Assembly: GCA_938091745.1 (NCBI GenBank) | Contig: CALLJK010000002.1 | Location: forward strand, 26,842 to 90,841 | Source of the DNA: Candidatus Bipolaricaulota bacterium | GTDB taxonomy: Bacteria > Bipolaricaulota > Bipolaricaulia > RBG-16-55-9 > DRXL01 | Direction: 5' to 3' | Length of the DNA: 64,000 nt | Notes under the pieces: generated by a model | Told to the model about the DNA's origin: nothing | Database searches by the model: none | What the model saw: the letters and a program-made list of their open reading frames with translations, nothing else | Shown: piece by piece, positions 1 through 64,000 of the stretch | How positions within the stretch are numbered: position 1 is the first letter of the stretch | Layout: each line of letters starts with the position of its first letter | Translations under genes and position numbers: made by a program

Positions 1-2
1 GA

Positions 3-1991
3 GAGAAGCTCCTCCAGAAGCTCGGCATCTCCACTATCGAAGATCTGCTCACGTACTTTCCCCGACGCATCGAAGACCGTAGAGAGACAAAAAAGATCGT
101 GCAACTGCGCCACGGCGATAGAGTGACAGTTAAGGGGCGGGTACGCGCCGTAGATGTCATCAAGACCAGAAATAATCTCGAGATCGTCAAAGCCGCGATC
201 CAAGACAATACCGGGATTCTCTACGCTGTCTGGTTCAATCAACCGTGGCTCAAGAATCAGCTCGTTCAAGGGGAGCTGATCGCGCTCTACGGCACGGTCG
301 AGAGCACGCACGGACAACTTCAGATGAGCAACCCCGTTTGGGAGCCTGCAGAGAAGAAGTTTCTAACGGGGCGCCTTGTGCCCCTTTATCCCTCTACGGA
401 GGGGCTGAAGCCCTCTCTGCTCTATAGACTCATTCAGAATAATCTCGTGCTCTATCGCCCAACTCTTGTCGACGTGATCCCGGAAGAGATTCGGCTCCGA
501 CATGGGCTCTTGCCGCGCGCTGAGGCGTTTGAGAAGATTCACTTCCCCCAGAGCATTGAAGAGTATCAGAAAGCGCATGACACGCTTGCGTTTGAAGAGC
601 TCTTGCTCTTCCAAATTGGGGTCGCTCTTGAGAAGCAAAAGCTCGGCGAGCGCCCTGGGCGCAGCCTCATAATCTCCGATGAGAGACTTGAAGAATTTCT
701 TGGTGTGCTGCCGTTTCGGCTCACGCGCGCCCAAGAGCGCGCTCTCGCAGAGATCCGCGCGGATTTGGCCGCCCCTAAGCCCATGAACAGACTGCTGCAG
801 GGGGACGTCGGTTCGGGCAAGACAGTCGTCGCAACCGCAGCGTGTCTTATAGCTATAGAGTCGGGCTACCAAGCAGCGTTCATGGCCCCAACAGAGATCT
901 TAGCGCAGCAGCACTTTCGCAAGATTACAGAGCTGCTCGCGCGACTGAGCAAGCCCCCGCGAGTCGTCTTGCTCATCGGGAGCTTGCCCGAGCGCGAGAA
1001 AGAATTTTTACGCGCCGCGATCTCCAGGGGCGATATAGAGCTCGTGATCGGCACGCACGCGCTCATTCAAGAAGATCTCCAGTTCAAGAATCTAGGGCTG
1101 GCCGTGATCGATGAGCAGCATCGCTTCGGGGTGATCCAGCGCGCCCAGCTTGAACAGAAGGGCGAAAATTTAGATATTTTAGTCATGAGCGCCACGCCTA
1201 TCCCCCGGACGATCACCCTGACACTCTATGGGCAATTTGAGATCTCGATCTTGGATGAGCTGCCCTTTGCAAAAGAGATTCAGACGTTCTGGGTTTCTGA
1301 AGAGAAGCGCGACCAAGTCTATGAATTCGTCGCCCAACAATTGAAACAGGGCGCTCAGGCGTACATTGTCTTCCCGTTGATTGAAGAATCTGAAGAACTG
1401 GAGGTCAAAGCTGCGGTCCAAAGCAAGGAAGAGCTCGAGCGCACATTTCTGCGAGAATTTCGCGTGGGGCTGCTGCACGGGCGCATGAGCGAGAGCGAAA
1501 AACAAGCTGTTATGAAACAGCTCATCGCCAAAGAGCTTGATGCCCTTGTGAGCACGACGATCATTGAAGTCGGGATTGACGTGCCCGGCGCGACCGTGAT
1601 GGTCATCGAGCACGCTGACAGATTTGGCTTAGCGCAGCTCCATCAGCTACGGGGGCGGATCGGGCGGGCCGGGGATAAATCGTATTGCTTCGCAATAGCC
1701 ACGCCGCGCAGCGAGGACGCTCAGCGCCGTCTTGAAGTCTTTCAGAGCACGCTTGATGGCTTCCAGATCGCTGAAGAAGATCTAAAGATTCGAGGGCCAG
1801 GGGATATGCTCGGCGTTGCGCAGCATGGGCTGGACAGCACATTTAAAGTCGCGGATCTCATCGCAGACTTAGATCTGATGAAAGCCGCGCGGGAGGAAGC
1901 ATTTCGGCTTATCGCCCAGAACCCTGAGCACCCGCTGATCGAAGAGTTTCGGCGAAGATTTGGCGAGAAATTCGCATTGACGCGAGTATAA
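3..1991 (+). CDS. recG: ATP-dependent DNA helicase RecG (5' partial; reading frame is open from window edge)
   Basis: Frame 3 is open from nt 3 (EKLLQKLGISTIEDLLTYFPRRIEDR...) and continuous with the listed ORF. Helicase motifs GSGKT and DEQHRFGV are present, and the C-terminal RecG-type domain is seen. Confidence 0.9.
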   Translation, partial: EKLLQKLGISTIEDLLTYFPRRIEDRRETKKIVQLRHGDRVTVKGRVRAVDVIKTRNNLEIVKAAIQDNTGILYAVWFNQPWLKNQLVQGELIALYGTVESTHGQLQMSNPVWEPAEKKFLTGRLVPLYPSTEGLKPSLLYRLIQNNLVLYRPTLVDVIPEEIRLRHGLLPRAEAFEKIHFPQSIEEYQKAHDTLAFEELLLFQIGVALEKQKLGERPGRSLIISDERLEEFLGVLPFRLTRAQERALAEIRADLAAPKPMNRLLQGDVGSGKTVVATAACLIAIESGYQAAFMAPTEILAQQHFRKITELLARLSKPPRVVLLIGSLPEREKEFLRAAISRGDIELVIGTHALIQEDLQFKNLGLAVIDEQHRFGVIQRAQLEQKGENLDILVMSATPIPRTITLTLYGQFEISILDELPFAKEIQTFWVSEEKRDQVYEFVAQQLKQGAQAYIVFPLIEESEELEVKAAVQSKEELERTFLREFRVGLLHGRMSESEKQAVMKQLIAKELDALVSTTIIEVGIDVPGATVMVIEHADRFGLAQLHQLRGRIGRAGDKSYCFAIATPRSEDAQRRLEVFQSTLDGFQIAEEDLKIRGPGDMLGVAQHGLDSTFKVADLIADLDLMKAAREEAFRLIAQNPEHPLIEEFRRRFGEKFALTRV

Positions 1992-1998
1992 TAGAGCC

Positions 1999-2289
1999 AT
2001 GATCACGCGCGACGAGGTGCTCCATATTGCCAGGCTCGCAAGACTCAAACTCTCTGAAGACGAAGTGGCGCTCTTTCAGGAGCAGCTTGGGCGCATCTTA
2101 GGGTATTTTCGCCAGATAGAGAAGCTCGACACAGAAGAGATCCCGCCGATGAAGCACGCCTTAGATATACACACAGTCTTGCGCCCTGATGAGCCTCGTC
2201 CGTCGGTCTCCCCTGAAGAAGCCCTCAAGAACGCGCCCAAGCGCCGAGATAATTATTTCGTAGTCCCCAAGGTCGTAGAGAAGACCTAA
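1999..2289 (+). CDS. gatC: Asp-tRNA(Asn)/Glu-tRNA(Gln) amidotransferase subunit C
   Basis: 96 aa protein MITRDEVLHIARLARLKLSEDEV...FRQIEKLDTEEIPPM, the typical GatC length and signature. Confidence 0.85.
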   Translation: MITRDEVLHIARLARLKLSEDEVALFQEQLGRILGYFRQIEKLDTEEIPPMKHALDIHTVLRPDEPRPSVSPEEALKNAPKRRDNYFVVPKVVEKT

Positions 2290-2296
2290 CCCCAGA

Positions 2297-2357
2297 CCCC
2301 TTCCCTAAGAGGGAAGGGGCTCCCCTCCCCCTCCTTCAGGGGAGGGGCTGGGGGAGC
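2297..2357. repeat. Bipartite G/C-tract palindromic element (family 2: CCCCTTCCCT..GGGAAGGGG + CCCCTCCCC..GGGGAGGGGCTGGGGGAG). It sits between the convergent gatC and peptidase genes and probably acts as a bidirectional terminator.
   Basis: Two adjacent perfect hairpins can be read directly. A near-identical architecture recurs at 15165-15229. The last 7 codons (PLPQPLP) of the peptidase are encoded by it. Confidence 0.7.
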
Positions 2358-3997
2358 GGTTGGACCACCTGAACCCGTCTTGATGCGATATTGTTGTCAT
2401 AGCGATCAAGCTCGAGACGCAGCGCCGGATCGCGTAGGAGTCTTATAGGGTCTTGGAGATGGCGCACGCGCACCAACAGCAACGTGTCAAGAGTAGCCCG
2501 CGGCGGCACCCACAGGAACGTCGTCGTGGCTGAGCCGTTTGCAGGGATATTGATAAAATGCCGAAAGACCGGTTCTGTTGAAGAATCGCCGTCGTCATCT
2601 ATGGGCTGCCAACTCTCGGGCCACGCAGAGAAATCGAGCTGCGAATTGTCCTTCCAATAGAGCTCAACAATGGCATTGGGCACGTCCGTCAGCCCACGAT
2701 TATAGACTGTAACGTAGACACGATTGACCGCGTTCGCGACAGCATCCTCGTGATCGTTCTCTCCGAAGGGTTCTTCGGTCGCGTTAACGATCCCCACGGG
2801 TGCGCCATCTATTCGGATATCAGGGCTGAAGCCGATCTCACTCGACGGGACGCTGCCGTCATCAAGCTCGCTGTCGCGCACGATCAGTTCGGCAAGGGCT
2901 TGTTCTAGGAGATAGAGCGCTGCCGGGAGGTTCTCTTCAAACGTCGGGAGAATCTGATCAGCAGGGAGCACAAAGCCCGGCTCGCCCGTAGCTGGGCGCA
3001 GCTCGATCACAAGAGAGATACCCCCGGTCTCGCTGTAGAACCAATCGTTGGAGACGCCCGCTGCAGGATAAGGGCACTCTAAGCTGAGCTGGCACGCGCG
3101 ATAGCTCTGTCCGTGAGTGCTATAGATAAGCTTAGCCATCGTCTCGCCGATGCGTGCATACTCGACGCTATCGGAAGGAGGATCGAAGCGCACGTCTTCG
3201 CTCAACGGGATTGGGGGATCGAAGGAGTATCCCCACGGCCAGCCCACGATCTGCGAAAAGCTATGATAGTCAATAAACGCCTTGAAGCGCCGACGGGGGT
3301 CGAGCACGAGATCACGAATTGCTCGGATTTCGGGTTCGGAGAAGGGCTCCGGCCCGCGATATGTGAAGCTTTGGGGGTTGCGGCTGCCGCCGGCGCGTGA
3401 GTCCCACTGGAAGCCCCAATTTCTGTTTAAGTCAACCCCGAAAATGCCGTTGCCCAGGTCTCTTCGGTTCTTGCGCCACAGACGACAATAAAACTGTGGG
3501 GCCGTCGGGCAAGGATCGAGACGCGTGTACTCGTGCCCGTCAGGGTTGACCATTGGGACGATCCAGATCTCTAAGTTATCGAGTAGTCTCTTGACGCGCT
3601 CGTCGATCGCGTAATGCTGGGCTAGATATTGAGCGATGAGGAACGGGACTTCGACGCCGATCCACTCGCGGGCGTGTTGTCCTCCAATAAAGAGCGTTTC
3701 GGGTTCAGTGGGGTCTTCGATAGAAACAGCGTCGCTGAGTTTAATGGCCCAGATCTCGCGCCCTTCGTGGCTTTGCCCAAGAGAGACGACTTGGACAATC
3801 TGAGGATACTGCTCCGCGAGCGCAGAGAGATCGTCTTTCAAAGAGCGAAACTCCCAGACGCCAAAGCCGGCGATGTTCGTCGTCCCGGTGAAGTCATAAG
3901 CGTGATAGACGAGCGACGGCGGAAGCTGCGTCTGGGCTGGCTGATTGCTTGCAAAGATGGAGAGACTGAGAGCGATAAGCACGAGCGCCCGGCGCAT
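2336..3997 (-). CDS. Secreted zinc carboxypeptidase (M14 family) with C-terminal CARDB-like domain
   Basis: N-terminal signal peptide, the HAREWIG zinc-binding motif, and a C-terminal domain ending in a YDNN motif. GGAGG RBS lies 7 nt upstream on the minus strand. Confidence 0.75.
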   Translation of the reverse strand: MRRALVLIALSLSIFASNQPAQTQLPPSLVYHAYDFTGTTNIAGFGVWEFRSLKDDLSALAEQYPQIVQVVSLGQSHEGREIWAIKLSDAVSIEDPTEPETLFIGGQHAREWIGVEVPFLIAQYLAQHYAIDERVKRLLDNLEIWIVPMVNPDGHEYTRLDPCPTAPQFYCRLWRKNRRDLGNGIFGVDLNRNWGFQWDSRAGGSRNPQSFTYRGPEPFSEPEIRAIRDLVLDPRRRFKAFIDYHSFSQIVGWPWGYSFDPPIPLSEDVRFDPPSDSVEYARIGETMAKLIYSTHGQSYRACQLSLECPYPAAGVSNDWFYSETGGISLVIELRPATGEPGFVLPADQILPTFEENLPAALYLLEQALAELIVRDSELDDGSVPSSEIGFSPDIRIDGAPVGIVNATEEPFGENDHEDAVANAVNRVYVTVYNRGLTDVPNAIVELYWKDNSQLDFSAWPESWQPIDDDGDSSTEPVFRHFINIPANGSATTTFLWVPPRATLDTLLLVRVRHLQDPIRLLRDPALRLELDRYDNNIASRRVQVVQPLPQPLP

Positions 3998-4050
3998 ATA
4001 TGAACCTCCTCCACAAATACACGGAAGAGATTATAGCAAATGTGAGGCCC

Positions 4051-4767
4051 TCATGGTCGCACGATAGTGCCCACGTGCTCCCCACGAAGAGCTTTTTCTA
4101 AATTCCCCTTGCGAAAGACATCGAAGACTCTGATCGTAATTTTATTCTCCCGACAGATCGTCAGTGCCGTTAAGTCCATCACGTTTAGGCGCTTCTCTAT
4201 CGCTTCGTCGAAAGTAAGCTCTTTGTACAGCTTCGCGTTTGGATCTTTTTTGGGGTCGGCGCTGTAGACGCCAGGGACGTCGGTCGCTTTCAGTAAGATT
4301 TTCGCGCCGATCTCGCTCGCTCTAATAGCTGCAGCTGTATCTGTGGTTACGAAGGGATTGCCCGTTCCCCCAGCGAAGATCACGATCTTCTTCTCTGCAA
4401 GAGCTTGACGCGCACTGATGGGGTCAACAGGCTGCGCGTACGCCACGGGGATCGCTGACTGTAATAGAACAGAAATCCCCGTGCTCTCTAAACTTTGGCG
4501 CAATGCCATCCCGTTGAGCACAGTCGCGAGCATCCCCATCTGGTCGGCAACGACCCGGTCGAATTCCCTCACCTGCGCCCCACGAATGAAGTTGCCCCCA
4601 CCAACGACAAGAGCGAGCTCAATATCTAAGCTCTGAACGCGAGCGATCTGCGTGGTGAGCGACGCTAAGGCCCTCGGATCAATGCCTTGGGACCCCAGAG
4701 CCTCGCCAGAGAGCTTCAGTAAGAATCTATTTGCCGACTTCAAACCGGGCGAATCTCTTGATGACAA
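4051..4767 (-). CDS. pyrH: Uridylate (UMP) kinase
   Basis: Amino-acid kinase family. Motifs KLSGEAL, VVGGGN and KATDVPGVYSADP are typical of PyrH. Confidence 0.9.
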   Translation of the reverse strand: MSSRDSPGLKSANRFLLKLSGEALGSQGIDPRALASLTTQIARVQSLDIELALVVGGGNFIRGAQVREFDRVVADQMGMLATVLNGMALRQSLESTGISVLLQSAIPVAYAQPVDPISARQALAEKKIVIFAGGTGNPFVTTDTAAAIRASEIGAKILLKATDVPGVYSADPKKDPNAKLYKELTFDEAIEKRLNVMDLTALTICRENKITIRVFDVFRKGNLEKALRGEHVGTIVRP

Positions 4768-5335
4768 TGGTCTCGCCGACTTTGTTGGCGAGCTCTCCTA
4801 AAATATCCTCGACGGTGGTCTTCCCCGAAGGGTCTTTAATAAAGGGCTGCTTGAGCAAGCAGACTTGCTGATAGAAATTTTTTATCTTGCCCTCAACGAT
4901 CTTCTCGATGACCTGAGGGGGCTTGCCCTCCTGTTCGGCCTGATGACGATAGACTTCCTTCTCGCGCTCAAGGACCTCCGGAGGCACATCCTCAGGCTTA
5001 ATATACTGCGGGGGCGGGTACGCCGCTGCGATGTGCATCGCTAGATCTTTTAAGACCCCACGGAAAGCATCGCTGTTGGCGACAAAGTCCGTCTGGCAGT
5101 CCATCTCGAGTAAGACCCCTACGCGCCCATTGTGATGGATATACGCCTCGACACGCCCCTGATTAGTCTCCCCTGTACGCGAAGCAAAAAGCTCTTTCCC
5201 TTGCTCACGCAGGATGAGCTTCGCTTTCTCAAGGTCGCCGTTGGCTTGCTGAAGCGCTTTCTTGCAGTCCAAGATCCCAACGCCCGTCTCCTCACGAAGC
5301 TTCTTGACCAATTCGTTAAAGGACGTCATGCTCAT
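4727..5335 (-). CDS. tsf: Translation elongation factor Ts
   Basis: N-terminus [33 protein letters not shown] is the EF-Ts UBA-like signature. It sits in the conserved rpsB-tsf-pyrH order. Confidence 0.9.
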
Positions 5336-6153
5336 GCGGTGACACCCTCTTCGTTCTCAGTGATATCTGACTCGCTGATCTCTGCTGGCGGTGTAACTAG
5401 AGGTGTTTCTTCAGGCTTTTTGGCAGCAGCGGGGGCTTTGTCAGCGGAGCGCCCTTCGCGCCCTTCTAAGACGGCATCGGCGATGCGAGCTGTGATCAAT
5501 TTTGTAGCTTTGATCGCGTCGTCATTGCCAGGGATAGGAAAGTCAATGGGATCGGGATCGCAATTGGTGTCCACAATAGCTACCACGGGAATCCCCAATA
5601 ACTTCGCTTCGTGAATGGCGTTCTTCTCCAAGATCGTATCCACGACGAAGAGCACCCCAGGCAACTCCGTCATCTCGCGCAGGCCCTCGAGATTGCGCCG
5701 GAGCTTCATCAGTTCGCGGCGCCAATTCTGAGCTTCCTTTGGGGGCATAGCGTCGAAGACCCCGTTGGCTTCCATCTCTTCAAGGTCTTTGAGCCGTTGA
5801 ATACGCTTCTGAATCACGCCAAAGTTTGTCAGCGTCCCGCCCAGCCATCGCTGATTCACATAGTGGGCGCCGCAGCGCTTGGCCTCCTCAGCAATGGTCT
5901 CCTGTACTTGGCGCTTGGTCCCCACAAAGAGCGCGTTCTTCCCCGAAGCCACAGTATCGCGCACAAACAGATAGGCTTCCTCAAAGAGTCGGATGGTCTT
6001 CTCCAAATCTATAATGTGAATCCCTTTGCGCTCCGTAAAGATATATTCGCGCATCTTGGGGTTCCACTTGCGCACCCGGTGCCCAAAATGCACCCCCGTC
6101 TCGAGTAACTCTTTAATGGTTAGAAGCTCCACATCGCTTCCTCCTTTCTCCAA
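5332..6153 (-). CDS. rpsB: 30S ribosomal protein S2 (with acidic C-terminal extension)
   Basis: [15 protein letters not shown]2 signature; upstream of tsf. Confidence 0.92.
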
Positions 6154-6239
6154 AGTTCCGAGCGTCTCTTCTATCTGATGAATAGGAGACAGATAAAGGG
6201 ACGCGCTAACAGTTCTCTACTGTAGCACAAGAAACATAA

Positions 6240-6278
6240 ATCTGCAAGTCCCCTCTACCTAAGCTATAATCATATTAG
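6240..6278 (+). promoter_or_regulatory. Putative dnaB promoter. A TATAAT -10 box at 6265-6270 ends 8 nt before the GTG start, so the transcript may be leaderless or have a very short leader.
   Basis: Consensus TATAAT read directly. No SD is visible between it and GTG 6279. Confidence 0.35.
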
Positions 6279-8915
6279 GTGATAACCGTGCCTGAAGAGT
6301 TTGCGCGACCGTTGCCCAAGAACCGCGAAGCTGAACAGGTCGTCCTCGGCGCGGCGATGCTTGAGCCCGAGAGCGTCGTCCCTCAGCTTCTACAAGCCCT
6401 CCAGCCCGACGACTTCTATTGGAAAGCGCATCAGATCATCTATCGAGTGATTCTGGAGCTCTTTGAAGGTGGCAAACCCGCCGATCTGATCACCGTGGGG
6501 AATCGTCTGGATGAGCTGAACAAGCTCGACGATGTCGGGGGCCGCGCGTATCTGAGCGAGCTGCTCACCAAAGTCACCACGACCGCCAGCGTGCCCTACT
6601 ATGCGGAAATTATCAAGAAAAAAGCAGTGCTGCGGGCGCTCATCGAGGCCGGCCATGAGATCGCTGAGCTCGGCTTCAACGAAGAGCAAGAACTCGAGCC
6701 TTTGCTCGATGCCGCCGAAGAGAAGATCTTCCAGATCTCACGCTTCCAGCTCACGCACGACTTCCATCTCATCCGAGATTTCTTACATGAGCATCTGGAG
6801 CGCCTTGAGAAGCTCCAACGCGATCCGTCCCAACACGCGGTGACGGGCTTGCCCACCGGCTATAGGAGATTCGACGAGATGACCGCGGGGCTGCAGCCGT
6901 CCGATCTCATCGTGATCGCGGCGCGCCCCAGCATGGGCAAGACGTCACTTGCGCTTTCTATCGGGCGCAATATGGCCTTGCGCTTCGGCAAGTGCGTCGG
7001 GTTCTTTAGCTTAGAGATGACCAAAGAACAGCTGCTCGAGCGCTTGCTCTGCGCCGAGGCGCGGATTAACTTGCATCGGTTGCGCGGAGGGTATCTGCAG
7101 ACAGACTCCGAGTCCTGGCGACGCATCATCAACGCAGCAAGTAAGCTCCAGAACAGTAAGATTATCATTGACGACACGCCCAGTATTTCAGTGTTAGAGC
7201 TGAAAGCCAAAGCGCGGCGCATGAAGACCGAGCATAATCTCGACATACTCTTTGTCGATTATTTGCAGTTAGTCGAAGCAGGAGCCCACGCAGACGTGCG
7301 CGAACAAGAGGTCGCGTACATTGCGCGGTCGCTCAAGGGATTAGCACGAGAGCTCAATATCCCTGTCGTAGCAGTCTCTCAGTTGTCGCGCGCGCCGGAG
7401 CGCCCGCCGCGCAGACCGAGATTGTCAGACTTGCGCGAATGCGTGACCGGCGATACCCAAGTCATCGACGGCAAGACTGGCAACTTAATAGAAGTCCGTT
7501 GTGTTAGCCCTGGCATGACCGTGATCGCCTTAGATCATAAACAACGCTTATGCCCAGCGCGTGTCCTCGACGTAATCCCCAAGGGAGCCAACCAAGTATA
7601 TAGAGTCCGCACGCAGACAGGACGCGAGATCCGCGTGACTGCTGCACATCCGTTTCTGACAGCAGAGGGATGGCGTTCGTTGCGGCATTTGGCTCCAGGG
7701 GATTTGATTGCGACCATGCGCTCCGTCACACTCCCTGGGGAGCCGCGTCCGCCGGAACTCTGCCGATTCCTTGGATATCTGACTGGTGACGGCACATATC
7801 TGCGCCATCGCGAAGTCGGGTTTATCAACTCGGACCCTATCTTAGTTCAAGACGTTGTAGATATTGCGCGAAAGTATTTTAATATAGAGATCTCCGCCCG
7901 GCGGCGTTTTACAAGTGAACAAGTGACATTCGTCAAGAAGAACTCGAATGGGTACGGGCGGCCCTTTGGCAACCCCGTGCGGAATTGGCTCCGTGAGCTT
8001 GGCCTCGTAGGGCAGCGATACGACCAGAAGAGCGTTCCTGATTGGATTCTCACTGCTGATACCCCAAGTATCTCGGAGTATTTAGGAGGCCTCTTCGCCA
8101 CTGATGGGACTATAGTGCGCAGATCGAGAGGATATTGGGATGTGAAACTCAGCACGACAAGCCTCCAGTTAGCCAAACAAGTTCAGTATCTGTTGGCTCG
8201 CTTGGGTATTGTGACAGGGATAACATCAGGCTATAAGAGTGTGAAAGCTACATGCCCTATTTATACGGTGTATGTGTCACGCAGCGAAGAGAACCTGAGA
8301 AAATTTGCCTTGCTTATCCCCTTACGAGGGAAAAAGGCCCTGTTAGCTCAGGAGCTTCTCCTCTCCATGCCGCGTCAGCAGACCAATAGTGTTCTTGAGG
8401 CCTTGCCCCCATCTGTTTCTCTGCTGATCAATCAACGGCGTCGAGAACAGGGCCTCTCTCACGCAGCTGTGGGATATCGCGCTGTAGGAAAGCGCATCTC
8501 TCGCTCACGCGCGGCCGCGGTTGCTGAACGATTGCGTGATCCATTGTTGCATCAATGGGCTACCAGCGATCTTCTCTGGGAGAGGGTCGTCTCAATCACG
8601 CCTGAGGGTGAGGAGCCAGTCTGGGATTTGGTCGTAGAAGGCGTGCACAATTTTGTTGCGAATGGGATTATCGTTCACAATTCCGGGGAGATCGAACAGA
8701 CAGCTGATGTCGTGCTTTTTCTATATCGCGAAGACACGGGCAGCGAAGAGAGCCCCGACGAAGCAGAGAGCTCCTCGCCCTTAGTCCACGAGACCGAGAT
8801 CATCATCGGGAAGCAGCGCAACGGCCCAACGGGATCGTTCCCGTTACTCTTCCATCGCGCCTACACAAGCTTTGAAGAATACTACGTAGGCGAAGAGGAA
8901 GGGCCGCGGTTTTAA
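6279..8915 (+). CDS. dnaB: Replicative DNA helicase DnaB, interrupted in-frame by a 414-aa intein (extein about 464 aa)
   Basis: DnaB N-terminal domain and Walker A (ARPSMGKTS). The conserved SDLRE | SGEIEQTAD motif is split by the intein sequence C-VTGDT...IIVHN. Confidence 0.92.
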   Translation: MITVPEEFARPLPKNREAEQVVLGAAMLEPESVVPQLLQALQPDDFYWKAHQIIYRVILELFEGGKPADLITVGNRLDELNKLDDVGGRAYLSELLTKVTTTASVPYYAEIIKKKAVLRALIEAGHEIAELGFNEEQELEPLLDAAEEKIFQISRFQLTHDFHLIRDFLHEHLERLEKLQRDPSQHAVTGLPTGYRRFDEMTAGLQPSDLIVIAARPSMGKTSLALSIGRNMALRFGKCVGFFSLEMTKEQLLERLLCAEARINLHRLRGGYLQTDSESWRRIINAASKLQNSKIIIDDTPSISVLELKAKARRMKTEHNLDILFVDYLQLVEAGAHADVREQEVAYIARSLKGLARELNIPVVAVSQLSRAPERPPRRPRLSDLRECVTGDTQVIDGKTGNLIEVRCVSPGMTVIALDHKQRLCPARVLDVIPKGANQVYRVRTQTGREIRVTAAHPFLTAEGWRSLRHLAPGDLIATMRSVTLPGEPRPPELCRFLGYLTGDGTYLRHREVGFINSDPILVQDVVDIARKYFNIEISARRRFTSEQVTFVKKNSNGYGRPFGNPVRNWLRELGLVGQRYDQKSVPDWILTADTPSISEYLGGLFATDGTIVRRSRGYWDVKLSTTSLQLAKQVQYLLARLGIVTGITSGYKSVKATCPIYTVYVSRSEENLRKFALLIPLRGKKALLAQELLLSMPRQQTNSVLEALPPSVSLLINQRRREQGLSHAAVGYRAVGKRISRSRAAAVAERLRDPLLHQWATSDLLWERVVSITPEGEEPVWDLVVEGVHNFVANGIIVHNSGEIEQTADVVLFLYREDTGSEESPDEAESSSPLVHETEIIIGKQRNGPTGSFPLLFHRAYTSFEEYYVGEEEGPRF
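7440..8681 (+). mobile_element. Intein with LAGLIDADG homing-endonuclease domain inside dnaB (Cys1 at 7440-7442, terminal HN at 8676-8681, +1 Ser at 8682)
   Basis: Hint blocks are present: A CVTGDTQV, B TAAHPF, F VWDLVVEG, G NFVANGIIVHN-S. Two LAGLIDADG motifs (LGYLTGDGTY, LGGLFATDGTI). Length is 1242 nt, a multiple of 3. Confidence 0.88.
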
Positions 8916-8920
8916 CAAAC

Positions 8921-8950
8921 TTGCCTAACTCATAAAGAATCCGTTATAAT
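8921..8950 (+). promoter_or_regulatory. Sigma70-like promoter for the liv ABC operon (TTGCCT, 18-nt spacer, TATAAT)
   Basis: -35 at 8921-8926 and -10 at 8945-8950 read directly, 33 nt upstream of GTG 8983. Confidence 0.5.
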
Positions 8951-8982
8951 TTCGGCAAATTACGCGGGGGTGCTTACGAGCA

Positions 8983-9789
8983 GTGAGTAGCGAAGTCTTG
9001 CTCGAGGTGCGCAACTTGGTTAAAGACTTTGGTGGGCTACGCGCTGTCAACAACTGCTCGCTGTCAGTGAAGCGCGGCACGATCACGGGCTTGATTGGCC
9101 CCAACGGCGCAGGCAAGACTACGCTCTTCAATCTCATCACGGGCTTCTATAAGCCCGACAGCGGGCGGGTCATCTTCCAAGGGGAGGAGATCACGGGGCT
9201 CCCTCCCCATCGCGTCTTTCATAAAGGGCTCTGCCGCACCTTTCAGATCCCGCGAGAGTTCAAACAGATGACCGTCCTCGAGAACTTGATGGTCGTCCCA
9301 GCAAGGCAGCTTGGGGAGAATCTCTTCTATCCCTTGTTGAGACCAGGGCTCATCCGTCGTCAAGAGGCCGAGATCCGTGAGAAAGCTCTACAAATCTTAG
9401 AATTCGTGAACCTGCTCGAATTGCGCGATGAATACGCGGGCAATCTCTCAGGCGCACAGAAGAAACTCTTGGAACTCGCTCGAGCGCTGATGGGCGATCC
9501 TACGATGATCTTGCTGGATGAGCCCAGCGCAGGGGTCAACCCCACCGTGATGCACGGGCTCGTCGAATATATTGAGAGACTTGTGCGCGACAAGGGCGTG
9601 ACCGTCTTTCTCATTGCGCACGATATGGATTTAGTCATGAACTTATGCAACCCCGTGATTGTCATGTGCAACGGGGAGAAATTAGCTGAGGGCACACCCC
9701 AGGAGATTCAGAAAGACGAGCGCGTCTTAGAAGCATACTTGGGAAGCCAGTATCAAGCTCTCGCGCGAGGGAAAGTATGGCACTCCTAG
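8983..9789 (+). CDS. livG: Branched-chain amino acid ABC transporter ATP-binding protein (LivG type)
   Basis: Walker A GPNGAGKTT, LSGAQKK signature, and the LivG-type C-terminal extension. Confidence 0.85.
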   Translation: MSSEVLLEVRNLVKDFGGLRAVNNCSLSVKRGTITGLIGPNGAGKTTLFNLITGFYKPDSGRVIFQGEEITGLPPHRVFHKGLCRTFQIPREFKQMTVLENLMVVPARQLGENLFYPLLRPGLIRRQEAEIREKALQILEFVNLLELRDEYAGNLSGAQKKLLELARALMGDPTMILLDEPSAGVNPTVMHGLVEYIERLVRDKGVTVFLIAHDMDLVMNLCNPVIVMCNGEKLAEGTPQEIQKDERVLEAYLGSQYQALARGKVWHS

Positions 9790-10481
9790 AAGCTGAAGGG
9801 ATCATCTCTGGGTATGACGGCATGGAAGTTTTACACGGGGTCTCACTGCGAGCGGAGCCGGGCCAAATCATCGTGGTGCTGGGGCCTAACGGGGCCGGTA
9901 AGTCTACTCTCATGAAGACGCTCTTTGGGCTTCTGCGCCCGCGGAGTGGGCGCGTCATCTTTGACGGGAGGGAGATCACCGGGCTTCCGCCAGAGCACCT
10001 TGTGCGCCTGGGGATGGGCTACGTCCCCCAAGAAGAGAACGTCTTCACAACACTCACCGTAGAAGAGAACCTGGAGATGGGGGCTTTTATTCTCCATGAA
10101 GATCTTCATCGCGCTAAGGAACGAGTCTTCGAGCTCTTCCCCACTTTGCGGGAGCGCCGCCGCCAACAAGTCGGCAAGATGTCCGGGGGCGAACGCCAGA
10201 TGGTCGCCATCGGTCGGGCACTGATGCTCGACCCCAAGCTCTTGCTGCTGGATGAGCCTTCCGCGGGCCTCGCTCCCAAGCTCGTTGACCTGATCTTTGA
10301 ACGCATCTATAAGATCAAGGAATCTGGAGTAGCGATCATCATAGTTGAGCAAGACATCCATCGGGCGCTGCAGCTTGCTGATCGAGCGTACGTGATTGCC
10401 AACGGGTGCAATCGCTTTGAAGGGAGCGCTCGCGAGCTCCTCGAGAGCCCAGATCTTGCGCGCTTCTACCTCCAAGGGTGA
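9777..10481 (+). CDS. livF: Branched-chain amino acid ABC transporter ATP-binding protein (LivF type)
   Basis: GPNGAGKSTL, MSGGERQM and LLLDEPS motifs. Overlaps livG by 13 nt. Confidence 0.85.
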   Translation: MALLEAEGIISGYDGMEVLHGVSLRAEPGQIIVVLGPNGAGKSTLMKTLFGLLRPRSGRVIFDGREITGLPPEHLVRLGMGYVPQEENVFTTLTVEENLEMGAFILHEDLHRAKERVFELFPTLRERRRQQVGKMSGGERQMVAIGRALMLDPKLLLLDEPSAGLAPKLVDLIFERIYKIKESGVAIIIVEQDIHRALQLADRAYVIANGCNRFEGSARELLESPDLARFYLQG

Positions 10482-11401
10482 CTCATACAATGCTCGAGCG
10501 CTTGCTGTCCTTAGCGGCTTCAGGGGTTATGTTGGGGGGTATTCTCGCCCTGGGGGCTGTGGGGCTCACTCTGGTCTATGGGATCCTGCGATTTGGGAAC
10601 TTCGCGCACGGTGACTTGATGACCGTAGGCGCTTATGTTGCCCTCGCTGTGATGGCCTTTCTGCCCTCGGGGCAGCCACTGGCACCCTTCTCTTTTGGCT
10701 GGGAGTTTCTCGTTGCTCTGCTAATCGCTATGCCGATCACCGGGATTGTCGCGCTGGCAGCGGACCGCCTTATCTACAGGCCCCTGCGGCGCCGGCGCAG
10801 CTCTGCAGTGATTTTAGCGATGGCGTCGCTGGGAGTAGCGTTCTTCGTGCGCAGCATTATCTATTTGGGCTGGGGATCTGATTTTAAGTTCTACTATCAA
10901 GGGCGCATCCCCATGGCCATCCAGCTCCCCTTCGGGGTGCAAGTCCGGCCCGATCAATTGTTCACGTTTGGGTTGGCTTTTATATTAGTCGTTCTCATCT
11001 ATATCTTGCTTGAGAAGACCAAGATTGGAAAAGCGATGCGAGCCACAGCAGATAATCCCGCGTTAGCACGTGTCAGCGGGATCGCGACAGATCGAGTGAT
11101 CTTCTGGACGTGGATGATCGGGGGGGCCTTAGCTGGAGCCTCGGGAGTGATGCTGGGGCTGAATTCCCAGGTGCGCCCGGAGATGGGCTGGCTCGTGCTC
11201 TTGCCCTTGTTTGCTGCGGTCATTCTCGGGAGCATCGGCAACCCCTATGGGGCGCTCGTGGGGGCTTTAATTATCGGGATTATCCGAGAAGTCTCGACAG
11301 CGTTTCTCAACCCGACGTACGGGCAAGGCGTAGCTTTCTTAGTAATGATCATTATCTTGCTCGTGCGCCCTCAGGGGATCTTCCGGAAAGTGGGAGACTG
11401 A
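10478..11401 (+). CDS. livH: Branched-chain amino acid ABC transporter permease (LivH type)
   Basis: Polytopic membrane protein in the liv operon. Overlaps livF by 4 nt. Confidence 0.8.
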   Translation: MTHTMLERLLSLAASGVMLGGILALGAVGLTLVYGILRFGNFAHGDLMTVGAYVALAVMAFLPSGQPLAPFSFGWEFLVALLIAMPITGIVALAADRLIYRPLRRRRSSAVILAMASLGVAFFVRSIIYLGWGSDFKFYYQGRIPMAIQLPFGVQVRPDQLFTFGLAFILVVLIYILLEKTKIGKAMRATADNPALARVSGIATDRVIFWTWMIGGALAGASGVMLGLNSQVRPEMGWLVLLPLFAAVILGSIGNPYGALVGALIIGIIREVSTAFLNPTYGQGVAFLVMIIILLVRPQGIFRKVGD

Positions 11402-11407
11402 GATTCT

Positions 11408-12556
11408 ATGAAGATCGTGCTGATGGCGATCCCGCTGGCGATTGTAGCTTATCTGCTCATTCCGCTTGGTCGGGCAGGACGATTCTTCTTAGGGGTTCCG
11501 GTGGGGGTAGGGCTGGCCTTCTTGCTCGCGTATGTAGTGCCCCCAGGGGTTTTAGTCTATCTGGTCTCATTCGCTATTATGGCTTCAATTTTTGCGATCT
11601 TAAGCCTGGGGCTCAACGTACAATGGGGGTACACAGGGCTCTTCAATATTGGGATTGCGGGGTTCGTCGCCATAGGGGCTTTCACATCAGCGCTCTTTAC
11701 GACCGCTATGCCCACAGAGACCCTCAGAGCGTATGGGGCGCAACAAGCGTTTGGCCTGGAGATGCCGTTCTTAGTGGGCATCGCAGCAGCGGCAGTGACT
11801 GCCGGTGTCATAGCCTGGTTCATCGGCTTTCCGACGCTGCGGCTGCGTGAAGATTATCTCGCTATCGCTACGATTGGGATTGCTGAGATCATTCGATTGA
11901 TCTTTCAGAATGAAAGCTGGTTGGCCAACGGTCCGCAGCCTCTCATTGTTCCGCAGCCGCTGCGCTGCTTGACCCAAGAGCCTCCGTGTGGGCTCAGCTG
12001 GCTTCCGGCTCTCGCTCCCCAAGATTATGATTATCTGTATTTTGCGATTGTCGTGCTCTTTCTCGTTGTGCTGTATTTTGCTATTGAGCGCATCGCGCGG
12101 TCCCCGTGGGGGCGAGTTCTGCGCGCCATCCGCGAAGAAGAAGCTGCTACGGCTACGAGCGGGAAGAACATCTTCGCCTTCAAGATGCAAGCGCTCATCG
12201 TAGGTGCTTGCGTCATGGGGATTGGGGGAGCTCTCTACGCGCACGCCCTGGGCTCTATCAGCTATGCCGACTTCACGCCGCTTTACGCAACGTTTATTAT
12301 CTGGGTCATGTTAATGCTGGGGGGGAGCGGGAACAACAAAGGAGCTGTCTTAGGAGCCTTCGTCATCTGGGGGGTATGGATGGGCAGCGCCTTCGTGACT
12401 GACTGGCTCCGGCCCGTTCTTCAGGCGATCTCCCCAGAACTGCCCGCGCGCAGCCCCTATCTTCGCTATCTCTTTATCGCTGTGCTCTTAGAGCTGATCT
12501 TGCTCTTCCGTCCCCAGGGACTTCTTGGCGAAGAGAAGCACGTCTCTACTCTGTAG
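11408..12556 (+). CDS. livM: Branched-chain amino acid ABC transporter permease (LivM type)
   Basis: Polytopic membrane protein following livH. Confidence 0.8.
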   Translation: MKIVLMAIPLAIVAYLLIPLGRAGRFFLGVPVGVGLAFLLAYVVPPGVLVYLVSFAIMASIFAILSLGLNVQWGYTGLFNIGIAGFVAIGAFTSALFTTAMPTETLRAYGAQQAFGLEMPFLVGIAAAAVTAGVIAWFIGFPTLRLREDYLAIATIGIAEIIRLIFQNESWLANGPQPLIVPQPLRCLTQEPPCGLSWLPALAPQDYDYLYFAIVVLFLVVLYFAIERIARSPWGRVLRAIREEEAATATSGKNIFAFKMQALIVGACVMGIGGALYAHALGSISYADFTPLYATFIIWVMLMLGGSGNNKGAVLGAFVIWGVWMGSAFVTDWLRPVLQAISPELPARSPYLRYLFIAVLLELILLFRPQGLLGEEKHVSTL

Positions 12557-13805
12557 GCATTTCTAGTCGGACCGTCTGGATCCCTCCTCCGGTGTATTGC
12601 CAGATCTCGATAGGGGTAACCACGTCGCCATGGTTGTCAAAATTGATAGCGCCGGCTGCGCCTTCATAATCTATGTCCTGGCCGTCCTTAAGAAGTTGCA
12701 ACGCCCTCTTTAGGCCGTCAACGCCGGCACTCACGACCTCTCCCGGAGGGTTGGCGACAAACCGTAAAGCGTCTCGGATCGCTGGCCCTTCGGCCTTGCC
12801 CGCTTTCTGAATAGCTAAGGCAATCAAGACGACCGCATCGTACGTATTGGGCATATACGGTTGCGGGGGCAACTGCCTATACGCCGCTTGATAATCTCGA
12901 TTGAAGATCTCCAGCGAAGGAGTCTTCTCCGAACCCGGTGCTGTGCCGTACATTCCTTCAAGAAACTCAGCGCCCACAGCCCGGATGATCTCTTCAGACT
13001 TTGTCCCATCGACAAACAAGAATCTCGTAATATACGCGCCGCTGATCGCCTCTTTCAGATAGACTGTGGCGTGGCCTGGGTAGCCGATAGCCACTAAGAC
13101 ATCGGGCTTTGATTCGGCTATCTGAAGTAATTGCGCTAAGTATGTGGGCTGAGGTTCCTCCGGGTGAGCGACTTCGCTGACGACGCGTCCGCCTCGAGCT
13201 TCAAAAGATTTTCTAAACTCGTCCTTGAGCCCCTGCCCGTAAGGGTTATTGACGTAGATGACTGCTGCTGAAGTGTATCCCATCTCATGGGCGAGCTTGC
13301 CCAAGACCACCCCTTGGAGTGCGTCTGAGGGGACAGTTCTGTAGAGAAAATCTTGCCCTTCGTCGGCCGGTAGATAAGTAATTAACGGCGACGTAGAAGC
13401 GGGCGAGATCTGGACTACTTTATTGGGGATGGTGACCGTCTGCGCCACTGGTACGGTGACACCGCTGGCTAACGCCCCGATGATCGCCGGGACTTTATCC
13501 ACGCCGACGAGCTTCTTCGCACGATCTATCCCAATAGAAGCAGTCGTGCCCGCGTCCTCGTGAATGAGCTCGAGTTTGCGTCCCCCCAAAAGCCCCCCGG
13601 CTGCGTTGATGTGTTGGGCTGCCAAGTCTGCGGCGTTGCGCAGAGGCGGGCCAAACTCAGCTAACGCGCCCGTGTAATCGAACAGAGTCCCGATCTTAAT
13701 CGGCCCAGAAGGCTGCGAGGGCCCACAGCCTACTAGCCCCATAAGTGCGCTCAAACCCGCTACAGCCCCGATACTTCGTAAAAACTGTCGTCGCGTGCAA
13801 GGCAT
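12546..13805 (-). CDS. ABC transporter substrate-binding lipoprotein (LivK/Leu-Ile-Val-binding family), Tat signal plus lipobox
   Basis: N-terminus RRQFLRSIGAVAGLSALMGLVGC gives a twin-arginine motif and lipobox. Type-1 PBP fold features. Convergent with livM, overlapping it by 11 nt. Confidence 0.8.
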   Translation of the reverse strand: MPCTRRQFLRSIGAVAGLSALMGLVGCGPSQPSGPIKIGTLFDYTGALAEFGPPLRNAADLAAQHINAAGGLLGGRKLELIHEDAGTTASIGIDRAKKLVGVDKVPAIIGALASGVTVPVAQTVTIPNKVVQISPASTSPLITYLPADEGQDFLYRTVPSDALQGVVLGKLAHEMGYTSAAVIYVNNPYGQGLKDEFRKSFEARGGRVVSEVAHPEEPQPTYLAQLLQIAESKPDVLVAIGYPGHATVYLKEAISGAYITRFLFVDGTKSEEIIRAVGAEFLEGMYGTAPGSEKTPSLEIFNRDYQAAYRQLPPQPYMPNTYDAVVLIALAIQKAGKAEGPAIRDALRFVANPPGEVVSAGVDGLKRALQLLKDGQDIDYEGAAGAINFDNHGDVVTPIEIWQYTGGGIQTVRLEMPTE

Positions 13806-13877
13806 AGCTATACCCCCTTTTCTTTAATCGTAGACTGTTAACCGTTTGCTTGTCAAATACACTCTGTGCTATCATGA

Positions 13878-14447
13878 GTGAACTCTATGAGAAGATCAAA
13901 TGAGATGGCAGAACTCATGCGGCGCCTGCTTGCCCACATCGGCGAAGACCCCGACCGCGAGGGCTTGATCGAGACCCCACGACGCTTCCTCGAGATGCTC
14001 GAATCGCTCACGGAAGGGTACCGTCAAGACCCCAAAGAGCTGATCACCGGGGCGATCTTCCCCGTGAAATACGACCAGATGATCGTCGTCAAAGATATTC
14101 TGTTTTATAGTTTGTGTGAGCATCATATTCTGCCCTTCTTCGGCAGAGCCCACGTCGGCTATATCCCCGATGGCAGAGTCATCGGCATGAGCAAGATTCC
14201 CCAGATCGTCGAGCATTTCTCAAAGAAACTGCAGCTGCAAGAGCGGATGAGCGAAGAGATTGCTGACTTCTTGATGGACGCGCTCACGCCCAAGGGGGTC
14301 GGCGTCGTTATTGAAGGCTTTCACTTGTGCATGGCCATGCGCGAGCTTCAGAAAGATGCCCATCTTGTGACCAGCGCGGTGAAGGGCATCTTCAGAAGAG
14401 ACCCGCGCACACGGGCTGAATTTATGCAGCTCATCGGGCGACGGTAA
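13878..14447 (+). CDS. folE: GTP cyclohydrolase I
   Basis: Motifs EGLIETPRRF and CEHHILPF, with a C-terminal MA/MRE-type catalytic region. Confidence 0.9.
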   Translation: MNSMRRSNEMAELMRRLLAHIGEDPDREGLIETPRRFLEMLESLTEGYRQDPKELITGAIFPVKYDQMIVVKDILFYSLCEHHILPFFGRAHVGYIPDGRVIGMSKIPQIVEHFSKKLQLQERMSEEIADFLMDALTPKGVGVVIEGFHLCMAMRELQKDAHLVTSAVKGIFRRDPRTRAEFMQLIGRR

Positions 14448-15131
14448 TCACTCTTGCTTTGGAGCTGGCTTGAGTGTGTATGAAACGGTAAACTCCACCA
14501 AGACCCCGCTGAAATCCTTAGGCGGACCAGGGATTCTCTCTGAAAAATGCTCCCACGCCCCAGACCACGGTGACCAGATATACCCTACAGAAGCCCGCAG
14601 TGTGATCACATTTGTCAACGCGAACTCGATCCCAACGCGGGGCACTATCGAGAGAAAGATGCGTCTCAAAAGCGTGTCGTGCGCCGTTTGCAGCACTGAC
14701 TCAAAATTCTCTTCGGTCATAGCGCGTTGGCCCAAGAGCAGTGTTGCCGTGCCCAAGCCGATACCGCCGCTCACAAAGCCTCGCAAGAAGGGCGTAGCTT
14801 GGGAGAGCGGCCAACGCTGATCTACAAACGCACTGAAATAGAAGAGCGTCAGCTGCACACGGCGCGCGCCGCGCTCCGCGCCAACAGAACCTTCCGCGAG
14901 CGACAGCCCTAACGGAAGCCATTCAACTGCGCGCACCCGCGTCCAACTGCCCGTCATCATAAGGGGCGCGGAGATCTTGGGAAAGTCATTCTTTTCCAAA
15001 AGCTCGTTGAGATCGCTGAGATTTAGATAAAACATCCCGGAAACCGGCTCAAAGATGGGAGCCGCCGGCTCTTGCGCGAGCGCCGTTCCCGCCCACAGCA
15101 CGACCCCTAGCACAGAGATTAATCTTCTCAT
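14448..15131 (-). CDS. Hypothetical secreted protein (signal peptide; possible small outer-membrane beta-barrel)
   Basis: N-terminal signal MRRLISVLGVVLWAGTALAQEP. Alternating hydrophobic patterning. No recognisable family. Confidence 0.5.
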   Translation of the reverse strand: MRRLISVLGVVLWAGTALAQEPAAPIFEPVSGMFYLNLSDLNELLEKNDFPKISAPLMMTGSWTRVRAVEWLPLGLSLAEGSVGAERGARRVQLTLFYFSAFVDQRWPLSQATPFLRGFVSGGIGLGTATLLLGQRAMTEENFESVLQTAHDTLLRRIFLSIVPRVGIEFALTNVITLRASVGYIWSPWSGAWEHFSERIPGPPKDFSGVLVEFTVSYTLKPAPKQE

Positions 15132-15164
15132 AAAGCCTCCTTTGGCTTAGACCTAACCCCCTGA

Positions 15165-15229
15165 CCCCTTTCCCTGAGATTGGGGAAGGGGGAACTCCCC
15201 TCCCCGTGCCGGGGAGGGGCTAGGGGAGA
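15165..15229. repeat. Second copy of the family-2 bipartite palindromic element (CCCCTTTCCC..GGGGAAGGGGG + CCCCTCCCC..GGGGAGGGGCTAGGGGAG), located 3' of thiL
   Basis: Same two-hairpin architecture and near-identical arms as 2297-2357. Confidence 0.7.
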
Positions 15230-15233
15230 GGTT

Positions 15234-16139
15234 CTAGTGCTCATACCCTCTATTGGGTAAAACGATGCTCTCTGAGCCAAGCTGCATGGTGATGCCCTCT
15301 TTCAGAGAAACGACCCGCCCAATCACGGTGAACTCGCAGCCCTGCCGCGCCTCCAAGAGCTTCTCTTGAGGGAGCGTAAAGAGCAGCTCAAAGTCTTCCC
15401 CAAAGAAGAGCCCCATCTCGAAGAGCTCCTCTTGAGTGCGCGCGAGTTCTTCAACTTCAAGGGCGAACGGGATCGCCGTCGCGTCGATGCGAAATCCTAC
15501 ATTGCTCGCTTCGCTCAGTTGATAGAGCGAGCGTGCCAGCCCATCAGAGATGTCGATCATGCTGCTGGCCAATGGAGCCAGCGCCTGGCCTTCTCTCAGT
15601 CTCGGCGTAAATCGCAACAATTCATTGGCTTGCTCGTAATCTTTTGCTTTGAGCAGTTCGAGGGCTACAGCTGTTCGCCCCAGATCGCCTGTCACGCAGA
15701 CGAGCTCTTCTGGGCGCGCCCCAGAGCGCAAGACGGGCTTCTGAGCTTCACCCAGAGCCGTCGTCACTATCGTCAGCTCACGGTGACGATCCGTGTCGCC
15801 GCCAATGAGTTTTGTCTCGCACACGTCACAGCACGCTAAAGCTCCGTCTAAAAGCTCTTCTAAGAATTTTTTATCGAACTGTGGGGCTCCCAGCGCGATC
15901 ACGACCCCCAGGGGCTTTCCGCCCATCGCGGCGATATCGCTCAAGGAGACGGCTACAGCGCGCCAGCCCATCGTGTACGGCGTCATCCCGTCAGGGAAAT
16001 CCGTCTGACGATGGAGCATATCGGTCGTGAGCAAGAGATTCGTCTTTTTCAGAGAGATAATGGCGCAGTCGTCGCCGATAGGGAGCTTTTCGCCCAAGAA
16101 TTTTATGACGTCGCGCTCGCGCATGGGTTTACTATACAC
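15234..16139 (-). CDS. thiL: Thiamine-monophosphate kinase (PurM/AIR-synthase-related family)
   Basis: GDDCAI motif and PurM-like N and C domains. Confidence 0.7.
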   Translation of the reverse strand: MYSKPMRERDVIKFLGEKLPIGDDCAIISLKKTNLLLTTDMLHRQTDFPDGMTPYTMGWRAVAVSLSDIAAMGGKPLGVVIALGAPQFDKKFLEELLDGALACCDVCETKLIGGDTDRHRELTIVTTALGEAQKPVLRSGARPEELVCVTGDLGRTAVALELLKAKDYEQANELLRFTPRLREGQALAPLASSMIDISDGLARSLYQLSEASNVGFRIDATAIPFALEVEELARTQEELFEMGLFFGEDFELLFTLPQEKLLEARQGCEFTVIGRVVSLKEGITMQLGSESIVLPNRGYEH

Positions 16140-16898
16140 TCACGATGGCTTTTTGTCCATGTCACCCACGATAGCTGCGATGTGTTTTTCGAGCTTGGGG
16201 TAGTGCGTGCCGCGCCAGTAGAGCTTCTGACAGTGTGTACAGCGAAAGAACTCGTCGTGCTCGACGGCGACTCGTGGGGGAACCTGCGCCAGAATTTTTT
16301 TCTTCTCTACTGGCTCCAGCAGCCCGTTGCACACCAAACAGCGTCGGAACGGGTCAATCAGGGTCTCCAAATTGAAGCGCCGCACGACCTCGCGGGCTTG
16401 TTCGACGGGATCGGTCGAGCGCAGCCAATAGCCGTGCGTGACAGCATTATGTTTGAGCAGATCGCGATCACGCGTCAGCACGATCCGCCCCTCCGCAGCA
16501 GCAATAGCTACAAGCTCGTGATCGTCATACTCGTTCGAGTGCAAGGTATCAAAGCCCAACAAACGTAGCAGTCGGGCCAACTTCCCCAGATGTACATCGG
16601 CGACGAACGCGATCTGTCGGAGGGGCTTCTCTCGAAGCTGCACGATGGGCAAGATGTCTAGGCTCTCGAAGACGGGGTAGACCGCGACTCTATCGCCGTC
16701 ACGCAAGCGATACGAGAACCCTACAGACTGCCCGTTGACAACAATCAGATCAACTTCAGTATGGGGCACGCCCAGGGCTTCGATAGCATCCTTGATAGCT
16801 GGAGTATTCTGAAAACTGTACTCGATATCGCTCTGGCGATGCTTTGGGGGTAAAAAGTCATTCAACTCGCCGTAGAACCGAAAGATGGCCGTACTCAT
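16140..16898 (-). CDS. Ub-Mut7C protein: N-terminal ThiS/MoaD-like beta-grasp fused to Mut7-C RNase (PIN-like) domain with a C-terminal zinc ribbon
   Basis: N-terminus FRFYGELNDFL is beta-grasp-like. Central region is a DUF82/Mut7-C nuclease fold. C-terminus has a CLVCNG...CTHCQKLYW zinc ribbon. It abuts the thiL start. Confidence 0.65.
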   Translation of the reverse strand: MSTAIFRFYGELNDFLPPKHRQSDIEYSFQNTPAIKDAIEALGVPHTEVDLIVVNGQSVGFSYRLRDGDRVAVYPVFESLDILPIVQLREKPLRQIAFVADVHLGKLARLLRLLGFDTLHSNEYDDHELVAIAAAEGRIVLTRDRDLLKHNAVTHGYWLRSTDPVEQAREVVRRFNLETLIDPFRRCLVCNGLLEPVEKKKILAQVPPRVAVEHDEFFRCTHCQKLYWRGTHYPKLEKHIAAIVGDMDKKPS

Positions 16899-16994
16899 AG
16901 TCTGGGCTTTATTTTACTGGCTTCTCGGTATTTCAGCACGTTCGCTAAGGCGAGATTTTTTTGCTACACTGCATACCAACGATAGGGGGTATCT

Positions 16995-18854
16995 ATGTTG
17001 ATTCATATCGTCCGCGTTAGCGTACTGCTAGGCTTAGTGAGCTGCCTCCCCTTTATAGGCAGTCTGAGAGCAGAAGTGCTAGGGGCAATGGACGGCGCTC
17101 TCGCTGAGCCCGTCTTGCTCTTTGGGATCGGGATGCACATCGAGCCGCTGGGTCGGACTGCCCAAGGGTATTTTAGTGGTGGCGGGCCCGATTATCGCCA
17201 AGGCCCGCTGTTTGAGCGCCACGTGCAAGATATTCTCGCTGTAGCGAGGATCGTCGAAGCGCACGGCGGACGCATGACTGTTCAAGCGCAAAGCCCCTTC
17301 ACCCAAGTGGCCATCGAGAAGAGCAACACGATCTTAAAAGACTTAGAGTCTCGCGGCCACGAGATCGCCCTGCACTTTCATGAGGACGCCCATCTGGGGA
17401 GAAACTCTGAAGGACTCGGTGTGCAAGCGTGGTGCACCGTGATGCAAGAAGAGATCTCATATATTCAGAGATCGGGCGCACAGAAGAAGATCCGCTACTG
17501 GAGCGGCGGCAATCTCTACCCTGGGCTCTTAGACGCGGCTTCGTGTGCTGGGCTGGACGTGATGAGCGATTGGAAGAATCCAAGAACGCAAAGCACGGAT
17601 CGCTCGCTCTTAGGAGTGCATCCGTGGCGTCCGGCGGGCGGCCCCAGCGAAACTGATCTATCAAAATTTGCCACGCACGACCCCAATGGGAAGATTATCT
17701 TTCTCCCCGAAGGCGCATATGACCCAGAGAAATTTGCGCGCAAGCGCGAGATCATCGCTCAGGGAGGAGATCAAGCGTGGTTCGAGGTGCTGCGTGAAGC
17801 ACTGGAGCGTTCGCTTGCATCAGCGAGAGCTGATAGAGTCAACGTCTTTCACTTCACGGTCCATCCGGGAGAATTTCGCGGCGACTTCGCTCGGCCCTTC
17901 GGCGTCATCGAAGACTTTCTCACGAACGTCGTAGACCCCTTAGTCAAAGCTGGGAAGATCCACTGGGCGACGTTTTCGCAGATGGCCGACGAGTTCATCG
18001 CGTGGGAGAAGGCCAATCCGGGAGTAGATCCGCGCTCAGCTCAACAGCCTCTCCGTCCCACTGAACCTGATGTTACGTATTGCGTCATGAACGGCGTCGA
18101 GCTGAAGATGGACATCTATCGTCCCAGGGGAAGCGCAGCCCCGACGCCAGCGTTGCTCTACGTGCACGGTGGCGGCTGGACTGGAGGGGATAAACGCTCC
18201 GGCGCAGGCTCACTCGACTTTGCAGAACTGCTCGCTCGTGGATATCTCATCGCCGCTGTGAATTATCGTCTTGCGCCGCGCTATAAGTTCCCCGCGATGA
18301 TCGAAGACGTCAAGTGTGCTGTGCGTTTTTTGAAAGCCAACGCTGAGCGATACAATCTCAATTCCAACAAGATCGGGGCGTGGGGCGGCAGCGCTGGAGG
18401 ACATTTGGTGGCGCTTCTGGGAACTGCCGATGAGACAGCGGGCTGGGACGTCGGCCAATATTTAGAACAGTCAAGCCGAGTCCAAGCCGTTGTGGACATG
18501 TTCGGCCCGACAGACCTGACAGTGCTCTTTGAAGGAGCCAATCCTCGACTGATGGAACAAGTCTTCGGCACGTCGGATCGAAATTCAGAGATTTTGAAGC
18601 GAGCGAGCCCGGTGAACTGGGTCTCGTCGGACGACTCGCCGTTCTTGATTCTCCACGGCGAGCGCGACCCGCTCGTGCCCGTCAGTCAGTCCCAAATCTT
18701 CTATGAGAAACTGCAAGCAGCCAAGGTGCCCGCAACACTGGTGATCGTGAAGAACGCCGGGCACGGCTTTGTCCCGATGGGCGGGCCAATCAGCCCTACG
18801 CGGCAAGAACTGACAAAAATGATGGGAGATTTCTTCGATCAGTATCTGAAATAG
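16995..18854 (+). CDS. Secreted two-domain hydrolase: N-terminal domain of unclear family plus C-terminal alpha/beta-hydrolase esterase (HGGG oxyanion motif, GGSAGG nucleophile elbow)
   Basis: Signal peptide. C-terminal motifs LYVHGGGW, GGSAGGHL, and the Asp/His region DPLVP...GHGF. Confidence 0.7.
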   Translation: MLIHIVRVSVLLGLVSCLPFIGSLRAEVLGAMDGALAEPVLLFGIGMHIEPLGRTAQGYFSGGGPDYRQGPLFERHVQDILAVARIVEAHGGRMTVQAQSPFTQVAIEKSNTILKDLESRGHEIALHFHEDAHLGRNSEGLGVQAWCTVMQEEISYIQRSGAQKKIRYWSGGNLYPGLLDAASCAGLDVMSDWKNPRTQSTDRSLLGVHPWRPAGGPSETDLSKFATHDPNGKIIFLPEGAYDPEKFARKREIIAQGGDQAWFEVLREALERSLASARADRVNVFHFTVHPGEFRGDFARPFGVIEDFLTNVVDPLVKAGKIHWATFSQMADEFIAWEKANPGVDPRSAQQPLRPTEPDVTYCVMNGVELKMDIYRPRGSAAPTPALLYVHGGGWTGGDKRSGAGSLDFAELLARGYLIAAVNYRLAPRYKFPAMIEDVKCAVRFLKANAERYNLNSNKIGAWGGSAGGHLVALLGTADETAGWDVGQYLEQSSRVQAVVDMFGPTDLTVLFEGANPRLMEQVFGTSDRNSEILKRASPVNWVSSDDSPFLILHGERDPLVPVSQSQIFYEKLQAAKVPATLVIVKNAGHGFVPMGGPISPTRQELTKMMGDFFDQYLK

Positions 18855-18876
18855 AACTATCGTTCTTACGGGCTCC

Positions 18877-18906
18877 TTGACAGGACAGTGCTGTCTCCTA
18901 TATAAT
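18877..18906 (+). promoter_or_regulatory. Near-consensus sigma70 promoter (TTGACA, 18 nt, TATAAT) with a perfect palindrome GACAGTGCTGTC in the spacer, upstream of the protoglobin gene
   Basis: -35 at 18877-18882. Extended -10 TATATAAT at 18899-18906. Palindrome at 18884-18895. Confidence 0.55.
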
Positions 18907-18944
18907 TAGGAATCCTAACTATTACAGACTACAGGAGGCTCGCT

Positions 18945-19526
18945 ATGGCTGTAAATATCCCTGGCTACACCTACGACAGCGCCGCTCCCTCGCCCGTCAC
19001 GCTCAAGGAGCTTGAAGAGCTCAAGAAGGCCGTGCTCTTCACCCCCGAAGACGAAAAATATCTCAAGATGGCCGGCGAAGTCCTGAAAGACCAGATAGAC
19101 GCTGTGTTGGATCTCTGGTACGGCTTTGTGGGGTCGCATCCCCATTTAGTGTATTATTTCTCTGGCCCCGACGGCAAGCCCGACGCGAACTATCTCGCAG
19201 CAGTACGTAAGCGTTTTGGCCAATGGATTCTCGACACGTGCACGCGTCCCTATGATCAGACCTGGCTCAACTATCAGCACGAGATCGGACTGAGACACCA
19301 TCGCACGAAGAAAAACAAGACCGACAACGTGCGCTCTGTCCCCAACATTCCGTTGCGCTATCTGATCGCGTTTATTTATCCCATCACGGCGACGATCAAG
19401 CCCTTCTTAGCGAAGAAGGGGCACAGCCCCGACGAGGTTGATAAAATGCACCAGGCGTGGTTCAAATCGGTGACGCTCCAAGTCGCGTTATGGAGCTGTC
19501 CGTATGCCAAAGACGGGGATTTTTAA
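18945..19526 (+). CDS. Protoglobin (single-domain globin of the globin-coupled-sensor lineage)
   Basis: Very high similarity, from memory, to Methanosarcina acetivorans protoglobin. Shared blocks IPGYTY, WYGFVGSHPHLVYYF, YLAAVRKRF, EIGLRHH and YPITATIKPFLA. Confidence 0.8.
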   Translation: MAVNIPGYTYDSAAPSPVTLKELEELKKAVLFTPEDEKYLKMAGEVLKDQIDAVLDLWYGFVGSHPHLVYYFSGPDGKPDANYLAAVRKRFGQWILDTCTRPYDQTWLNYQHEIGLRHHRTKKNKTDNVRSVPNIPLRYLIAFIYPITATIKPFLAKKGHSPDEVDKMHQAWFKSVTLQVALWSCPYAKDGDF

Positions 19527-19733
19527 GCTAGCGCAGCGCAAGGTATTCATCGAGATCAAGCTCGCTTGCTTCAAAATCCTGTGAAATGCGCGCGGATTGA
19601 GGTCGCCCGTGTGGTACGGTACAGGGATAATTGTGGTGCCGCGCTTAAGAATGCGATGGGACCCTGTCACCCGCACTTGCACGAAGCCGATCTTCTTCAA
19701 AACACGAATGACATGGCGAGGCGTATCAGTCAT
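19488..19733 (-). CDS. hicA: HicA-family mRNA interferase toxin (with ~20 aa C-terminal extension)
   Basis: VTGSHRILKRG...PVPYHTGDL...ILKQASL matches the HicA dsRBD-like fold consensus. Confidence 0.7.
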   Translation of the reverse strand: MTDTPRHVIRVLKKIGFVQVRVTGSHRILKRGTTIIPVPYHTGDLNPRAFHRILKQASLISMNTLRCASLKIPVFGIRTAP

Positions 19734-19966
19734 GAAGTGACTTCAATGATCTCGACGTCTTGATCTTGAAGCTCTTCGCCTAACAGTTCGTGGTATGCAG
19801 TCAGGACCTCACGGATATTGTGGAGAGCTTCCTCGCGCGTGCGTCCTTCGGAAAAACATGCAGGAATCGCTGGGCAGTAGACAGACCATTTATACTCCGT
19901 GGGGGCATGAGAGTCATATTCTAAGACGACTGCTAGCGGCTTGGCGATGGCTTTCCCCTTAGTCAT
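19730..19966 (-). CDS. hicB: HicB-family antitoxin
   Basis: Small UPF0150/HicB-like protein ending EGRTREEALHNIREVL. It overlaps hicA by 4 nt (ATGA). Confidence 0.65.
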   Translation of the reverse strand: MTKGKAIAKPLAVVLEYDSHAPTEYKWSVYCPAIPACFSEGRTREEALHNIREVLTAYHELLGEELQDQDVEIIEVTS

Positions 19967-19999
19967 AGGCGTTTGTTATTATACACGAATGAGGAGATC

Positions 20000-20587
20000 A
20001 TGGACAAGCTTGACGCAAAGATCGTCTCTGCGCTAGAGCGGCTCTCCCACGTGCTCAGAACGTTGCTGTGGGAGGAAGCCGGAGAAAGCCGCCTCAGCCC
20101 CATCCAAATCCAGTCGCTGCTCTATCTCCGCTCCCACGACGAGAAGCTCTGTCGGGTCAATCAACTTGCAGAAGAGTTCGGGCTGACCCCAGCGACGATG
20201 AGCGACGCTGTCAGTTCTCTTGAAGCGAAGGGGCTGCTCACCCGCAAGCCGTGGCCTCAAGATAAGCGCGTTTTCACGCTGCGCCTCACCGCCAAGGGCC
20301 GACGCTCTGCAGAAAAGCTTGCACGCTGGAGCGACGTGCTCACCAAGCAGCTTGAGCGCTTTGCCCCCGAAGAGAAAGAGCAAGCCCTGAAATTCTTGCT
20401 CAAGCTCATTGAATCGCTCTATCGGGCGGGAATCATCACGGTCGCGAGGATCTGTCTGACGTGCCGGTTCTTCCGCCCCAATGCCCATAAGAACGCCCGA
20501 GCGCCGCATCACTGCGCGCTGATGGACAAGCCTCTAGCCGAGAGCGATCTCCGAGTAGACTGCCCGGAGCATGAGCGAGTCGCTTAG
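20000..20587 (+). CDS. MarR-family transcriptional regulator with C-terminal Cys/His cluster (CLTC...HHC...CPEH)
   Basis: Winged-helix MarR core. GAGGAG RBS lies 5 nt before ATG 20000. The C-terminal extension contains 4 Cys and 4 His. Confidence 0.75.
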   Translation: MDKLDAKIVSALERLSHVLRTLLWEEAGESRLSPIQIQSLLYLRSHDEKLCRVNQLAEEFGLTPATMSDAVSSLEAKGLLTRKPWPQDKRVFTLRLTAKGRRSAEKLARWSDVLTKQLERFAPEEKEQALKFLLKLIESLYRAGIITVARICLTCRFFRPNAHKNARAPHHCALMDKPLAESDLRVDCPEHERVA

Positions 20588-20659
20588 GGCCCTCATCCCG
20601 CCCTTGCGGGCACCCCTCTCCCGTAGTCACCTACGGGAGAGGGGTTGGGGGTGAGGGCC
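20588..20659. repeat. Palindromic element with GGCCCTCA.../...GGGTGAGGGCC termini enclosing a 14-bp hairpin (CCCCTCTCCCGTAG/TACGGGAGAGGGG). It overlaps the 3' end of the DUF5317 gene.
   Basis: Terminal inverted repeat and internal hairpins read directly. The termini match those of the family-1 elements at 29018 and 40600. Confidence 0.65.
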
Positions 20660-21194
20660 TCTTCCCCAACAGCCAGATCACTCCCAATCCTAACAACAGA
20701 TCCCCAACGCTGAACGCGTTGGCAAACGGCACCCAGCTCGGCAGCCAAAGAATATCTCCCAAAAAATTGAGCTTCGTCGTCTCGCTCATTAGGATAACGT
20801 TGCCCGAAACGCCGTCAATGAGTAATTTTTCGACCGTCGCTGCTCTCCCCGCAGCGCGCAACGCATCGAGAGACGCCGGCATGTGCCCGCCGTTGGCAGT
20901 AATGACTATGAAATTCGAGAGCATCCCCAGGGCCATCGGCCAGAGGGCTTTCTCGCGATAATTGAGAACAGCAAAGAGCAGCAAGAGCAGATACGACCCG
21001 ATGTGTAAGAACTCCATGCCCCACGTGACGATAGGCTGTGCGTTCTGCCCCAGGGGCAGAATGAGAACCTGAACGAGCACAGCGAGTAGCACCAGCCAGC
21101 CCGCGCGTAGCTTCAATTCCGCAAGATATGCCAGACTTCGATGGCGTACTAACCCGATGAGCAGTCCTAGGAGAATCGCCCAGAGGAGAACCAT
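20631..21194 (-). CDS. DUF5317-family integral membrane protein
   Basis: Polytopic membrane protein downstream of HD-GYP. The last ~10 codons (KRPSPPTPLP) come from the repeat element. Confidence 0.6.
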   Translation of the reverse strand: MVLLWAILLGLLIGLVRHRSLAYLAELKLRAGWLVLLAVLVQVLILPLGQNAQPIVTWGMEFLHIGSYLLLLLFAVLNYREKALWPMALGMLSNFIVITANGGHMPASLDALRAAGRAATVEKLLIDGVSGNVILMSETTKLNFLGDILWLPSWVPFANAFSVGDLLLGLGVIWLLGKRPSPPTPLP

Positions 21195-22513
21195 AGGGGC
21201 TCTTTCAGCTCGTCGGAGATGACGCGAACTAATGCTTCGACGACCTTAGGGTCGAACTGGCGGCCGCTCTGGCTCTGGATGATGCGCACGGCTTCGACGG
21301 GGTCATAGTGTCGTGGCAGCCCTTGGGATTCGCGATAGGGCCGGTCGCTGGTGAGCGCGTGATAGACGTCGGCAACGTGGATGATGCGCGCGCCGATGGG
21401 GATCTGTTCGCCCTTGAGGCCGTCGGGGTAGCCGGTGCCGTCCCAGCGCTCGTGCTCATATTTCACAAGCTGCGCAGCTTCACTGTACATCTCTAAGTTT
21501 TTTAAGAGATCGAAGCCGACAAGCGTGTGCTGTTTCACGAGCTTCCAATCGGAGTCATCGAGCGGGCCGGGTTTGTTGAGAATCGAATCGGGGATGGCGA
21601 CCTTGCCGATGTCATGCACACGGGCGGCGGTGCGGATGACTTCGATCTGGTCTTCGGGCAGTTCCATCTCGCGCGCGATCTTTTCGGCCAAGTCAGCAAC
21701 TTCTTCGGAGTGTTCGGCGGTGTAGGGGTCGTGTTCGTGGAGCATGCGAACGATAGCTTCGAGGGTACGCTGGGTTTCTCTACGGAGCTTGGTATAGCCG
21801 CGCAGGGTAAGGTGCACCCCGACGGCGGGGATGAGCACGAGAAGAGTTTGCCAGGGGGCTTGGGCGTAGACGACGGCGATCAAGATCGAAATGATGCCGA
21901 TGGCTAAGACTTGGAAGGGGAGGTTGCGCATCTTAAAAGTCACAAGCTTTGAGAACTTGATGCGCTGGGTCAGGGTAAGAATTCCAGAGACAAGCACAGT
22001 ATTCGCAGTCGTATAACCTACGTAAGCAAGAGCGGGCGGTATCAGCTCAGCGAGCGAGTTATACGGAGGTGGATGGCCGCCGAGCAGTTGGAAGATTAAG
22101 ATAGCTATCCAGCCATTTAGTAATAACTGACTTGTGTTGAAAGCAACGCGGGAGAAGAAATATGAAGGGTCTTGGCGCAGCCGGTGCCAGCGCAAGATAA
22201 TCTCAGCGGGCAACGTCCCTAACAAGATGCTCCAAGTCATCACTGAGGGGCCAGCAATGAATAATACAGCGCAGTAGGCAATCTCGCACGTTGACATTCT
22301 GCGTTGCAACGCAATTTCAACTTCAAAGATGTCAGAAAAGAAGGCAAGGATCGCAGTGATCAGTATCAGCGATATTTTTGTTGGATCATTCCCAAGTTGA
22401 GGCAGGTAGAGGCTAAGCGGGATCAGACTTAGCAGCACAACGCTCCATAGATACAGCTTCGCTCGCCAGCTCATGCTGGCAGCATTATATGAAAATGAAA
22501 AAGGGGAGTCCAA
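21167..22513 (-). CDS. 7TM-receptor-coupled HD-GYP cyclic-di-GMP phosphodiesterase
   Basis: N-terminal 7 predicted TM helices. C-terminal HD-GYP motifs HDIGKVAIP and GTGYPDGL. Confidence 0.85.
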   Translation of the reverse strand: MDSPFSFSYNAASMSWRAKLYLWSVVLLSLIPLSLYLPQLGNDPTKISLILITAILAFFSDIFEVEIALQRRMSTCEIAYCAVLFIAGPSVMTWSILLGTLPAEIILRWHRLRQDPSYFFSRVAFNTSQLLLNGWIAILIFQLLGGHPPPYNSLAELIPPALAYVGYTTANTVLVSGILTLTQRIKFSKLVTFKMRNLPFQVLAIGIISILIAVVYAQAPWQTLLVLIPAVGVHLTLRGYTKLRRETQRTLEAIVRMLHEHDPYTAEHSEEVADLAEKIAREMELPEDQIEVIRTAARVHDIGKVAIPDSILNKPGPLDDSDWKLVKQHTLVGFDLLKNLEMYSEAAQLVKYEHERWDGTGYPDGLKGEQIPIGARIIHVADVYHALTSDRPYRESQGLPRHYDPVEAVRIIQSQSGRQFDPKVVEALVRVISDELKEPLWFSSGRFS

Positions 22514-22552
22514 TCGGACCCCCCTGCAGGGAATTACGTAAGTAATTTTATG

Positions 22553-22696
22553 TTATGTCCACTTCTCAGCAGCGCCGCTCATGAGCACGAAGGCGCTGAT
22601 GATTGCCAGAATGTAGAGCACCTTAGCCCCGATCTTCTCCTTGACCCAACCGGCCACCCGCTCCGCCACCTGCTCGTTGTATTCTCCCCACTTCAT
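22553..22696 (-). CDS. Unannotated 47-aa single-TM small protein (MKWGEYNEQVAERVAGWVKEKIGAKVLYILAIISAFVLMSGAAEKWT) heading the HD-GYP operon
   Basis: GGAGG RBS 9 nt upstream of ATG on the minus strand. Followed by a 40-nt gap and then the HD-GYP gene. An AT-rich promoter-like tract lies at 22711-22760. Confidence 0.5.
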   Translation of the reverse strand: MKWGEYNEQVAERVAGWVKEKIGAKVLYILAIISAFVLMSGAAEKWT

Positions 22697-22865
22697 GGGT
22701 ATGTACCTCCTTTGTATATTATTGATGGTCATATTTTATATGCAATTGTATGCGTTGTCAAGGGGTTCGGCAAAAATCATCTGTGATTCTTTTTCTAGAG
22801 GGTTGCCTCCCTGTTATGCCAAGGTTCATAGCACCTGCACCGTCAGTTTGGGGGTCGCTGTTGGA

Positions 22866-23381
22866 CTACCAGGCACGGACAAGAGCAAGCACTTGTTGGA
22901 AGAGTTCTTCGCGAGTGCTTGGCGTGATGGCAAAGACAGAAAACTCTGTCCGTATCCGCGCAATCAACGGATGCTCATAGCGCTCCTTGAACGTCACAAG
23001 CAGATCTTTTGAGCTACCAAGCACGTCTGTGACGGCTTCGACGAAGCGCGCGCTGCGCAGTTCCATTGGCGCGATTTCGTCAACGATAATAAGCTGAGCT
23101 TCACAGAGAGCACGCTGGAGCGCCGGAACAGCGATACGCTCGATATCCGTGAGATTAACGCGATAGCGTCCTACGCGCGGGCCGCTCTTGAGCTGGCGAT
23201 GGGCCAGCAGCCCTCGCTCTCCCGTCGCTATATCTACGATCTCAAATCCGACGCGCTCGCGACCCTCACGAATATCTTGAGTGAGGATGCCACCAATCTT
23301 GACAGCTCCTAGAGCTTCGATGAGGCGCTGACACAGAGTTGTCTTGCCAGAGCCTGGTGCGCCAGTGATCGCCAGCTTCAT
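22866..23381 (-). CDS. THEP1-type nucleoside-triphosphatase (NTPase_1 family)
   Basis: Walker A ITGAPGSGKTTL. ~170 aa. Overlaps argF stop by 4 nt. Confidence 0.7.
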   Translation of the reverse strand: MKLAITGAPGSGKTTLCQRLIEALGAVKIGGILTQDIREGRERVGFEIVDIATGERGLLAHRQLKSGPRVGRYRVNLTDIERIAVPALQRALCEAQLIIVDEIAPMELRSARFVEAVTDVLGSSKDLLVTFKERYEHPLIARIRTEFSVFAITPSTREELFQQVLALVRAW

Positions 23382-24286
23382 CGCATTAGCAACGCCAGCA
23401 CGGCCTTCTGTGCGTGCAGTCTGTTCTCAGCTTCGTCGAAGATCGCGCTCTGCGGCCCGTGCGCGACATCGTGTGTGATCTCTTCGTCGTAGTGCGCCGG
23501 CAGGCAGTGCATCACAATTGCGTCGGGCTTGGCGAGCTTCAACAGATCTTGATTGATCTGAAAGTTTTTGAATTTCTTGCGACGCTCTTCGGCTTCTTTC
23601 TCTTGGCCCATGCTCGTCCAAACGTCGGTGTAGAGAATATCGGCGCCCTGGGCAGCAGCTTTGGGGTCGTGCACGATCTCAACTTTCCCAAGTCGTCGCG
23701 CTTCTTCGAAAATCTTTGCGTTCGGCTCATGTCCTACAGGGCACGCGACGGCGATCTCCATGCCGAGCTTGGGTCCAGCTTCAAGCCACGAGTTACACAC
23801 GTTGTTTCCATCGCCGATCCACGCGAGCTTCAACCCCTCAATTCTGCGCTTCTTCTCGAAGACTGTGAGCAGATCGCCCAAGATCTGACACGGGTGCAAA
23901 AGATCCGAAAGCCCGTTGATGACCGGAACGTCAGCGTATTTCGCTAATTCTTCGACGACCTCGTGCCCGAAGACCCGCGCCATGATCCCATCGCAGTATC
24001 GAGAGAGCACTTTGGCGATGTCTTCGGTCGTCTCGCGCTGGCCCAGCTTGATGTCGTCAGGGCTGAGATAGATCGCATGGCCGCCAAGCTGAGTCATGCC
24101 CACTTCAAACGAGACGCGCGTTCTCAGTGAGGGCTTTTGGAATATCATCGCTAAGGTCTTGCCCTCGAGCATTCTATGCGCGATCCCAGCACGATATTCG
24201 CGCTTGAGTTGCAGCGCTGTCTCCAGAAGCTCCCACAGGTCTTCAGCAGTGTACTCTGCAAAAGAGATCAAGTCTGTGTGACGCAT
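23378..24286 (-). CDS. argF: Ornithine carbamoyltransferase
   Basis: STRTR, HCLP and anabolic-OTCase motifs. The likely start is the Met at MRHTDLISF (24286); the ORF track extends to 24334. Confidence 0.85.
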   Translation of the reverse strand: MRHTDLISFAEYTAEDLWELLETALQLKREYRAGIAHRMLEGKTLAMIFQKPSLRTRVSFEVGMTQLGGHAIYLSPDDIKLGQRETTEDIAKVLSRYCDGIMARVFGHEVVEELAKYADVPVINGLSDLLHPCQILGDLLTVFEKKRRIEGLKLAWIGDGNNVCNSWLEAGPKLGMEIAVACPVGHEPNAKIFEEARRLGKVEIVHDPKAAAQGADILYTDVWTSMGQEKEAEERRKKFKNFQINQDLLKLAKPDAIVMHCLPAHYDEEITHDVAHGPQSAIFDEAENRLHAQKAVLALLMR

Positions 24287-24320
24287 AGTCCTGTCCTCCT
24301 CTCTCGCAATTTGTCTTTGA

Positions 24321-24402
24321 ATCACGGAAAGCACAGAGAAGCACCGAGATCACGGAAAACGCTTTCCGTGTAATCCGTGATTCTTCCGTGCCTTCCGTGA
24401 TT
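24321..24402. promoter_or_regulatory. Array of six 9-mer repeats ATCACGGAA / TTCCGTGAT (2 direct, 4 inverted, including the perfect palindrome CACGGAAA-ACGC-TTTCCGTG) in the divergent argF / ilvE intergenic region
   Basis: Repeats read directly at 24321, 24349, 24364, 24373, 24384 and 24393. Confidence 0.6.
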
Positions 24403-24492
24403 CACAAGCATCATACCGAGATTGAGAAAGTTCGCCAAGTTGATTTTTCCCCGCGCGTGCTTTAGAGTGAAATCCGACGAAGGAGGCGAGCG

Positions 24493-25377
24493 ATGAAGGT
24501 CTACATTAATGGCGAATTCGTCCCCGAAGAGGAAGCGAAGATCAGCGTCTTCGACCACGGGCTGCTCTACGGCGACGGCGTCTTTGAAGGGATTCGCGCC
24601 TATGACGGCTATGTGTTTAAGCTCGACCGACATATAGAGCGTCTGTACGACAGCGCCAAGGCGATTGCCCTCGAAATCCCCTTAAGCAAAGACCAGATGA
24701 CCCAAGCGATTCTTGAGACTCTAAGAGTGAACAAGCTGCGCAGCGCCTATATTCGCCCGATTGTGACGCGCGGGGTTGGGGATTTGGGGATCGATCCGCG
24801 CCGCTGCCATGGCAAACCCTCTGTCATCATTATTGTCAAGGAGTGGAAATCACTCTATGGGGAGGAGAAGAGCCAGCACGGGCTGAGAGCGATTGTCGCC
24901 CACACCCGCGCCCGCTCCCCCGATAGCCTCTCGCAGAATATTAAGTCTTTAAATTATCTGTCGAACATCATGGCCAAGATCGAGGCGAACTTCGCTGGTG
25001 TAGATGAGGCCATTATGCTGGACAGTAACGGCTTCGTTGCCGAAGGCACGGCCGATAATGTCTTCATCGTTAAGAACGGGACGATCTTCGTGCCCCCGAC
25101 GGTGACGAATCTCCCCGGCATCACTCGCGAGACGGTGATCGAGCTTGCTCTTAAAGAGAGAATCCCGGTGCGCGAGGAATTCTTCGGCGTTCCGGCGCTC
25201 TACGCTGCCGATGAGTGCTTTATCACCGGGACGGCGGCAGAAATCGCGCCGATCGTCGAAATTGATGGGCGCAAGATTGGGACGGGCAAGCCCGGCCCAA
25301 TCACGCAGAGACTGATAGAAAGATTTCGCGCGATCACAGGTATCCCCGAGACGGGCACACCTATCTATGAAGGGTGA
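24493..25377 (+). CDS. ilvE: Branched-chain amino acid aminotransferase (PLP fold type IV)
   Basis: Class IV aminotransferase motifs [18 protein letters not shown] and the catalytic-lysine region. Confidence 0.85.
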
Positions 25378-25380
25378 GCT

Positions 25381-26811
25381 ATGACTGTTCGCGTTCGCTT
25401 TGCTCCAAGCCCTACGGGAGAACTGCACGTCGGCGGGGCGCGCACCGCGCTCTTCAATTGGCTGTTTGCTCGTAAACATAAGGGCGTCTTTATTCTCAGA
25501 TTCGAAGATACAGATATCGAGCGCAATCGCCCGGAGCTGATCGAACCGATCTTAGAGAGTCTGCGGTGGCTGGGCTTACTGTGGGACGAAGGGCCGTACT
25601 TTCAGAGTCAACGGCTCTCTCTCTATCGCGAGTGGGCTGAGAAGCTTCTCAAAGAAGGCAAGGCGTACAAGTGCTACTGCACGCCCGAAGAGCTAGAAGC
25701 CAAGCGCACGGCTGCGCTCGCCGCTAAACAAAAGCCCAAGTACGACGGGCGCTGTCGCAGTCTAACCGCTCAAGAAGAGCAGAATTTTATTCGTGAGGGG
25801 CGCCAGCCCGCGCTCCGAATCAAAATTCCCCAATCGGGCACGATTGTCGTCGAAGACGCGATCCGCGGGCGGGTCGAATTTGACTTCTCCGAGCTTGATG
25901 ACTTTATTCTCTTGCGCTCCGACGGCCGACCCACGTATAACTTCGCCGTCGTCGTTGATGACATCACGATGGGCATTACGCACGTTATTCGCGCTGATGA
26001 GCACCTCAATAACACCCCAAAACAGATTCTGATCTATCAGGCGTTTGGGCATCCCACACCGATCTTTGCGCACGTCCCGATGGTCTTGGCGAAAGACCGC
26101 AGCAAGCTCTCCAAGCGCCATGGCGCGACAGCGGTCTTTGAGTTTCGTGACCGCGGAGTGTTGCCCGAAGCGTTAGTGAATTACTTAGCACGGCTTGGCT
26201 GGTCCTACGGCGACCAAGAGATTTTCAGCAAAGACGAGCTGATTGCGAACTTCTCGCTCGACGCAGTGCACCCCTCGGCAGCGATCTTCGACGAAGAGAA
26301 ACTCTTATGGCTCAATCAGCACTATCTCAAGACGGGCGACCCGCAGCGCCTTGGGGAGCTTCTGCGCCCGTTCTTGGTGAAGCTCAATATCATGAGCGAA
26401 GCCGAAGCACAAGTTGTGCCGAGCGAGAAGCTTACACAAATTGTCGTTCTCTTTCGGGAACGTGCCAAGACGCTCACCGAGCTTGCTGAACCTGCTCGGT
26501 ATCTGCTCACGGATAATTTTTCGTATGACCCAGAAGCCGTGAAGAAGTTTCTCACGCCGGAGAAGATCGCGCTGCTCAAGGGGCTGGCAGAGGCGCTCGC
26601 GTCGGTGGAGCCGTTCACGGCAGCGGAGCTGGAGCAAGCGACGCGCGCTTATTTAGAGTCTCAGGGCACGGCGCTCAAAGAGATCGCGCAACCGTGCCGT
26701 GTGGCGCTCACGGGGAGAACAGCAGGGGCGGGGCTGTTCGAGACGATGGAACTGATGGGGAGAGAGCGGGTGCTCGCGCGGATGAAGTCAGTTGCATCAC
26801 TGCTTGCCTAA
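25381..26811 (+). CDS. gltX: Glutamyl-tRNA synthetase
   Basis: RFAPSPTGELHVGGARTALFNW HIGH region and KLSKR KMSKS-type motif. Confidence 0.92.
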   Translation: MTVRVRFAPSPTGELHVGGARTALFNWLFARKHKGVFILRFEDTDIERNRPELIEPILESLRWLGLLWDEGPYFQSQRLSLYREWAEKLLKEGKAYKCYCTPEELEAKRTAALAAKQKPKYDGRCRSLTAQEEQNFIREGRQPALRIKIPQSGTIVVEDAIRGRVEFDFSELDDFILLRSDGRPTYNFAVVVDDITMGITHVIRADEHLNNTPKQILIYQAFGHPTPIFAHVPMVLAKDRSKLSKRHGATAVFEFRDRGVLPEALVNYLARLGWSYGDQEIFSKDELIANFSLDAVHPSAAIFDEEKLLWLNQHYLKTGDPQRLGELLRPFLVKLNIMSEAEAQVVPSEKLTQIVVLFRERAKTLTELAEPARYLLTDNFSYDPEAVKKFLTPEKIALLKGLAEALASVEPFTAAELEQATRAYLESQGTALKEIAQPCRVALTGRTAGAGLFETMELMGRERVLARMKSVASLLA

Positions 26812-26844
26812 GGCTACAATTGCTTTCTTACAGGAGGGCTGACT

Positions 26845-28542
26845 ATGAGCGAAGCTCCGAAAGACTTCATTCGCGAGATCATCGAGAATGATATCAAGAC
26901 AGGTCGATATGGTGGGCGCGTCCATACGCGCTTCCCCCCAGAACCCAACGGGTATCTGCACATCGGCCACGCCAAGAGCGTCTTGCTCAACTATTGGATT
27001 GCCAAAGAATACGGGGGAAAATTTAATCTGCGCTTCGACGACACCAACCCCGAAAAAGAAGAGCAAGAGTACGTCGATGCCATCAAGCGCGACGTCAAAT
27101 GGCTTGGGGTCGACTGGGAAGACCGCGAGTTCTACGCGTCAGACTATTTCGAGCAGCTCTACCAGTGGGCTGAAGAACTCATCAAGAAGGGCAAGGCTTA
27201 TGTGTGCGATCTCTCCCCCGAAGAAGTTAGCGAATACCGGGGCAAAGCGATCATCCAAGATGGGAAGGTCATCACGCCCCCGGGGAAAGAGAGCCCCTAT
27301 CGCAATCGCTCTGTCGAAGAGAATCTCGATTTGTTTCGCCGAATGCGCGCGGGTGAGTTTCCCGACGGCTCCAAAACGTTGCGCGCTAAGATCGATATGG
27401 CCCACCCGAACTTAAATATGCGCGACCCCGTCATGTACCGCATCATGCATGTCCCACATCATCGTACCGGGGACAAATGGTGCATCTACCCCACGTACGA
27501 TTGGGCGCACGGGCAGTCTGATTCTATCGAAGGGATTACACACTCAATCTGCACGCTGGAGTTTGAGGACCATCGGCCGCTCTATGATTGGTTCTTAGAT
27601 CAGCTGGGGATTCATCACCCGCGGCAGATCGAGTTTGCTCGATTGAATCTGACTTATACGGTGATGAGCAAGCGCCTGCTCTTGCAGTTGGTGCAGGAGG
27701 GGCACGTGCGCGGCTGGGACGATCCTCGAATGCCCACGCTCGCGGGGATGCGCCGCCGCGGCTACACCCCGGAAGCGATTCACGAATTTGTCCGTCGTGT
27801 GGGGGTCTCCAAGCGCGAGAGCATCACCGAGTTAGAGCTTCTTGAACACTGCGTGAGACAAGATTTGAACAAGCGCGCACCCCGACGCTTAGCCGTGCTC
27901 GACCCCTTGAGAGTCGTCATCACGAACTATCCCGACGGCCAAGTCGAGTGGCTCGAGGCGATCAATAACCCTGAAGACCCCAGCGCGGGCACGCGCAAGG
28001 TCCCGTTCTCCAAAGTCTTATATATCGAGCGCGATGATTTTATGGAAAACCCTCCAAAAGACTTCTATCGCTTGGCGCCTGGACGCGAAGTGCGCCTGCG
28101 CTATGCGTACTTTATCAAGTGTGTCGATGTCATCAAAGACGCTCAAGGCAACGTGATCGAGCTGCACTGCACGTATGATCCGGCGACACGCGGGGGAGAA
28201 GCTCCCGACGGGCGCAAAGTCAAAGCGACGATTCATTGGGTTTCAGCTCAACACGCCATTAACGCTGAAGTGCGTCTGTATGACCGTCTCTTCACCAAGC
28301 CCGACCCGTTGGATGTCCCCAAGGGCCATGACTGGAAGGAGAACATCAACCCCAACTCGCTGATCGTTCTACAGAACTGCAAACTGGAGCCGAGCCTAGC
28401 TGATGCGCAAGTGGGGGATCGCTTCCAATTTGAGCGCAAGGGGTACTTCTGCGTTGATCCAGACTCGACCCCAGAAAGATTAGTCTTCAATCGCACGGTC
28501 ACTCTCAAGGGCGAGTGGGAGAAAGCAAGACAGCAGAGTTAG
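26845..28542 (+). CDS. glnS: Glutaminyl-tRNA synthetase
   Basis: [26 protein letters not shown] and VMSKR motifs. Length is 565 aa with a GlnRS anticodon-binding beta-barrel region. Confidence 0.9.
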
Positions 28543-28577
28543 CCTTGCGTCTCGCTCTGAGATACAATATCAGTTTG

Positions 28578-29438
28578 ATGCGCTCTGTATCGCTTGCCCC
28601 TGGACTGGAGTTGATAGACCTCGCACTCTTCTTGCCTAGGATGAGAGCGCTTGCTATCGCTGACATTCACTTGGGGATTGAAGACGCTCTCAAAGACGAG
28701 GGCGTTCTCGTGCCCAGACAGCATCTTGCCCAAGTGCAGCAGAGATTGGAGCGCATCTTCAAGGAGCTTGCTGTCACGCCCTCGGAGCCGTTACAAAAAA
28801 TAATAATTAATGGCGACCTGCGCCATCAGTTTGGCCCGCTCTCGCGCGTCGAACATAAAGAATCCAAAGAATTCTTGCGCTGGCTTGCTAACTGGACAGA
28901 GCAGATCGTGCTGGTTGAGGGCAATCACGACGGCTCGCTGAAACACTTTGCTAACGAACGCATCACGGTGACGAAACGCTATAGCGAAGGGGACTGCTGG
29001 TTCGTGCATGGGGATGAGGCCCTCACCCCCAGGCTTCGCCTGGACCGTCCATCTTCGCCAGCCTCTGGCTGGCGAAGGCAAAGCCCATGCGCAGCGTGCC
29101 CCAAGGGCGGGGTGAGGGCCTGGCTCGTCATCGGCCATGAGCACCCTGCTGTAGGCTTGCGCGATCCCGTCACCGGGCGCACAGAAGTTTATAAGTGCTT
29201 TCTCGTCGGAACTTTTCGAGAGTACGATCTCTTAGTCTTGCCGTCGTTCAATCAGCTCGTGCGGGGAAGCGATCTGCTCAGAGAGCAGCCCCTCTCACCG
29301 TTTGTGCAGCAGAGCGAACTCGAAGAGTTTTCAGTCTACGTTGTCTCCGATGACGGCTCTCTCTACGAATTTGGCCCTCTACGCCGATTGTTCCATTCCT
29401 CCTCCCTCTCCCCTGTGAGGGAGAGGGGCAGGGGGTGA
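28578..29438 (+). CDS. Calcineurin-like metallophosphoesterase carrying an in-frame palindromic-element insertion
   Basis: DIHLG, GDLRH, GNHD and VHGD motifs. Start taken as the Met at MRSVSL (28578), before the DIHLG motif; the ORF track starts at 28515 inside glnS. Residues encoded by the element are LTPRLRLDRPSSPASGWRRQSPCAACPKGGVRA. Confidence 0.75.
   Translation: MRSVSLAPGLELIDLALFLPRMRALAIADIHLGIEDALKDEGVLVPRQHLAQVQQRLERIFKELAVTPSEPLQKIIINGDLRHQFGPLSRVEHKESKEFLRWLANWTEQIVLVEGNHDGSLKHFANERITVTKRYSEGDCWFVHGDEALTPRLRLDRPSSPASGWRRQSPCAACPKGGVRAWLVIGHEHPAVGLRDPVTGRTEVYKCFLVGTFREYDLLVLPSFNQLVRGSDLLREQPLSPFVQQSELEEFSVYVVSDDGSLYEFGPLRRLFHSSSLSPVRERGRG
29018..29120. repeat. Family-1 palindromic element (12-bp TIR GGCCCTCACCCC/GGGGTGAGGGCC, internal 11-bp hairpin CTTCGCCAGCC/GGCTGGCGAAG) inserted inside the metallophosphoesterase CDS without breaking the frame
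   Basis: ~90% identical to the intergenic copy at 40600-40703. Confidence 0.8.
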
Positions 29439-29444
29439 GGGAGC
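29401..29444. repeat. Short G-tract palindromic element (CCCTCTCCC-CTGTGA-GGGAGAGGG followed by GCAGGGGGTGAGGGAGC) forming the 3' end of the phosphoesterase gene and the SD of folC
   Basis: Hairpin read directly. GAGGGAG sits 6 nt before folC ATG 29445. Confidence 0.6.
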
Positions 29445-30722
29445 ATGACCTACGAAGCGATGCTCCAGAAGCTTTATAATCTGAAGGGCACCGGGCTTGA
29501 TTTAGAACGCATTTTAGGTCTATTAGGGAACCCGCACAAAAGCTTTCGCGCGATTCGCGTCGCCGGCACCAACGGCAAGGGCTCGGTCTGCGCGTTTTTA
29601 GCGCAGATCTTGCAAGAAGCGGGCTTTCGCGTCGGGCTGTTCACCTCGCCCCATCTTGTCTATCCCGAAGAGCGCATATGCGTCAATGGGCGTGAGATCT
29701 CGCACGAGGAGTTTCACGCCCAGTTTGAGCGCATCTGGGCCGTGATCGAAGAGCTGTACGGAGACAGAAGCGAAGAGCACGCGCGGTTCTTTGAAGTGTT
29801 GACGCTCATGGCGCTCGATTACTTTCGCCAGCAAAAAGTAGACTGGGCGGTGATTGAGTGTGGTGTGGGCGCGCGCACTGACGCTACACGAGCCATTTCA
29901 GCGCCCGTCGCTGTCCTGACGAACGTAGAGCTCGACCATCGCGAATCGCTCGGGGAGACGATCGCGCAAATCGCGTATCAGAAAGCTGCTGTCGTCTCCG
30001 AGGGGGGACTGTTGATCACAGCTGAGTCCAAGCCCGAAGCGCTCGCGGAGATTGAACGCGAGTGTCGGCTGAAGAACGCGCGGCTTCTCCAAGTCGATCT
30101 CTCAAGGCTACAAGCGAAATCAAACAGTTGGGAGGGCCAACGCTTCGACTGGCGCGATTGGCGAGACTTAGAAATTTCGCTCTTAGGAAGCTACCAACTG
30201 CAGAATGCCGTCTTGGCTGTAGAAGCTATGGATGCTTTAGGCGAGCACGTTGTTCCTGAGAGCGCGATTCGCGCAGGGCTGCACACAGCGCGCTGGCCTG
30301 GTCGGATGGAGTTGCTCTGCAAAAACCCCTATGTTATGCTAGACGGGGCGAAGAACCCTGCGGGGATGCGGGCGCTGCGCACAGCGCTCTCCCCACTGGA
30401 ATACGAACGCTGTATAGTAGTCTTAGGGATATCTGATCGCAAGGACGCAGCAGCCATGATCCAAGAGATCGTGCCGGCAGCTGATAGAATAATCGTCACG
30501 CGCGCGGCGTTCCGTGGGGTCGATCCAGAATATTTAGCCTCTTTGATTCGGCCCTCTGGTGTGCCGTGTACTGTTATCTCAAGATCAGATAGAGCCATAG
30601 AATTGGCCCTCGCTCAAGCACACCACCGCGATCTCATCTGCGTGACCGGCTCGCTCTTTCTCGTGGGCGAGATCCGAGCCTGGTGGAAAGGACAGGAGCA
30701 TTCTTGTAAGAATTCTCATTGA
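29445..30722 (+). CDS. folC: Bifunctional folylpolyglutamate synthase / dihydrofolate synthase
   Basis: Mur-ligase family. Motifs VAGTNGKGS, and DGAKN/DGAHN-like. Confidence 0.88.
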   Translation: MTYEAMLQKLYNLKGTGLDLERILGLLGNPHKSFRAIRVAGTNGKGSVCAFLAQILQEAGFRVGLFTSPHLVYPEERICVNGREISHEEFHAQFERIWAVIEELYGDRSEEHARFFEVLTLMALDYFRQQKVDWAVIECGVGARTDATRAISAPVAVLTNVELDHRESLGETIAQIAYQKAAVVSEGGLLITAESKPEALAEIERECRLKNARLLQVDLSRLQAKSNSWEGQRFDWRDWRDLEISLLGSYQLQNAVLAVEAMDALGEHVVPESAIRAGLHTARWPGRMELLCKNPYVMLDGAKNPAGMRALRTALSPLEYERCIVVLGISDRKDAAAMIQEIVPAADRIIVTRAAFRGVDPEYLASLIRPSGVPCTVISRSDRAIELALAQAHHRDLICVTGSLFLVGEIRAWWKGQEHSCKNSH

Positions 30723-31071
30723 GAACTTACAGCTCTTTGGTCATCACGGCGTGCACGAGCATGAACGCGCACACGGTCAACTCTTTGCTATTGACGCGGA
30801 GCTTGAATTCGATCTTCCCCCAAAAGACGAGCTTTCGGAGACTGTGGATTACGTTCGAGTGATCGAGCGGATTCGCGCCGTGAACGAATCGAGCTCGTTC
30901 TCTCTAATAGAGAGATTTGCCCAGGCCATCGCCGAGGAGATCTTACGAAATTTTTCTCAGGTGCAGCGCGCACGGGTGCGCGTGCGCAAGCTCCATCCGC
31001 CCTTGCCCTCGGATATCACGGTGGGGGCCGTAGCCGCGGAGGTGACCTGCGATCGCTCACGCTTATATTAG
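30712..31071 (+). CDS. folB: Dihydroneopterin aldolase (start codon non-canonical / uncertain)
   Basis: ILIENLQLFGHHGVHEHERAHGQLF aligns with the FolB N-terminus, including the YGYHGV block. The frame opens at 30646 and has no ATG, GTG or TTG before that conserved N-terminus. The only GTG (30751, ORF-track start) lies within it. Candidate starts are ATT at 30700, 30712 or 30718. Confidence 0.7.
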   Translation: MLIENLQLFGHHGVHEHERAHGQLFAIDAELEFDLPPKDELSETVDYVRVIERIRAVNESSSFSLIERFAQAIAEEILRNFSQVQRARVRVRKLHPPLPSDITVGAVAAEVTCDRSRLY

Positions 31072-31084
31072 CTTAGGCTCCAAC

Positions 31085-31552
31085 GTGGGCCATCGAGAAG
31101 AGCAGATTCAAAGAGCTGTGAGTGCTCTGGCTCACACCCCCTCTATAAAGATCTGTCGGCAAGCAGGGCTCTACGAGACCGAACCCGTGGGCATAGAAGA
31201 TCAGCCATGGTTTCTCAATACCATCGTCGAGATCGAGACTGACCTGACTCCGCGCAAAGTATTAACGGTCTGCAAAGAGATTGAGCGCGCGCTCGGGCGC
31301 CAAGAGCGCCCACGCTACGGTCCGCGCGAGATCGATTTAGATATTCTCCTGTACGATCACTTAATCATAGATGATCCGGATCTGAAGATCCCTCATGCGC
31401 AGCTGCATCAGCGACGCTTCGTGCTGGTGCCGCTGGCAGAGCTTGCGCCGCACTACGTGCATCCTGTGCTCCACAAGACCATCACGGAGCTCCTCCAAGA
31501 GCTGACTGACCCCAAGGAGGTGAGGCCCTACGGTCACGGAGATTCTCATTGA
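31085..31552 (+). CDS. folK: 2-amino-4-hydroxy-6-hydroxymethyldihydropteridine pyrophosphokinase (HPPK)
   Basis: YGPREIDLDILLY and PH..L..R.FVL.PL.E motifs. Confidence 0.88.
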   Translation: MGHREEQIQRAVSALAHTPSIKICRQAGLYETEPVGIEDQPWFLNTIVEIETDLTPRKVLTVCKEIERALGRQERPRYGPREIDLDILLYDHLIIDDPDLKIPHAQLHQRRFVLVPLAELAPHYVHPVLHKTITELLQELTDPKEVRPYGHGDSH

Positions 31553-32744
31553 GACAGTCGCCCCAGCGACGCGCATCGCGCTCCTCGAAGACGGACGTCT
31601 TATGGAGATCCACTATGACAACCCGGAGCGCATCTTGGGCAATATCTATAAGGGGATCGTGCGCGACATCTTGCCGGGGATCAATTCAGCATTTGTCGAC
31701 GTAGGACTCGATGAAAAACTTTTCCTTTCCATGAAAGAGCTCAGCGATACCCTATGGAAGGAGCATCGTGGTCGGAAGGGGCAGAACCCGCAGATCCAAA
31801 AATTACTCAAGAGTGGCCAACAGATCATTTTGCAGGTGAAGCGCGAGGGTATTGGCACAAAGAATCCCCAAGGGACGATGAAGATTAGCCTTCCTGGACG
31901 CTACTGGGTCTTTTTGCCTGTGGATGAGCGCTTGGGGGTCTCACGACGTATCACCGATGAGCATGAGAGCCGACGTCTCAAAAGAATTGCCAAGAAGCTC
32001 AAGCGCGAAGGAGAGGGACTGATTGCGCGTACTGCCGCTGCTGGCGCTTCTGAAGAAGACCTCGAACGAGACTTCAATTATCTTTTAGGGACATGGAAAG
32101 GGATCGAAGAGCAAGCACAGCGCGTGAAGGCCCCAGCGTTGCTCTATCGTGGGCCGGATCTTGTGCGCGCCTTCTTGCGCGATCGGTTAATAGAAGACGT
32201 CAAGCGCGTGGTAGTCGACAGCGAGCGCGTCTATCAAGAGATCAAAGATTTTCTCTCGTACATGCACATGGAAGAGTTCTTGGATCGCATCGAGCTGTAT
32301 CGTGGGAAGCGGCCGCTCTTTGAGGCCCGCGGGGTGGAGAAGCAATTGCGAGAGAGTTTGCAGTCGCGGGTGCGTCTGCCCGGCGGCGGTTCTCTCGTGA
32401 TCGCTGAGACAGAAGCGCTCACGGCCATTGACGTGAACACCGGCAGCGATATCAAGCACAAGGACCAAGAGCAAGCGATTTTGAACACAAACTTAGAAGC
32501 TGCCGTAGAAATCCCACGACAGTTACGATTGCGCAAGCTCAGCGGGATTATTATTGCTGATTTTGTGGACATGAAGCGCCACGATCACGTCGAGAAGGTG
32601 ATTCGGAAGCTCCAAGAAGAGCTGAAGAAGGACCGGGTACCTGCGGACTTTGTGGACATCACGAAGTTAGGGTTGGTGGAGATCACGCGCAAGCGCGAGG
32701 GGGAGAGTTTGCTAGGCATGCTGGAGGAGGAAGAGGAGACTTGA
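31542..32744 (+). CDS. rng: Ribonuclease G / RNase E-family endoribonuclease (start non-canonical / uncertain)
   Basis: S1 domain, DNase-I-like and Zn-link regions. The conserved N-terminus ILIETVAPATRIALLEDGRL precedes the first ATG (31602). The frame opens at 31524. Candidate ATT starts are at 31542 and 31548. Confidence 0.75.
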   Translation: MLIETVAPATRIALLEDGRLMEIHYDNPERILGNIYKGIVRDILPGINSAFVDVGLDEKLFLSMKELSDTLWKEHRGRKGQNPQIQKLLKSGQQIILQVKREGIGTKNPQGTMKISLPGRYWVFLPVDERLGVSRRITDEHESRRLKRIAKKLKREGEGLIARTAAAGASEEDLERDFNYLLGTWKGIEEQAQRVKAPALLYRGPDLVRAFLRDRLIEDVKRVVVDSERVYQEIKDFLSYMHMEEFLDRIELYRGKRPLFEARGVEKQLRESLQSRVRLPGGGSLVIAETEALTAIDVNTGSDIKHKDQEQAILNTNLEAAVEIPRQLRLRKLSGIIIADFVDMKRHDHVEKVIRKLQEELKKDRVPADFVDITKLGLVEITRKREGESLLGMLEEEEET

Positions 32745-32779
32745 AAGTGTCTGTAAAACGCGCTAATATGTCTTCTCGT

Positions 32780-32854
32780 GGGCGCATAGCTCAGCGGGAG
32801 AGCGCCTGCTTCACACGCAGGAGGTCCGAGGTTCAAGTCCTCGTGCGCCCACCA
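32780..32854 (+). tRNA. tRNA-Val (anticodon CAC), CCA encoded
   Basis: Cloverleaf can be read directly. Acceptor GGGCGCA/TGCGCCC. D-arm GCTC-AGCGGGA-GAGC. Anticodon arm CCTGC-TTCACAC-GCAGG. T-arm CGAGG-TTCAAGT-CCTCG. Total 75 nt. Confidence 0.9.
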
Positions 32855-34440
32855 TACGCGTGCTCCTGTGCCGTGCCCGCTGGCAAAAAGAGCGTCACAA
32901 TCAGGGCTAAGATCGCAACAATCAGCCCCACGATGAAAACCCAATGCAACGCTGTCGCTAAGATCTGTTGGAGCACGTCTAAAACAGATGCTGGGAGCTG
33001 CGCCCGTGCCACCGGATTGATCAGCGCGTCGGGGTGACGCAAGAGATCTGTGAGCTGCTCTGCGGAAAGTGAGCTGCCCAGCCCTGAGAGATTACTCGCT
33101 TGGACTTGCATCTGGGCGCTCAACACTGCGCCCATGACCGCTACTCCGACCGCCCCGCCAATCGAGCGAAAGAAGACCGTTCCCGACGTTGCTATCCCTA
33201 ATTGATCGCGAGATACCGAAGTTTGCACAGCAATCAAGAGCGTGACCATCGAAAACCCCATCCCCGCGCCAGCAAGGGCTAAATAGCCCATCACCATGAG
33301 TCGACTGGCTTCAGCGGTCAGAGTCGCCAGCCCAAGAAAGCCCGCAACAAGCAGGCCCACCCCCAGCAGCGCCGTGGGACGGTAGCCAATCTTTAAGATC
33401 ATGCGGCTCCCGACAATAGAAAACCCGACCCAGCAGAGCATAAAAGGTGTGAGCGCCGTACCCGCTTCAGTCGCCGTCGTGCCGATCACCCCTTGCACAA
33501 AGAGCGGGATGAACGAGAGCGACCCAAACATCGCCATGCCGACAAAGAAGCCGTTGGCCGAAGAGACGCTAAAAATTCTGTGTCGAAAGAGCGAGAGCGG
33601 CACAATGGGCTCCTCCGCACGACGCTCAAAAACCAGAAAGAGCGCGAGCAAGAAAGCGCAAACACCCAAAAGCCCCAGCTTCAAGGCCCAGCTCCACCCC
33701 TGCTGCCCTAGAGTCAGCAGCAAGAGAGTCGCCAGAGCCGTGAGCGTGATGGCTCCCGCGTAATCTATAGTGACTTTCTTGCGATGATCGCGCGGCTCGA
33801 CGAGTGCCAGCCCGACCAGAAGAGCCGCTGCAATCCCGAACGGGATATTGATATAAAAAACCCAGCGCCACGAGAGATTGTCTGTGATAAAGCCCCCAAT
33901 GAGCGGGCCGATGATGCTCGCCAGCCCCCAGACGCCGCTGAAGAGCCCTTGCATCCGTGCGCGCTTTTCGAGCGAATAAATCTCTCCGATTATCGTCATG
34001 CCCAAGGGCAGGAGTGCCCCAGCGCCCAAGCCTTGAATCGCTCGGAAGAGCACAAGCTGGCTCATCGAAGCCGCCGCCCCAGAAAGCGCCGATCCAATGA
34101 GAAAGATCGCGATGCCCAATAGTATAAAACGCTTGCGCCCGTAGAGGTCTGACAGCCGCCCCCACAACGGCACAGTCACCGTCGACGTCAGAATATACGC
34201 CGAGAAGACCCAGCTGTAGATGTGCAGCCCTCCTAGGCTGGCGATCACCGTGGGCATGGCTGTCCCGACGACCGTTGCTTCCAAAGCGCCGAGAAAGAGC
34301 CCAAGCATGACACCGAGCGTGACGGTCATACGCTGGGAAGGCGTCAGCGGCACCGGCTCAGTGACGGTGATCTTGGCTGGCTCTGGGAGAGTCTGTGCTC
34401 CTGAAGAAACAGCTTCACTTGGTGATTCAGGCTTGCTCAT
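32833..34440 (-). CDS. MFS transporter, DHA2 (EmrB/QacA) 14-TMS drug:H+ antiporter family
   Basis: Motifs LGGLHIYSWVFSAYILT and the GxLaDrxGrkr-like loop (LSDLYGRKRF). 14 predicted TM helices. Start probably at MSKPESP (34440). The 3' end overlaps the tRNA-Val 3' end on the opposite strand. Confidence 0.8.
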   Translation of the reverse strand: MSKPESPSEAVSSGAQTLPEPAKITVTEPVPLTPSQRMTVTLGVMLGLFLGALEATVVGTAMPTVIASLGGLHIYSWVFSAYILTSTVTVPLWGRLSDLYGRKRFILLGIAIFLIGSALSGAAASMSQLVLFRAIQGLGAGALLPLGMTIIGEIYSLEKRARMQGLFSGVWGLASIIGPLIGGFITDNLSWRWVFYINIPFGIAAALLVGLALVEPRDHRKKVTIDYAGAITLTALATLLLLTLGQQGWSWALKLGLLGVCAFLLALFLVFERRAEEPIVPLSLFRHRIFSVSSANGFFVGMAMFGSLSFIPLFVQGVIGTTATEAGTALTPFMLCWVGFSIVGSRMILKIGYRPTALLGVGLLVAGFLGLATLTAEASRLMVMGYLALAGAGMGFSMVTLLIAVQTSVSRDQLGIATSGTVFFRSIGGAVGVAVMGAVLSAQMQVQASNLSGLGSSLSAEQLTDLLRHPDALINPVARAQLPASVLDVLQQILATALHWVFIVGLIVAILALIVTLFLPAGTAQEHAYGGRTRT

Positions 34441-34475
34441 AAGGAGAGCAAGTATAGCGCAAATCAATAGAACGC

Positions 34476-35357
34476 TCAAGCCCTCGCGCGATTGATTGCT
34501 TCTCTGAGGGCTATCGCGGCCTCGCGGGCAGCTTGTGCAAAGTCTTCGCCGTGGGAGGCAAAAATCACACTCCGTGAAACGTTTATGATCGCGAGTTCTT
34601 TGTAAGAATTCACGCTGTTCTTGATGGCTTGGGCGAGATCGCCTGCTTGCGCACCCACGCCCGGCACTAAGATAGGCATCTCGTCGCCCACGATCCGACG
34701 AACGATTGCTAATTCATCCGGGGCTGTCGCTCCGACGACGACTCCCACGTTCTTGCGCGTGTTCCATTCGCGGGCTTTCTCGGCCACGTACTGGTAGAGA
34801 GGCTTGCCTTCCTCACCCTCACCCCTCGAGCCCCCTCTCCCCTCCGAGGGAGAGGGGAAGGGGTGAGGGGGCAAGCAGTTGAGTTCTTGGAAATCTCGTG
34901 CTCCGGGATTGGAGGTGCGCACCAGAAGAAACGCGCACTTGTCTGAGTACTCTAAAAACGGTGCGACGGAGTCGAAGCCCATCAAGGGATTGACCGTCGC
35001 GGCGTCGAAGCGATAATACTCAAAGAGCGCTTTAGCATAAGCCCGCGCCGTATTTTCGATATCTCCGCGCTTGGCGTCCCCAATGACGGGGATCTCTGTG
35101 GGGATCAGCTCACGCGTTTTATAGAGAATCTCTAGCCCCACCGGGCCGAGCATCTCATAGAATGCGAGATTGGGTTTATACGCGCAGACGAGATCGCTCG
35201 TCGCTTCGATGATCGCCTTGTTAAACTCTAAAACAGCGTGAGCGCCGTGGCGCTCTCGCAGGAACGCTGGAATTTTTGAAAGCTCTGAATCAAGCCCGAT
35301 GCAAAGCCAACTGTTATTCCGGTGCGCAATCGCACACAGCTTGTCAAGAAAGCCCAT
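34476..35357 (-). CDS. pyrF: Orotidine 5'-phosphate decarboxylase (type 2) carrying an in-frame 25-codon palindromic-element insertion
   Basis: LCIGLD, VIGDAKRGDI and RTSNPGA motifs. The inserted segment CLPPHPFPSPSEGRGGSRGEGEEG lies between the RTSNPGARDFQEL and KPLYQYV blocks. Confidence 0.85.
   Translation of the reverse strand: MGFLDKLCAIAHRNNSWLCIGLDSELSKIPAFLRERHGAHAVLEFNKAIIEATSDLVCAYKPNLAFYEMLGPVGLEILYKTRELIPTEIPVIGDAKRGDIENTARAYAKALFEYYRFDAATVNPLMGFDSVAPFLEYSDKCAFLLVRTSNPGARDFQELNCLPPHPFPSPSEGRGGSRGEGEEGKPLYQYVAEKAREWNTRKNVGVVVGATAPDELAIVRRIVGDEMPILVPGVGAQAGDLAQAIKNSVNSYKELAIINVSRSVIFASHGEDFAQAAREAAIALREAINRARA
34802..34876. repeat. 75-nt nested palindromic element (TIR GCTTGCC/GGCAAGC, outer CTCACCCCT/AAGGGGTGAGG arms, inner CCCTCTCCC-CTCCGA-GGGAGAGGG hairpin) inside pyrF. 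It contains a G-quadruplex-type G-run array.
   Basis: Read directly. The segment CCTCCGAGGGAGAGGGGAAGGGGTGAGGGGGCAAG recurs identically at 63350-63386. Confidence 0.8.
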
Positions 35358-35409
35358 CAGGCGATAGTATAACTTGTCACTGGGAACTTTTCACTTTAAA
35401 CTGTTTTGT

Positions 35410-36720
35410 ATGCGTGTCGTTATTGTTGGGGCGGGAGAGGTGGGCCGGAGCATCGCTGCAGCGCTCCAGACCGATCACGACGTCGTCGTCATCGAGAAAG
35501 ACCCGGATCGGCTTCAGCTTCTCCAAGAGCTTGATGTGCTTGGGGTGCTGGGTAACGGCGCAAGCTTGAAGACCCTCAAAGACGCCGGAGCTGAGAGAGC
35601 TGACTTAGCCATCGCCAGCACCGATATCGACGAAGTGAACATCGTCGCGTGTGCTGCTGCAAAACAACTCGGCGCCCAGATCACGGTCGCTCGCGTGCAA
35701 GATGCCGAATATCTCCAGACATGGAAGCGCGGCTACTTAGGGGTCGACGAGATGGTCTGCAGCGAGTTAATTACTTCCCAAGCGATTGCTGACGTGATCG
35801 GGTTGCGCGGGGTTCGCGCTTCAGACGAGTTTGCTGACGGCAAGATCTTGATGACTGAGACCGTCGTCGAAGAGAACTCTCCTTTGCTGGGGTTGCGCCT
35901 GCGCGAGGCAGCTATCCCCGCCGACTGCAACGTTGCGAGCATTATCCGCGAGAACGCTGTGATCATCCCCCGCGGCGAAGATCAAATCCTCGCTCATGAC
36001 CGGCTCGTGCTCATCGGGACCCCAGAAGCTGTTCACGAATTTAACCGACGACTGAGTCTCTATCCCGCCGTCAAAGAGATCTTGATCGTAGGAGGAGGGC
36101 GGATTGGCTTTCGCCTCGCGCAAATCTTGCAGGCTCGCGGGCTCAAACCCAAGCTCATCGAGCCCGATGAGGAACGCAGCCGCTGGCTTGCTGAGAATCT
36201 ACCTAATACTTTGGTCTTCCACGGCGACGGCACAGATATAGAGCTCTTAGAGCGCGAAGGGCTCTCTCGCTGCGACGTCGCCGTCAGCGTCATCGGGGCA
36301 GATGAGCGCAATTTGCTTTGCGGGCTCTTGCTCAAGCGCATGGGTGTTCCACAAGTTATCGTGCGCGTCGAAGACCCCAACTTTATTACGATCTTTGAGC
36401 GTGTGGGCATTGATATTGCGATCAATCCCCGGCGGCTGATCGCAGAGGAGATCATCTCATTCACGCGCGGACGCATCGAGAAATCGCTCTCACTAGAGCA
36501 AGACCGCGCTGAGGTACTCGAGATCAAGGTCTCCCCTGAGAGCCCCTTCATTGGGATTCCGTTGGCACAAGCGCAGATACCAGCAGGGGTACTGATCGGC
36601 GCGATTGTGCGCGGCGAGAGCGTCATCATCCCGCGCGGGACGGATGTTCTTCAGCCAGGGGATCACGCCATCGTCTTCAGTACGAAAGCAGCCGCACAAC
36701 AAATCGAGAAGCTCCTATGA
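35410..36720 (+). CDS. trkA: Trk potassium uptake system NAD-binding component
   Basis: Tandem TrkA-N Rossmann folds (MRVVIVGAGEVG...; ILIVGGGRIG...) and TrkA-C domains. Confidence 0.85.
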   Translation: MRVVIVGAGEVGRSIAAALQTDHDVVVIEKDPDRLQLLQELDVLGVLGNGASLKTLKDAGAERADLAIASTDIDEVNIVACAAAKQLGAQITVARVQDAEYLQTWKRGYLGVDEMVCSELITSQAIADVIGLRGVRASDEFADGKILMTETVVEENSPLLGLRLREAAIPADCNVASIIRENAVIIPRGEDQILAHDRLVLIGTPEAVHEFNRRLSLYPAVKEILIVGGGRIGFRLAQILQARGLKPKLIEPDEERSRWLAENLPNTLVFHGDGTDIELLEREGLSRCDVAVSVIGADERNLLCGLLLKRMGVPQVIVRVEDPNFITIFERVGIDIAINPRRLIAEEIISFTRGRIEKSLSLEQDRAEVLEIKVSPESPFIGIPLAQAQIPAGVLIGAIVRGESVIIPRGTDVLQPGDHAIVFSTKAAAQQIEKLL

Positions 36721-38183
36721 TGCGACGCTGGGATCTCTCTGTAGACGTGCGGGCAGCGCTCCATCTGGTGGGTGTGTTGGTCAAATGGTTCAGCATTGCG
36801 TTTGCGCTGCCCTTGATCTATGCGATCTTTGCTCGTGAGATCTGGTGGCCTTACGCCCTAACGGGGGCTCTTGCTGGACTGGGAGGGTGGGCCATGGAAC
36901 GCGCGGCGTTCACAGAGAGAGATATCCGACCGCGCGAGGGTTTTTTTGTTGTCGCGTTGGCATGGGCGGTCGTCGCCTTTTTGGGAGCAATGCCCTTTGC
37001 GCTCATGGGGGCCTTGCGTCCTATAGATGCCTACTTTGAGGCGATGAGCGGCTTCACGACCACGGGCGCAACAGTGATCGCCCACGTCGAGGGGCTGCCC
37101 AAGGCGCTGCTCTTATGGCGAGCGTTTACGCAATGGCTCGGCGGAATGGGAATAATCGTCTTGGCCGTGGCGCTCTTGCCCAAGTTGGGAGTCGGCGGCT
37201 CGCAACTCATGGACGCTGAGGCCCCAGGGCCAACTCTCGAGAGACTGACACCCCGCATTCGGGAGACAGCTCGACTGTTGTGGGGGATCTACGTCGGCTT
37301 GACGGCTTTCGATGTGATCTTACTCGTCTTTGTGGGAAGGCTGAGCTGGTTCGATGCGGTCGCTCATGCGTTCACCACGCTGTCTACCGGAGGGTTCTCA
37401 ACGAAAGATTCCGGATTCACTGTGTTTTCTGGAGCAGCTCAATGGATCACTGTTCTGTTCATGGCGATAGGGGGGCTCAACTTTGCTCTGCTCTATCGGG
37501 TGGTAGCGCGGCGGCAGTGGCATTCTCTTATTACTGATACAGAAGCACGCTTTTATGGGGCGCTCTTAGGAGGGGCAACGCTTGCCTTGTGGATGAGCGT
37601 CGATGGGGGGGTTGAGGGCCTACGTCATAGCGCCTTCCAAGCGGTGAGCATCATGACGACCACAGGATATGCCAGCGCTGACTTTGAGCGCTGGGCTCCA
37701 ACAGCGAAGATGATCTTGTTAGTCTTAATGTTTCTGGGAGGGTGCGCAGGGAGCACAGCCGGCTCGATCAAAGTGATTCGGACGTGGCTGGTCTTTCGGT
37801 TTATCGTGCGGGAGACGCGTAACGTCATCCATCCGCAGGCAGTGCTGCCCATTCGGGTAAGCGGGCGCGTTGTGAGCGAATCTATCGTGCGAGCTGTAGC
37901 GATCTTCGCTATTCTCTATGTGACGATCTTTGCAGTGAGTAGTATGCTCTTGCTCTGGGACGCAGCTCGAGTAGGGTTGAATATGAACATGGTTGAGGCC
38001 GCAAGCGCTGCGGCTGCCACGTTGGGGAACGTCGGCCCAGGCTTTGGCCTAGTTGGGCCAATGAGCACGTATGCGCAGCTTCCTGGGACGTCGAAAATCT
38101 TATTGGTCTTTCTGATGTGGGCAGGGCGCTTGGAGCTCTTCCCCGTGCTGGTGCTGTTTGTGCGCAGCTATTGGAAAGGATAA
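36717..38183 (+). CDS. trkH: Trk potassium uptake permease
   Basis: TrkH/KtrB-family membrane protein with selectivity-filter-like TTGFS and TTGYA motifs. Confidence 0.85.
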   Translation: MMRRWDLSVDVRAALHLVGVLVKWFSIAFALPLIYAIFAREIWWPYALTGALAGLGGWAMERAAFTERDIRPREGFFVVALAWAVVAFLGAMPFALMGALRPIDAYFEAMSGFTTTGATVIAHVEGLPKALLLWRAFTQWLGGMGIIVLAVALLPKLGVGGSQLMDAEAPGPTLERLTPRIRETARLLWGIYVGLTAFDVILLVFVGRLSWFDAVAHAFTTLSTGGFSTKDSGFTVFSGAAQWITVLFMAIGGLNFALLYRVVARRQWHSLITDTEARFYGALLGGATLALWMSVDGGVEGLRHSAFQAVSIMTTTGYASADFERWAPTAKMILLVLMFLGGCAGSTAGSIKVIRTWLVFRFIVRETRNVIHPQAVLPIRVSGRVVSESIVRAVAIFAILYVTIFAVSSMLLLWDAARVGLNMNMVEAASAAAATLGNVGPGFGLVGPMSTYAQLPGTSKILLVFLMWAGRLELFPVLVLFVRSYWKG

Positions 38184-38184
38184 G

Positions 38185-38790
38185 ATGCGCGCGTTCATCG
38201 TCTTAGGGCATCGGGTGCCGCTGACGCCCAACTTCACGCTCAACGATCTTCCTGGTAGCGCCGGACGATTAGATATTCTTTGTCGCTGCGTGACAGCAGC
38301 GTTCTGTCTGTCTCACGGGATTCGCCGCGACGTCATAGTCTATTTGGTCTTGCAGAACCAGATCATCGTGCGATTGGAGGGCAGTCAGCTTAGGCACTTA
38401 AACCCCGATGAGCGCTCCACCGCGGCTCTGCTGCAAAGAGCTCTCAAAGCTTTTGCCGACAGCACCCACAAAGATCGGGAACTCGAGAGCTCGCCGGGAA
38501 TCTTTATCGCGCCGGGAGGGTTATCTGATGCGCTTAAGAGTGTACAGGGCTTAGGGTTAAGAGTCTATTGGCTCTATGAGCAGGGCTCGCCCATCCGCCA
38601 CGCCCAGCTCCACAAAGACGGAGCGTTCGTCTTGAGCGATCACCTCGAATTTCTCCCAGAAGAAGCAGCGCTCTTGGAGGGATTTCCCAAGCTGAGCTTA
38701 GGGCCGCTCTCACTCCACGCCGATCACTGTATTGTGATCGTGCACAATGAGCTCGATGTGCGATTTGCATTTCCTCCGGCCTCTCAATAA
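38185..38790 (+). CDS. TrmY-like SPOUT methyltransferase (DUF358; archaeal tRNA pseudouridine54 N1-methyltransferase family)
   Basis: N-terminus MRAFIVLGHRVPLTPNFTLNDLPGSAGRLDILCRCVTAAFCLSHGIRRDV closely resembles, from memory, the archaeal TrmY N-terminal signature. Start taken at Met 38185 to avoid the trkH overlap. Confidence 0.5.
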   Translation: MRAFIVLGHRVPLTPNFTLNDLPGSAGRLDILCRCVTAAFCLSHGIRRDVIVYLVLQNQIIVRLEGSQLRHLNPDERSTAALLQRALKAFADSTHKDRELESSPGIFIAPGGLSDALKSVQGLGLRVYWLYEQGSPIRHAQLHKDGAFVLSDHLEFLPEEAALLEGFPKLSLGPLSLHADHCIVIVHNELDVRFAFPPASQ

Positions 38791-38855
38791 GATACAAAAA
38801 TAGAGAGTTGTCCTGCCCTACCTTGAGGGGTAGTACATACAAAGGAGATGGTCTT

Positions 38856-39542
38856 TTGAGGGATGTGGAATCGAGCGGATCACCCCAGAAGGATCGGCTG
38901 GAGATGATCCGGCGCCTCGAGGCCCAGGGGATCACGGACAAGAGAGTGCTCGAGGTGATGGGACGCATTCCACGCCATCTCTTCCTCCCTAATGCCCTGT
39001 GGGATCACGCGTATGCTGATCATCCTGTGCCCATCGACTGCGGCCAGACGATCTCCCAGCCCTATATTGTCGCTCTGATGACTCAAGCGTTACAGCTGGA
39101 GAAGAGCGATCGGGTGCTGGAGATCGGTACGGGGTCAGGGTATCAGACGGCGATCTTAGCTGAATTAGCCGGACACGTCTATACGATCGAGCGCTTCGCT
39201 GCGCTCTCTGAGAAAGCGCGCAAGCTCTTGACTGATGCGGGGTATACGAATATCAGTTTTCGGGTAGGAGATGGGACGCTGGGGTGGCCCGAAGAGGCGC
39301 CCTTTCATAAAATTATTGTGACGGCCGCAGCACCGGAGGTGCCTTCATCGCTGGTGGAGCAATTGGCCGAAGGCGGCAGGATAGTCATCCCAGTGGGAGG
39401 GCGTCAGCTGCAAACGCTTCTTGCCCTCACCAAAGAGCAGGGGAAGCTGCATCGCGAGGAACTCTGCGCGTGCAGCTTCTTGCCGCTCATCGGCAGAGAG
39501 GGTTGGCCGGATCAAGAGACCTGGCTCCAGCATCTGTTATGA
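38856..39542 (+). CDS. pcm: Protein-L-isoaspartate O-methyltransferase
   Basis: QTISQPYIVA and LEIGTGSGYQTAILA motifs. AAGGAG RBS lies 7 nt upstream of the TTG at 38856. Confidence 0.85.
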   Translation: MRDVESSGSPQKDRLEMIRRLEAQGITDKRVLEVMGRIPRHLFLPNALWDHAYADHPVPIDCGQTISQPYIVALMTQALQLEKSDRVLEIGTGSGYQTAILAELAGHVYTIERFAALSEKARKLLTDAGYTNISFRVGDGTLGWPEEAPFHKIIVTAAAPEVPSSLVEQLAEGGRIVIPVGGRQLQTLLALTKEQGKLHREELCACSFLPLIGREGWPDQETWLQHLL

Positions 39543-39637
39543 ATGGGGAAGGAGGGAAGATAAACAGAACTCAAAGCAATAATCTGACTACGCTTATAGC
39601 ACTATAAACTCATACGACAAAAACCAGGAGGTATCAC

Positions 39638-40591
39638 ATGAAAACAATAAGATTTGTGTTACTCATTGTTGGGGTGCTCTTCGTCGCCGGAACGCTCTTG
39701 ACCAGCTGCGGTGGTGGAGTCAAGCCCCCCACAGCCGTGATCACTAAGCCGCAGAGTGGTGCGCAGTTTACAGTCAACCAAGCTATCGAGTTTGCAGGAT
39801 CAGCCAAGGACGATGCCGGCAAGGAGGTCACAAAAGATATCGTCTTTGAGTGGGACTTTGGCGATGGCACAACAGAGAAGGGCCAAACCGTCTCTCACAC
39901 ATACAGCACCAGTGGGACGTACACCGTGAAGTTGACGGTCAAGACCGCGGCTCAAGCCAAAGAGACAAGCCCCAAGCTCGAAGCGAAGCAGACAGCCCAG
40001 ATCGAGATCACAGTGACAGCGGCCCTGTCGGTGGCGATCTCGGCGAGCGTCATAGAGGGGCCAGCTCCGTTAGAAGTCTCATTCACTGCGGAAGTCCAGG
40101 GCATAGCAGCCAGCTACACTTGGGACTTCGGCGACGGCTCCACAAGCTCCGAAGCCAACCCAACGCATACGTTCACGACTGAGGGGACGTACACGGTGAA
40201 GCTCATCGTGACTGCCCCTGACGGCAGCACCGCTTCTGCAGAGAAGACGATCACCGTGACAGCACCACAACAAGCGTCACGGAACCTTTATATTGTCAAA
40301 ATGGTGAGCACTTCTGATGGCCGGCATTTCTTTGACCCAGCAGAGTTGACCATCAGAGTCGGCGAGACGGTTCGCTGGGTGAGCGAGTGTGCAGAGGGCA
40401 TGACCTGTGTCTATTCGGTCCAAGCGTATCCCGATAAGATCCCCGCGGGCGCGGAAGCCTTCAACTCAGGGCTCCTTATGGAGCAGGGACAGTCATTTGA
40501 GTATACGTTCACTGTCCCTGGAGAATATGAATACTTCTGCTTGTCCTATGAGCCCATGGGGATGAAGGGGAAGATCATCGTGCAGCCGTAA
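39638..40591 (+). CDS. Lipoprotein with two PKD domains and a C-terminal cupredoxin (plastocyanin-like) domain
   Basis: Lipobox LTSCGG. Two WDFGDG PKD signatures. The C-terminus HFFDP...[17 protein letters not shown] is plastocyanin-like, but Tyr occupies the usual CxxH position. Confidence 0.7.
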
Positions 40592-40599
40592 TGAGAGGA

Positions 40600-40703
40600 G
40601 GCCCTCACTCCCCAGGCTTCGCCTGGACCGTACATCTTCGCCAGCCACAGGCTGGCGAAGGTGAAGCCCACGCGCAGCGTGCCCGTAGGGCGGGGTGAGG
40701 GCC
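40600..40703. repeat. Intergenic full-length family-1 palindromic element (12-bp TIR GGCCCTCAC(T)CCCC/GGGGTGAGGGCC)
   Basis: ~90% identical to the intragenic copy at 29018-29120. Same internal CTTCGCCAGCC/GGCTGGCGAAG hairpin. Confidence 0.8.
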
Positions 40704-40712
40704 TTAAATATC

Positions 40713-41738
40713 ATGCGAAAGATTATAGACCTGCGCAGCGACACAGTCACGAAGCCGACGCCCCCGATGCGTCGCGCCATGGCCGAGGCTGAAGTCGGCG
40801 ACGACGTCTTCGGGGAAGATCCTACGGTCAATAAGCTCCAAGAATACGCGGCTCAGCTCTTCGGACGCGAAGCAGCGCTCTTTGTCCCTTCGGGGACGAT
40901 GGGCAACCAAATCGCCATCAAAGTCCACACCCAGCCAGGGGATGAAGTCATTGTCGAAGAAGCTTCCCATATCTTTAACTCCGAGATGGCGATGATGGGA
41001 GCGTTTTCGGGGGTTATCCCCCGCCCGATCCCTAGTGAGCGTGGGTTCCTGCGCTGGGAGCAGATCGAGCGCGCTATCCGACCGAAAGTGTATTACTATG
41101 CTCAAACGCGCCTGATCTGCTTAGAAAACACTCATAACTTCAAGGGCGGAGGCGTCTATCCTGTAGAGTGGGCCAGAGAGATTATCGAAAGGGCGCACGA
41201 GCGTGGCTTGGCCGTGCATCTCGATGGGGCGCGAATCTTCAACGCTGCTATTGCGACTGGGCGCTCAGTGAAGGAGCTGACGGAGGGCTTTGATTCTGTG
41301 ATGTTTTGTCTCTCCAAGGGGCTAGGAGCGCCGGTGGGCTCGATGCTCGTCGGTTCAAAAGAATTCATTGAGAAAGCCCGACGGGTGCGCAAGATGCTCG
41401 GTGGGGGGATGCGCCAGGTCGGGATTCTCGCTGCCGCAGGACTCTATGCGCTCGAGCATCATGTTGAGCGGCTTGCCGAAGATCATGAGAACGCCCAGCT
41501 GCTCGCGAAGGTTCTCCAAGAGATCCCCGAGGTGCGCCTCGAGCCTGTCGAGACCAATATCGTGATCTTCGAGCTCTCCAAGACGCCTGCCGAAAGGCTA
41601 ATTGCTGAGCTCAAACAGAGAGATATTTTAGCTTTAGCAATCGGGCCACGTCGGATACGCTTAGTAACACATCTTGACGTATCGCGAGAAGACGTGCTAT
41701 ACGCCGCTCAGGCTATCCGAGAGATTCTCCAAAAATAA
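40713..41738 (+). CDS. ltaE: Low-specificity L-threonine aldolase
   Basis: [13 protein letters not shown]-terminus, Gly-rich PSGTMGNQ, and the PLP-lysine region [11 protein letters not shown]. Confidence 0.85.
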
Positions 41739-41762
41739 GGAGCCCCTTGGGGGAGGGGCTCC
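41739..41762 (+). terminator. GC hairpin (GGAGCCCCT-loop-AGGGGCTCC) immediately after the ltaE stop. Likely an intrinsic terminator without a U-tract.
   Basis: 9-bp perfect stem read directly, followed by an AT-rich promoter-like region with TATAAT at ~41925. Confidence 0.5.
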
Positions 41763-41952
41763 ATCCCACCCGCTTGTGGAGTGGTGGTGAGAGGATGGTA
41801 GAGGGATTTTATTATACCCTATCTTCCGAAAGCCGTCTGTAGCGGAGATCACATTGAAACTTTTTTCTCAGTTGATGGTATTTATACGTGTCACGCTCTA
41901 GGCACAGGGGGCAATCCCGTGCTATAATGGGGCGGACCGAAGGAGGCCATCT

Positions 41953-43236
41953 ATGCGCGCAGCTCTCAGCCGTCGCACGTTCCTGCGAGTCCTGGGGGCC
42001 ACAGCCGGGGCTCTCGTCTTGGGACACTATAAGGGTTTCAGCCAGCAAACGATGACCATCGGGGTTCTCGGAAGCACAGCCTCTCCCCTCGGCCAAGGGA
42101 TTCTCAACGGAGCACAACTGGCAGCGAGCGAGCTGAATTTCAAGCTCATCCCCCAAGATCTGGGCAGCGAGACCGATCCCGCCCGCGCTCGGGCCGCGTT
42201 GAACGATCTCATTGGTAAGGGGGCTGACGCTATCGTAGGTCTCTCCCGCGCAGACACGATCCCCGCGCTCTTGCTCGACATCCCCAAAGTCAAGAAGCCC
42301 TTTATTATCACGGGGACGCCGCTGCTGGGGACGGATCAAGTCGCCGGGAACTTTGAGAATTTTAAATATATCTTTCGCGCGGGCCTCGTCAGCGCTAGCG
42401 CACAAGCTTTCGATGGCGGCGAGTTCAGCCGGGAGTTTTTGGTCGGGCATCTGATTAAAGACAAGGTGCTTCGATCAAACGCTGTCGCTATCGTTGGTGA
42501 TACATCCAAGCAGAGCGCGGACTTTCGCGCCGCATTGCTGCCCAGGCTCACGCGAGCAGGCTTAGACGTCGTGGGCAATCTCGCCGACGGTCAGGCTGGA
42601 GTGCTCTTAGAGCGCTTGCAGAAGATCAACGTGCCCACGGCGATCACGGCGTTCTTTGATGCCAAGATTGGAACGGAATTCGCGCAGGGCTGGTCCGCAA
42701 ACAAAGTGAAAGTCGCGCTCTTTGGGTGGAACGAAGCGCTACTTTATGACGATCTGAAGGGCGCAGCCACAGGGTATGTCGTCACGGACTTCGTGGCGGA
42801 GACTGAAAGAGTGGGCCCCAAAACGCTCGAGTTCTATAAGAAATATCAAGCGCAGTTCAAAGTGCGGCCGGTCTTCACAGCGGCGACCACCTATGATGCT
42901 GTTTATGCGCTCGCTGATGCGCTCGGGCGCGCCCGCACCACCGAAGCTGAAGCCCTGGTCAAGGCCTTGGAAGGGACTCGCATGAACGGGGTTGTGGGCT
43001 TGATCCGATTCTATACAGTAGAAGAGCAGCAGCGCGACCCGCTGAAGTTAGCTGTCGCCCACGATCAGGTCTATGGGATCAACAAGACAGCTCCAGCACC
43101 AGTGCCAGGAGCAGCGTCGGCATTTGACGGAGTCCGGCCCTTCTATACCCAGCTAGCTTCTGACGGCCGACGGGTCGTGCTCTATCCCGCTGAATACGCG
43201 ACCGGCTCGTATACGCTGCCGCCACATTTCGGATAG
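41953..43236 (+). CDS. ABC transporter substrate-binding protein (type-1 PBP, Leu/Ile/Val-binding-like) with Tat signal
   Basis: SRRTFLRVLGATAGALVLG twin-arginine signal. Periplasmic-binding-protein fold features. Confidence 0.75.
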   Translation: MRAALSRRTFLRVLGATAGALVLGHYKGFSQQTMTIGVLGSTASPLGQGILNGAQLAASELNFKLIPQDLGSETDPARARAALNDLIGKGADAIVGLSRADTIPALLLDIPKVKKPFIITGTPLLGTDQVAGNFENFKYIFRAGLVSASAQAFDGGEFSREFLVGHLIKDKVLRSNAVAIVGDTSKQSADFRAALLPRLTRAGLDVVGNLADGQAGVLLERLQKINVPTAITAFFDAKIGTEFAQGWSANKVKVALFGWNEALLYDDLKGAATGYVVTDFVAETERVGPKTLEFYKKYQAQFKVRPVFTAATTYDAVYALADALGRARTTEAEALVKALEGTRMNGVVGLIRFYTVEEQQRDPLKLAVAHDQVYGINKTAPAPVPGAASAFDGVRPFYTQLASDGRRVVLYPAEYATGSYTLPPHFG

Positions 43237-43262
43237 CACCAAAACTTTAAGGAGGTTGAACG

Positions 43263-45161
43263 ATGAGGCGCAGGGGGAATAATAGCATAGGTCGAGCGTT
43301 CGTGCTCACGCTGCTGTTGGTTATAGTCGGTCTGAACACCCCAGGGTTGCTCTCGCAGTCCCAGATCGAGAGTCCAGAAGCCCCGCGCGTGATATACGTG
43401 CTCCTGCCCACGGGCCGATGCGTCATCGCGCCACCAGGTTTGCCCGCAGATAATTGCCCCTCAGGGACTCTCCCCCCGAAAGAGACTTTTATCAATTGGA
43501 TCGCAGCCGATGGGAGTGACTTTGAGGGAGCTATCGGGTACAAAGATATCAATAAAGACATAATCAAAGTGACATTTCGCGTCATCGAAGCGACCGAAGT
43601 GAAGGACGCCCCGCCAGGGACGTTTCGAGCGGGGCAGATCTTCAGCTTTGAGCCCCCAGCCCAGACAAGCGAGACAGGGGAATTTGGCTTTCGCATCTTC
43701 ACGACCGTGCCGCAAGATGTCACCCTCGAAGTGACGCTCGAAGATGCCAAGAAGAACGTCAGCCAACCCAAGATATTTTCTTTTAAAGCCGTCGGCCCAG
43801 AGCCGATCATCAGCAAGATCATCTTCCCTACGGAGATCCCCCTCGGGGCTGAGCAGAAAGTCCTAGTCGGTTTCATAGATCGTGAGGGCCAATTGAGCCG
43901 CGTCTACTTTCAGCTGATCAACTTTGATCCCAAGCGTGTGGGGGACTGCTCGCTGCCCATCGACCCCAATGGCATCGATGTGAGCGAGCAAGTCTTGGGC
44001 GACAAAGAAGGCGAGCTAAGTTTTTCCATGTCGTGCAACAGCGCGCAGCGGCTCAAGTTCCACGTCGTCTTAGTGGACCGCCAAGGCAATCGGAGCGAGC
44101 GGAGCATCCTGCGGCAGCAAAGCACGTTTGAGTTTATCGCAGGGCGCAAAGTCGCTGATGGGCTCTTCTTCCTCGATCAATTTGGGCGAGATGGCAGCGA
44201 ACTTGGCGCATTCCGGAGCCCCCAGGGAATCGCTGTGGACAGTAAAGGGTTCATCTACGTTGCCGATACGGAGAACCATCGCATTCAAGTCTTTGATCCG
44301 AGCACGTTCAAACTCACGGAAAAGCTCCCACGGGCTGTGTGGGGTAGCCGATGTCTGTTGCGGACCGGGGAGGGGTGTCGCGATCCCGATGGCGGGGGGC
44401 CGCTTGTTCCAGGCGATGGGCAGTTTGACGGCCCAACAGATGTCGCCGTCGACGCAGCAGGCAATGTCTATGTCGTGGACAGCGGCAATCATAGAATCCA
44501 GAAATTTGACGCTAACGGGAAGTTCTTGGCTAAGTGGGGCACACGTGGCAGTGGCCCTGGCCAGTTTGATGCCCCTATCAGCATTGGACTGGACAGCACG
44601 GGAAGGTTCGCCTACGTGGCTGATAAAGGGAACCATCGCATTCAGAAATTTGACATTAGTCGGTCCCCAGTGCAATTCATAACCCAATGGGGGAGCGAAT
44701 GTAATCTCACGATGACACCTCCCACAGGGCGCTGCGTCGATCCCGATGGTGCCGGTCCACGCCAGATTGGCGATGGGCAATTTTTTGAACCGAAGGCAGT
44801 GGCTGTCGATAGAGCAGGAAATGTCTATGTCTCAGATACAGGGAATCATCGCATTCAGAAATTCAAAGAGAACGGGGAGTTTCTGCTCAAGTTTGGGCGC
44901 AAAGGCTTTGCCCCAGGGCAGTTCGATACCCCTCGCGGTTTAGCCTTCACGGACCAAGGGAACTTGCTCGTCGTTGATCAAGATAATCATCGTGTCCAGG
45001 AATTTGACAGCGAAGGCAAATTCGTGCGGCAATGGGGTGTGCAAGGCACGGGGGAAGGGGAGTTCAACGCGCCGCAAGATATTGCTCTCGACAGCGCGGG
45101 CAATATCTATATTGTCGAACTGCTCAACAATCGCGTGCAAAAATTAGGGGACCTAAAATAG
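43263..45161 (+). CDS. Secreted NHL-repeat beta-propeller protein with N-terminal domains of unknown function
   Basis: Signal peptide. The C-terminal half carries six NHL repeats with recurrent NHRIQ(K/V/E)FD motifs. Confidence 0.75.
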   Translation: MRRRGNNSIGRAFVLTLLLVIVGLNTPGLLSQSQIESPEAPRVIYVLLPTGRCVIAPPGLPADNCPSGTLPPKETFINWIAADGSDFEGAIGYKDINKDIIKVTFRVIEATEVKDAPPGTFRAGQIFSFEPPAQTSETGEFGFRIFTTVPQDVTLEVTLEDAKKNVSQPKIFSFKAVGPEPIISKIIFPTEIPLGAEQKVLVGFIDREGQLSRVYFQLINFDPKRVGDCSLPIDPNGIDVSEQVLGDKEGELSFSMSCNSAQRLKFHVVLVDRQGNRSERSILRQQSTFEFIAGRKVADGLFFLDQFGRDGSELGAFRSPQGIAVDSKGFIYVADTENHRIQVFDPSTFKLTEKLPRAVWGSRCLLRTGEGCRDPDGGGPLVPGDGQFDGPTDVAVDAAGNVYVVDSGNHRIQKFDANGKFLAKWGTRGSGPGQFDAPISIGLDSTGRFAYVADKGNHRIQKFDISRSPVQFITQWGSECNLTMTPPTGRCVDPDGAGPRQIGDGQFFEPKAVAVDRAGNVYVSDTGNHRIQKFKENGEFLLKFGRKGFAPGQFDTPRGLAFTDQGNLLVVDQDNHRVQEFDSEGKFVRQWGVQGTGEGEFNAPQDIALDSAGNIYIVELLNNRVQKLGDLK

Positions 45162-45177
45162 CTCCAAGGAGGCGACT

Positions 45178-46452
45178 ATGCACCGTATCGCGAGAGTGCT
45201 GGCTGTCGCTATCGTATTGGGCGCGCTCAGCACAGTATCAGCGGGGCTAGCGCAGAGCAATCTGCAGTTGGTCTTCAAAGTGCCTGATGGCAGCCCTATT
45301 CGTTCTTCGCCCGTGATTGACCTAGCGAAGAACGCCATCTATTTTGGGGCCGATGACGGGAATCTCTACGCGATCCCACTGATCAGTTCTGAGCAACCTC
45401 GACGAGCCAAGTGGGTCTTTTCGCCCGACCCTGATCCTGCGAAGCGCCACCCCATGCGTACTTCCCCAGTGATTGACGAAGCGCGCAACAGAATCTATAT
45501 CGGGGCCGATGACGGCAAGCTCTACGCTGTGGACCGAGACACGGGGCAGCTCGTCGAGGGATTTAACCCTGCTCAGCGGGCTGCTCCCATTCGTGTGCCC
45601 CCGGCGCTGGATCAGCCCAGGAGTACACTCTATGTCGCTGGGGATGACCAGCAACTCCTGGCTCTCAACGCCCTGACTGGTGAGCTTGGTGGCCCAACTA
45701 ACCCTACATTCAATGCGGCAAAAGGGGCCATTCGCACTGCGCCCATCATCGATTTTGTCAAAAGTGCGGTCTATTTTGGCTCCGACGATGGGAAATTCTA
45801 TGCGATTGATCGCGATAATTTTCAGACGAACGTCTTTAGCCCTGTAGTAATTGGTAGCCCGATCCGAGGCTCGCCACTGTTGGATATCCTTGGAACTGAA
45901 GGCGCCGTGATCTATTTCGGTGCAGACAACGGGGTCTTCTACGCAATTGATCGTGAAGGCAAAGAACTCTATACCTTCGAGACCTTCGGGCCAGTCCGCA
46001 CCAAAGCCGCTGTCGACCCTGTCAAGAACGCCGTCTATTTTGTCTCCGATGACGGCAAGCTCTATGCGCTCTTTCGGAGCGACGAGAAAGATAGCAAGGG
46101 CCAGCCCATAAAGGGCAGGGAGCGCGGCAAGCAGAAATTCGCTGTCGCTATCGTGACCGATAACAATCCCAATCCCTTCGACGGGGACCTGCCGCGCTCG
46201 TCACCAGTCGTTGACCGTCGTCTGGGAGCCACCGGAACAGGGACGATCATCGTTGGGTCTGTGGACGGCAGACTCTACGGGATCAGTCCTGATAGCGGGC
46301 GCGCTCAGTTTATTCTCGCTGTGCCAGGTGCCGGCATCGATCCCCGCGCGGCGATCCGTACTACCCCAGCGCTCTACGTCAGCGGCCCCAGTGCGTCTAT
46401 AGATATCTATGTCGGCGCAGACGACGGTGGGCTCTACGTTGCACGACGATAA
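45178..46452 (+). CDS. Secreted PQQ-like beta-propeller repeat protein (BamB-like fold)
   Basis: Signal peptide. Repeated YFGADDGNLYAI, YIGADDGKLYAVD and YFGSDDGKFYAID blades. Confidence 0.75.
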   Translation: MHRIARVLAVAIVLGALSTVSAGLAQSNLQLVFKVPDGSPIRSSPVIDLAKNAIYFGADDGNLYAIPLISSEQPRRAKWVFSPDPDPAKRHPMRTSPVIDEARNRIYIGADDGKLYAVDRDTGQLVEGFNPAQRAAPIRVPPALDQPRSTLYVAGDDQQLLALNALTGELGGPTNPTFNAAKGAIRTAPIIDFVKSAVYFGSDDGKFYAIDRDNFQTNVFSPVVIGSPIRGSPLLDILGTEGAVIYFGADNGVFYAIDREGKELYTFETFGPVRTKAAVDPVKNAVYFVSDDGKLYALFRSDEKDSKGQPIKGRERGKQKFAVAIVTDNNPNPFDGDLPRSSPVVDRRLGATGTGTIIVGSVDGRLYGISPDSGRAQFILAVPGAGIDPRAAIRTTPALYVSGPSASIDIYVGADDGGLYVARR

Positions 46453-46532
46453 GGGATTGGACTTTGCAAATATTACGAGCTAGAATGATCTTAGAAAAAG
46501 ATCTGGCATACACCATCAAGGAGGTGGCATTC

Positions 46533-49500
46533 ATGGATCGCTGGGCGCGGTGCACCGGGGAAATATCGCGAACGTGGGTGCGTAGTCTTGGAGTAATTCT
46601 GATTGTTCTCTTTACTGTTATGGTGTGGGGAGGGGGGTCAAGCCGTTGGACGGTGTGGAGCCAAGCGGGTGCTCCTGCTTTGCCGGAGCTGCATCCTATC
46701 AGTCTTGTGCTCAGCCCTGCCTCCCCAGTCGATAAGGGTTTTGCGGTGGTCGCACGCGCGAAGATCGTCAATACTGGCGGCAGCCCCGCGCCGCGCTTTG
46801 CTGTCGAATTTTTCTATAGATTGAAGAGCGACCCCACCCGCCCGTGGGTGAGCTTCCCCGACGGCAAGGGACTTGTTCTTCTGTCACAAGGGCTGAGCCC
46901 CCGTGACCAAGCGATCACTGTTGAGGGAACGCTCGACACATCGAAGGCCGAAATCGAGCCGGGAAACTACGAGATCAAAGTCTTAGTCGATTCTACCAAT
47001 CAGATCTCCGAGGAAGACGAGACAAATAACGAATTAATCGTGGGCTTGCAGATTCGCCCGTCACGGCTTAACAAGCCCGATCTCATTCCCATCGCGCTCG
47101 CGTTCGATCCGGCGTCCCCGTTGGATATTAACGGCAGGACAACAGTAACGGTGACGATTCGCAACAGCGGCCCTGTCGATGCCGGTACGTTCGATGTGCA
47201 GTATCTCTTCTGTAAGCTTCCAACGCCGCGCAGCACTTGCCCACCCGATCAGTTAGTCGAATTCGCCCGAGCAACTATCTCTGAAGGGCTGAGGGCAGGC
47301 GAGGAGCGCTCTGAAAAGTCTGAATTCCCCAACCCCCGTGACCCTCGTATGGCTCAGCTCGAGCCTGGGACGTATCTCATCCACGTGCGAGTTGACCCGG
47401 TAACTAAAGAACAACCGAATGGTGCTGTCGAGGAACAGGACGAAGCGAACAATGCTTTGACAGCATATCTCATGGTCAAAGGGCCGGAGCTTTACCCTGA
47501 AAGCCTTGTGCTCACACCAACACCAGTTCGTGCTGGTGATGAAGTGCTCGTCACGGCTCAGATCGCGAATGCTGGGACAGCCCCAGCTGAAGGGGTCCTA
47601 GTGGCGTTCTTCGTGAACGAGCGCCGTTTTGCGACCGTAACTGTACCAAAGATAGCTGAAGCTTCCAGGCAAACAGCTCAGGTCTCCTTAAAGACAGGAG
47701 AACTCTCCTTGCAGCCGGGTATTCATGAGCTGCGCGTTGTCGTAGACCCCGACGATCGTATCAGTGAACTCGATGAGTCCAATAATATTCTGACGACAGC
47801 GCTGACTTTACAGCCTCCTCTGCCCCGATTGCCGGAGCTTGCTCCAAAGAGCTTATTCGTGACGCCGGCATCGCCTATTGAGCAAGGGAAGGGCACAGTC
47901 ACCGCGGAGATCATCAACAATGGGATGAAAGTCGCCGAGGGGTTTGACGTCGAATTCTCCGTGCGCGAGGCGGGACGCCTGCGCTGGAACCCCATCCCGT
48001 GCACGGCCAACTGCACGAACAATAAGCTCAATCCCAATGCCGAGCTGACCGCGCAGGCGCAACTGCCCTCGCTCACCCCAGGGGCTTATGAAGTGCGCAT
48101 TGTTATAGACCCCCAAGGGCGCGTCGCAGAACTAGACGAGACGAACAACGAGATGGTCATCGGCTTTCGCGTGATTCTCCCGCGCCGGCCCGATCTGGCG
48201 ATCACAGCGTTCGCATTTGACCCGCCATCGCTGGCCGCGCATCGTGGGCAGCCCGTGCGCATACTCTTCACGGTCGAAAACATCGGTGACGCTCCCGCTG
48301 AAAGCTCCGAAGCGCAATGCGCGTATCGTCGTCTGGAGGACGTGACAGCTACGCCGGTCCCCTTCGCACGGGTTGCTGTGCCTCCTCTTGTGCCGGGCGG
48401 AAAGTTCGCTGCCGAGTGTCGGTTGGAGACAGGCCCGCCAGTGCGCCCAGGCTTCTATGAGCTGACAGTAACTCTTGACCCGCAGAACCGTATCGAAGAA
48501 CAGAACGAAGCCAATAATATCGTTACCAGTGGCACGGGTATTCCAGGCCAGCCAGGCCAAGGGCAAGCCTTGCTCATCTTCGGGCCGGATCTCTTCCCCG
48601 ATCGTGCTACGCTCAAAGTCAAGCGCGCGAACACTCCAGAGACCCCCGTAGCGCCGATCAGCTTGGACATCACCCAAGGCGAGATGCTCGATCTTGAAGT
48701 GACGGTCAGAAACACTGGGCAAGTCGCTGCCGGAGGCTTCGACGTCGCCTTCTGCATCCGTGAGTATTTCTCCCAGCAGCCGTGCACGGAGATCGGGACA
48801 CGATCCCGCACGACAGGCCTCGGGCTGACTGACGAATTCATCGCGAAGACCCAAGTGAGCACGGAGCCCTTCGCGCCAGGAGTCTATGAGATCGGGGTCA
48901 TCGTCGATCCGCCGACAGCGGACCAGCCCTACGGGCGCGTCGAAGAAGTCAGCGAGCTCAATAATTACATTGGTGGGCCTCGCGCCGCCCGCGGCCTCCA
49001 AGTGATCATCGTTGGGAAGCCAGATTTGACTTTCCGTGAGCCGCTGGTCTTCCAACCCAGCGGGCCCGTGCCCATCGGCACGCCCTTGGGGGTCTTCGCC
49101 GATGTACAAAACATTGGAGCCGGGCGGACGACCCGTGACTTCAAAGTAGAATTCGCTTTCCGCCGTGTGGACGATCCCGCCCAGCCTAGCCCAGAGTTTA
49201 AGGTCTTCGGCACGGCGATCATCACCGAGCTTGAGGTGGGACCGGACAAAGCCAAACAAGTCAAAGTCGAGCTGGATACGAGCAATCTCGTCCCGGGTCT
49301 TTACGAGATCCGCGTCACGCTCGACCCGGAGAACGTGATCCCAGAGCTCAATGAGACCAATAACATGCAAACAGCACGAGTGGCCATCGGCGGCGCAGTC
49401 GGGCTGGTCGACCTCGCCGTGACCAGCTTGACCCTCACGCCGAATCAGCCAACCGTATCACGCGGGCAGATCGTTCGGTTCTCCGCTGTGATTGCGAACT

Positions 49501-49763
49501 TAGGAGCTGTGCCCTCGGGGCCGTTCTCCGTCGAATTTAGCTATCGCAATCTGCTCGGCTCCTCAGGAACCGATCCGGTCTTCAGCCGCCAGACCGTGAC
49601 GAACTTAGATGGCGGTGCCCGGACGACTCTCGTCGCGCAGTTGAACACGATCTCGCTCAACCCAGGAACGTATGAGATCGCCGTGACGGTGGACCCGGAG
49701 AATCGCATCTCCGAATCAGATGAGACTAATAATCGTCTGGTGATCTTTCTCACTGTGAACTGA
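46533..49763 (+). CDS. Giant secreted/cell-surface protein with 8 tandem CARDB domains
   Basis: AAGGAGGTG RBS 6 nt before ATG 46533. Single N-terminal TM/signal segment. Eight ~130-aa repeats, each ending in a D/E-E/S/T-N-N motif (ETNNE, EANNA, ESNNI, ETNNE, EANNI, ELNNY, ETNNM, ETNNR). Confidence 0.8.
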   Translation: MDRWARCTGEISRTWVRSLGVILIVLFTVMVWGGGSSRWTVWSQAGAPALPELHPISLVLSPASPVDKGFAVVARAKIVNTGGSPAPRFAVEFFYRLKSDPTRPWVSFPDGKGLVLLSQGLSPRDQAITVEGTLDTSKAEIEPGNYEIKVLVDSTNQISEEDETNNELIVGLQIRPSRLNKPDLIPIALAFDPASPLDINGRTTVTVTIRNSGPVDAGTFDVQYLFCKLPTPRSTCPPDQLVEFARATISEGLRAGEERSEKSEFPNPRDPRMAQLEPGTYLIHVRVDPVTKEQPNGAVEEQDEANNALTAYLMVKGPELYPESLVLTPTPVRAGDEVLVTAQIANAGTAPAEGVLVAFFVNERRFATVTVPKIAEASRQTAQVSLKTGELSLQPGIHELRVVVDPDDRISELDESNNILTTALTLQPPLPRLPELAPKSLFVTPASPIEQGKGTVTAEIINNGMKVAEGFDVEFSVREAGRLRWNPIPCTANCTNNKLNPNAELTAQAQLPSLTPGAYEVRIVIDPQGRVAELDETNNEMVIGFRVILPRRPDLAITAFAFDPPSLAAHRGQPVRILFTVENIGDAPAESSEAQCAYRRLEDVTATPVPFARVAVPPLVPGGKFAAECRLETGPPVRPGFYELTVTLDPQNRIEEQNEANNIVTSGTGIPGQPGQGQALLIFGPDLFPDRATLKVKRANTPETPVAPISLDITQGEMLDLEVTVRNTGQVAAGGFDVAFCIREYFSQQPCTEIGTRSRTTGLGLTDEFIAKTQVSTEPFAPGVYEIGVIVDPPTADQPYGRVEEVSELNNYIGGPRAARGLQVIIVGKPDLTFREPLVFQPSGPVPIGTPLGVFADVQNIGAGRTTRDFKVEFAFRRVDDPAQPSPEFKVFGTAIITELEVGPDKAKQVKVELDTSNLVPGLYEIRVTLDPENVIPELNETNNMQTARVAIGGAVGLVDLAVTSLTLTPNQPTVSRGQIVRFSAVIANLGAVPSGPFSVEFSYRNLLGSSGTDPVFSRQTVTNLDGGARTTLVAQLNTISLNPGTYEIAVTVDPENRISESDETNNRLVIFLTVN

Positions 49764-49799
49764 ATGGACAAGCTCAACACAATAGAGTAAGATGAGAAC

Positions 49800-49899
49800 G
49801 GGCCTTAACCCGGTGATCGAACCGCGTCCTTCGGAGGCTGCTAAGGGAGACCCCGCCCAGGCCCTGAGGGAAGGATGCATCAGCCTGTGGTTAAGGCCC
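49800..49899 (+). ncRNA. Candidate structured 5'-UTR RNA element: 11-bp closing stem GGGCCTTAACC/GGTTAAGGCCC enclosing nested hairpins, ending 21 nt before the start codon
   Basis: Stems read directly. The closing stem is followed by TTCTCTTT, then the AAGGAGG SD and ATG 49921. No confident match to a known riboswitch class. Confidence 0.3.
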
Positions 49900-49920
49900 C
49901 TTCTCTTTCAAGGAGGACAC

Positions 49921-50493
49921 ATGAAGCGTACCCTCGTCTTTATAGTGTTTTTGGGAATCGCTGGAGGAGTGCTCGCTCAACAAGGCGGTTTCTTTCAGAA
50001 CTATCCCGGCGGCACCAGCAGATCCGTCTATAAGATCACCCAAGAGAAGTCAGTCTATCCCATTCTCTTGACCATGGAGATCCAGCCCATAACAAGCGAT
50101 ACGTTCACGGTGAAGACGACCAACGAAGTTACGGGCACCCGGACGGATCTCGAGCGCGGCGTGCTGGAGGGCTTAGCGCGTGCCCAGTTGGAAGTCAACA
50201 GCGAATCGCTTCTCGCTTTGCGCAAGTTCCTCCCGGATATTCAGCCCAATACTGTCTATGTGCTGCCCAACGGGGCACGCTTTGAGGCAGGCGAACGCGA
50301 CAAGGTCGCTGGCGTCGACGTAATCCGGGGCGTGCTGACTGATCCCAAGAAGCCCAATCAGCGTACAGTGTTGGCGCTGACGCTCAATAAAGCTGTGCCG
50401 TTTCCCCCGCTCTTGCAGATTGACGAGCGCCGTGGGCTGCTCTTTGTGACGGTGTTCACGTTAGAGTTGACAGAGTTCTCGATGCGTCCATAA
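49921..50493 (+). CDS. Hypothetical secreted protein (190 aa, signal peptide), first gene of an operon with the FtsX-type permease
   Basis: AAGGAGG RBS. Signal peptide MKRTLVFIVFLGIAGGVLAQQ. No recognisable motifs. Confidence 0.55.
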   Translation: MKRTLVFIVFLGIAGGVLAQQGGFFQNYPGGTSRSVYKITQEKSVYPILLTMEIQPITSDTFTVKTTNEVTGTRTDLERGVLEGLARAQLEVNSESLLALRKFLPDIQPNTVYVLPNGARFEAGERDKVAGVDVIRGVLTDPKKPNQRTVLALTLNKAVPFPPLLQIDERRGLLFVTVFTLELTEFSMRP

Positions 50494-50501
50494 TTATTAT
50501 A

Positions 50502-51665
50502 ATGCTGCGCGACTTGACACTTCTAGCCCTGCGGAACCTGGGAGCACGTAAGGCCCGCAGTGCCCTCACACTCATTGGGATCGCTATCGGTATGACTGCG
50601 GTCGTAGCGCTGATCTCGCTGAGCTTGGGGGCGCAGCGCGCGATCGAGCGACAATTTGCAAAACTAGGCGCTGATGTCATTCTCGTCGTGCCTGCGGGGA
50701 GCTTAGGAGAGCCACGACCAGCGCCGCTCGATCTCTCGTTGCTGAAGAATATCGCTGGGGTCAGGAGCGTTGGAGCGGTGCGGCGCGAGATCCTCCCCGT
50801 CAAGAGTGCCGCGACCCCGGGGTTTCTCACTGTCGTGGGGGTTCGATCTTTTGACGATGGTGAAAAACTCTTCGGTGGGCTGGAGCTTGCTGGAGGGCGG
50901 CTCTTTCTCTCGGGAGAAGACGAAGTTGTGCTCGGTGCGGGTGCGGCGCGCGATCTGAAAGTCGCGCTCGGTGACAGTATTACTATTCAGAATCGTGCGT
51001 TTCGCGTCGTCGGGCTCTTGAAGCCCACAAGAAACGACCAAGACGACTACGCGCTCTACTTATCGCTTGCTAAGCTAGAAGAGTTCGTAGACGAGAAGGG
51101 CTTCGTTTCAATTGTGTTTGTGCGTGCAGCGCCCGGCATAGATACGACGGCGCTCGCCCAAGAGATTCAAAAAACCCTGAGAGAATCCGTAACCGAGCGC
51201 GAGTTTCTCGTGCAGTCGTCAAAACAGCTCAGTGACTTGGTCAGCGGCGTGCTGACCGTGCTGCGCTGGACGTTGGGAGCGATTGCTGGGGTCTCTTTGC
51301 TCGTCGGAGGGATTGGGCTGACCAATACCATGCTCATGGCTATCTTAGAGCGCACGCACGAGATCGGGATTCTCAGGGCCATTGGAGCCGGACGCGAACA
51401 TATCATTATGCTCTTTCTTCTCGAATCAAGCTTACTAGGGTTACTGGGAGGGCTTATAGGCCTCATAATAGGGGGAGCCATCGCGCAATCTGTTGCCATG
51501 GCAGCACAACAATTTCTACGAACAGATCTGTTCAGTGTGGCATTCGACGGAACGCTAATAGCAGGTTCTTTAGGCTTTTCGGTCGTGTTAGGGGCGATAG
51601 CGGGGCTCTGGCCGGCGTGGCGAGCGGCACAGCTCTCCCCCATAGAAGCCTTGCGCTATGAATAA
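50502..51665 (+). CDS. ABC transporter permease, FtsX/MacB/LolE-like (4 TM, large periplasmic domain); no adjacent ATPase gene
   Basis: N-terminal TM plus three C-terminal TMs. Overall MacB-like topology. The FtsX-domain region is LLVGGIGLTNTMLMAILERTHEIGILRAIGA. Confidence 0.75.
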   Translation: MLRDLTLLALRNLGARKARSALTLIGIAIGMTAVVALISLSLGAQRAIERQFAKLGADVILVVPAGSLGEPRPAPLDLSLLKNIAGVRSVGAVRREILPVKSAATPGFLTVVGVRSFDDGEKLFGGLELAGGRLFLSGEDEVVLGAGAARDLKVALGDSITIQNRAFRVVGLLKPTRNDQDDYALYLSLAKLEEFVDEKGFVSIVFVRAAPGIDTTALAQEIQKTLRESVTEREFLVQSSKQLSDLVSGVLTVLRWTLGAIAGVSLLVGGIGLTNTMLMAILERTHEIGILRAIGAGREHIIMLFLLESSLLGLLGGLIGLIIGGAIAQSVAMAAQQFLRTDLFSVAFDGTLIAGSLGFSVVLGAIAGLWPAWRAAQLSPIEALRYE

Positions 51666-51772
51666 ATCACCCTAAGGCCAAGGACACTCGTCCCATCCCA
51701 TCAAGACAAACCCCCAGAGAGGCCTCGACAGCAGTCCTTCAGAAGCCTCTTCCCATCGCGTATAACAGAGGA

Positions 51773-51868
51773 CGCTCACCAGGCTTCGCCTGGATCGTAC
51801 ATCGTGCCGTCTGCGGCGGCACGGTGAACAGTCCAGACGAAGTCTAGGGCGAAGCCTGGAAGGGGAGG
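51773..51868. repeat. Variant palindromic element (12-bp TIR CCAGGCTTCGCC/GGCGAAGCCTGG) sharing its 5' arm with family 1. Its 3' end provides the SD (GGGGAGG) for ftsW.
   Basis: AGGCTTCGCCTGGA(T/C)CGTACATC is shared with the 29031 and 40613 copies. GGGGAGG lies 7 nt before GTG 51876. Confidence 0.65.
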
Positions 51869-51875
51869 TGCGCAC

Positions 51876-53030
51876 GTGGGCACGTCACAGCTGGTCATGG
51901 TGGTTCTCGCGCTCTCTCTGCTAGGCGTGGTCATGGTCGCCAGTGCCAGCTTGCCCATCGCTGCCCTTCGCTACGAGCAGCCCTCGTATCTTCTCGTCAA
52001 GCATCTCATCGCTCTTGCGCTGGGGCTCATCGCCTTCTGGGTCTGCTCCAAGATAGAGTATCACGTCTTTTTCAGAATAGATCATATACTTTTGCTGACA
52101 GCCCTGGGGTTGACCCTCCTGACGCTCATTCCCGGCTTGAGCGTGCGCGGCAGTTGGCTGCGCCTCCCTGGGCCCTTCCAGCTTCAGCCCACGGAGTTCT
52201 TGAAATTCGCTCTGATTATCTCGTTCGCGGCGTTCTCTGTGCGGAAAGGGGAGCGCATCAAAGCATTCTCCGAAGGGGTCTTGCCCGTGCTCATTCTCAC
52301 GACTTTTGCAGCCCTCATCGCGCTCAAGCAATCCGACTTCGCCATGGCGCTGATCTTTCTGCTCATAGCCCTCTATATGCTGTTTATTGGAGGTGCACGA
52401 CTGACCCATCTCTGCGGGGTCGTCTTGGCTGCTACGCCCGCCTTGGCTCTGTTGTTGATCACCGCTCCGTATCGCTTCGGCCGACTCTTAGCATTCTTAG
52501 ACCCGTTTAAATACAGCACGACCGAGGGCTATCAGCTCATTCAGTCGCTTACTGCTCTTGGGTCCGGAGGGATCTTCGGGCGCGGCTTGGGCGAGAGTCG
52601 AGCAAAGCTGCTCTTTCTCCCAGAACCGTATAACGATTTTATCTTTGCCATCATTGGAGAGGAGCTCGGCTTGCTCGGTGGGCTCCTCGTCCTAGGGCTC
52701 TTCGCGTATCTCTTATGGGTAGGCTATAGCATAGCATACCGCGCGCCAGATCAATTTGGGATGCTGCTCGCTTCGGGGATAACGTTCACTATTGTAACCC
52801 AAGCTGCGATCAACGTAGGTGTTGCTTCGGGGATACTGCCCGTGACGGGCTTGACGTTGCCGTTCATCAGCTATGGCGGCTCGTCGCTTGTCGTTTCGTT
52901 GGCCATGGCCGGAACTTTGCTGAACATTGCGCGAAAGGGATCAGATGAAGACGTTTCTCGTCTGTGGGGGCGGGACGGGAGGCCATCTCTATCCCGCTCT
53001 CGCTACGCTAGAAGGGTTACGGCGCACTGA
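51876..53030 (+). CDS. ftsW: Peptidoglycan glycosyltransferase FtsW (SEDS family)
   Basis: 10-TM SEDS protein heading the dcw cluster. The C-terminal tail overlaps murG by ~86 nt. Confidence 0.8.
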   Translation: MGTSQLVMVVLALSLLGVVMVASASLPIAALRYEQPSYLLVKHLIALALGLIAFWVCSKIEYHVFFRIDHILLLTALGLTLLTLIPGLSVRGSWLRLPGPFQLQPTEFLKFALIISFAAFSVRKGERIKAFSEGVLPVLILTTFAALIALKQSDFAMALIFLLIALYMLFIGGARLTHLCGVVLAATPALALLLITAPYRFGRLLAFLDPFKYSTTEGYQLIQSLTALGSGGIFGRGLGESRAKLLFLPEPYNDFIFAIIGEELGLLGGLLVLGLFAYLLWVGYSIAYRAPDQFGMLLASGITFTIVTQAAINVGVASGILPVTGLTLPFISYGGSSLVVSLAMAGTLLNIARKGSDEDVSRLWGRDGRPSLSRSRYARRVTAH

Positions 53031-54078
53031 GCCAAGCTCTCGACTCGTGTATGTAGGCAGCCGCTACGGGCTCGAGACGCACGTGCTGCCGCGATACCCT
53101 TGGATTGAATTTTATCAGCTCCCTATTCGCGGGATTGCTCGGCCGGGCCAGCGCAAACTTTGGGCGCTCTGGGCGCTCCTGGCGATCGCACAGCTTCCGA
53201 TCGCGCTCGTCAAAGCTCTCGTGATTCTCTTCAAAGTGCGTCCCACAGTAATTATCGGTTTTGGAGGATATGGGGCATTTGCCCCGCTTGCGTGGGGAAC
53301 TCTCTTGGGGATTCCGCTCTTTCTCCATGAGCAGAATCTCATTCCCGGGATGGTGACGCGACTCTTTGCCCCCTGGGCAAGAGGGGTCTTTCTCACGTAT
53401 CCCCAAACGGCCCGCTATCTGCGGGCACGGCGCGTCATCGTGACCGGACTGCCCGTCCGCCCAGAGATTCTCTCCGCTTGCCCCGCCCATAAACAGTTCG
53501 GCTTGCACTCTGAGAGAAAGACCGTCCTGGTCTTTGGGGGCAGCAGAGGATCACAAGTTCTGATAGACGTTGCGCTCGCAGCACAACAATATCTGAGTGA
53601 TGTCCAGTTTCTGATCGTTACGGGATCTCACTCTTCAGTTTCCTTCTCTCAAGGGGAGAGGTCAGTTCTCGTCCCCTATATTCACGAGATGGGCAGAGCT
53701 TTCGCAACAGCTGATGTCGTCATCTGTCGCGCTGGCGCCGCAACACTAGCAGAACTCGCGGCCGTGGGCAAGCCGGCAATAGTTGTCCCTTGGCCAGGCG
53801 CTGCAAACGATCATCAGACAGCGAACGCGAGGGCTTACGCCCATCTTGGAACTTTTTCCGTAGTCCCAGAGTCTGAACTCACCCCTCAACGGCTCGTTGA
53901 GGAGATCCAGAAAGCTCTCACCCAGAGCCCTACTTCTCGTCGCGCAGGGCATGGCGAGGGAGCACTGAACTCTATCTTGCGCGAGGTGCTTTCTGATGCG
54001 ACCAAAGAGCACGACACAGCTCCACTTTCTTGGGATCGGCGGCGACGGCATGAGTGGGTTGGCCAAAGTCTATTCTGA
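52945..54078 (+). CDS. murG: UDP-GlcNAc:undecaprenyl-PP-MurNAc-pentapeptide GlcNAc transferase
   Basis: GGGTGGHLYPALA N-terminus and GT28 C-terminal domain. Start taken at Met 52945. Confidence 0.85.
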   Translation: MKTFLVCGGGTGGHLYPALATLEGLRRTEPSSRLVYVGSRYGLETHVLPRYPWIEFYQLPIRGIARPGQRKLWALWALLAIAQLPIALVKALVILFKVRPTVIIGFGGYGAFAPLAWGTLLGIPLFLHEQNLIPGMVTRLFAPWARGVFLTYPQTARYLRARRVIVTGLPVRPEILSACPAHKQFGLHSERKTVLVFGGSRGSQVLIDVALAAQQYLSDVQFLIVTGSHSSVSFSQGERSVLVPYIHEMGRAFATADVVICRAGAATLAELAAVGKPAIVVPWPGAANDHQTANARAYAHLGTFSVVPESELTPQRLVEEIQKALTQSPTSRRAGHGEGALNSILREVLSDATKEHDTAPLSWDRRRRHEWVGQSLF

Positions 54079-55390
54079 GCTGGGATGGCGCGTCACCGGC
54101 TGCAATATCGAAGAGAACCGACGCACCCAGCAGCTCCGCGCCTTGGGCATCCCTATAGCTATTGGGCATGAGCGCGCTCATCTCCAACACGCTACCCATC
54201 TCATCGTCTCCTCAGCCATCCCTTCAGATAATGTTGAGCTGCTCGAAGCGCAGCGTCTTGGGTTGCCCATCCTCCATCGGCTCGACCTGTTAAACGAGCT
54301 TACGAAGCACCGCTACACTATTGGGATAGCAGGCACACACGGCAAGACTACCACGACAGCCATGATCGCAACACTTCTAGAGCGTGCCTGGCTCGACCCG
54401 ACGTTCGTGATTGGCGCAGCTTCCCCCACATTGGGCACCCATGCCCGTCTGGGCTTGGGACGATATCTTGTCGCTGAAATCTGCGAGAGCGACGGGCGCT
54501 TCGTGCAGATTCGTCCTAACATCGCTGTCATCACGAATATCGGGCGGGATCATCTCAATTTCTATGGGAGCGAAGCAGCTCTCTTCGAGAGCTTCACGCG
54601 CTTTGCCCGCCAAAGCGAGCTGTGCATCGCGTGTGCCGATGACCCTGGGGCACGCCGTGCTATCATCGAGCGCATTCCTACAGCGCTCACCTATAGCATC
54701 GAACGCCCCGCAGACTTAGTCGCCCACGATATAGCGTTCTCTCAATTCCATACGACATTTGAGATCTCCTGGCACGGACGCCGTACCGGGAGAGTCGAGT
54801 TGCTCCACACCCCTGGTATCCATAACGTCTACAATGCCCTCGCAGCAATGTTAGCCGGTCATACCCTGGGGCTGGACTTCGATGAGATGGCAGCACACCT
54901 GAGAGATTTTCAGCTTCCGGAGAGACGCTTCCAAGTCCTTGTCAATAACGGCATCACGATTATTGACGATTACGCGCACTTGCCCGAGCAGATCCAACGC
55001 AACCTCCAAGCGATCCGCCAGAGCTGGCATCCGCCACGGATCATCGCGCTCTTCCAGCCCCACCGTTTTACACGCACGTACTATCTGGGACAAGAATTCA
55101 GCACCGCGTTCGATCTCGCTGATAGAGTCATTCTCACTGATATCTATCCGGCGTTTGAGCGCCCTATTCCGGGGGTAGGGATCGGGCTTATTATTGAAGC
55201 TCTGAAACGCCGCCACAGAGACGTCACCTACGTGCCTCGTGGGGAAGACTTCGCCCCCCGCGTGCAGAAGCTCTTACGCCCTGGGGACTTTGTCATCGGC
55301 TTTGGCGCGGGTGATCTGGGTACAGAGCTCTCTCGTCTGGCTCAAGTCTGGAACGCCCAGAAAGGGGAAGGCCATGGAAAAGCTCTCTAA
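53996..55390 (+). CDS. murC: UDP-N-acetylmuramate--L-alanine ligase
   Basis: HFLGIGGDGMSGLA and GTHGKTTTTAM motifs. Confidence 0.88.
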   Translation: MRPKSTTQLHFLGIGGDGMSGLAKVYSELGWRVTGCNIEENRRTQQLRALGIPIAIGHERAHLQHATHLIVSSAIPSDNVELLEAQRLGLPILHRLDLLNELTKHRYTIGIAGTHGKTTTTAMIATLLERAWLDPTFVIGAASPTLGTHARLGLGRYLVAEICESDGRFVQIRPNIAVITNIGRDHLNFYGSEAALFESFTRFARQSELCIACADDPGARRAIIERIPTALTYSIERPADLVAHDIAFSQFHTTFEISWHGRRTGRVELLHTPGIHNVYNALAAMLAGHTLGLDFDEMAAHLRDFQLPERRFQVLVNNGITIIDDYAHLPEQIQRNLQAIRQSWHPPRIIALFQPHRFTRTYYLGQEFSTAFDLADRVILTDIYPAFERPIPGVGIGLIIEALKRRHRDVTYVPRGEDFAPRVQKLLRPGDFVIGFGAGDLGTELSRLAQVWNAQKGEGHGKAL

Positions 55391-56291
55391 AGAACTCCAA
55401 AGCCGAGTGCGTGGCGTGGTCAAGACCCATGAGCCCCTGGCACGACATACGTCGCTGCGTATTGGCGGTCCGGCAGATTACTTTGTCATCCCCGTCTGCG
55501 TAGAAGATATCTTAGAAACGTTAGAGTTCATCCGTGAGCACGGCTTACCCTGGATAGCTTTAGGCAACGGCACCAATGTGCTCTTCCTCGATGAGGGCTA
55601 CCGCGGGGTGATTATCAAGCTTGGGCCAAGTCTTGGGCACATAGAGACCCTCCAGAACAGCGTGCGCGCCCAAGCAGGGGCGAGCTTGGCGGCTCTCATC
55701 TCCCATGTCCGTTCCCTGGGCTTGCGTGATCTCGACTTTCTTGTGGGAATCCCCGGAAGCGTTGGAGGAGCTCTGGTGATGAACGCGGGCATCCCCGAAG
55801 GAACCATCTCCGACGCGGTCATCCAGGTAGGGGCATTGACTTTTGACGGAAAATTCATTACGCTTAAGGGTGACGAATGTCGGTTCGGCTACCGGTCGAG
55901 CCGGTTCCAGCAAGAACGACTCATCGTGATTGAGGGAGAATTTGCCTTGGGAAGAGGGAAATCGTGGGATGGTGAAGAGTTGCTCAGACGGCGCAAGGAG
56001 CGCCAACCCCTCGGGGTGCCCAGCCCAGGCTGTGTCTTTCGCAACCCAGTGGGGGTGGGGGTTACAGCAGGACAGCTCATTGACCAAGCGGGACTGAAGG
56101 GCTACCGCGTGGGAGGAGCGCGAATATCCCCAAAGCATGCGAACTTTATCGTCAACGAAGGGGGGGCGACCAGCCGCGACGTCCTCCAGCTAATTGACAT
56201 CGCCCGGTCGGTTGTGCTTAAATACTGGGGGGTGGAGTTGAAGCTGGAGCTCGCCGTCGTTGGAACGTGCGGCGCGCAGTATTCTTTATAG
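55371..56291 (+). CDS. murB: UDP-N-acetylenolpyruvoylglucosamine reductase
   Basis: FAD-binding domain (RIGGPADYF) and MurB C-terminal domain. Start at Met 55371 with a GGGGAAGG SD. Confidence 0.85.
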   Translation, partial: AMEKLSKELQSRVRGVVKTHEPLARHTSLRIGGPADYFVIPVCVEDILETLEFIREHGLPWIALGNGTNVLFLDEGYRGVIIKLGPSLGHIETLQNSVRAQAGASLAALISHVRSLGLRDLDFLVGIPGSVGGALVMNAGIPEGTISDAVIQVGALTFDGKFITLKGDECRFGYRSSRFQQERLIVIEGEFALGRGKSWDGEELLRRRKERQPLGVPSPGCVFRNPVGVGVTAGQLIDQAGLKGYRVGGARISPKHANFIVNEGGATSRDVLQLIDIARSVVLKYWGVELKLELAVVGTCGAQYSL

Positions 56292-56944
56292 TAGCGGTCA
56301 TCGGGCTTGTGCTGGCACTGCCGTGGCACAAGTACTTAGCAATACGAGAGATCACCGTCGAGGGTGGTGAGAGGATCCAAGCCGAGACGGTCCTACAGAG
56401 CTTGCCCATTACCGTGGGAATGAATTGGCTGACGGCCGATACCCAGGCCGCCAGAGCAGCTCTCTTGCGCCTCCCCGACGTTCGTGATGCTCGGATCAAA
56501 AAGAGACTATGGGCACAGATAGAGATTCGCGTACACGAGCGAGAGCCGTTGATCCTGGCCCGCTTGGGCCAAAAGCTCTTCTGGGTCGACACCGAGGGGT
56601 TCCTTTATGCCCCCTCTCAAGGGGGTTTCGGCCCGATCCTCGTCGAACCCCAGACCGTCGAGACCGAGCGTGGCCGACGCCTCGCCGAGCTCTTCTATCT
56701 CGTCCCGTTGAAAGCCCTGATGACCAGCCCTGGAAATCTTCTCAACTCGATTACAGCAATCCGATTCGAAGGGAGCACTATGATTCTGTCTTTGCGGGAT
56801 GGCCCGGATGTAGCCGTATATATCTATGATGTCCGGTGGGAATTGGCACGACTTCAGCGGGTCCTGAGCGCCCTGGCAGGGCGCCACCTGCGGCGGATCG
56901 ATCTGCGGTTTGAGCGCGCAGTGATTCTTCAAGCTCATCCGTGA
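56267..56944 (+). CDS. ftsQ: Cell division protein FtsQ/DivIB (POTRA domain)
   Basis: N-terminal TM. POTRA region IREITVEGGERIQAETV. Position is between murB and ftsA. Confidence 0.75.
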   Translation: MRRAVFFIVAVIGLVLALPWHKYLAIREITVEGGERIQAETVLQSLPITVGMNWLTADTQAARAALLRLPDVRDARIKKRLWAQIEIRVHEREPLILARLGQKLFWVDTEGFLYAPSQGGFGPILVEPQTVETERGRRLAELFYLVPLKALMTSPGNLLNSITAIRFEGSTMILSLRDGPDVAVYIYDVRWELARLQRVLSALAGRHLRRIDLRFERAVILQAHP

Positions 56945-56960
56945 ATGGGGTGATGAGGGA

Positions 56961-58220
56961 ATGGGGGAGATCATTGTCGGTCTAGACATAGGCACCACCA
57001 AGGTGGTCGCCCTAGTCTGTAATGTCGAGGACGGCCAGATCGAGATCATCGGCATGGGGAAGGCCCCCTCTCATGGCCTTGAAAAAGGGGTCGTCGTCGA
57101 CATCGGCGAGACGACGGCTTCTATCAAGCGCGCCATCGAAGAAGCTGAGAACATGGCCGATGTCAAGATCGAGCGCGTCTACGCCGGTATCGCCGGGAAA
57201 CACATCTCTTCAATTAACAATTCTGGCACAGTCTCGATCTCCCGCGAGAATCGCATCATCACTGTAGAAGACGTCCAGCGGGTGATCGACACGGCTCAAG
57301 CGGTGCAGATTGCTCCAGATAGTCAGCTTATTCACGTTATCCCACGCCAGTATATCGTCGACGGCCAAGAGGGGATCACCGACCCAGTAGGCATGATCGG
57401 GACACGCCTTGAGGTCGATGTGCACATCGTGACCGGCTCGATCACCGCAGTACACAATATCCGTCGCTGCGTGGAAAACTTAGGGATCGAGGTCGAACAG
57501 ATCGTGCTCCAGCCATTGGCTTCGTCCTATGCCGTGCTCAGCGAAGCCGAGAAGGAGCTTGGGGTCGCGCTCATGGACATCGGGGGCGGCACAACAGATA
57601 TTGCGATCTTCCGCGATGGCGATATCTGGTTCAGTAAGATCCTGCCCATAGCCGGCGAGCATATCACCAACGATATCACGGTAGGATTGCGAGTCAGCTA
57701 CGAAGAGGCCGAGCGCATCAAGATTCAAGAGGGGCTTCCTCGGATCACCGACGAGGCCGCGGAAGAAGAGCGCATCGAGGTCACGACCATCAGCGAGGAG
57801 AAGAAACTCATCTCCAAGAGGAAGCTCGCCAAGATCATCGAGCCCAGATTAGAAGAGCTCTTCGATTTAGCGATGGGCGAGATCGAGGACGTCGGCTATC
57901 GCGATCTCATCCCTGCGGGGATCGTTCTGACGGGAGGCACATCGCTCTTGAAAGGGTTGCCGGAGTTCGTCTCCGAGCGTTATGACATCTCGGTGCGACG
58001 CGGTCTTCCCCCTCAAGGGATTCACGGGTTGCGCGATATTGTCGAAAGTCCCATCTATTCGACAGTCATTGGCTTAGTGAAGTACGCTGTGGAGTCAAAG
58101 GAGTATCGCTACCGAGAGCCATCGCGTCGCTACTGGAGCGTCGCGCGTCCTCAGAACAAAGGGTTCAGTGGATTATTTGGGAGGCTGTTGCGCTGGCTCA
58201 ACCGGTTCTTCCGGGGTTAG
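56961..58220 (+). CDS. ftsA: Cell division protein FtsA
   Basis: Actin-like ATPase motifs VGLDIGTTKV and MDIGGGTTDIAIF. Confidence 0.9.
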   Translation: MGEIIVGLDIGTTKVVALVCNVEDGQIEIIGMGKAPSHGLEKGVVVDIGETTASIKRAIEEAENMADVKIERVYAGIAGKHISSINNSGTVSISRENRIITVEDVQRVIDTAQAVQIAPDSQLIHVIPRQYIVDGQEGITDPVGMIGTRLEVDVHIVTGSITAVHNIRRCVENLGIEVEQIVLQPLASSYAVLSEAEKELGVALMDIGGGTTDIAIFRDGDIWFSKILPIAGEHITNDITVGLRVSYEEAERIKIQEGLPRITDEAAEEERIEVTTISEEKKLISKRKLAKIIEPRLEELFDLAMGEIEDVGYRDLIPAGIVLTGGTSLLKGLPEFVSERYDISVRRGLPPQGIHGLRDIVESPIYSTVIGLVKYAVESKEYRYREPSRRYWSVARPQNKGFSGLFGRLLRWLNRFFRG

Positions 58221-58228
58221 GGGGTTTT

Positions 58229-59329
58229 ATGAGCCGAGGCGGATTGGCACGGATTAAAGTGATCGGCGTTGGGGGTGGCGGGGGCAACGCCGTTGACCGC
58301 ATGAAGAAGGCCAAAGTCAAAGATGTCGAACTGATCGCGGTCAACACCGATGCCCAGGTGCTCTCGATCATCGAAGCGGACCGCACTGTTCAGATTGGGG
58401 CGAAGCTCACCGCGGGATTGGGGGCTGGGGGAAACCCAGAGATCGGGCGCAAGGCCGCCGAGGAGTCCGAAGCCGAGCTTGCAGCACTCTTAGAAGACAC
58501 CGATATGGTCTTCTTAACCGCAGGGATGGGCGGGGGCACCGGTACTGGGGCTGCGCCGGTTATTGCGCGCTTGGCTCGCGAAGCCGGCGTGCTCACCGTC
58601 GCTATTGTGACTAAGCCGTTCTCGTTCGAAGGGCGGCTGCGAGCCGAGCGCGCCAAGAAGGGCATCGAAGAGCTCAAACAATATGTCGACACGCTCATCG
58701 CCATCCCCAACGATAGACTTTTGAAAGTCGCCCCGCCGGAGATGCCCTTAGTTAAAGCGTTCGAGCTCGCCGATGAGATATTGCGTCAGGGCATCCAGGG
58801 GATCTCCGATCTCATCACGACCCCAGGGATGATCAATCTCGACTTCGCTGATATCGAGTCGACGATGCGCAACGCCGGGACGGCGCTTATGGGCATCGGC
58901 GAAGGCGAGGGCGAGAACCGCACTCGTGACGCCGCACGCAACGCGATCACCAGCCCACTCTTGGAAGGCTCCATCGAGGGCGCTCAGAAGCTCATCTTAA
59001 ACATCACCGGTGGGCCAGATCTCTCCCTTGAAGAAGTCACTGAAGCGGCTTCACTCATCCGGGATACGCTCTCCGATCAAGCTGATATCTTCTTTGGTGC
59101 CGTGGTGCGCGAGGGCTTCGAGCGCGTGCGCATCACTGTGATCGCCACGGGGTTCAAGGAGCGCGAAGAACTCTCCAAGGAAGAGAAGCTCGAGCGTGGC
59201 ATCGAGATACTCGACGAAGAGGACGAAGAAGAGCTGATCGAGAAGGTCGAGCGCAGCATCCGCAAGGATCGCGCCCGCTCCGACGATTGGGATATCCCGA
59301 CATTCTTACGCAAGCGCAAGAACGACTAA
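58229..59329 (+). CDS. ftsZ: Cell division GTPase FtsZ
   Basis: Tubulin signature GGGTGTG and T7 loop NLDFAD. Confidence 0.93.
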   Translation: MSRGGLARIKVIGVGGGGGNAVDRMKKAKVKDVELIAVNTDAQVLSIIEADRTVQIGAKLTAGLGAGGNPEIGRKAAEESEAELAALLEDTDMVFLTAGMGGGTGTGAAPVIARLAREAGVLTVAIVTKPFSFEGRLRAERAKKGIEELKQYVDTLIAIPNDRLLKVAPPEMPLVKAFELADEILRQGIQGISDLITTPGMINLDFADIESTMRNAGTALMGIGEGEGENRTRDAARNAITSPLLEGSIEGAQKLILNITGGPDLSLEEVTEAASLIRDTLSDQADIFFGAVVREGFERVRITVIATGFKEREELSKEEKLERGIEILDEEDEEELIEKVERSIRKDRARSDDWDIPTFLRKRKND

Positions 59330-60456
59330 AAGTCCATTCTAATGGGCATACAGACGTATAAGAAGCCCTGATCGGCCTCGCTATCTCCTGGCTCGAGCAA
59401 CCCCGCACTCTCCGCATCCGCCAGCCATAACGTGACTTCATCGCTCTCCAGACGCTTGAGCGCATCTATCAGATACTCGGCGCGAAAGCTGATCTTGATG
59501 GGCTTGGCCTTCTTCTTCAAGGGGAGCTCTTCGTGAGTCTCCCCCTTCTCCGCTGCTTGCGAACTCACGCGCAAGAGAGAATTCTCGACACTCAAGATCA
59601 CAGCGTCGGACTCTTCAGCGGCCGTGATCTGCGCACGCTGCAGCGCCTCTAAAAAGCGCTTTCTCTCTAAAGATACTCCGATGGGGTTCTCTTTCGGGAT
59701 GACCTTCTCAAAATCGGGGTACGCTTCTTCAATCAGCCGCCCGACGAACACCACAGAACCCGCTTTGAAGAAGAGATAATTCTCAGACTGATAGAGCTCG
59801 ACGGTTTCCGCGTCTAGTTGAGCTAAGATACCCGCCAGATCGCGCAGGGAGTCTGCCGCCACAAGAAACTCCCCTTCCCGAGAGGCTTTCTGCGCTAACG
59901 GCTCGGCTTTCAATGCCAACCGATAGCCGTTGGTCGCCACCACTTTGAGGGTCTCTCGCTCGAGGACCATATTGACACCCGTCAGGCTCAAGCGAGACGT
60001 CTCGCGCGCGGGAAGCGCCGCGTAGGCCACAAGCTCTAAGCTACGCTCGAGCTGAGACTTCTCCAGCACACAGATGGGTTTGTCGGGCAGGGACGGCACC
60101 TCAGGATAGTCTTCTAACGAGAGCCGAAAGAGATCGAACGTCGCCCCACCAGAGGTGATCTCGACTTTGCCTGTGCCGGGAATTGTCTTGAGCTCAACCG
60201 TATCAGCAGGCAGAGTGCTCGCGATCTTCACTAAGAGTTCGCCGTTGAGCACCAGGGCTTCATCGCCGCCGCGGTTCTCTATCGGGACAGAGCACCAGAT
60301 AGCCCGTTCTAAGTCGGTCGCATAGAGCGTCAATTGATTCTTCTTTGTCTCGAGCTTGAGCCCGGCCAAGATGGGCATACTCGTGGCTCTCCCCATGGCG
60401 CGACTGACGGTCTTCACCCCTGCGAGAAACTCGGTCCGTCCGCACGAAAATTCCAT
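59326..60456 (-). CDS. dnaN: DNA polymerase III beta sliding clamp
   Basis: Three-domain clamp, ~376 aa. N-terminus MEFSCGRTEFLAGVKTVSRAM... is DnaN-like. Confidence 0.85.
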   Translation of the reverse strand: MEFSCGRTEFLAGVKTVSRAMGRATSMPILAGLKLETKKNQLTLYATDLERAIWCSVPIENRGGDEALVLNGELLVKIASTLPADTVELKTIPGTGKVEITSGGATFDLFRLSLEDYPEVPSLPDKPICVLEKSQLERSLELVAYAALPARETSRLSLTGVNMVLERETLKVVATNGYRLALKAEPLAQKASREGEFLVAADSLRDLAGILAQLDAETVELYQSENYLFFKAGSVVFVGRLIEEAYPDFEKVIPKENPIGVSLERKRFLEALQRAQITAAEESDAVILSVENSLLRVSSQAAEKGETHEELPLKKKAKPIKISFRAEYLIDALKRLESDEVTLWLADAESAGLLEPGDSEADQGFLYVCMPIRMDF

Positions 60457-60459
60457 ACT

Positions 60460-61077
60460 CTATCCTCCTCCTTGAAAGAGCGATTGCACTGCCGTCCAGA
60501 TTTGCTCCGCCAGCTCCGCTGGGGGGCGCGTTCCGTCTAATAATAAACTTCGTGGGGTCTGGTGCGCCAGCTCGCGATAGCCCTGGCGCACCCGCTCGTG
60601 AAACTGCGGACCCGCGCGCTCCAGCCGATCAAATGCTCTTCTCTTGCGCGCAAACGCAATCTCCACGGGGACATCGAGTATGATCGTCAGTGACGGCTCG
60701 ATCCCGTCCGTCGCTATTCTATTGAATCTCTGCACCAGAGTGAAGTCGAGGCCCCGGCCATAGCTCTGATACGCCAAGCTGGCCATGGCGAAGCGATCCG
60801 CCAGCACTACCTGCCCCGCAGCCAGGGCGGGACGGATGATAGTGCGGGTCAGCTCGCTGCGCGACGCTTCATATAAGAAAAGCTCCGTCAGCGGTTCCAT
60901 CTCGAACGGACGATCCAATAGAATCTGACGAATCTGCTCCCCCACGGGGGTGCCTCCAGGCTCGCGAACGACAACGGGCTCTATCCCGTATGACTGCAAG
61001 CGCTCTGAGAGGGCCTGCAGCTGCGTGGACTTCCCGCACCCGTCGATGCCCTCAAAGACGATAAAGACTCCTTTCAT
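60460..61077 (-). CDS. tmk: Thymidylate kinase
   Basis: FEGIDGCGKSTQ P-loop, DRF motif, LID-region arginines. Confidence 0.88.
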   Translation of the reverse strand: MKGVFIVFEGIDGCGKSTQLQALSERLQSYGIEPVVVREPGGTPVGEQIRQILLDRPFEMEPLTELFLYEASRSELTRTIIRPALAAGQVVLADRFAMASLAYQSYGRGLDFTLVQRFNRIATDGIEPSLTIILDVPVEIAFARKRRAFDRLERAGPQFHERVRQGYRELAHQTPRSLLLDGTRPPAELAEQIWTAVQSLFQGGG

Positions 61078-61583
61078 CGGGGCTCACGAGCGCTCTGGCG
61101 CTCAGAGATCAAGAGAGCAAACAGCACCAAGCCCGTCCCTATAACAATCGCCGTGTCAGCGAGATTGAAGACAGGCCAACTGAAGTTGTGCCAACGGAGT
61201 TCGAGAAAATCAATGACTGCGCCTCGGGCGAAGCGATCTATCAGATTGCCCAAAGCTCCCCCGGCGATGCAGATCAGCCCAATGGTCATAGATCGGCGCT
61301 GCGGCGGGCCCCATAGCAACAGCCCAAGAATTCCCAAACTGACCAGAGCCGCGAGAACCGCGATGACACCGCCAAAGCCCTGAAAGAGCCCAAATGCTCC
61401 ACCATCATTAGACGTCAGCATCACGCGCAAGAACCCATCGATGATCTCAACAGGCTGGCCAGGCTCCAAAACCATGAGAGCAAGCGCCTTGCTCACTTGA
61501 TCGAGCGCGATTATCCCTGCAATGGCTAAGAGTACCTTCATTGGGTTCAGTATAGCACGCGAGGGATTGAAGTTCAAAGCCAT
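61074..61583 (-). CDS. lspA: Lipoprotein signal peptidase II
   Basis: 4-TM protein with the FNLADTAIVIG catalytic-Asp motif. Confidence 0.85.
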   Translation of the reverse strand: MALNFNPSRAILNPMKVLLAIAGIIALDQVSKALALMVLEPGQPVEIIDGFLRVMLTSNDGGAFGLFQGFGGVIAVLAALVSLGILGLLLWGPPQRRSMTIGLICIAGGALGNLIDRFARGAVIDFLELRWHNFSWPVFNLADTAIVIGTGLVLFALLISERQSAREPR

Positions 61584-61631
61584 CTTGCACCAAGAGCGCT
61601 GTTTGTGGTATTATTCACAAGGTGAAACCCT

Positions 61632-63269
61632 ATGACCGCGAAGCCCTGGCTCCGACACTACCCTGAAGATATCCCCCACACTCTGAATTACCCAGATAAG
61701 CCACTCTATGACTTCTTGGATCGCTCGGCAGAGCAGTACGAGAAAGCACCGGCACTGATCTTCTTCGGGCAGCGAATCTCGTACGGGCAGTTGCGTGAAC
61801 TCACTGATCGCTTTGCGGCAGCACTCGTGCAGATCGGGGCCAAGCCCGGCGAAAAGATCTCGCTGATGCTCCCCAATATCCCGCAGTTTGTCATCGCGTT
61901 CTACGGCGCGCTCAAGGCAGGCCTCACCGTCATCCAGACCAACCCCCTCTACACAGAAGACGAACTCCAAGTCATCTTGGGAGACTCCCAAGCTGAGACG
62001 CTCATCACTCTAGATCGCTTCTATGAAAAAGTCTTGCACATTCGAGGGCAGACGAACCTCAAGCGCATCATTGTTACGGGGGTGCACGAGTTCTTCCCTG
62101 GGCTGCTGCGATTGGGATATCTGCTCAAGGAGCGCCCAAAGAGAATAAGACCCGCTCCCCCCAATGTCTATCTCTTCTCCGAGCTGATTCGTAGCGCTCC
62201 CGCGCATCCCCCAGAGATCCCTGTACGTCCCAGTGATATCGCGCTCTTTCAGTATACGGGAGGGACGACAGGGATTCCAAAGGGCGCGATGCTCACCCAT
62301 AGAAACTTAGTGGCGAACACGCTGCAATCGTGCTCGTGGTTCCCGCGCGCCCGCATGGCTCAAGAGACATGTCTGTGCGTGCTGCCCCTCTTCCACGTCT
62401 ATGCTATGACCGTCGCGCTCAATCTCTCCATGGCGCTCGCTGCGGCGCTCATCTTGGTCCCGCGCTTCCAGATAGACGAACTCTTAAAGATTATAGATCG
62501 TGAGCGTCCGTCGCTCTTCCCCGGCGCGCCGACGCTGTACGCCGCTATTGCGAATCATCCTCGAGTAAAAGAGTATCACGTCAGCTCGATCAAAGCATGT
62601 CTGAGCGGCTCAGCGCCGCTTCCGTTAGAAGTCAAACGGCGCTTTGAGGAGCTGACCGGCGCGTCGCTCGTTGAGGGCTATGGGCTTTCAGAAGCTTCTC
62701 CCGTGACCCACTGCAACCCGCTCTATGGGCGACAAGTTCCGGGAAGCATCGGCATTCCCTTCCCCGACACCGATGCCAAGATCGTGGACCCCACGTCAGG
62801 TCAGGAGTTGCTCGTCGGGGAGATCGGGGAACTCGTCATCCAAGGCCCCCAGGTGATGGCCGGCTATTGGAACCGTCCCGAAGAGACAGCGATGGCACTG
62901 CGCGGCGGCTGGCTGCACACGGGCGATCTGGCTCGCATGGACGAAGACGGCTATTTCTATATCGTTGACCGTCTCAAAGAGATGATCATCTGTTCGGGGT
63001 TAAAAGTCTACCCGCGCGAGGTCGAAGAAGTCTTATATAAGCATCCCAAAGTGCTCGAAGCAGCCGTGATTGGGGTGCCCGATGCCTATCGTGGCGAGAC
63101 GGTGAAAGCATTGATTGTTCCCAAGCCCGGGACAAGCCCGACTGCTGATGAGATCAAAGCATTTTGCGCGGAGCACCTGGCGAAGTACAAAGTGCCCACG
63201 ATCGTCGAGTTTCGTGACTCACTGCCCAAGAGCATCGTGGGGAAGATATTGAAGAGAGATCTGCGATGA
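61632..63269 (+). CDS. fadD: Long-chain-fatty-acid--CoA ligase (ANL superfamily)
   Basis: YTGGTTGIPKGAMLTH AMP-binding motif and GYGLSEASP. Confidence 0.85.
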   Translation: MTAKPWLRHYPEDIPHTLNYPDKPLYDFLDRSAEQYEKAPALIFFGQRISYGQLRELTDRFAAALVQIGAKPGEKISLMLPNIPQFVIAFYGALKAGLTVIQTNPLYTEDELQVILGDSQAETLITLDRFYEKVLHIRGQTNLKRIIVTGVHEFFPGLLRLGYLLKERPKRIRPAPPNVYLFSELIRSAPAHPPEIPVRPSDIALFQYTGGTTGIPKGAMLTHRNLVANTLQSCSWFPRARMAQETCLCVLPLFHVYAMTVALNLSMALAAALILVPRFQIDELLKIIDRERPSLFPGAPTLYAAIANHPRVKEYHVSSIKACLSGSAPLPLEVKRRFEELTGASLVEGYGLSEASPVTHCNPLYGRQVPGSIGIPFPDTDAKIVDPTSGQELLVGEIGELVIQGPQVMAGYWNRPEETAMALRGGWLHTGDLARMDEDGYFYIVDRLKEMIICSGLKVYPREVEEVLYKHPKVLEAAVIGVPDAYRGETVKALIVPKPGTSPTADEIKAFCAEHLAKYKVPTIVEFRDSLPKSIVGKILKRDLR

Positions 63270-63285
63270 GAGAGTGCGTTGAGGA

Positions 63286-63417
63286 GGCCCTCACCCCCTT
63301 CCCCTCTCACCCTCACCCTTGTAGGGGCAGGTCTGAGACCTGCCCCTACCCCCTCCGAGGGAGAGGGGAAGGGGTGAGGGGGCAAGAGGGGTGGCGCAGC
63401 CGCCGGGGTGAGGGCCC
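63286..63417. repeat. Composite nested palindromic element: family-1 TIRs (GGCCCTCACCCCC ... GGGGTGAGGGCC) enclosing a 13-bp hairpin (GTAGGGGCAGGTC-TGA-GACCTGCCCCTAC) and the CCTCCGAGGGAGAGGGGAAGGGGTGAGGGGGCAAG module also present inside pyrF
   Basis: Read directly. It fills the fadD-PPTase intergenic region. Confidence 0.75.
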
Positions 63418-63442
63418 TCCCCTCGACACAAGGTGAAGCCCC

Positions 63443-64000
63443 ATGACTGCGAAGCCCTGGCTCCAACTTGCGACAGAGCGTTCCTTCCCAGAACCCTCTC
63501 AATGGTTGACTGCAGAAGAGCTTCGTACGTTTCAGAGAATCAAAGCATGGCAACGCCGTCAAGACTGGCTGGCGGGGCGCTGGGCCGCTAAAGGGCTTGT
63601 ACGAGAATATCTTCGTGAGAGAGCGAATCTTGCGCTTGATCCTGCCCAGATTGAGATCGGGAACGCTCCTACAGGAGCACCATTGCTCCAGCGGCCGCTC
63701 TGCAGCGAGATCCATATCTCGATTGCTCACAGTGCGGGGTATGGATTAGCGGGGCTGGCGCTGGGCGCCCCCATTGGTGTGGATTTACAACATATCCGTG
63801 CGGTGCGTCTTGATTTCCACGAGCGCGTGCTCAGCGAGCACGAGCGCGCGCAGCTTGCGCATCATTTCTCTGGGCGGGAGGGCGTGCTCGTCTTCTGGGC
63901 GCTCAAAGAAGCAGCGATCAAAGCCCAACGAACTCGTCCGACCCCGGCCCTCCGTGAGATCAGCGTCACGCTGACAGAGCCGGGGCAGGCTGAGATCTCT
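63443..64000 (+). CDS. 4'-phosphopantetheinyl transferase (Sfp/EntD type), 3' partial at window edge; not in the supplied ORF track
   Basis: Open frame from ATG 63443 to the window end. GVDL and FWALKEAAIKA PPTase motifs. AAGGTGA SD. Confidence 0.7.
   Translation, partial: MTAKPWLQLATERSFPEPSQWLTAEELRTFQRIKAWQRRQDWLAGRWAAKGLVREYLRERANLALDPAQIEIGNAPTGAPLLQRPLCSEIHISIAHSAGYGLAGLALGAPIGVDLQHIRAVRLDFHERVLSEHERAQLAHHFSGREGVLVFWALKEAAIKAQRTRPTPALREISVTLTEPGQAEIS

Follow-up and report, generated by a model that had tools for sequence, protein, structure and literature searches.

A full-length intein with a nested LAGLIDADG endonuclease in the DnaB helicase of a Candidatus Bipolaricaulota bacterium

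What interrupts the dnaB gene of this uncultured Candidatus Bipolaricaulota bacterium, and can the interrupting element still move between genomes? The gene occupies positions 6279..8915 of the forward strand of the window, by which is meant the whole 64,000-nucleotide stretch of DNA that was analyzed, and the list of open reading frames and its translation give a precursor of 878 aa plus stop for a replicative DNA helicase. The precursor matches the Pfam families for the DnaB N-domain (2.7e-30) and DnaB_C (9.5e-91), the latter interrupted by an insert of 1242 nt, or 414 codons, that lies at exactly 7440-8681 (+) and is stop-free and in frame. Precursor and insert also match Intein_splicing (8.6e-22 to 1.8e-22) and LAGLIDADG_3 (1.1e-16 to 1.5e-17). 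All four matches are above the curated cut-offs, which is 22.5 bits for LAGLIDADG_3, and are far beyond chance. The element is very probably a canonical class 1 intein with a nested monomeric LAGLIDADG homing endonuclease, placed in the H4 loop of the essential DnaB protein and mobile within its clade.

The boundaries of the insert can be given to the codon. The N-extein of 387 aa (6279..7439, +), defined by the reading frame and by Pfam, ends with ...PRLSDLRE in helicase motif H4, and the C-extein of 77 aa (8682..8912, +), defined by the reading frame and by intein-free alleles, begins SGEIEQTADVV... The first codon of the insert is TGC at 7440-7442, for Cys1, and the last is AAT at 8679-8681, for Asn414, which is preceded by His413. 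Directly 3' of the insert, the TCC codon at 8682-8684 (+) encodes Ser+1, the first residue of the C-extein and, as read from the sequence, the nucleophile for trans-esterification. The fused flanks at the intein site read …AGATTGTCAGACTTGCGCGAA|TCCGGGGAGATCGAACAGAC…, and with the insert removed the protein reads ...RLSDLRE-SGEIEQTADVV..., with a predicted spliced junction of RLSDLRESGEIEQTADVV. Seven intein-free dnaB alleles from relatives (L008-L011 and L013-L015) carry this predicted ligated junction letter for letter.

The 414-aa intein (7440..8681, +) was assigned to class 1 from Pfam, sequence matches, a structural model and fold comparison. Its splicing blocks, all on the forward strand, were compared with those of 103 relatives. 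Block A, CVTGDTQVIDGKT (7440..7478), opens with the Cys1 nucleophile (103/103 relatives), and block B, GREIRVTAAHPFLT (7620..7661), holds Thr67 and His70 of the TxxH motif, with His in all 103 and Thr or Ser in 102/103. Block F, EPVWDLVVEGVHNFVANG (8613..8666), contributes Asp396, which is Asp in 102/103 relatives, and block G, IIVHN (8667..8681), contributes the penultimate His413 (101/103) and the terminal Asn414 (103/103). In every close relative at the RE|SG site, SG follows the HN.

Between blocks B and F lies the homing-endonuclease insert, residues 105-375 (7752..8564, +), with a two-motif LAGLIDADG core and a C-terminal helical region. It is recognized as the segment absent from the mini-inteins of relatives, by LAGLIDADG_3, by the model and its fold, and by a dN/dS of 0.10. 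The first motif, LCRFLGYLTGDGTY (7758..7799, +), includes LGYLTGDG and ends helix 105-117 with the putative catalytic Asp117. This position is Asp in 78/103 relatives and Asn in 20; the window copy has Asp. The second, ISEYLGGLFATDGTI (8070..8114, +), includes LGGLFATDG and ends helix 208-222 with the putative catalytic Asp222, which is Asp in 101/103. With the family profile, the fold and an acidic residue closing each helix, the insert has the features of a two-motif monomeric LAGLIDADG enzyme, and C1, T67, H70, D396, H413, N414, S+1, D117 and D222 are all in the consensus state.

The AlphaFold (AF2) model of the intein has a pLDDT of 90.8 and a pTM of 0.90, and its best fold matches are endonuclease-bearing inteins, namely TliVMA (TM 0.76), PI-PfuI, PI-TkoII and PI-SceI, with I-DmoI also matched. 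Among solved structures, the Npu and Ssp DnaB mini-inteins are nearest in sequence, with E about 1e-18. Pfam, the confident model and the fold matches confirm the insert as a class 1 intein with a nested two-motif LAGLIDADG homing endonuclease; Cys1, TxxH, the block F Asp, His-Asn, the +1 Ser, the Hint fold and a restored host protein are all found.

Apart from the uncharacterised source of the sequence, nothing favors reading the insert as a non-splicing Hint domain of the bacterial intein-like type, or as an assembly artifact that joins dnaB to foreign sequence. Such a reading does not account for the presence together of Cys1, TxxH, the block F Asp, His-Asn and Ser+1, nor for an insert that is precisely in frame and whose removal regenerates a natural allele. 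The same insert is present at the same codon in seven independently assembled genomes, and that codon is shared by 97 of the inteins detected among the top 150 representative-cluster hits. This alternative has a negligible probability and is, for practical purposes, refuted by the data.

The window intein is almost certainly splicing-competent, with indirect support from the essential role of dnaB and from the intact retention of this element in seven genomes. In the proposed pathway, the 878-aa precursor would be translated and would undergo an N-S acyl shift at Cys1, after which the thioester would be attacked by Ser+1 and Asn414 would cyclize with the assistance of His413. The predicted products are a 464-aa helicase with the native RLSDLRESGEIEQ junction and the excised intein of 414 aa (46 kDa). 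The endonuclease of the freed intein might then cleave the RE|SG target in dnaB alleles that lack an intein, and repair off the occupied allele would copy the intein, together with a short flank, into the cut allele.

An earlier note on this DNA, made from the sequence alone, had described a 414-aa in-frame insert at 7440-8681 in an otherwise intact dnaB, followed by a +1 Ser, and these coordinates proved to be exact. Its splicing blocks A, B, F and G are present with their catalytic residues in the consensus state, as are both LAGLIDADG motifs, LCRFLGYLTGDGTY and ISEYLGGLFATDGTI. The note had named missing catalytic residues or a frame that could not be restored as grounds for abandoning the intein; the residues are there and the native junction is restored. 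The search that it proposed for intein-free dnaB in relatives was positive, with seven empty alleles in sister species. Its placement of the insert at SDLRE|SG is borne out by the sequence, by the alignment of relatives and by the empty alleles.

[quoted passage not shown] The Ssp DnaB site, RESG|SIEQ, for which the C-extein SIEQ is visible in PDB 6frh, lies two residues further downstream. A published survey (PMC4760082) places DnaB sites a and c both in motif H4, separated by two residues, and equates site b with the P-loop; the P-loop is also given as site b for DnaB inteins in PMC6195587. The window P-loop, ARPSMGKTS, is uninterrupted, such that the intein does not belong to site b (GxxxxGK|T/S, Walker A). 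Nor does it belong to site a (RESG|S), given that the N-extein ends with RE and the C-extein begins SGEIEQ. The site fits the published site c, with the letter inferred from the two-residue spacing of a and c in PMC4760082. The "DnaB-b" label of the earlier note does not agree with the letters as PMC4760082 and PMC6195587 define them. RE|SG was also considered as a new insertion site and rejected, since two H4 sites with this spacing are already described in PMC4760082 and RE|SG is the majority, and commonest, site among the relatives of this intein, with the 97 inteins counted above among the top 150 representative-cluster hits.

The window DnaB has Glu where site-a inteins use Ser, which leaves site a without a nucleophile. 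This host Ser-to-Glu change (SGEIEQ) closes site a in the Bipolaricaulota series. The inteins at RE|SG (c) and at RESG|S (a) may be one lineage, retargeted by two codons at least once, a reading that we consider quite unlikely. It is suggested by a crude neighbor-joining tree of relatives, in which the site-a inteins form two groups with a site-c group between them, and by the finding that the closest solved relatives of the window intein are site-a inteins. The tree uses a Kimura-type distance, without bootstrap, and serves only for this register-shift reading. If true, the Bipolaricaulota series would offer a way to study in nature how a homing endonuclease and its splicing junction change register jointly, and why the 60-nt upstream flank described below stays more constant than the synonymous sites of the intein.

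The alleles of relatives bear on whether the element still moves. The Bipolaricaulota relatives retrieved, together with the window, supply seven full-length copies, given that six other species-level genomes have 414-aa copies without stops or frameshifts. One more relative has an intein copy with a 36-residue internal deletion. Three others have mini-inteins, with lengths of 176, 149 and 142 aa, that arose by three different deletions of the endonuclease (residues 101-338, 97-361 and 104-375), and seven dnaB alleles are empty. The closest empty allele, L008, is 97.8% identical to the window in the extein and is its sister on the extein tree, where empty alleles are scattered among occupied and mini ones. 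Outside the clade, full-length relatives show 35-44% identity. The closest full-length relatives were found by a genome scan and an exhaustive representative search, and were missed by a word-indexed protein search (15 hits). All of these relatives are metagenome-assembled genomes, in which chimeric assembly of dnaB alleles may occur.

The three different deletions show that the endonuclease is dispensable for the host, and therefore selection on what the endonuclease itself does is the best explanation for its conservation in the window copy. By the NG86 method, the endonuclease has a dN/dS of about 0.10, the N-terminal splicing part one of 0.10 and the C-terminal part one of 0.04-0.06; these pairwise values are non-independent, with dS near saturation for more distant pairs and several values undefined. 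Part of this constraint could stem from a need for the precursor to fold correctly, and not from selection on DNA cleavage.

Transfer within the clade is suggested by two neighbor-joining trees of six taxa. On the intein tree, L002 and L003 are grouped with bootstrap support of 100%, and on the extein tree the window groups with L003 and L001 with L002, at 96% each. This conflict points to transfers within the clade. The inteins of L002 and L003 are 0.82-0.98 identical per 60-nt window, with 19/21 windows at or above 0.90, and their exteins are 0.81 identical overall.

A flank appears to travel with the intein. In the 60 nt upstream of the insertion (7380..7439, +), as judged from identity windows among alleles, the window and the empty L008 are 0.68 identical, and in the nine windows further upstream they are 0.82-0.98 identical. 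Over the same 60 nt the window and L001 are 0.98 identical, against 0.84 overall. In the last 24 nt before the intein, occupied alleles differ from one another by a mean of 1.0 nt, and occupied from empty alleles by 8.3 nt. Synonymous differences (GATCTC.. against GACTTG..) are present in the empty alleles. The flank of roughly 60 nt therefore behaves like a co-conversion tract that probably moves with the intein. No clear downstream signal of co-conversion was seen, given that identity of the window to L008 is only mildly reduced for ~180 nt past the site and identity to L001 is not raised. Between the window and L001, this upstream stretch has changed less than the synonymous sites within the intein, such that simple co-conversion is incomplete as an explanation.

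Composition also sets the intein apart: its GC3 is 0.546, that of the extein is 0.705, and 25 window genes have 0.656 +/- 0.030. The dN/dS values, tree conflict, shared flank and GC3 together point to recent homing. Patchy distribution, tree incongruence, a co-converted flank and deviant composition, all marks of a homing element, are found here from metagenome-assembled relatives, six-taxon neighbor-joining trees and dS that is partly saturated. The nearest sampled copy to the window intein is that of L001, with an intein dS of 0.49, and the first 180 nt of the window intein are only 0.68-0.82 identical to L001-L003. Given this distance from every sampled copy, the last transfer into the window lineage was not recent and its donor is unsampled.

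The absence of a near-identical donor among the sampled genomes would also fit an intein that is fixed and no longer mobile, in which the cell's need for DnaB maintains splicing, whereas the endonuclease has already lost its activity and is heading for deletion, late in the homing cycle. Three close relatives lost the endonuclease by independent deletions and one has the 36-residue deletion, and the replacement of the first catalytic Asp by Asn in 20/103 members of the wider family suggests that inactivation is common. Nevertheless, a fixed and inactive element is unlikely, given that the endonuclease has the same dN/dS, of about 0.10, as the splicing domain, that both catalytic Asp residues are intact, and that seven species-level genomes retain the 414-aa length. 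Transfers within the clade are indicated by the conflicting trees and the shared flank, and the non-ameliorated GC3 argues against long vertical residence. The endonuclease of the window copy is thus probably still active, and the suggestion in the earlier note that it may be so is strengthened by the dN/dS of ~0.10, the tree incongruence and the flank common to occupied alleles.

The intein disrupts a functional loop in a replisome protein that the cell cannot do without, so that the unspliced precursor should be inactive. This raises the thought of domestication, in which conditional splicing in the H4 loop, in response for example to redox, metal or temperature, regulates helicase maturation after translation and the endonuclease fold is kept for that role. 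Conditional splicing of DnaB inteins has been documented in mycobacteria (PMC6195587, PMC7360933), and purifying selection extends across the whole element. However, seven sister species, the closest with 97.8% extein identity, live without the intein and three lineages have dropped the endonuclease, so that the host can do without both. C21 and C38, the extra cysteines in the window copy, lack conservation across the 414-aa copies, and the signals of horizontal transfer are those of a selfish element. Domestication is therefore highly unlikely, and a mobile homing intein is the preferred reading.

The wider claim of the earlier note, that the genome is permissive to selfish elements, is not supported, given that no second intein or transposase was found in the ten long ORFs scanned within the window and that short dispersed repeats are few.

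The element is an ordinary member of a well-known kind of selfish element, and current understanding is unchanged by it. It does extend DnaB inteins to the candidate phylum Bipolaricaulota (Acetothermia), and a single clade displays the stages of the homing cycle with unusual completeness. The full-length parent and its three natural mini-inteins of independent origin could inform the design of a new splicing tool, and the empty alleles are a ready set of target sites for endonuclease assays. Annotators should treat the 878-aa ORF as a normal helicase of 464 aa that harbors an intein, and not take it for an aberrant DnaB.

Among known systems, the DnaB site-c inteins, as presented in PMC4760082, share with the window intein the host protein, the codon boundary, the Cys1/His-Asn/Ser+1 chemistry and a LAGLIDADG endonuclease. 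The survey (Novikova et al. 2016, PMC4760082) lists ten bacterial clades with DnaB inteins, and Candidatus Bipolaricaulota is not among them; a literature search found no paper linking Bipolaricaulota to inteins. The Ssp, Npu and Mtu DnaB inteins and Msm DnaBi2 are site-a inteins that share the helicase motif, class 1 mechanism and +1 Ser with the window intein, but sit two residues downstream (RESG|SIEQ versus RE|SGEIEQ). The C-terminal 40 residues of the Ssp and Npu inteins (PDB 1mi8, 6frh, 4o1r) are about 60% identical to those of the window intein, although the solved structures are of engineered or natural mini-inteins without an endonuclease, whereas the window intein is full-length.

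The same Hint fold with a nested two-motif LAGLIDADG endonuclease is found in TliVMA (7qss), PI-PfuI (1dq3), PI-TkoII (2cw7) and PI-SceI (1vde), which match the model with TM-scores of 0.55-0.76 and Foldseek E values down to 5.6e-24. These inteins reside in other host proteins and domains of life and are only 12-21% identical to the window intein, and their DNA targets and activity are established, whereas those of the window endonuclease are predicted. The homing-cycle model, reportedly set out by Goddard and Burt (1999) and by Gogarten and Hilario (2006), runs from invasion through fixation, endonuclease decay and loss to re-invasion. All of the states that it predicts (full-length, partly deleted, mini and empty) coexist in the Bipolaricaulota clade, where transfer between lineages is also in evidence. 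The Bipolaricaulota case is therefore an illustration of the model rather than a departure from it.

The dnaB precursor ORF occupies positions 6279-8915 on the forward strand (878 codons) and is interrupted at 7440-8681 by an in-frame insert of 1242 nt, or 414 codons, that contains no stops. By direct reading of the DNA, the first intein codon, TGC at 7440-7442, opens CVTGDT... and the last, AAT at 8679-8681, closes ...IIVHN, and the codon that follows is TCC for Ser+1 at 8682-8684, all on the same strand. The precursor contains the DnaB N-terminal domain (2.7e-30) and the DnaB_C domain (9.5e-91), the latter broken at residue 388, together with Intein_splicing (8.6e-22) and LAGLIDADG_3 (1.1e-16), and all four pass the curated Pfam thresholds. 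The intein is confirmed, well outside chance, and the coordinates, length and frame that the earlier note claimed for a 414-aa insertion match the DNA exactly.

Each of the splicing blocks and both of the LAGLIDADG motifs that had been claimed can be located in the intein, again on the forward strand. Block A, with Cys1, is at 7440-7478, block B, with Thr67 and His70, at 7620-7661, block F, with Asp396, at 8613-8666, and block G, with His413 and Asn414 ahead of Ser+1, at 8667-8681. The first LAGLIDADG motif, LGYLTGDG with Asp117, is at 7758-7799, and the second, LGGLFATDG with Asp222, at 8070-8114. In an alignment with 103 full-length relatives from DnaB H4 sites, the window copy has the consensus at each of these residues. 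Asp117 is kept in the window, and the equivalent residue is Asn in 20 of the 103; on the basis of sequence, those 20 could be a sub-lineage of inactivated or nicking endonucleases. The second LAGLIDADG Asp, unlike the first, is retained by nearly all of the relatives. An AlphaFold2 model of the intein, built on an input alignment of 13 sequences, is confident (mean pLDDT 90.8, pTM 0.90); in it, helices 105-117 and 208-222 carry Asp117 and Asp222 as their respective C-terminal residues, which fits LAGLIDADG helices. The top Foldseek match in the PDB is TliVMA (7qss, E 5.6e-24, TM 0.76), and the other best matches are PI-PfuI, PI-TkoII and PI-SceI, all of them, with TliVMA, endonuclease-bearing inteins. 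Next in rank are the Ssp and Npu DnaB mini-inteins, which match the splicing domain, and I-DmoI, which matches the endonuclease core. Among solved chains, the Npu and Ssp DnaB inteins come nearest in sequence (E about 1e-18).

A GTDB scan with each species represented by one genome placed the host in Candidatus Bipolaricaulota (Acetothermia) and yielded 17 dnaB loci (L001-L017), from which the genes were extracted; the relatives are all metagenome-assembled genomes. L001-L005 and L007 carry 414-aa inteins at the codon used in the window, without stops or frameshifts, in precursors that are 69-91% identical to that of the window, and the copy in L006 has 378 aa. The earlier note had proposed a check of related genomes for intein-free dnaB, and there are seven such alleles (L008-L011 and L013-L015). 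Each reads RRPRLSDLRESGEIEQTADVV, the exact predicted ligation product of the window dnaB. The nearest host gene, L008, has an extein 97.8% identical to that of the window and is empty. L012 and L016 are dnaB fragments that stop short of the site, and L017, an intein-free dnaB of a Bacteroidales MAG, is distant (39% extein identity) and serves as the outgroup. The likelihood that the insert is a non-splicing insertion or an artefact is negligible, given that the splicing blocks, the empty alleles and the relatives refute it for practical purposes.

Three mini-inteins, of 142, 149 and 176 aa, are found in equally close hosts among the database proteins. On alignment to the window intein, P0007 lacks residues 101-338, P0008 lacks 97-361 and P0009 lacks 104-375, and both L006 and the database protein P0017 lack 307-342. 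These four distinct deletions differ in which remnant of the full-length intein stays; the full-length intein is therefore the ancestral form for the clade, with several independent losses of the endonuclease. In the extein tree, empty, mini and full-length alleles are intermixed.

Constraint on the endonuclease was estimated by Nei-Gojobori dN/dS among the seven 414-aa copies; the pairwise values are interdependent, and dS reaches saturation in the deeper pairs. The endonuclease insert (residues 105-375) has a ratio of about 0.10, the N-terminal splicing part one of 0.10 and the C-terminal splicing part one of 0.04-0.06. Given that the mini-inteins show the endonuclease to be dispensable to both host and splicing, its low ratio is best read as putative selection for endonuclease function.

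Neighbour-joining trees of intein and extein, each with six taxa, conflict. The intein tree joins L002 and L003 at 100% bootstrap; in the extein tree, L003 pairs with the window (96%) and L002 with L001 (96%). Between L002 and L003, dS is 0.24 for the inteins and 1.06 for the exteins; their intein DNA is about 95% identical in all (0.82-0.98 per 60-nt window, with at least 0.90 in 19 of 21) and their exteins 0.81 identical overall. No other pair in the set shows recent intein transfer as clearly. The window, L002 and L003 share AGATTGTCAGACTTGCGCGAA as the last ~21 nt before the intein, and L001 departs from it by one substitution; in the seven empty alleles, these amino acids are specified by different codons. 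Across the final 24 nt, the mean difference is 1.0 nt among occupied alleles and 8.3 nt between occupied and empty ones. Within the upstream 60 nt (7380-7439), identity between the window and L008 is 0.68, versus 0.82-0.98 in nine windows farther upstream, and identity with L001 is 0.98 versus 0.84 overall. The flank has the pattern of a co-conversion tract, which would have been brought in with the intein. Between the window and L001 the flank is more conserved than the synonymous sites of the intein, and co-conversion in its simple form does not fully account for this conservation. Together, the tree conflict, the intein-versus-host divergence and the common flank indicate movement of the intein between lineages. 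GC3 points the same way, at 0.546 for the intein versus 0.705 for the extein, with 0.656 +/- 0.030 (minimum 0.602) for 25 other genes in the window. Decay is visible in relatives, and the window intein might likewise be fixed with a dead endonuclease, but the signals of selection and transfer oppose this reading, which is unlikely.

The window copy is without a near-identical partner; its best is L001, with an intein dS of 0.49. Its first 180 nt (7440-7620) are 0.68-0.82 identical to L001-L003, well below most of the remaining intein, which suggests a mosaic from an unsampled donor. The latest transfer into the window lineage was not very recent.

By analogy with the intein family, translation of the precursor would come first, Cys1 would form a thioester that is attacked by Ser+1, and Asn414 would cyclise with the aid of His413 to yield a 464-aa DnaB with an intact H4 loop and a free 414-aa intein. 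The LAGLIDADG domain would then cut empty RE|SG alleles, and recombinational repair would copy the element along with about 60 nt of upstream flank. Domestication as a regulator by conditional splicing is made plausible by analogy with mycobacterial DnaB inteins, but the closest species are without the intein, and we consider this role very unlikely.

The claim that the genome is permissive to selfish elements is unsupported: of the other long ORFs in the window, the ten that were scanned are ordinary genes, including RecG, M14 carboxypeptidase, alpha/beta hydrolase, class-I Glu/Gln-tRNA synthetase, an MFS transporter, an acyl-CoA synthetase-type enzyme and others, and short dispersed repeats are few. 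A 95-nt pair at 29027-29121 and 40610-40704 is 92% identical with a short hairpin, GCCAGCC...GGCTGGC; it is possibly REP- or MITE-like and perhaps the repeat family of the earlier note. Its second copy falls between the ORFs at 39638-40591 and 40695-41738. Three copies of 73-100% identity (29403-29446, 34832-34875 and 63343-63386) represent a palindromic G/C-rich element of 44 nt, CCCCTCTCCCCTCCGAGGGAGAGGGGAAGGGGTGAGGGGGCAAG; two of them lie at or past ORF 3' ends, a position that would fit a terminator-like or REP-like element. A 41-nt pair is 90% identical; the copy at 61616-61656 covers the start codon of an AMP-binding enzyme ORF (61632-63269), and the copy 1.8 kb downstream, at 63427-63467, may be where a paralogous gene begins. 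Large ORFs rich in repeats cluster at 43263-49763 and probably encode secreted or surface proteins: an NHL-repeat beta-propeller protein (43263-45161), the product of an ORF at 45178-46452 that contains internal repeats of 78 nt (45294-46067), and a protein of 1099 aa that has six CARDB domains (46464-49763).

DnaB has three intein sites, with sites a and c two residues apart in motif H4 and site b in the P-loop, according to Novikova et al. 2016 (PMC4760082). Site a, in H4, holds Msm DnaBi2 and Mtu DnaB, and site b holds Msm DnaBi1 and Mle DnaB (Kelley et al. 2018, PMC6195587). The earlier label of DnaB-b is wrong, since the window P-loop (ARPSMGKTS) runs uninterrupted. With an N-extein that ends ...LSDLRE and a C-extein that starts SGEIEQTAD, the window intein fits site c, a letter that we infer from PMC4760082. 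Searched exhaustively with HMMER, 1.84 billion representative proteins gave 10,288 matches at E<=1e-3, and of the inteins delimited in the best 150 of these, RE|SG accounts for 97, RESG|S for 20 and the DnaB P-loop for about 25. Insertion at RE|SG is not rare, and the window intein is a site-c-type DnaB intein with a LAGLIDADG endonuclease, a kind already known. The ten bacterial clades that the 2016 survey (PMC4760082) gives as hosts of DnaB inteins do not include Bipolaricaulota, and no link between Bipolaricaulota and inteins was found in the literature searched; the intein is a modest extension of host range. In solved Ssp DnaB constructs SIEQ directly follows the intein, so the Ssp site is RESG|SIEQ, two residues downstream of that in the window. 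The residue that serves site-a inteins as Ser+1 is Glu in the window DnaB (SGEIEQ), and therefore site a is without a nucleophile there. That the a and c sites are register shifts of a single intein lineage is quite improbable; if true, the Bipolaricaulota clade would be a natural test bed. The full-length, mini and empty alleles of the clade illustrate the homing-cycle model cleanly, with no departure from it.

What the first reader, a model, noticed from the sequence alone, without database searches (positions are those of the whole stretch)
18945..19526. Archaeal-type protoglobin in a bacterial chromosome, with a near-consensus promoter and palindromic operator
The 193-aa protein is strikingly similar to the Methanosarcina acetivorans protoglobin. 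Long shared blocks include WYGFVGSHPHLVYYF and YPITATIKPFLA. This suggests inter-domain horizontal transfer.

The gene sits in a small accessory islet with hicBA and a Cys/His-tailed MarR regulator.

Its upstream region carries a textbook TTGACA-18-TATAAT promoter with the perfect palindrome GACAGTGCTGTC in the spacer, which is a likely repressor site.
Basis: partly seen in the sequence, partly recalled or inferred. Interest (0 to 1): 0.55.

Follow-up and report, generated by a model that had tools for sequence, protein, structure and literature searches.

The report
Native bacterial protoglobin with its own repressor
The gene is a real protoglobin, but it is a long-resident bacterial gene rather than a recent archaeal import, and it forms a widely conserved unit with a four-cysteine MarR regulator and a 13-bp operator, which gives an experimental handle on the unknown function of protoglobins.

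Summary
The 193-aa ORF (18945-19526) is a true protoglobin. It is 70% identical to the Methanosarcina acetivorans protoglobin and keeps every haem-pocket residue checked. The TTGACA-18-TATAAT promoter is real and conserved.

- **Origin.** The window comes from a Candidatus Bipolaricaulota genome. The gene sits in the same syntenic place in relatives, uses host-like codons, and falls in a phylum-specific clade (96-99% bootstrap). Deeper branching is unresolved.
- **Islet.** Only hicBA, and the hydrolase gene upstream, are accessory. hicBA is an insertion that splits an otherwise overlapping or abutting pgb-marR operon.
- **Operator.** GACAGTGCTGTC is not a perfect palindrome and is not conserved.

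The conserved element is TTAGGA-N-TCCTAA (18906-18918), which abuts the -10 box. This operator, the protoglobin and a MarR with four invariant C-terminal cysteines co-occur across many phyla. In some loci cytochrome P460 takes the protoglobin's place behind the same operator.

Most likely the Cys4-MarR is an autoregulated repressor that releases the protoglobin promoter on a redox, NO or haem-related signal. I found no paper describing this regulon.

The parts
18877..18882 (+). -35 hexamer TTGACA of the protoglobin promoter
   Evidence: Promoter scan scores 12/12. Conserved in 13 distinct Bipolaricaulota-type promoters and in Chloroflexota, Acidobacteria and Rubrobacter loci.
18884..18895 (.). 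It is an imperfect 5-2-5 inverted repeat and probably not functional.
   Evidence: Reverse complement differs. The spacer sequence is not conserved in orthologous promoters. There are 93 such 5-2-5 repeats in the window.
18901..18906 (+). -10 hexamer TATAAT
   Evidence: invariant in 13 distinct orthologous promoters.
18906..18918 (.). Candidate operator TTAGGAATCCTAA: a perfect 6-1-6 inverted repeat that overlaps the last base of the -10 box and the predicted transcription start
   Evidence: It is the only copy in the window with at most one mismatch. Both arms are invariant in 12 of 13 distinct Bipolaricaulota-type promoters and the centre base varies freely; one promoter has a single arm change and one further locus (L093) has one arm mismatch. 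An exact copy occurs in 17 of the 80 scan loci across phyla (18 of 81 with L081, which is identical to the window). Copies with at most 1 mismatch number 112 in 1.19 Mb, against 2.6 expected. It co-occurs with the Cys4-MarR (Fisher p=6e-9).
18933..18938 (+). Ribosome-binding site AGGAGG, 6 nt before the ATG
   Evidence: Read directly from the sequence; AGGAGG or close variants (e.g. AGGAGC) conserved in alignment A1.
18945..19526 (+). Protoglobin gene (193 aa), single-domain haem protein. Predicted proximal His118 (F8); distal Trp58 (B9), Tyr59 (B10), Phe91 (E11), Phe143 (G8).
   Evidence: Pfam PF11563. PDB 2VEB E=1.5e-94. Residue mapping and conservation in 85 homologues. 5794 homologues at E<=1e-10.
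19527..19999 (.). Lineage-specific insertion carrying hicBA between pgb and marR. It also supplies a new RBS (GAGGAG) and ATG for marR.
   Evidence: Absent in L001-L004, L082-L085, L086-L093 and L166, where pgb and marR overlap, abut or are 78 bp apart. hicB GC3 z=-4.1.
19488..19733 (-). hicA toxin gene (81 aa). Its 3' end overlaps the protoglobin 3' end by 39 nt.
   Evidence: Pfam PF07927, 52.7 bits against a cutoff of 27, covering residues 6-58. Coordinates.
19730..19966 (-). hicB-like antitoxin gene (78 aa)
   Evidence: Pfam PF15919, 27.8 bits against a cutoff of 27. A promoter-like site TTGTCC-18-TATAAT lies on the minus strand at 20007..19978.
20000..20587 (+). marR gene (195 aa): MarR-type winged-helix regulator with a C-terminal four-cysteine extension. 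It is the conserved partner of the protoglobin. The ORF-list start at 19973 is probably not used.
   Evidence: Pfam MarR_2 and MarR above cutoff. AlphaFold2 pLDDT 82.5 with a MarR fold; Foldseek hits are all MarR proteins. Found next to pgb in about 50 of 80 genome loci. Conversely, pgb lies next to it in 63 of 80 MarR-seeded metagenome loci. Gene call starting at the ATG corresponding to window 20000.
20453..20563 (+). Region encoding the Cys4 tail (Cys152, Cys155, Cys172, Cys188 of the 195-aa protein), the putative metal or redox sensor site
   Evidence: The four Cys are invariant in 50/50 and 119/119 sequences. No Pfam or PDB match for the tail.

Best explanation
The window comes from a Candidatus Bipolaricaulota (Acetothermia/OP1) genome. 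Gene 18945-19526 encodes a resident, vertically maintained protoglobin, a single-domain haem-b protein with proximal His118.

The protoglobin is the first gene of a conserved two-gene unit, pgb-marR. It is driven by a strong sigma-70 promoter whose -10 box abuts a 13-bp palindrome, TTAGGA-N-TCCTAA.

Proposed mechanism (inferred):
1. The partner MarR dimer binds this palindrome over the -10/+1 region. This represses the operon, including its own gene.
2. Its C-terminal domain with four invariant cysteines holds a metal or Fe-S centre, or redox-active thiols.
3. A signal at that site, most plausibly NO or another nitrogen oxide, O2 or oxidants, or haem status, releases the repressor from DNA.
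4. The cell then makes protoglobin as the effector that binds or detoxifies the ligand.

In this particular genome a hicBA toxin-antitoxin cassette has been inserted between pgb and marR. This uncouples marR from the overlapping or abutting arrangement seen in most relatives (one close relative has a 78-bp spacer).

Shown here by computation: gene identity, synteny, the conserved operator, co-occurrence of the three parts, the invariant cysteines, and the insertion. Inferred: DNA binding, repression, the nature of the signal, and the protoglobin's chemistry in vivo.
For: **Identity.** Pfam, PDB and residue mapping agree.

**Host and vertical history.**
- The closest homologues are Bipolaricaulota, including Acetithermum autotrophicum H5SUA1 at 93%.
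- Gene order is conserved over more than 10 kb, with neighbours 75-92% identical.
- The Bipolaricaulota clade has bootstrap 99 and 96.
- Codon usage is host-like.

**Operon.** In relatives pgb and marR overlap by 23-26 nt or abut directly.

**Operator.**
- It is invariant next to the -10 box while the promoter spacer varies.
- An exact copy occurs in 17 of the 80 scan loci from at least eight phyla.
- Copies with at most 1 mismatch are present in 38 of 50 loci with the Cys4-MarR and in 3 of 30 without it (p=6e-9).
- Of all 49 such sites in 822 kb, 41 lie in the 200 bp upstream of the unit.
- It sits beside the -10 box in sigma-70-type phyla and beside the TAnnTTTG box in Bacteroidota.

**Reciprocal test.** Of 80 metagenome loci found with the MarR alone, 63 carry a protoglobin directly upstream and 61 carry the operator.

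**MarR.** The four Cys are invariant and the fold is MarR.

**MarR senses on its own; pgb is an output.** In nine loci a secreted cytochrome P460 replaces pgb behind the same operator. A periplasmic protein could not be a cytoplasmic partner of the MarR.
Against: - There is no experimental evidence for DNA binding, repression or an inducer.
- 12 of 50 MarR-containing loci have no operator with at most 1 mismatch in the searched 200 bp. Some have 2-mismatch variants or truncated contigs.
- In the window marR is cut off from the pgb promoter by an antisense hicBA cassette. No plus-strand promoter was found in front of it, so its expression here is uncertain.
- The Cys4 tail is modelled with only moderate to low confidence (pLDDT 33-82). 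It matches no known metal-binding family, so Zn, Fe-S and thiol chemistry cannot be told apart.
- Many protoglobin loci lack this MarR (Nitrosomonas, Nitrospira, myxobacteria, Thermoproteota), so the regulator is not universal.
- The deep phylogeny is unresolved.
Confidence: 0.75

Rival explanations
1. The protoglobin is an archaeal gene recently transferred into a bacterial accessory islet together with hicBA and the MarR, and it is repressed through GACAGTGCTGTC in the promoter spacer.
For: Identity to MaPgb is 70%. hicBA really is a lineage-specific insertion with atypical GC3. An archaea-only sister group appears in 18 of the 96 bootstrap replicates that recovered the clade. A Bathyarchaeia sequence is 76% identical.
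Against: pgb and marR are syntenic and as conserved as housekeeping neighbours in related genomes. Codon usage is host-like. No tRNA or mobility gene lies nearby; the only tRNA is at 32780. At least eight labelled bacterial homologues are closer than any archaeal one. The spacer motif is imperfect and not conserved. Bacterial protoglobins are long known.
Confidence: 0.05
2. Split globin-coupled sensor. The protoglobin is itself the gas sensor and controls the MarR by direct protein-protein contact, perhaps with the Cys4 tail. The pair would then act as a two-piece haem-based transcription factor.
For: Protoglobins belong to the sensor-globin lineage (PMC7475203). pgb and marR overlap or abut, which suggests translational coupling. 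The two genes co-occur tightly in both search directions.
Against: A secreted cytochrome P460 can replace pgb in the same operator-marR unit. Gene order and spacing vary, and DUF2024 or other genes can lie between the two. Many protoglobins have no such MarR. No Pgb-MarR fusion appeared among the 150 best family representatives; the only fusion seen was MarR-MarR.
Confidence: 0.1
3. Haem-supply regulator. The Cys4-MarR senses free haem or iron, as the MarR-type haem sensor PefR does. It would adjust synthesis of haem apoproteins to cofactor availability. No gas or stress response would be involved.
For: Every gene found behind the operator is a haem or CxxCH protein: protoglobin, cytochrome P460, cytochrome c, and DUF2024 with a CxFCH motif. 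A Cys-Pro dipeptide, typical of haem-regulatory motifs, is frequent in the tail. PefR appears among the structural neighbours.
Against: The Cys-Pro and the His residues are not invariant, whereas four Cys are. That pattern fits a Cys4 metal site better than axial haem ligation. PefR similarity is confined to the common MarR core.
Confidence: 0.15

Closest known systems
Methanosarcina acetivorans protoglobin (MaPgb, PDB 2VEB) and Aeropyrum pernix ApPgb (PDB 7UTE)
   Same: The proteins are about 195 aa and single-domain, and align end to end. Identity to MaPgb is 70%. Proximal His F8 and the B9 Trp, B10 Tyr, E7 Val, E11 Phe, G8 Phe and G11 Ile pocket residues are all present.
   Different: The host is a bacterium. 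The gene is paired with a Cys4-MarR and a conserved operator. Whether MaPgb has such a partner was not checked. The archaeal loci sampled mostly lack it and often carry a divergent HxlR-type regulator instead.
Bacterial protoglobins already catalogued (Chloroflexus aurantiacus, Thermobifida fusca, Thermosynechococcus, Thermus thermophilus, Rubrobacter xylanophilus; PMC1457004)
   Same: Same family in bacteria. Metagenome-assembled Rubrobacter genomes (L026, L032) and Chloroflexota loci carry the same pgb-marR-operator unit.
   Different: Those surveys list the globins only. No dedicated regulator or operator is described in the papers I could search.
NsrR-Hmp type circuits (a Cys-ligated Fe-S repressor of the Rrf2 family controlling an NO-detoxifying globin; from my own knowledge)
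   Same: The proposed logic is the same: a repressor with a cysteine-bound sensor site occupies a palindrome over the core promoter of a globin gene and is released by a reactive gas.
   Different: The regulator fold differs (MarR winged helix plus a C-terminal Cys4 tail, not Rrf2). Cluster binding and NO responsiveness are untested. The globin is a protoglobin without a reductase domain.
Redox- or haem-sensing MarR regulators (OhrR, PefR)
   Same: They share the MarR fold and probably derepression by modification of the protein.
   Different: The sensing residues here lie in an extra domain of about 45 residues with four invariant Cys. That domain has no counterpart in solved MarR structures; all PDB matches end by residue 144.
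HicAB type II toxin-antitoxin modules
   Same: HicA and HicB-like Pfam matches, two small overlapping genes.
   Different: Here the cassette is a passenger inserted inside another operon. The HicA ORF runs 39 nt into the protoglobin gene on the opposite strand.

Membership tests
Protoglobin (Pfam PF11563; sensor-globin lineage) | Profile match above the curated threshold over the whole domain | tested here: met
   132.2 bits against a cutoff of 25; residues 21-191 match profile positions 3-156 of 158.
Protoglobin (Pfam PF11563; sensor-globin lineage) | About 195-aa single-domain protein with the N-terminal extension, collinear with solved protoglobins | tested here: met
   Residues 4-193 align to residues 5-195 of 2VEB, E=1.5e-94.
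Protoglobin (Pfam PF11563; sensor-globin lineage) | Proximal His F8 and the distal/tunnel residues Trp B9, Tyr B10, Phe E11, Phe G8 | tested here: met
   H118, W58, Y59, F91 and F143 are present. These columns are conserved in 71-85 of 85 homologues. The residue list comes from my knowledge of the MaPgb structure papers.
Protoglobin (Pfam PF11563; sensor-globin lineage) | Binds haem b and diatomic ligands | not testable with these tools
   Needs recombinant protein and spectroscopy.
MarR family transcriptional repressor | Winged helix-turn-helix MarR domain (profile and fold) | tested here: met
   MarR_2 scores 44.2 bits (cutoff 27) and MarR 38.3 bits (cutoff 24.6). The AlphaFold2 model has pLDDT 82.5. 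The best Foldseek hits listed are all MarR-family proteins.
MarR family transcriptional repressor | Palindromic operator overlapping the promoter of the adjacent or own gene | tested here: met
   TTAGGA-N-TCCTAA abuts the -10 box and is conserved and co-inherited with the regulator. This is computational evidence only.
MarR family transcriptional repressor | Binds that DNA and is released by a ligand or modification | not testable with these tools
   Needs gel shift or footprinting, and in vivo reporters.
Fe-S or metal-thiolate sensor regulators (functional class, e.g. NsrR, FNR, WhiB-like) | Set of invariant Cys ligands | tested here: met
   C152, C155, C172 and C188 are invariant in 119/119 and 50/50 sequences.
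Fe-S or metal-thiolate sensor regulators (functional class, e.g. NsrR, FNR, WhiB-like) | Homology to a known cluster-binding domain | tested here: not met
   No Pfam or PDB match for the tail. The only hit is a sub-threshold HIPIP match at E=0.06 in one homologue. It is therefore not filed as a member of any known family.
Fe-S or metal-thiolate sensor regulators (functional class, e.g. NsrR, FNR, WhiB-like) | Actually binds Fe-S or Zn and responds to NO, O2 or oxidants | not testable with these tools
   Needs anaerobic purification, UV-vis and EPR spectroscopy, and metal analysis.
Recently acquired genomic islet (horizontal transfer) | Absent from the same site in close relatives | tested here: not met
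   pgb and marR are present at the same site in L001-L004, L082-L085 and L166. This feature is met only for hicBA, and partly for BD-FAE.
Recently acquired genomic islet (horizontal transfer) | Atypical base composition or codon usage | tested here: not met
   pgb has GC3 z=+1.4 and codon fit z=+2.1. In contrast hicB has GC3 z=-4.1.
Recently acquired genomic islet (horizontal transfer) | Phylogeny nested in the donor domain | tested here: inconclusive
   The phylum-specific clade is supported at 96-99%, but its sister group is unresolved: bacteria-only 56, mixed 22 and archaea-only 18 of the 96 replicates in which the clade was recovered.
HicAB toxin-antitoxin | HicA and HicB profile matches in an overlapping gene pair | tested here: met
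   HicA scores 52.7 bits (cutoff 27). HicB_lk scores 27.8 bits (cutoff 27), which is marginal. The two genes overlap by 4 nt.

The most novel reading that the evidence does not exclude
The Cys4-MarR is a previously unrecognised class of metal- or Fe-S-based sensor, for NO, nitrogen oxides or O2. Together with its TTAGGA-N-TCCTAA operator it defines a stress regulon spread across many bacterial phyla and at least one archaeon. The usual effector is protoglobin, which is interchangeable with cytochrome P460. This would assign protoglobins, whose physiological role has been open since 2004, to detoxification or scavenging of NO or nitrogen oxides.
Probability: 0.3. Interest if true: 0.7.

Novelty: new variant of a known kind. 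Interest (0 to 1): 0.5.

Why it matters
Protoglobins are well studied structurally and are now widely used as engineered carbene-transfer enzymes (my own knowledge). [quoted passage not shown]

A dedicated regulator with a sharply defined operator, conserved across phyla, turns that question into a simple experiment. Find what releases the Cys4-MarR from TTAGGA-N-TCCTAA and you learn when cells need protoglobin.

The replacement of protoglobin by cytochrome P460 in the same unit points to nitrogen-oxide chemistry.

The MarR family defined here is also large and unnamed, with at least 704 clusters at 50% identity. It carries an uncharacterised four-cysteine domain.

As for the original claim, the result is sobering. 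A high identity to an archaeal model protein is not evidence of inter-domain transfer when the family is broadly bacterial.

Tried and rejected
- **Naming the nearest unnamed homologues.** The listing of cluster members returned no names.
- **Deep phylogeny.** Neighbour-joining with bootstrap on 85 and 93 sequences resolves the Bipolaricaulota clade and a Thermoproteota clade (87%). It resolves nothing deeper, with support of 4-13%. No maximum-likelihood program was available.
- **Cys4 tail.** No Pfam or PDB sequence match. Foldseek on the model finds only the MarR core.
- **Rosetta-stone fusion of protoglobin and MarR.** None appeared among the 150 best representatives. The long hits are MarR-MarR tandems or N-terminal low-complexity extensions.
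- **Target-site duplication.** An AAGCT direct repeat flanks the hicBA insert. This idea is weakened because a close relative, L166, has a different 78-bp GC-rich hairpin spacer at the same junction. The junction is simply variable.
- **Other operator copies in the window.** None was found. The one 2-mismatch site at 45144 is at chance level.
- **Other module genes in the window.** No DUF2024 or cytochrome P460 homologue is present.
- **PADLOC on hicA/hicB.** No hit.
- **NCBIfam.** No specific family for the protoglobin, and only weak generic MarR hits far below cutoffs.
- **Literature.** No paper in the searchable library links a protoglobin to a MarR regulator.
Full report
**1. What is in the sequence**

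An ATG-to-stop ORF lies at 18945-19526 (+), 193 aa. An AGGAGG ribosome-binding site sits 6 nt upstream.
- It matches Pfam Protoglobin PF11563 at 132 bits against a cutoff of 25.
- It aligns end to end with the M. acetivorans protoglobin 2VEB (E=1.5e-94) and with A. pernix ApPgb (E=8e-76).
- Identity to MaPgb is 70.4%.
- The proximal His (H118, F8) and the pocket and tunnel residues W58, Y59, V87, R90, F91, F143 and I147 are all present. These columns are nearly invariant in 85 homologues.

The promoter TTGACA (18877-82), 18 nt, TATAAT (18901-06) is a 12/12 match.

Its reverse complement is GACAGCACTGTC. It is a 5-2-5 inverted repeat, of which the window holds 93.

**2. Whose genome, and is the gene foreign?**

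The homologue search returned 5794 proteins at E<=1e-10.
- The roughly 60 closest clusters (85-100% identity) are Candidatus Bipolaricaulota wherever a source gives a name. They include Acetithermum autotrophicum H5SUA1 at 93%.
- Next come bacterium HR23 (81%) and then Dehalococcoidia, Armatimonadota, Dadabacteria and one Bathyarchaeia sequence at 76-79%.
- A scan of species-representative genomes gave the same picture. Bipolaricaulota are at 89-93%. Chloroflexota, Planctomycetales, Acidobacteria, Armatimonadota and Deltaproteobacteria are at 73-77%. Thermoproteota archaea are at 62-69%.

Synteny is decisive. In L001, L002 and L004, and in contigs whose protoglobin is 95% identical (L082-L085, L166), the same genes surround it. 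These are GTP cyclohydrolase I, an AIRS/ThiL-like gene, Mut7-C, pgb, marR, DUF5317, an HD-GYP protein and ornithine carbamoyltransferase, at 75-92% amino-acid identity.

Composition agrees. The protoglobin's GC3 (z=+1.4) and synonymous-codon fit (z=+2.1) are host-like.

Phylogeny gives limited help.
- Neighbour-joining trees give 99% and 96% bootstrap for a Bipolaricaulota clade, and 87% for a separate Thermoproteota clade.
- Deeper nodes are unresolved.
- In the 96 replicates that recovered the Bipolaricaulota clade, its sister was bacteria-only in 56, mixed in 22 and archaea-only in 18.
- MaPgb's own nearest neighbours in the sample are bacterial.

Protoglobins in bacteria have been on record since 2004-2006 (PMC1457004, PMC7475203).

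Conclusion: a recent archaeal import is excluded. An ancient transfer of unknown direction cannot be excluded.

**3. What is and is not accessory**

In relatives, marR follows pgb directly. The two genes overlap by 23-26 nt (L002, L082-L085), abut as TAG-ATG (L001), or are separated by a 78-bp GC-rich hairpin spacer (L166).
- Only the window, and its identical Logan contig L081, carries hicBA there.
- The insert of about 473 bp (19527-19999) has a hicB with GC3 z=-4.1.
- The insert supplies a new RBS and ATG for marR. The N-terminus becomes MDKLDAK instead of MRKTEISELDEK.
- The HicA ORF runs 39 nt into the protoglobin 3' end on the other strand.
- The BD-FAE hydrolase upstream (16995-18854) is also variable. 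It is present in L001 and L166, reduced to a remnant in L002, and absent in L004 and L082-L085.

So the 'islet' consists of hicBA and the hydrolase. It does not include the protoglobin or the MarR.

**4. The real operator**

I aligned orthologous promoters from 13 distinct Bipolaricaulota-type sequences.
- The -35 box is conserved. The -10 box and, in 12 of the 13, the block TTAGGA-N-TCCTAA immediately after it are invariant (L004 has one arm change). The central base varies freely among A, G and C.
It differs even in the 95% relatives, for example GAGACAGCCGGCTTTTCA.
- In the window the palindrome is at 18906-18918. It overlaps the last base of the -10 box and the expected transcription start.

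The same palindrome recurs across phyla.
- The exact 13-mer occurs in 17 of the 80 scan loci (18 of 81 counting L081, which is identical to the window). These come from Bipolaricaulota, Chloroflexota, Armatimonadota, Rubrobacter, Bacteroidota, Ignavibacteria and Balneolaceae. It always lies 15-120 bp upstream of the first gene of the unit.
- With at most one mismatch there are 112 sites in 1.19 Mb of fetched loci, against 2.6 expected.
- In sigma-70-type phyla it abuts TATAAT. In Bacteroidota it abuts TAnnTTTG, which I know as that phylum's -7 promoter box.
- In all cases it overlaps the core promoter, which is the position of a repressor site.

**5. The partner regulator**

The downstream MarR has a confident MarR fold (AlphaFold2 pLDDT 82.5). 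The Foldseek hits listed are MarR-family proteins aligned over about 130-145 columns.

It also has an extra C-terminal tail of about 45 residues.
- The tail carries four invariant cysteines in the pattern C-x2-C-x(13-17)-C-x15-C, in 50/50 and 119/119 sequences.
- The His residues and the Cys-Pro dipeptide are common but not invariant.
- The tail matches no Pfam family and no PDB sequence.
- Database names are only generic 'MarR family' labels.
- An exhaustive profile search finds 704 representatives (50% clusters) at E<=1e-30, nearly all of them full-length matches that include the tail.

**6. Co-occurrence tests**

*Forward test.* Starting from protoglobin, about 50 of 80 genome loci carry this MarR within the unit. 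It lies downstream, upstream or divergent.
- The operator (at most 1 mismatch, within 200 bp upstream) is present in 38 of 50 loci with the MarR and in 3 of 30 without it. Fisher p=6e-9.
- Loci without the MarR lack the operator. These are Nitrosomonas, Nitrospira, myxobacteria and most archaea.
- Some of those loci have a divergent double-wHTH HxlR-type regulator instead.

*Reverse test.* Starting from the MarR alignment alone, 63 of 80 metagenome loci have a protoglobin immediately upstream, and 61 have the operator.

*Replacement by cytochrome P460.* In nine of the loci without a protoglobin, the gene between operator and marR is a signal-peptide-bearing cytochrome P460 (PF16694, E~1e-35). 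In at least two of these (L115, L140) a cytochrome c follows.

*A third member.* In Bacteroidota, some Chloroflexota and Ignavibacteria a DUF2024 protein joins the unit. It is related to the structure 2HFQ and has a conserved CxFCH motif.

**7. How it most likely works**

*Shown by computation:* a strong promoter; an operator over the -10/+1 region; a co-inherited MarR with a Cys4 site; and haem-protein targets.

*Inferred:*
1. The MarR dimer represses the unit, including its own gene, by binding the palindrome.
2. Its Cys4 site perceives a signal and releases the DNA.
3. Protoglobin is the effector.

A periplasmic cytochrome P460 can take the protoglobin's place. The regulator therefore probably senses the signal itself, and the protoglobin is not its sensor subunit.

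From my own knowledge, cytochrome P460 acts on hydroxylamine and NO. That favours a nitrogen-oxide or nitrosative signal. Oxygen or oxidants, and haem availability, remain open.

In the window, marR is separated from the promoter by the antisense hicBA cassette, and no plus-strand promoter was detected before it. Its expression here is therefore uncertain.

**8. Comparison with what is known**

- The protein is a member of the protoglobin family; every sequence-level defining feature was met.
- The regulator is a member of the MarR family, but its Cys4 domain belongs to no described family.
- The circuit resembles NsrR-Hmp in logic, though not in protein family.
- Searches of the paper library found no work linking a protoglobin to a MarR regulator.

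**9. Verdict**

The finding as written (archaeal import, accessory islet, spacer palindrome) is largely wrong, although the gene call and promoter are right. What is really there is an ordinary resident bacterial protoglobin. It is embedded in an apparently undescribed regulatory unit that is conserved across phyla: the Cys4-MarR, the TTAGGA-N-TCCTAA operator, and protoglobin or cytochrome P460. That unit is the interesting part and is directly testable.

Noticed in passing
L094, L115, L134, L138, L140, L147, L157, L159, L164 (e.g. L147 2364-3591): A secreted cytochrome P460 (PF16694) takes the place of the protoglobin between the TTAGGA-N-TCCTAA operator and the Cys4-marR gene. In L115 and L140 a cytochrome c follows it.
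   Followed up: partly
L034 6622-6885, L038 910-1173 and 25 other loci: A DUF2024 protein of about 87 aa lies between pgb and marR in Bacteroidota, some Chloroflexota and Ignavibacteria. It is related to PDB 2HFQ, carries a conserved CxFCH motif and a C-terminal Cys, and has no signal peptide. It is absent from the window.
   Followed up: partly
window 19488-19999: A hicBA cassette is inserted between pgb and marR. The HicA ORF overlaps the protoglobin 3' end by 39 nt on the opposite strand, and hicB has strongly atypical GC3 (z=-4.1). An AAGCT direct repeat flanks the insert, but the junction also varies in relatives (78-bp hairpin spacer in L166).
   Followed up: yes
window 16995-18854: A 619-aa BD-FAE / alpha-beta hydrolase gene lies upstream of pgb. 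It is present in L001 and L166, reduced to a remnant in L002, and absent from L004 and from relatives L082-L085.
   Followed up: partly
L007 5513-5908, L016 5277-5858, L022 5276-5866, L024 5260-5856: Protoglobin loci that lack the Cys4-MarR carry a divergently transcribed regulator with HxlR-type winged helices instead (two HxlR stretches in the two examples scanned, L022 and L024). They come from Planctomycetales, a deltaproteobacterium, Pelearchaeum and Nitrososphaerota. This suggests that an alternative dedicated regulator evolved there.
   Followed up: partly
L009, L012, L015, L017, L023 (marR-first arrangement): The marR ATG lies 1 nt after the operator, within roughly 20 nt of the -10 box, with no room for a ribosome-binding site. 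These transcripts are probably leaderless.
   Followed up: no
L027 1233-2475, L029 6001-7240, L069 6001-7242, L097 463-1833: Tandem duplicated protoglobin genes occur within the unit. In the neighbour-joining tree, the second copies from the three genome loci (L027, L029, L069) form their own divergent clade; L097 was not included in the tree.
   Followed up: no
protein P0356 (420 aa, from the representative search): A single polypeptide made of two complete Cys4-MarR units in tandem, that is, a covalently linked 'dimer'.
   Followed up: partly
window 20631-22513 (-): A DUF5317 membrane protein and an HD-GYP-type (HD_5) protein with an N-terminal membrane domain form a conserved overlapping pair convergent on marR in the three Bipolaricaulota-type loci that extend past marR (L001, L002, L004). 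The pair was not found next to pgb in other phyla.
   Followed up: partly
L004 (CAMTVK010000021.1): This contig is labelled Candidatus Fraserbacteria, yet it is fully syntenic with the Bipolaricaulota loci at 77-89% protein identity. The taxonomic label is doubtful.
   Followed up: no

Follow-up and report, generated by a model that had tools for sequence, protein, structure and literature searches.

A nested REP/BIME- and RPE-like palindromic repeat in frame within a metallophosphoesterase gene of Candidatus Bipolaricaulota

The Rickettsia palindromic elements (RPEs) were reportedly described by Ogata et al. in 2000 (Science 290:347). RPEs are short selfish palindromes, intergenic as well as in frame in many unrelated housekeeping genes, and intragenic REPs have also been described (PMC10969869, PMC3733652). 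Pneumococcal BOX and enterobacterial ERIC repeats are found intragenically, with occasional in-frame fusions (PMC10969869), and REPs serve as insertion targets for IS elements (PMC3733652). In-frame colonisation of housekeeping genes by selfish palindromes has so far been known mainly from Rickettsia RPEs and scattered intragenic REPs. Here we analyse an in-frame repeat within a 64,000-nt stretch of Candidatus Bipolaricaulota bacterium (contig CALLJK010000002.1), hereafter the window. The host belongs to the uncultured, hot-spring-associated candidate phylum Bipolaricaulota/Acetothermia, for which a full-text literature search found no description of repeats. The elements typified by 29018-29120 are a new family of the known REP/BIME-like, RPE-like kind.

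The composite element and its host gene

The original prediction placed at 29018-29120 an element (copy A, Table 1) about 90% identical to an intergenic copy at 40600-40703 (copy B), the latter between a cupredoxin gene and ltaE. Copy B was located in that spacer, and the measured identity of the two copies (103 and 104 nt, respectively) is 92%, with one 1-nt indel and with the likeness breaking off exactly at the element ends. The 12-bp terminal inverted repeats that had been read in copy A are perfect even over 13 bp, the inner 11-bp hairpin is found at 29053-29077, and the reading frame runs open as claimed (...VHGDE-ALTPRLRLDRPSSPASGWRRQSPCAACPKGGVRA-WLVIGHEHP...). The arm 12-mer, with at most one mismatch, occurs 9 times in the window against 0.40 expected, a count reached by none of 100 shuffles. 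Folding of both strands gives z-scores of -5.5 to -8.4 versus shuffles; palindromy is kept equally on the two strands, and the elements have a G+C content of about 66%. The small shell hairpin beside the right arm is shared with basal shells and with copy B (compare L106, L107, L013 and L009 among the related loci, which are designated by L numbers).

A sequencing or assembly artefact, raised in the original prediction as a possible objection to the intragenic copy, was rejected because an independent ENA contig (L105; 99.978% identity over 4569 bp) includes the insertion and because the sequences on either side are the two parts of a single conserved gene and share a frame. The sole mismatch between L105 and the window lies at 29088, within copy A. 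Membership of a known RNA family was likewise discarded: a scan of the entire window against Rfam (gathering thresholds) returned one tRNA only, and with permissive settings copy B and the bare core gave nothing beyond sub-threshold microRNA-hairpin noise.

Table 1. Coordinates of the composite element, its parts, its host gene and other copies in the window
Feature	Position	Strand	Remarks
Host gene, MPE/SbcD-related metallophosphoesterase, TIGR00024 family	28515..29438	+	likely start ATG 28578 (MRSV...)
Copy A, composite palindromic element (shell + core)	29018..29120	+	in frame in MPE gene; encodes ALTPRLRLDRPSSPASGWRRQSPCAACPKGGVRA
Shell hairpin left arm AGGCCCTCACCCC	29017..29029		13 nt, 100% complementary to 29109-29121
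Three-hairpin core, type A	29029..29098	+	covariance-model match, 59.4 bits, E 1.6e-13
Core HP1, CCAGGC-TTC-GCCTGG	29029-29043	+	coordinates read off sequence
Core HP2, CTTCGCCAGCC-TCT-GGCTGGCGAAG	29053-29077	+	11-bp stem; coordinates read off sequence
Core HP3, CATGC-GCA-GCGTG	29086-29098	+	coordinates read off sequence
Small shell hairpin, GCCC-CAA-GGGC	29098..29108	+	kept beside right arm; read off sequence
Shell hairpin right arm GGGGTGAGGGCCT	29109..29121		pairs with 29017-29029 over 13 bp
D6-type hairpin at MPE/folC junction	29403..29446		encodes MPE C-terminal tail ...SSSLSPVRERGRG + stop; abuts folC ATG 29445
Copy B, same composite (shell + core A)	40600..40703	+	spacer between PKD/cupredoxin gene 39638..40591 and ltaE (ATG 40713)
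Bare core, type B, without shell arms	51779..51870	+	71 bits; between FtsX-like permease gene and ftsW
Basal shell, 72 nt, without core	20588..20659		arms + small hairpin + big hairpin ACCCCTCTCCCGTAG-TCAC-CTACGGGAGAGGGGT
Shell with other cargo (G-rich D6-type hairpins)	63286..63416		intergenic

The nearest solved fold of the host protein is 6NVO, the P. putida nuclease MPE, and every family-invariant metal-binding or catalytic motif residue is kept. The insert contributes 34 residues between the HGD and GHEHP motifs, lying 3 residues past the metal-ligand His165 and 5 residues ahead of His208, and it cuts the TIGR00024 profile match into 2 stretches. In the AlphaFold2 model (pTM 0.80), pLDDT falls below 50 only at residues 177-198, which belong to the insert and sit between strands 161-164 and 203-206, and at the termini. 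Judged from model confidence and secondary structure, the insert is modelled as a disordered, low-confidence loop outside the fold core, in the place between the two motifs where a loop had been proposed. The insert is probably translated rather than removed. Bypassing or splicing out of the insert in the mRNA need not be invoked, given that all intragenic copies are in frame and uninterrupted, an observation subject to ascertainment bias in that an open frame was the criterion by which such copies were recognised. Predicted peptides across the insert junctions read ...YSEGDCWFVHGDEALTPR and GGVRAWLVIGHEHPAVGLR.

A second hairpin, of the D6 type, lies at the 3' end of the same gene. It is missing in L108, L103, L026, L023 and L024, in which the MPE stop overlaps the folC ATG, and the tail that it encodes in the window (residues 297-307) has pLDDT <50 in the AlphaFold2 model. 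Such repeats yield spurious low-complexity peptides in predicted proteins (e.g. 'PRERGRG', 'QASPGP...'), split profile matches, and likely fragment metagenome-assembled genome assemblies.

Shell and core hairpins in the window and related loci

The element at 29018-29120 is a nested composite: its "TIRs" are the arms of a distinct family of REP-like shell hairpins, and the core cargo is a separate three-hairpin element of about 70 nt inside the shell loop. The arms behave as a separate hairpin unit rather than as element ends, because they are found round unrelated cargo and, at an orthologous site, round a bare 10-nt loop, and because the core occurs without arms. The designation "TIR-bounded MITE" therefore holds insofar as the inverted arms are real and belong to a multicopy palindromic family, but a single transposon-like unit is not supported, the arms also occurring empty or with other cargo and the core being mostly armless. 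The broader proposal of a dispersed, REP/MITE-like, non-coding palindromic family agrees with the enrichment of the arm 12-mer and with the occurrence of the core pattern at 21 loci in 8 Bipolaricaulota assemblies. A covariance model of the core matched the window 3 times and the related loci, which span 188 kb, about 40 times, and bare cores without shell arms occupy about 30 sites in eight Bipolaricaulota assemblies. Over 29 copies, the HP2 stem is 99% paired, with 5 pairs altered on both sides (matched by 0 of 500 shuffles).

Shells number 15 in 252 kb (the window and 30 loci). Their forms are empty (L112, L110/L111), basal with about 70 nt (window 20588, L106), and with other cargo (window 63286, L104, L109); the hairpin modules are mosaic, the cargo of a shell being basal, of the D6 type, or a core A or core B. 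Cores come with an HP3 of type A, B or C, and double cores are also found. Identical composite junctions occur at three loci (29018, 40600 and L009 4661-4767), which argues for an ability of shell and core to spread together. Such joint spread sits awkwardly with purely independent insertions of cores into shells.

The four other window copies (20588, 40600, 51779 and 63286) sit after or between genes. Variants sharing termini or an arm had been proposed at 20588, 51773 and 63286; the arms are indeed shared by 20588-20659 and by 63286-63416, which differ in their interior, but 51779-51870 is armless and shares the core instead. In this core, HP3 is CCAGAC-GAA-GTCTAG, and the 3' GGCGAAGCCTGG pairs with the 5' CCAGGCTTCGCC. 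The basal shell at 20588..20659 lies between convergent genes and overlaps the final codons and stop of a DUF5317 gene (20631..21194, minus strand).

About one quarter of the roughly 40 copies examined are in frame within unrelated genes. In the window, PyrF carries an in-frame element of the D6 family; among MPE orthologues, in-frame copies are those of the window, L102, L103, L104 and L106. Hosts in related genomes include TilS, LipB, a tandem ABC ATPase, a HypE-like AIRS protein, a PEGA protein and a Fer4/GltS-like protein. With about 10 in-frame cases beyond the window, in genes verified by Pfam, the suggestion that the repeats are tolerated in coding sequence extends to related genomes.

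Comparison of orthologous sites shows turnover at the MPE loop. The site is empty in L024 (75 nt) and L108 (72 nt), and distant homologues have a loop of about 10 residues; the segment of about 34 residues, for which an orthologue comparison had been proposed, is missing in L024, L108 and all distant homologues. Repeat-free orthologues bearing the same segment, which the original prediction had named as contrary evidence, did not appear among these, and an ancestral or shared segment in the MPE is ruled out by the empty sites and the short loops. Insertion is thus supported by absence at the same place in orthologues, but the insert was not simply added to an undisturbed native loop: the native stretch of about 8-10 residues is lost, and the site has undergone repeated turnover. 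Among the compared loci, none is a clean empty allele in a very close relative.

Elsewhere, the MPE loop holds a basal shell (L106), a nearly empty shell (L107), a decayed shell (L022), identical arms with D6-type cargo (L104, from ERZ6863514, the sample of L105), a bare core B in a different frame (L103) or a bare core A in reverse orientation (L102). Synteny is kept throughout the compared loci. Across the MPE proteins of the clade, the loop is hypervariable while the remainder is 70-80% conserved, and the frame is always maintained. The MPE loop is a hotspot that has been re-colonised repeatedly in related species.

The cupredoxin-ltaE spacer presents a comparable series. L112 has an empty hairpin with a 13-bp stem, L110/L111 have an empty hairpin with a compensatory arm change followed by TTTTATT, L109 has other cargo, and the window has core A. 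In the Asp-Phe tRNA spacer, the element lies in opposite orientations in L006 and L015. One coding and one intergenic orthologous site have been caught empty, basal, with other cargo and with a bare core, in varied orientations and frames, a series that opens both the succession of events and the mode of mobilisation to direct tests.

Origin and movement of the element

Copy A is probably a non-autonomous, selfish, REP/BIME- and RPE-like palindromic repeat in a permissive loop of an MPE nuclease, translated as a disordered 34-residue insertion. A shell would have entered the loop between HGD and GHEHP in an ancestor of this Bipolaricaulota clade, and its interior would later have been replaced by, or filled with, a core, giving the same composite as at 40600; selection would have kept only frame-preserving, stop-free variants. 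The composite may have arisen at this site by nested insertion or by conversion of the cargo, or it may have moved there whole. Movement could be due to a RAYT/TIRYT-type Y1/HUH transposase working in trans, to exchange between dispersed copies (gene conversion or template switching), or to both. Movement by recognition of single-strand hairpins is suggested because there are no target-site duplications, the ends are hairpins, insertions fall in hairpin loops and both orientations occur, a combination that would be a poor fit to a DDE transposase.

The check for target-site duplications proposed for each copy gave no direct repeats round the 15 shells or the about 30 cores, and the frequent A...T merely extends the palindrome. 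Core ends read CCAGGC... and ...GTCTGG or ...GCCTGG, and shell ends AGGCCC... and ...GGGCCT; no conserved insertion target motif is apparent at the core junctions. Typical RAYT-associated REPs carry a GTAG/CGTC tag at the hairpin foot, but neither core nor shell hairpins conserve one: GTAG occurs only beside the loop of the big hairpin of the basal shell, and CGTC lies in the linker of copy A, at a position variable among copies. A phmmer search for a Y1 transposase with IS200 and ISHp608 TnpA sequences gave no match in 1914 ORFs of at least 60 aa from 252 kb, a weak negative that says little at genome scale because a genome has one or few such genes.

The hairpins could instead serve the host, as RNA or DNA, in the form of 3'-end mRNA stabilisers, terminator-like structures or tRNA-operon processing signals, the MPE copy being a by-product or even a ribosome-pausing regulator. 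Many copies follow immediately on stop codons or take up precisely the whole of a tRNA-tRNA spacer, the predicted fold is very stable, and covariation maintains the stems; moreover, the shell is retained across species at the cupredoxin-ltaE spacer, with its compensatory arm change and, in L110/L111, the T-rich stretch that follows. Conserved pairing could come from a cellular hairpin function instead of pure selfishness. We nevertheless consider this unlikely, as the cargo varies freely at orthologous sites, orientation is reversed between L006 and L015 in the Asp-Phe spacer, copies lie in many unrelated coding regions in three frames and both orientations, Rfam provides no family match, and a T-run is missing in most copies. 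The equal palindromy of both strands is expected of a constraint at the level of DNA or mobility.

Quite unlikely, too, is a classical MITE, that is, a deletion derivative of a DDE insertion sequence with 12-13-bp ends as transposase sites and with the 103 nt as the cut-and-paste unit. The perfect 13-bp terminal inverted repeats, small size, multiple copies and recurrence of the composite with the same inner junctions at three loci would suit such an origin, but no copy has a target-site duplication, so that the definition of a classical MITE does not apply. The arms, moreover, enclose unrelated cargo or, at an orthologous site, a 10-nt loop alone, the core is mostly armless, and no insertion sequence with the shell-arm ends was seen in the window and related loci (252 kb).

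It is conceivable, if improbable, that the shell is a landing pad whose loop swaps hairpin cassettes (cores, D6-type and others) by a site-specific single-strand mechanism, which within genes would form a frame-keeping, loop-rewriting diversity device in a DNA-repair-type nuclease rather than junk turnover. Recruitment of the inserted peptide for protein function, perhaps as an interaction or regulatory loop by the MPE active site and with orthologue variability reflecting diversifying selection, could draw on its proximity to His165 and His208, the hypervariable loop in an otherwise conserved protein and the frame that is always kept, yet it is very improbable given that orthologues read the same DNA in three frames or orientations into unrelated peptides, that orthologues in the same clade (L108, L024) are insert-free, that the model predicts disorder, and that the peptide is no more than what results from translating a repeat that has a non-coding copy at 92% identity.

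Comparison with described repeats

A selfish palindromic repeat in a permissive loop, the reading that we favour, can be set against several described systems. Like BOX and ERIC, the elements are modular or imperfect-palindrome repeats able to carry open reading frames, but they have another sequence and other host phyla; whereas the modules of BOX are linear (A-Bn-C), those described here are nested in a hairpin loop. REP hairpins are targeted by insertion sequences of the IS1397/ISKpn1 type. As in IS-into-REP insertion, a resident hairpin is the landing site and the incomer is bracketed by its two arms; the incomer here differs in being a tiny non-coding palindrome, and the open frame survives.

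With REP/BIME, the elements share a make-up of G+C-rich hairpins placed for the most part shortly after genes, some overlapping stops and some intragenic, as well as mosaic hairpin modules and the lack of target-site duplications (PMC3733652). In the shell arm, GGGGTGAG agrees with the GGGGWSAS motif of TIRYT-flanking inverted repeats (PMC3733652), a likeness that we treat as a lead only. They differ from REP/BIME in that the GTAG/CGTC foot tag (PMC3733652) is not conserved, no RAYT/TIRYT gene turned up in the 252 kb covered, and three hairpins make up the core (about 70 nt), in place of a single palindrome of 20-40 nt.

The elements resemble RPEs in being short palindromic selfish repeats that are both intergenic and inserted in frame into genes of unrelated function; host proteins remain intact, and the extra peptide is accommodated in a loop or away from the core of the fold. 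No sequence kinship with RPEs is evident, and base composition and host make homology less likely: the elements described here are G+C-rich (about 66%) and their host phylum is free-living and hot-spring-associated. Unlike RPEs, which are treated as single units (PMC10969869, PMC3733652), they are modular and nested, and one protein loop has been re-colonised by different modules in different orientations and frames.

Nested shell and core families

Copy A (103 nt), within the metallophosphoesterase (MPE) gene, and its intergenic counterpart, copy B (104 nt), are 92% identical with a single 1-nt indel, close to the ~90% of the original prediction, and their similarity (repeat family D4) stops precisely at both element boundaries. 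The 12-bp terminal inverted repeats described there are perfect even over 13 bp (AGGCCCTCACCCC / GGGGTGAGGGCCT), and the 11-bp inner hairpin is present. Arm 12-mers with at most one mismatch occur nine times in the window, where 0.40 are expected (none of 100 shuffles has as many), and both copies fold on both strands with z scores of -5.5 to -8.4 against shuffled sequence. Two of the three proposed variant copies (20588 and 63286) have the arms; the third (51779) has the core. The observation itself is confirmed and its reading partly supported: right on the MITE/REP-like kind of repeat and on tolerance in coding sequence, wrong on a single TIR-bounded architecture, as the element appears to be two nested families.

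The arms belong to a separate REP-like family, the shell, with 15 copies in 252 kb. A basal shell (~70 nt; window 20588 and L002, L004 and L009, L-numbers denoting related loci from other contigs or assemblies) has, besides the arms, two hairpins, one small (GCCC-NNN-GGGC) and one big (CCCCTCTCCCGTAG-TCAC-CTACGGGAGAGGGG). In composite shells the big hairpin is replaced by the core (window 29018 and 40600; L004, L009, L013) or by G-rich, D6-type hairpins (window 63286; L009, L104). Composite junctions are identical at 29018, 40600 and L009, suggesting that shell and core are also able to spread together as one composite unit. A lone right-arm-like GGGTTGAGGGCC (one mismatch, left partner absent) inside another, long ORF may be the remnant of a decayed shell.

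The core is a ~70-nt cargo of three hairpins: HP1 (CCAGGC-TTC-GCCTGG), followed by a 9-nt linker (ACCGTNCAT); HP2, with a 9-11 bp stem of variable sequence; and HP3, of type A (CACGC-GCA-GCGTG), B (CCAGAC-GAA-GTCTGG) or C (CAAGC-GAA-GCTTG). The 3' end is often GGCGAAGCCTGG, pairing with the 5' end. A 24-nt core pattern, scanned against GTDB representative genomes, hit 21 loci in eight Bipolaricaulota assemblies, most of them missing the GGCCCTCACCCC arms. HP1 is fixed by the search pattern and so uninformative on pairing; HP2 is 99% paired across 29 core copies (25-44% in slid controls), with five pairs altered on both sides, which 0 of 500 shuffles reach. A covariance model places exactly three cores in the window (29029, 40612, 51779) and ~40 across 188 kb from related loci. 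Rfam contains no family matching shell or core.

Elements, host genes and orthologous states (MPE-loop lengths run from W of WFVH through P of GHEHP)
Locus	Position or length	Strand	Feature or state
Window	2311-2361, 15183-15233, 41750-41800		D5 repeats, G-rich palindromic (GGGAAGGGGCTCCCCTCCCC...GGGGAGGGGCTGGGGGAG)
Window	2336..3997	-	M14 carboxypeptidase gene; D5 overlap 2336-2361
Window	20588-20659		Basal shell
Window	20631..21194	-	DUF5317 gene; shell overlap 20631-20659
Window	28515..29438	+	MPE ORF, ...VHGDE-ALTPRLRLDRPSSPASGWRRQSPCAACPKGGVRA-WLVIGHEHP...
Window	29018-29120		Copy A
Window	29053-29077		Inner hairpin of copy A
Window	29403-29446		D6-type hairpin, MPE/folC junction
Window	34476..35357	-	PyrF gene
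Window	34810-34875		D6-family hairpin in PyrF
Window	36717..38183	+	ORF with lone arm, 37609-37620
Window	40600-40703		Copy B
Window	44248-46067		Tandem coding repeats (D1, D3, D7)
Window	51779-51870		Bare core
Window	61616-61656, 63427-63467		D10 repeats
Window	61632..63269		AMP-binding enzyme gene, first D10 paralogue
Window	63286-63416		Shell with D6-type cargo
L012	5716-6084		tRNA array Gly-core-Arg-core-His
L006	354-570		Asp-Phe tRNA spacer with core
L015	3058-3274		Same spacer, core in opposite orientation
L102	2290-2373, 2541-2611		Two cores in MPE gene
L110/L111	1444-1500		Shell hairpin followed by TTTTATT
L108	72 nt		MPE loop, empty
L024	75 nt		MPE loop, empty
L107	102 nt		MPE loop, shell almost empty
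L022	108 nt		MPE loop, shell, right arm decayed
L106	126 nt		MPE loop, basal shell
L104	168 nt		MPE loop, arms and position identical to window, D6-type cargo
Window/L105	150 nt		MPE loop, shell + core A
L103	123 nt		MPE loop, bare core B, forward, different reading frame
L102	123 nt		MPE loop, bare core A reversed
L023/L025/L026	120-141 nt		MPE loop, other G-rich repeats

Insertion and turnover at two orthologous sites

The host ORF matches Pfam PF00149 (calcineurin-like metallophosphoesterase) and is assigned to the TIGR00024 "SbcD-related" family, the profile match being broken in two around the insert. Its closest solved relative, by sequence and fold, is 6NVO, the Pseudomonas putida single-strand DNA nuclease MPE. 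All DNA matches and close MPE homologues come from Bipolaricaulota/Acetothermia metagenome-assembled genomes, with GlnRS-MPE-FolC-FolB-HPPK-RNase E/G as the conserved gene order. As originally proposed, the ORF runs uninterrupted through copy A; because the reading frame is preserved, the insert is probably translated. Every family-invariant residue is kept (D50, H52, N99-G100-D101, G136-N137-H138-D139, H165, G207-H208-E209-H210). Built on an alignment of 31 sequences, an AlphaFold2 model has good overall confidence (pTM 0.80); pLDDT is <50 at residues 1-3, 16-20, 177-198 (inside the insert, flanked by strands 161-164 and 203-206) and 297-307 (the C-terminal tail). This tail, with the stop codon, is provided by the D6-type hairpin adjoining the folC ATG, which lengthens MPE by ~11 residues (SSSLSPVRERGRG); in five orthologues lacking that hairpin, MPE stop and folC start overlap (ATGA).

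The colonised gene is related to nucleases of single-stranded or hairpin DNA (MPE, SbcD/Mre11), and many of the intragenic REPs are reported from genes for replication and repair (PMC3733652); the nuclease nature of the host may be coincidence.

By sequence comparison, the insertion in MPE is both real and derived. Distant MPE homologues have a ~10-residue loop between HGD and W(L/I)(V/I)IGHEHP, and the clade members L024 (HGDEVLAVPDSADRLVIGHEHP) and L108 (HGSESEELGEGAWIVIGHEHP) have equally short, repeat-free loops. An assembly artefact is excluded by L105, an independent ENA contig that carries copy A and is 99.978% identical to window positions 27870-32438. The sole difference in these 4569 bp lies inside the element, at 29088 (L105 position 1219), with T in the window and C in L105. 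The C is also found in copy B and re-forms an HP3 base pair; gene conversion between copies may account for the difference, as may a raised mutation rate in the palindrome.

The series of states at this loop marks it as a hotspot of repeated turnover, the reading frame being kept in every surviving state. The 3' junction always lies directly 5' of the conserved Trp codon, and the native loop residues are lost from all filled alleles. L104 and L105 come from the same sample, with a flanking gene 88% identical. Three or more frames or orientations are used to read the same core DNA at the loop, with RLRLDRP..., QASPGPY... and ...TVQAKPG as the products. Candidate orders of events are nested insertion, conversion of the cargo, and excision with later re-insertion. 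In the L102 orthologue (protein P0015, assembly JBKBIX), one core overwrites G-D of HGD and a second replaces the conserved EQPLSPFVQQ; the ORF is open, and the protein may be impaired.

At the cupredoxin-ltaE spacer, L112 (LtaE identity 89%) has a bare hairpin, AGGCCCTCACCCC-TCATGGAAAT-GGGGGTGAGGGCCT; the same hairpin in L110 and L111 (92-93%) has a short loop and arms that differ by a compensatory change (AGGTCCTCAC...GTGAGGACCT); in L109 (96%) the arms enclose other cargo (reverse type-A part, HP2, type-B HP3); and in the window (copy B) they enclose core A, forward. From these states, the shell arms behave as a resident hairpin whose loop receives cargo. In L110/L111 the empty hairpin downstream of the cupredoxin gene, followed by TTTTATT, looks like an intrinsic terminator; a T-run is missing from the window copy.

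Copies in other genes, gene ends and tRNA spacers

The predicted tolerance in coding sequence extends well beyond MPE, with ~10 of the ~40 cores examined lying in frame in ORFs with Pfam domains flanking the insert. These include a shell plus core between the TilS and TilS_C domains, a core inside the catalytic domain of LipB, a double core in the linker between the domains of a tandem ABC ATPase, cores in HypE-like AIRS, PEGA-domain and Fer4/GltS-like proteins, and the second core of the L102 MPE gene. Among the remainder, some overlap gene 3' ends and some exactly fill tRNA-tRNA spacers, as in L012, the Arg-core-Ser arrays of L005 and L019, and the Asp-Phe spacer. In PyrF (orotidine-5'-phosphate decarboxylase), a G-rich D6-family hairpin encodes LPPHPFPSPSEGRGGSRGEGEEG in frame, and the Pfam OMPdecase match is broken in two around it.

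The basal shell and one D5 repeat each encode the last codons and stop of a gene in a convergent pair (DUF5317 and M14 carboxypeptidase, respectively); all three copies of D5, a further palindromic family, lie at gene ends or are intergenic. The tandem repeats of NHL/beta-propeller type and D10, a gene start duplicated in tandem paralogues, fall outside the palindromic families.

Mode of spread and relation to known repeats

The elements are dispersed across several species as nested modules, with stems kept by compensatory change. The same site is occupied in both orientations, cargo turns over within a conserved hairpin, and within genes only in-frame, stop-free states survive. Target-site duplications, a check proposed with the original prediction, are absent at every shell and core copy examined. 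We infer that these features fit REP/BIME-like elements and not a DDE-type MITE. A single-strand Y1/HUH enzyme (RAYT/TIRYT-type) that recognises hairpins might mobilise such elements in trans, and/or they might be copied from one dispersed site to another through gene conversion or template switching. The 252 kb of window and related loci yielded no Y1 transposase. The arm GGGGTGAG agrees with GGGGWSAS, a motif of inverted repeats flanking TIRYT genes (Di Nocera et al., PMC3733652), which is a lead rather than a test.

Intragenic copies are already known for REPs, ERIC and BOX elements, Rickettsia RPEs being the well-known in-frame palindromic elements (PMC10969869, PMC3733652), and recB of two Xanthomonas species carries different REPs at about the same site (PMC3733652). 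A literature search for repeats in Bipolaricaulota/Acetothermia returned nothing relevant. Of most interest here are the unusually clear set of states seen at both orthologous sites and the turnover of cargo, in frame, in a coding loop. The element differs from MITEs in having no target-site duplications and from typical REPs in lacking their GTAG/CGTC tag, and has its defining behaviour in common with REP/BIME and RPE; it fits best as a new family of a known kind, in a previously unexamined phylum.
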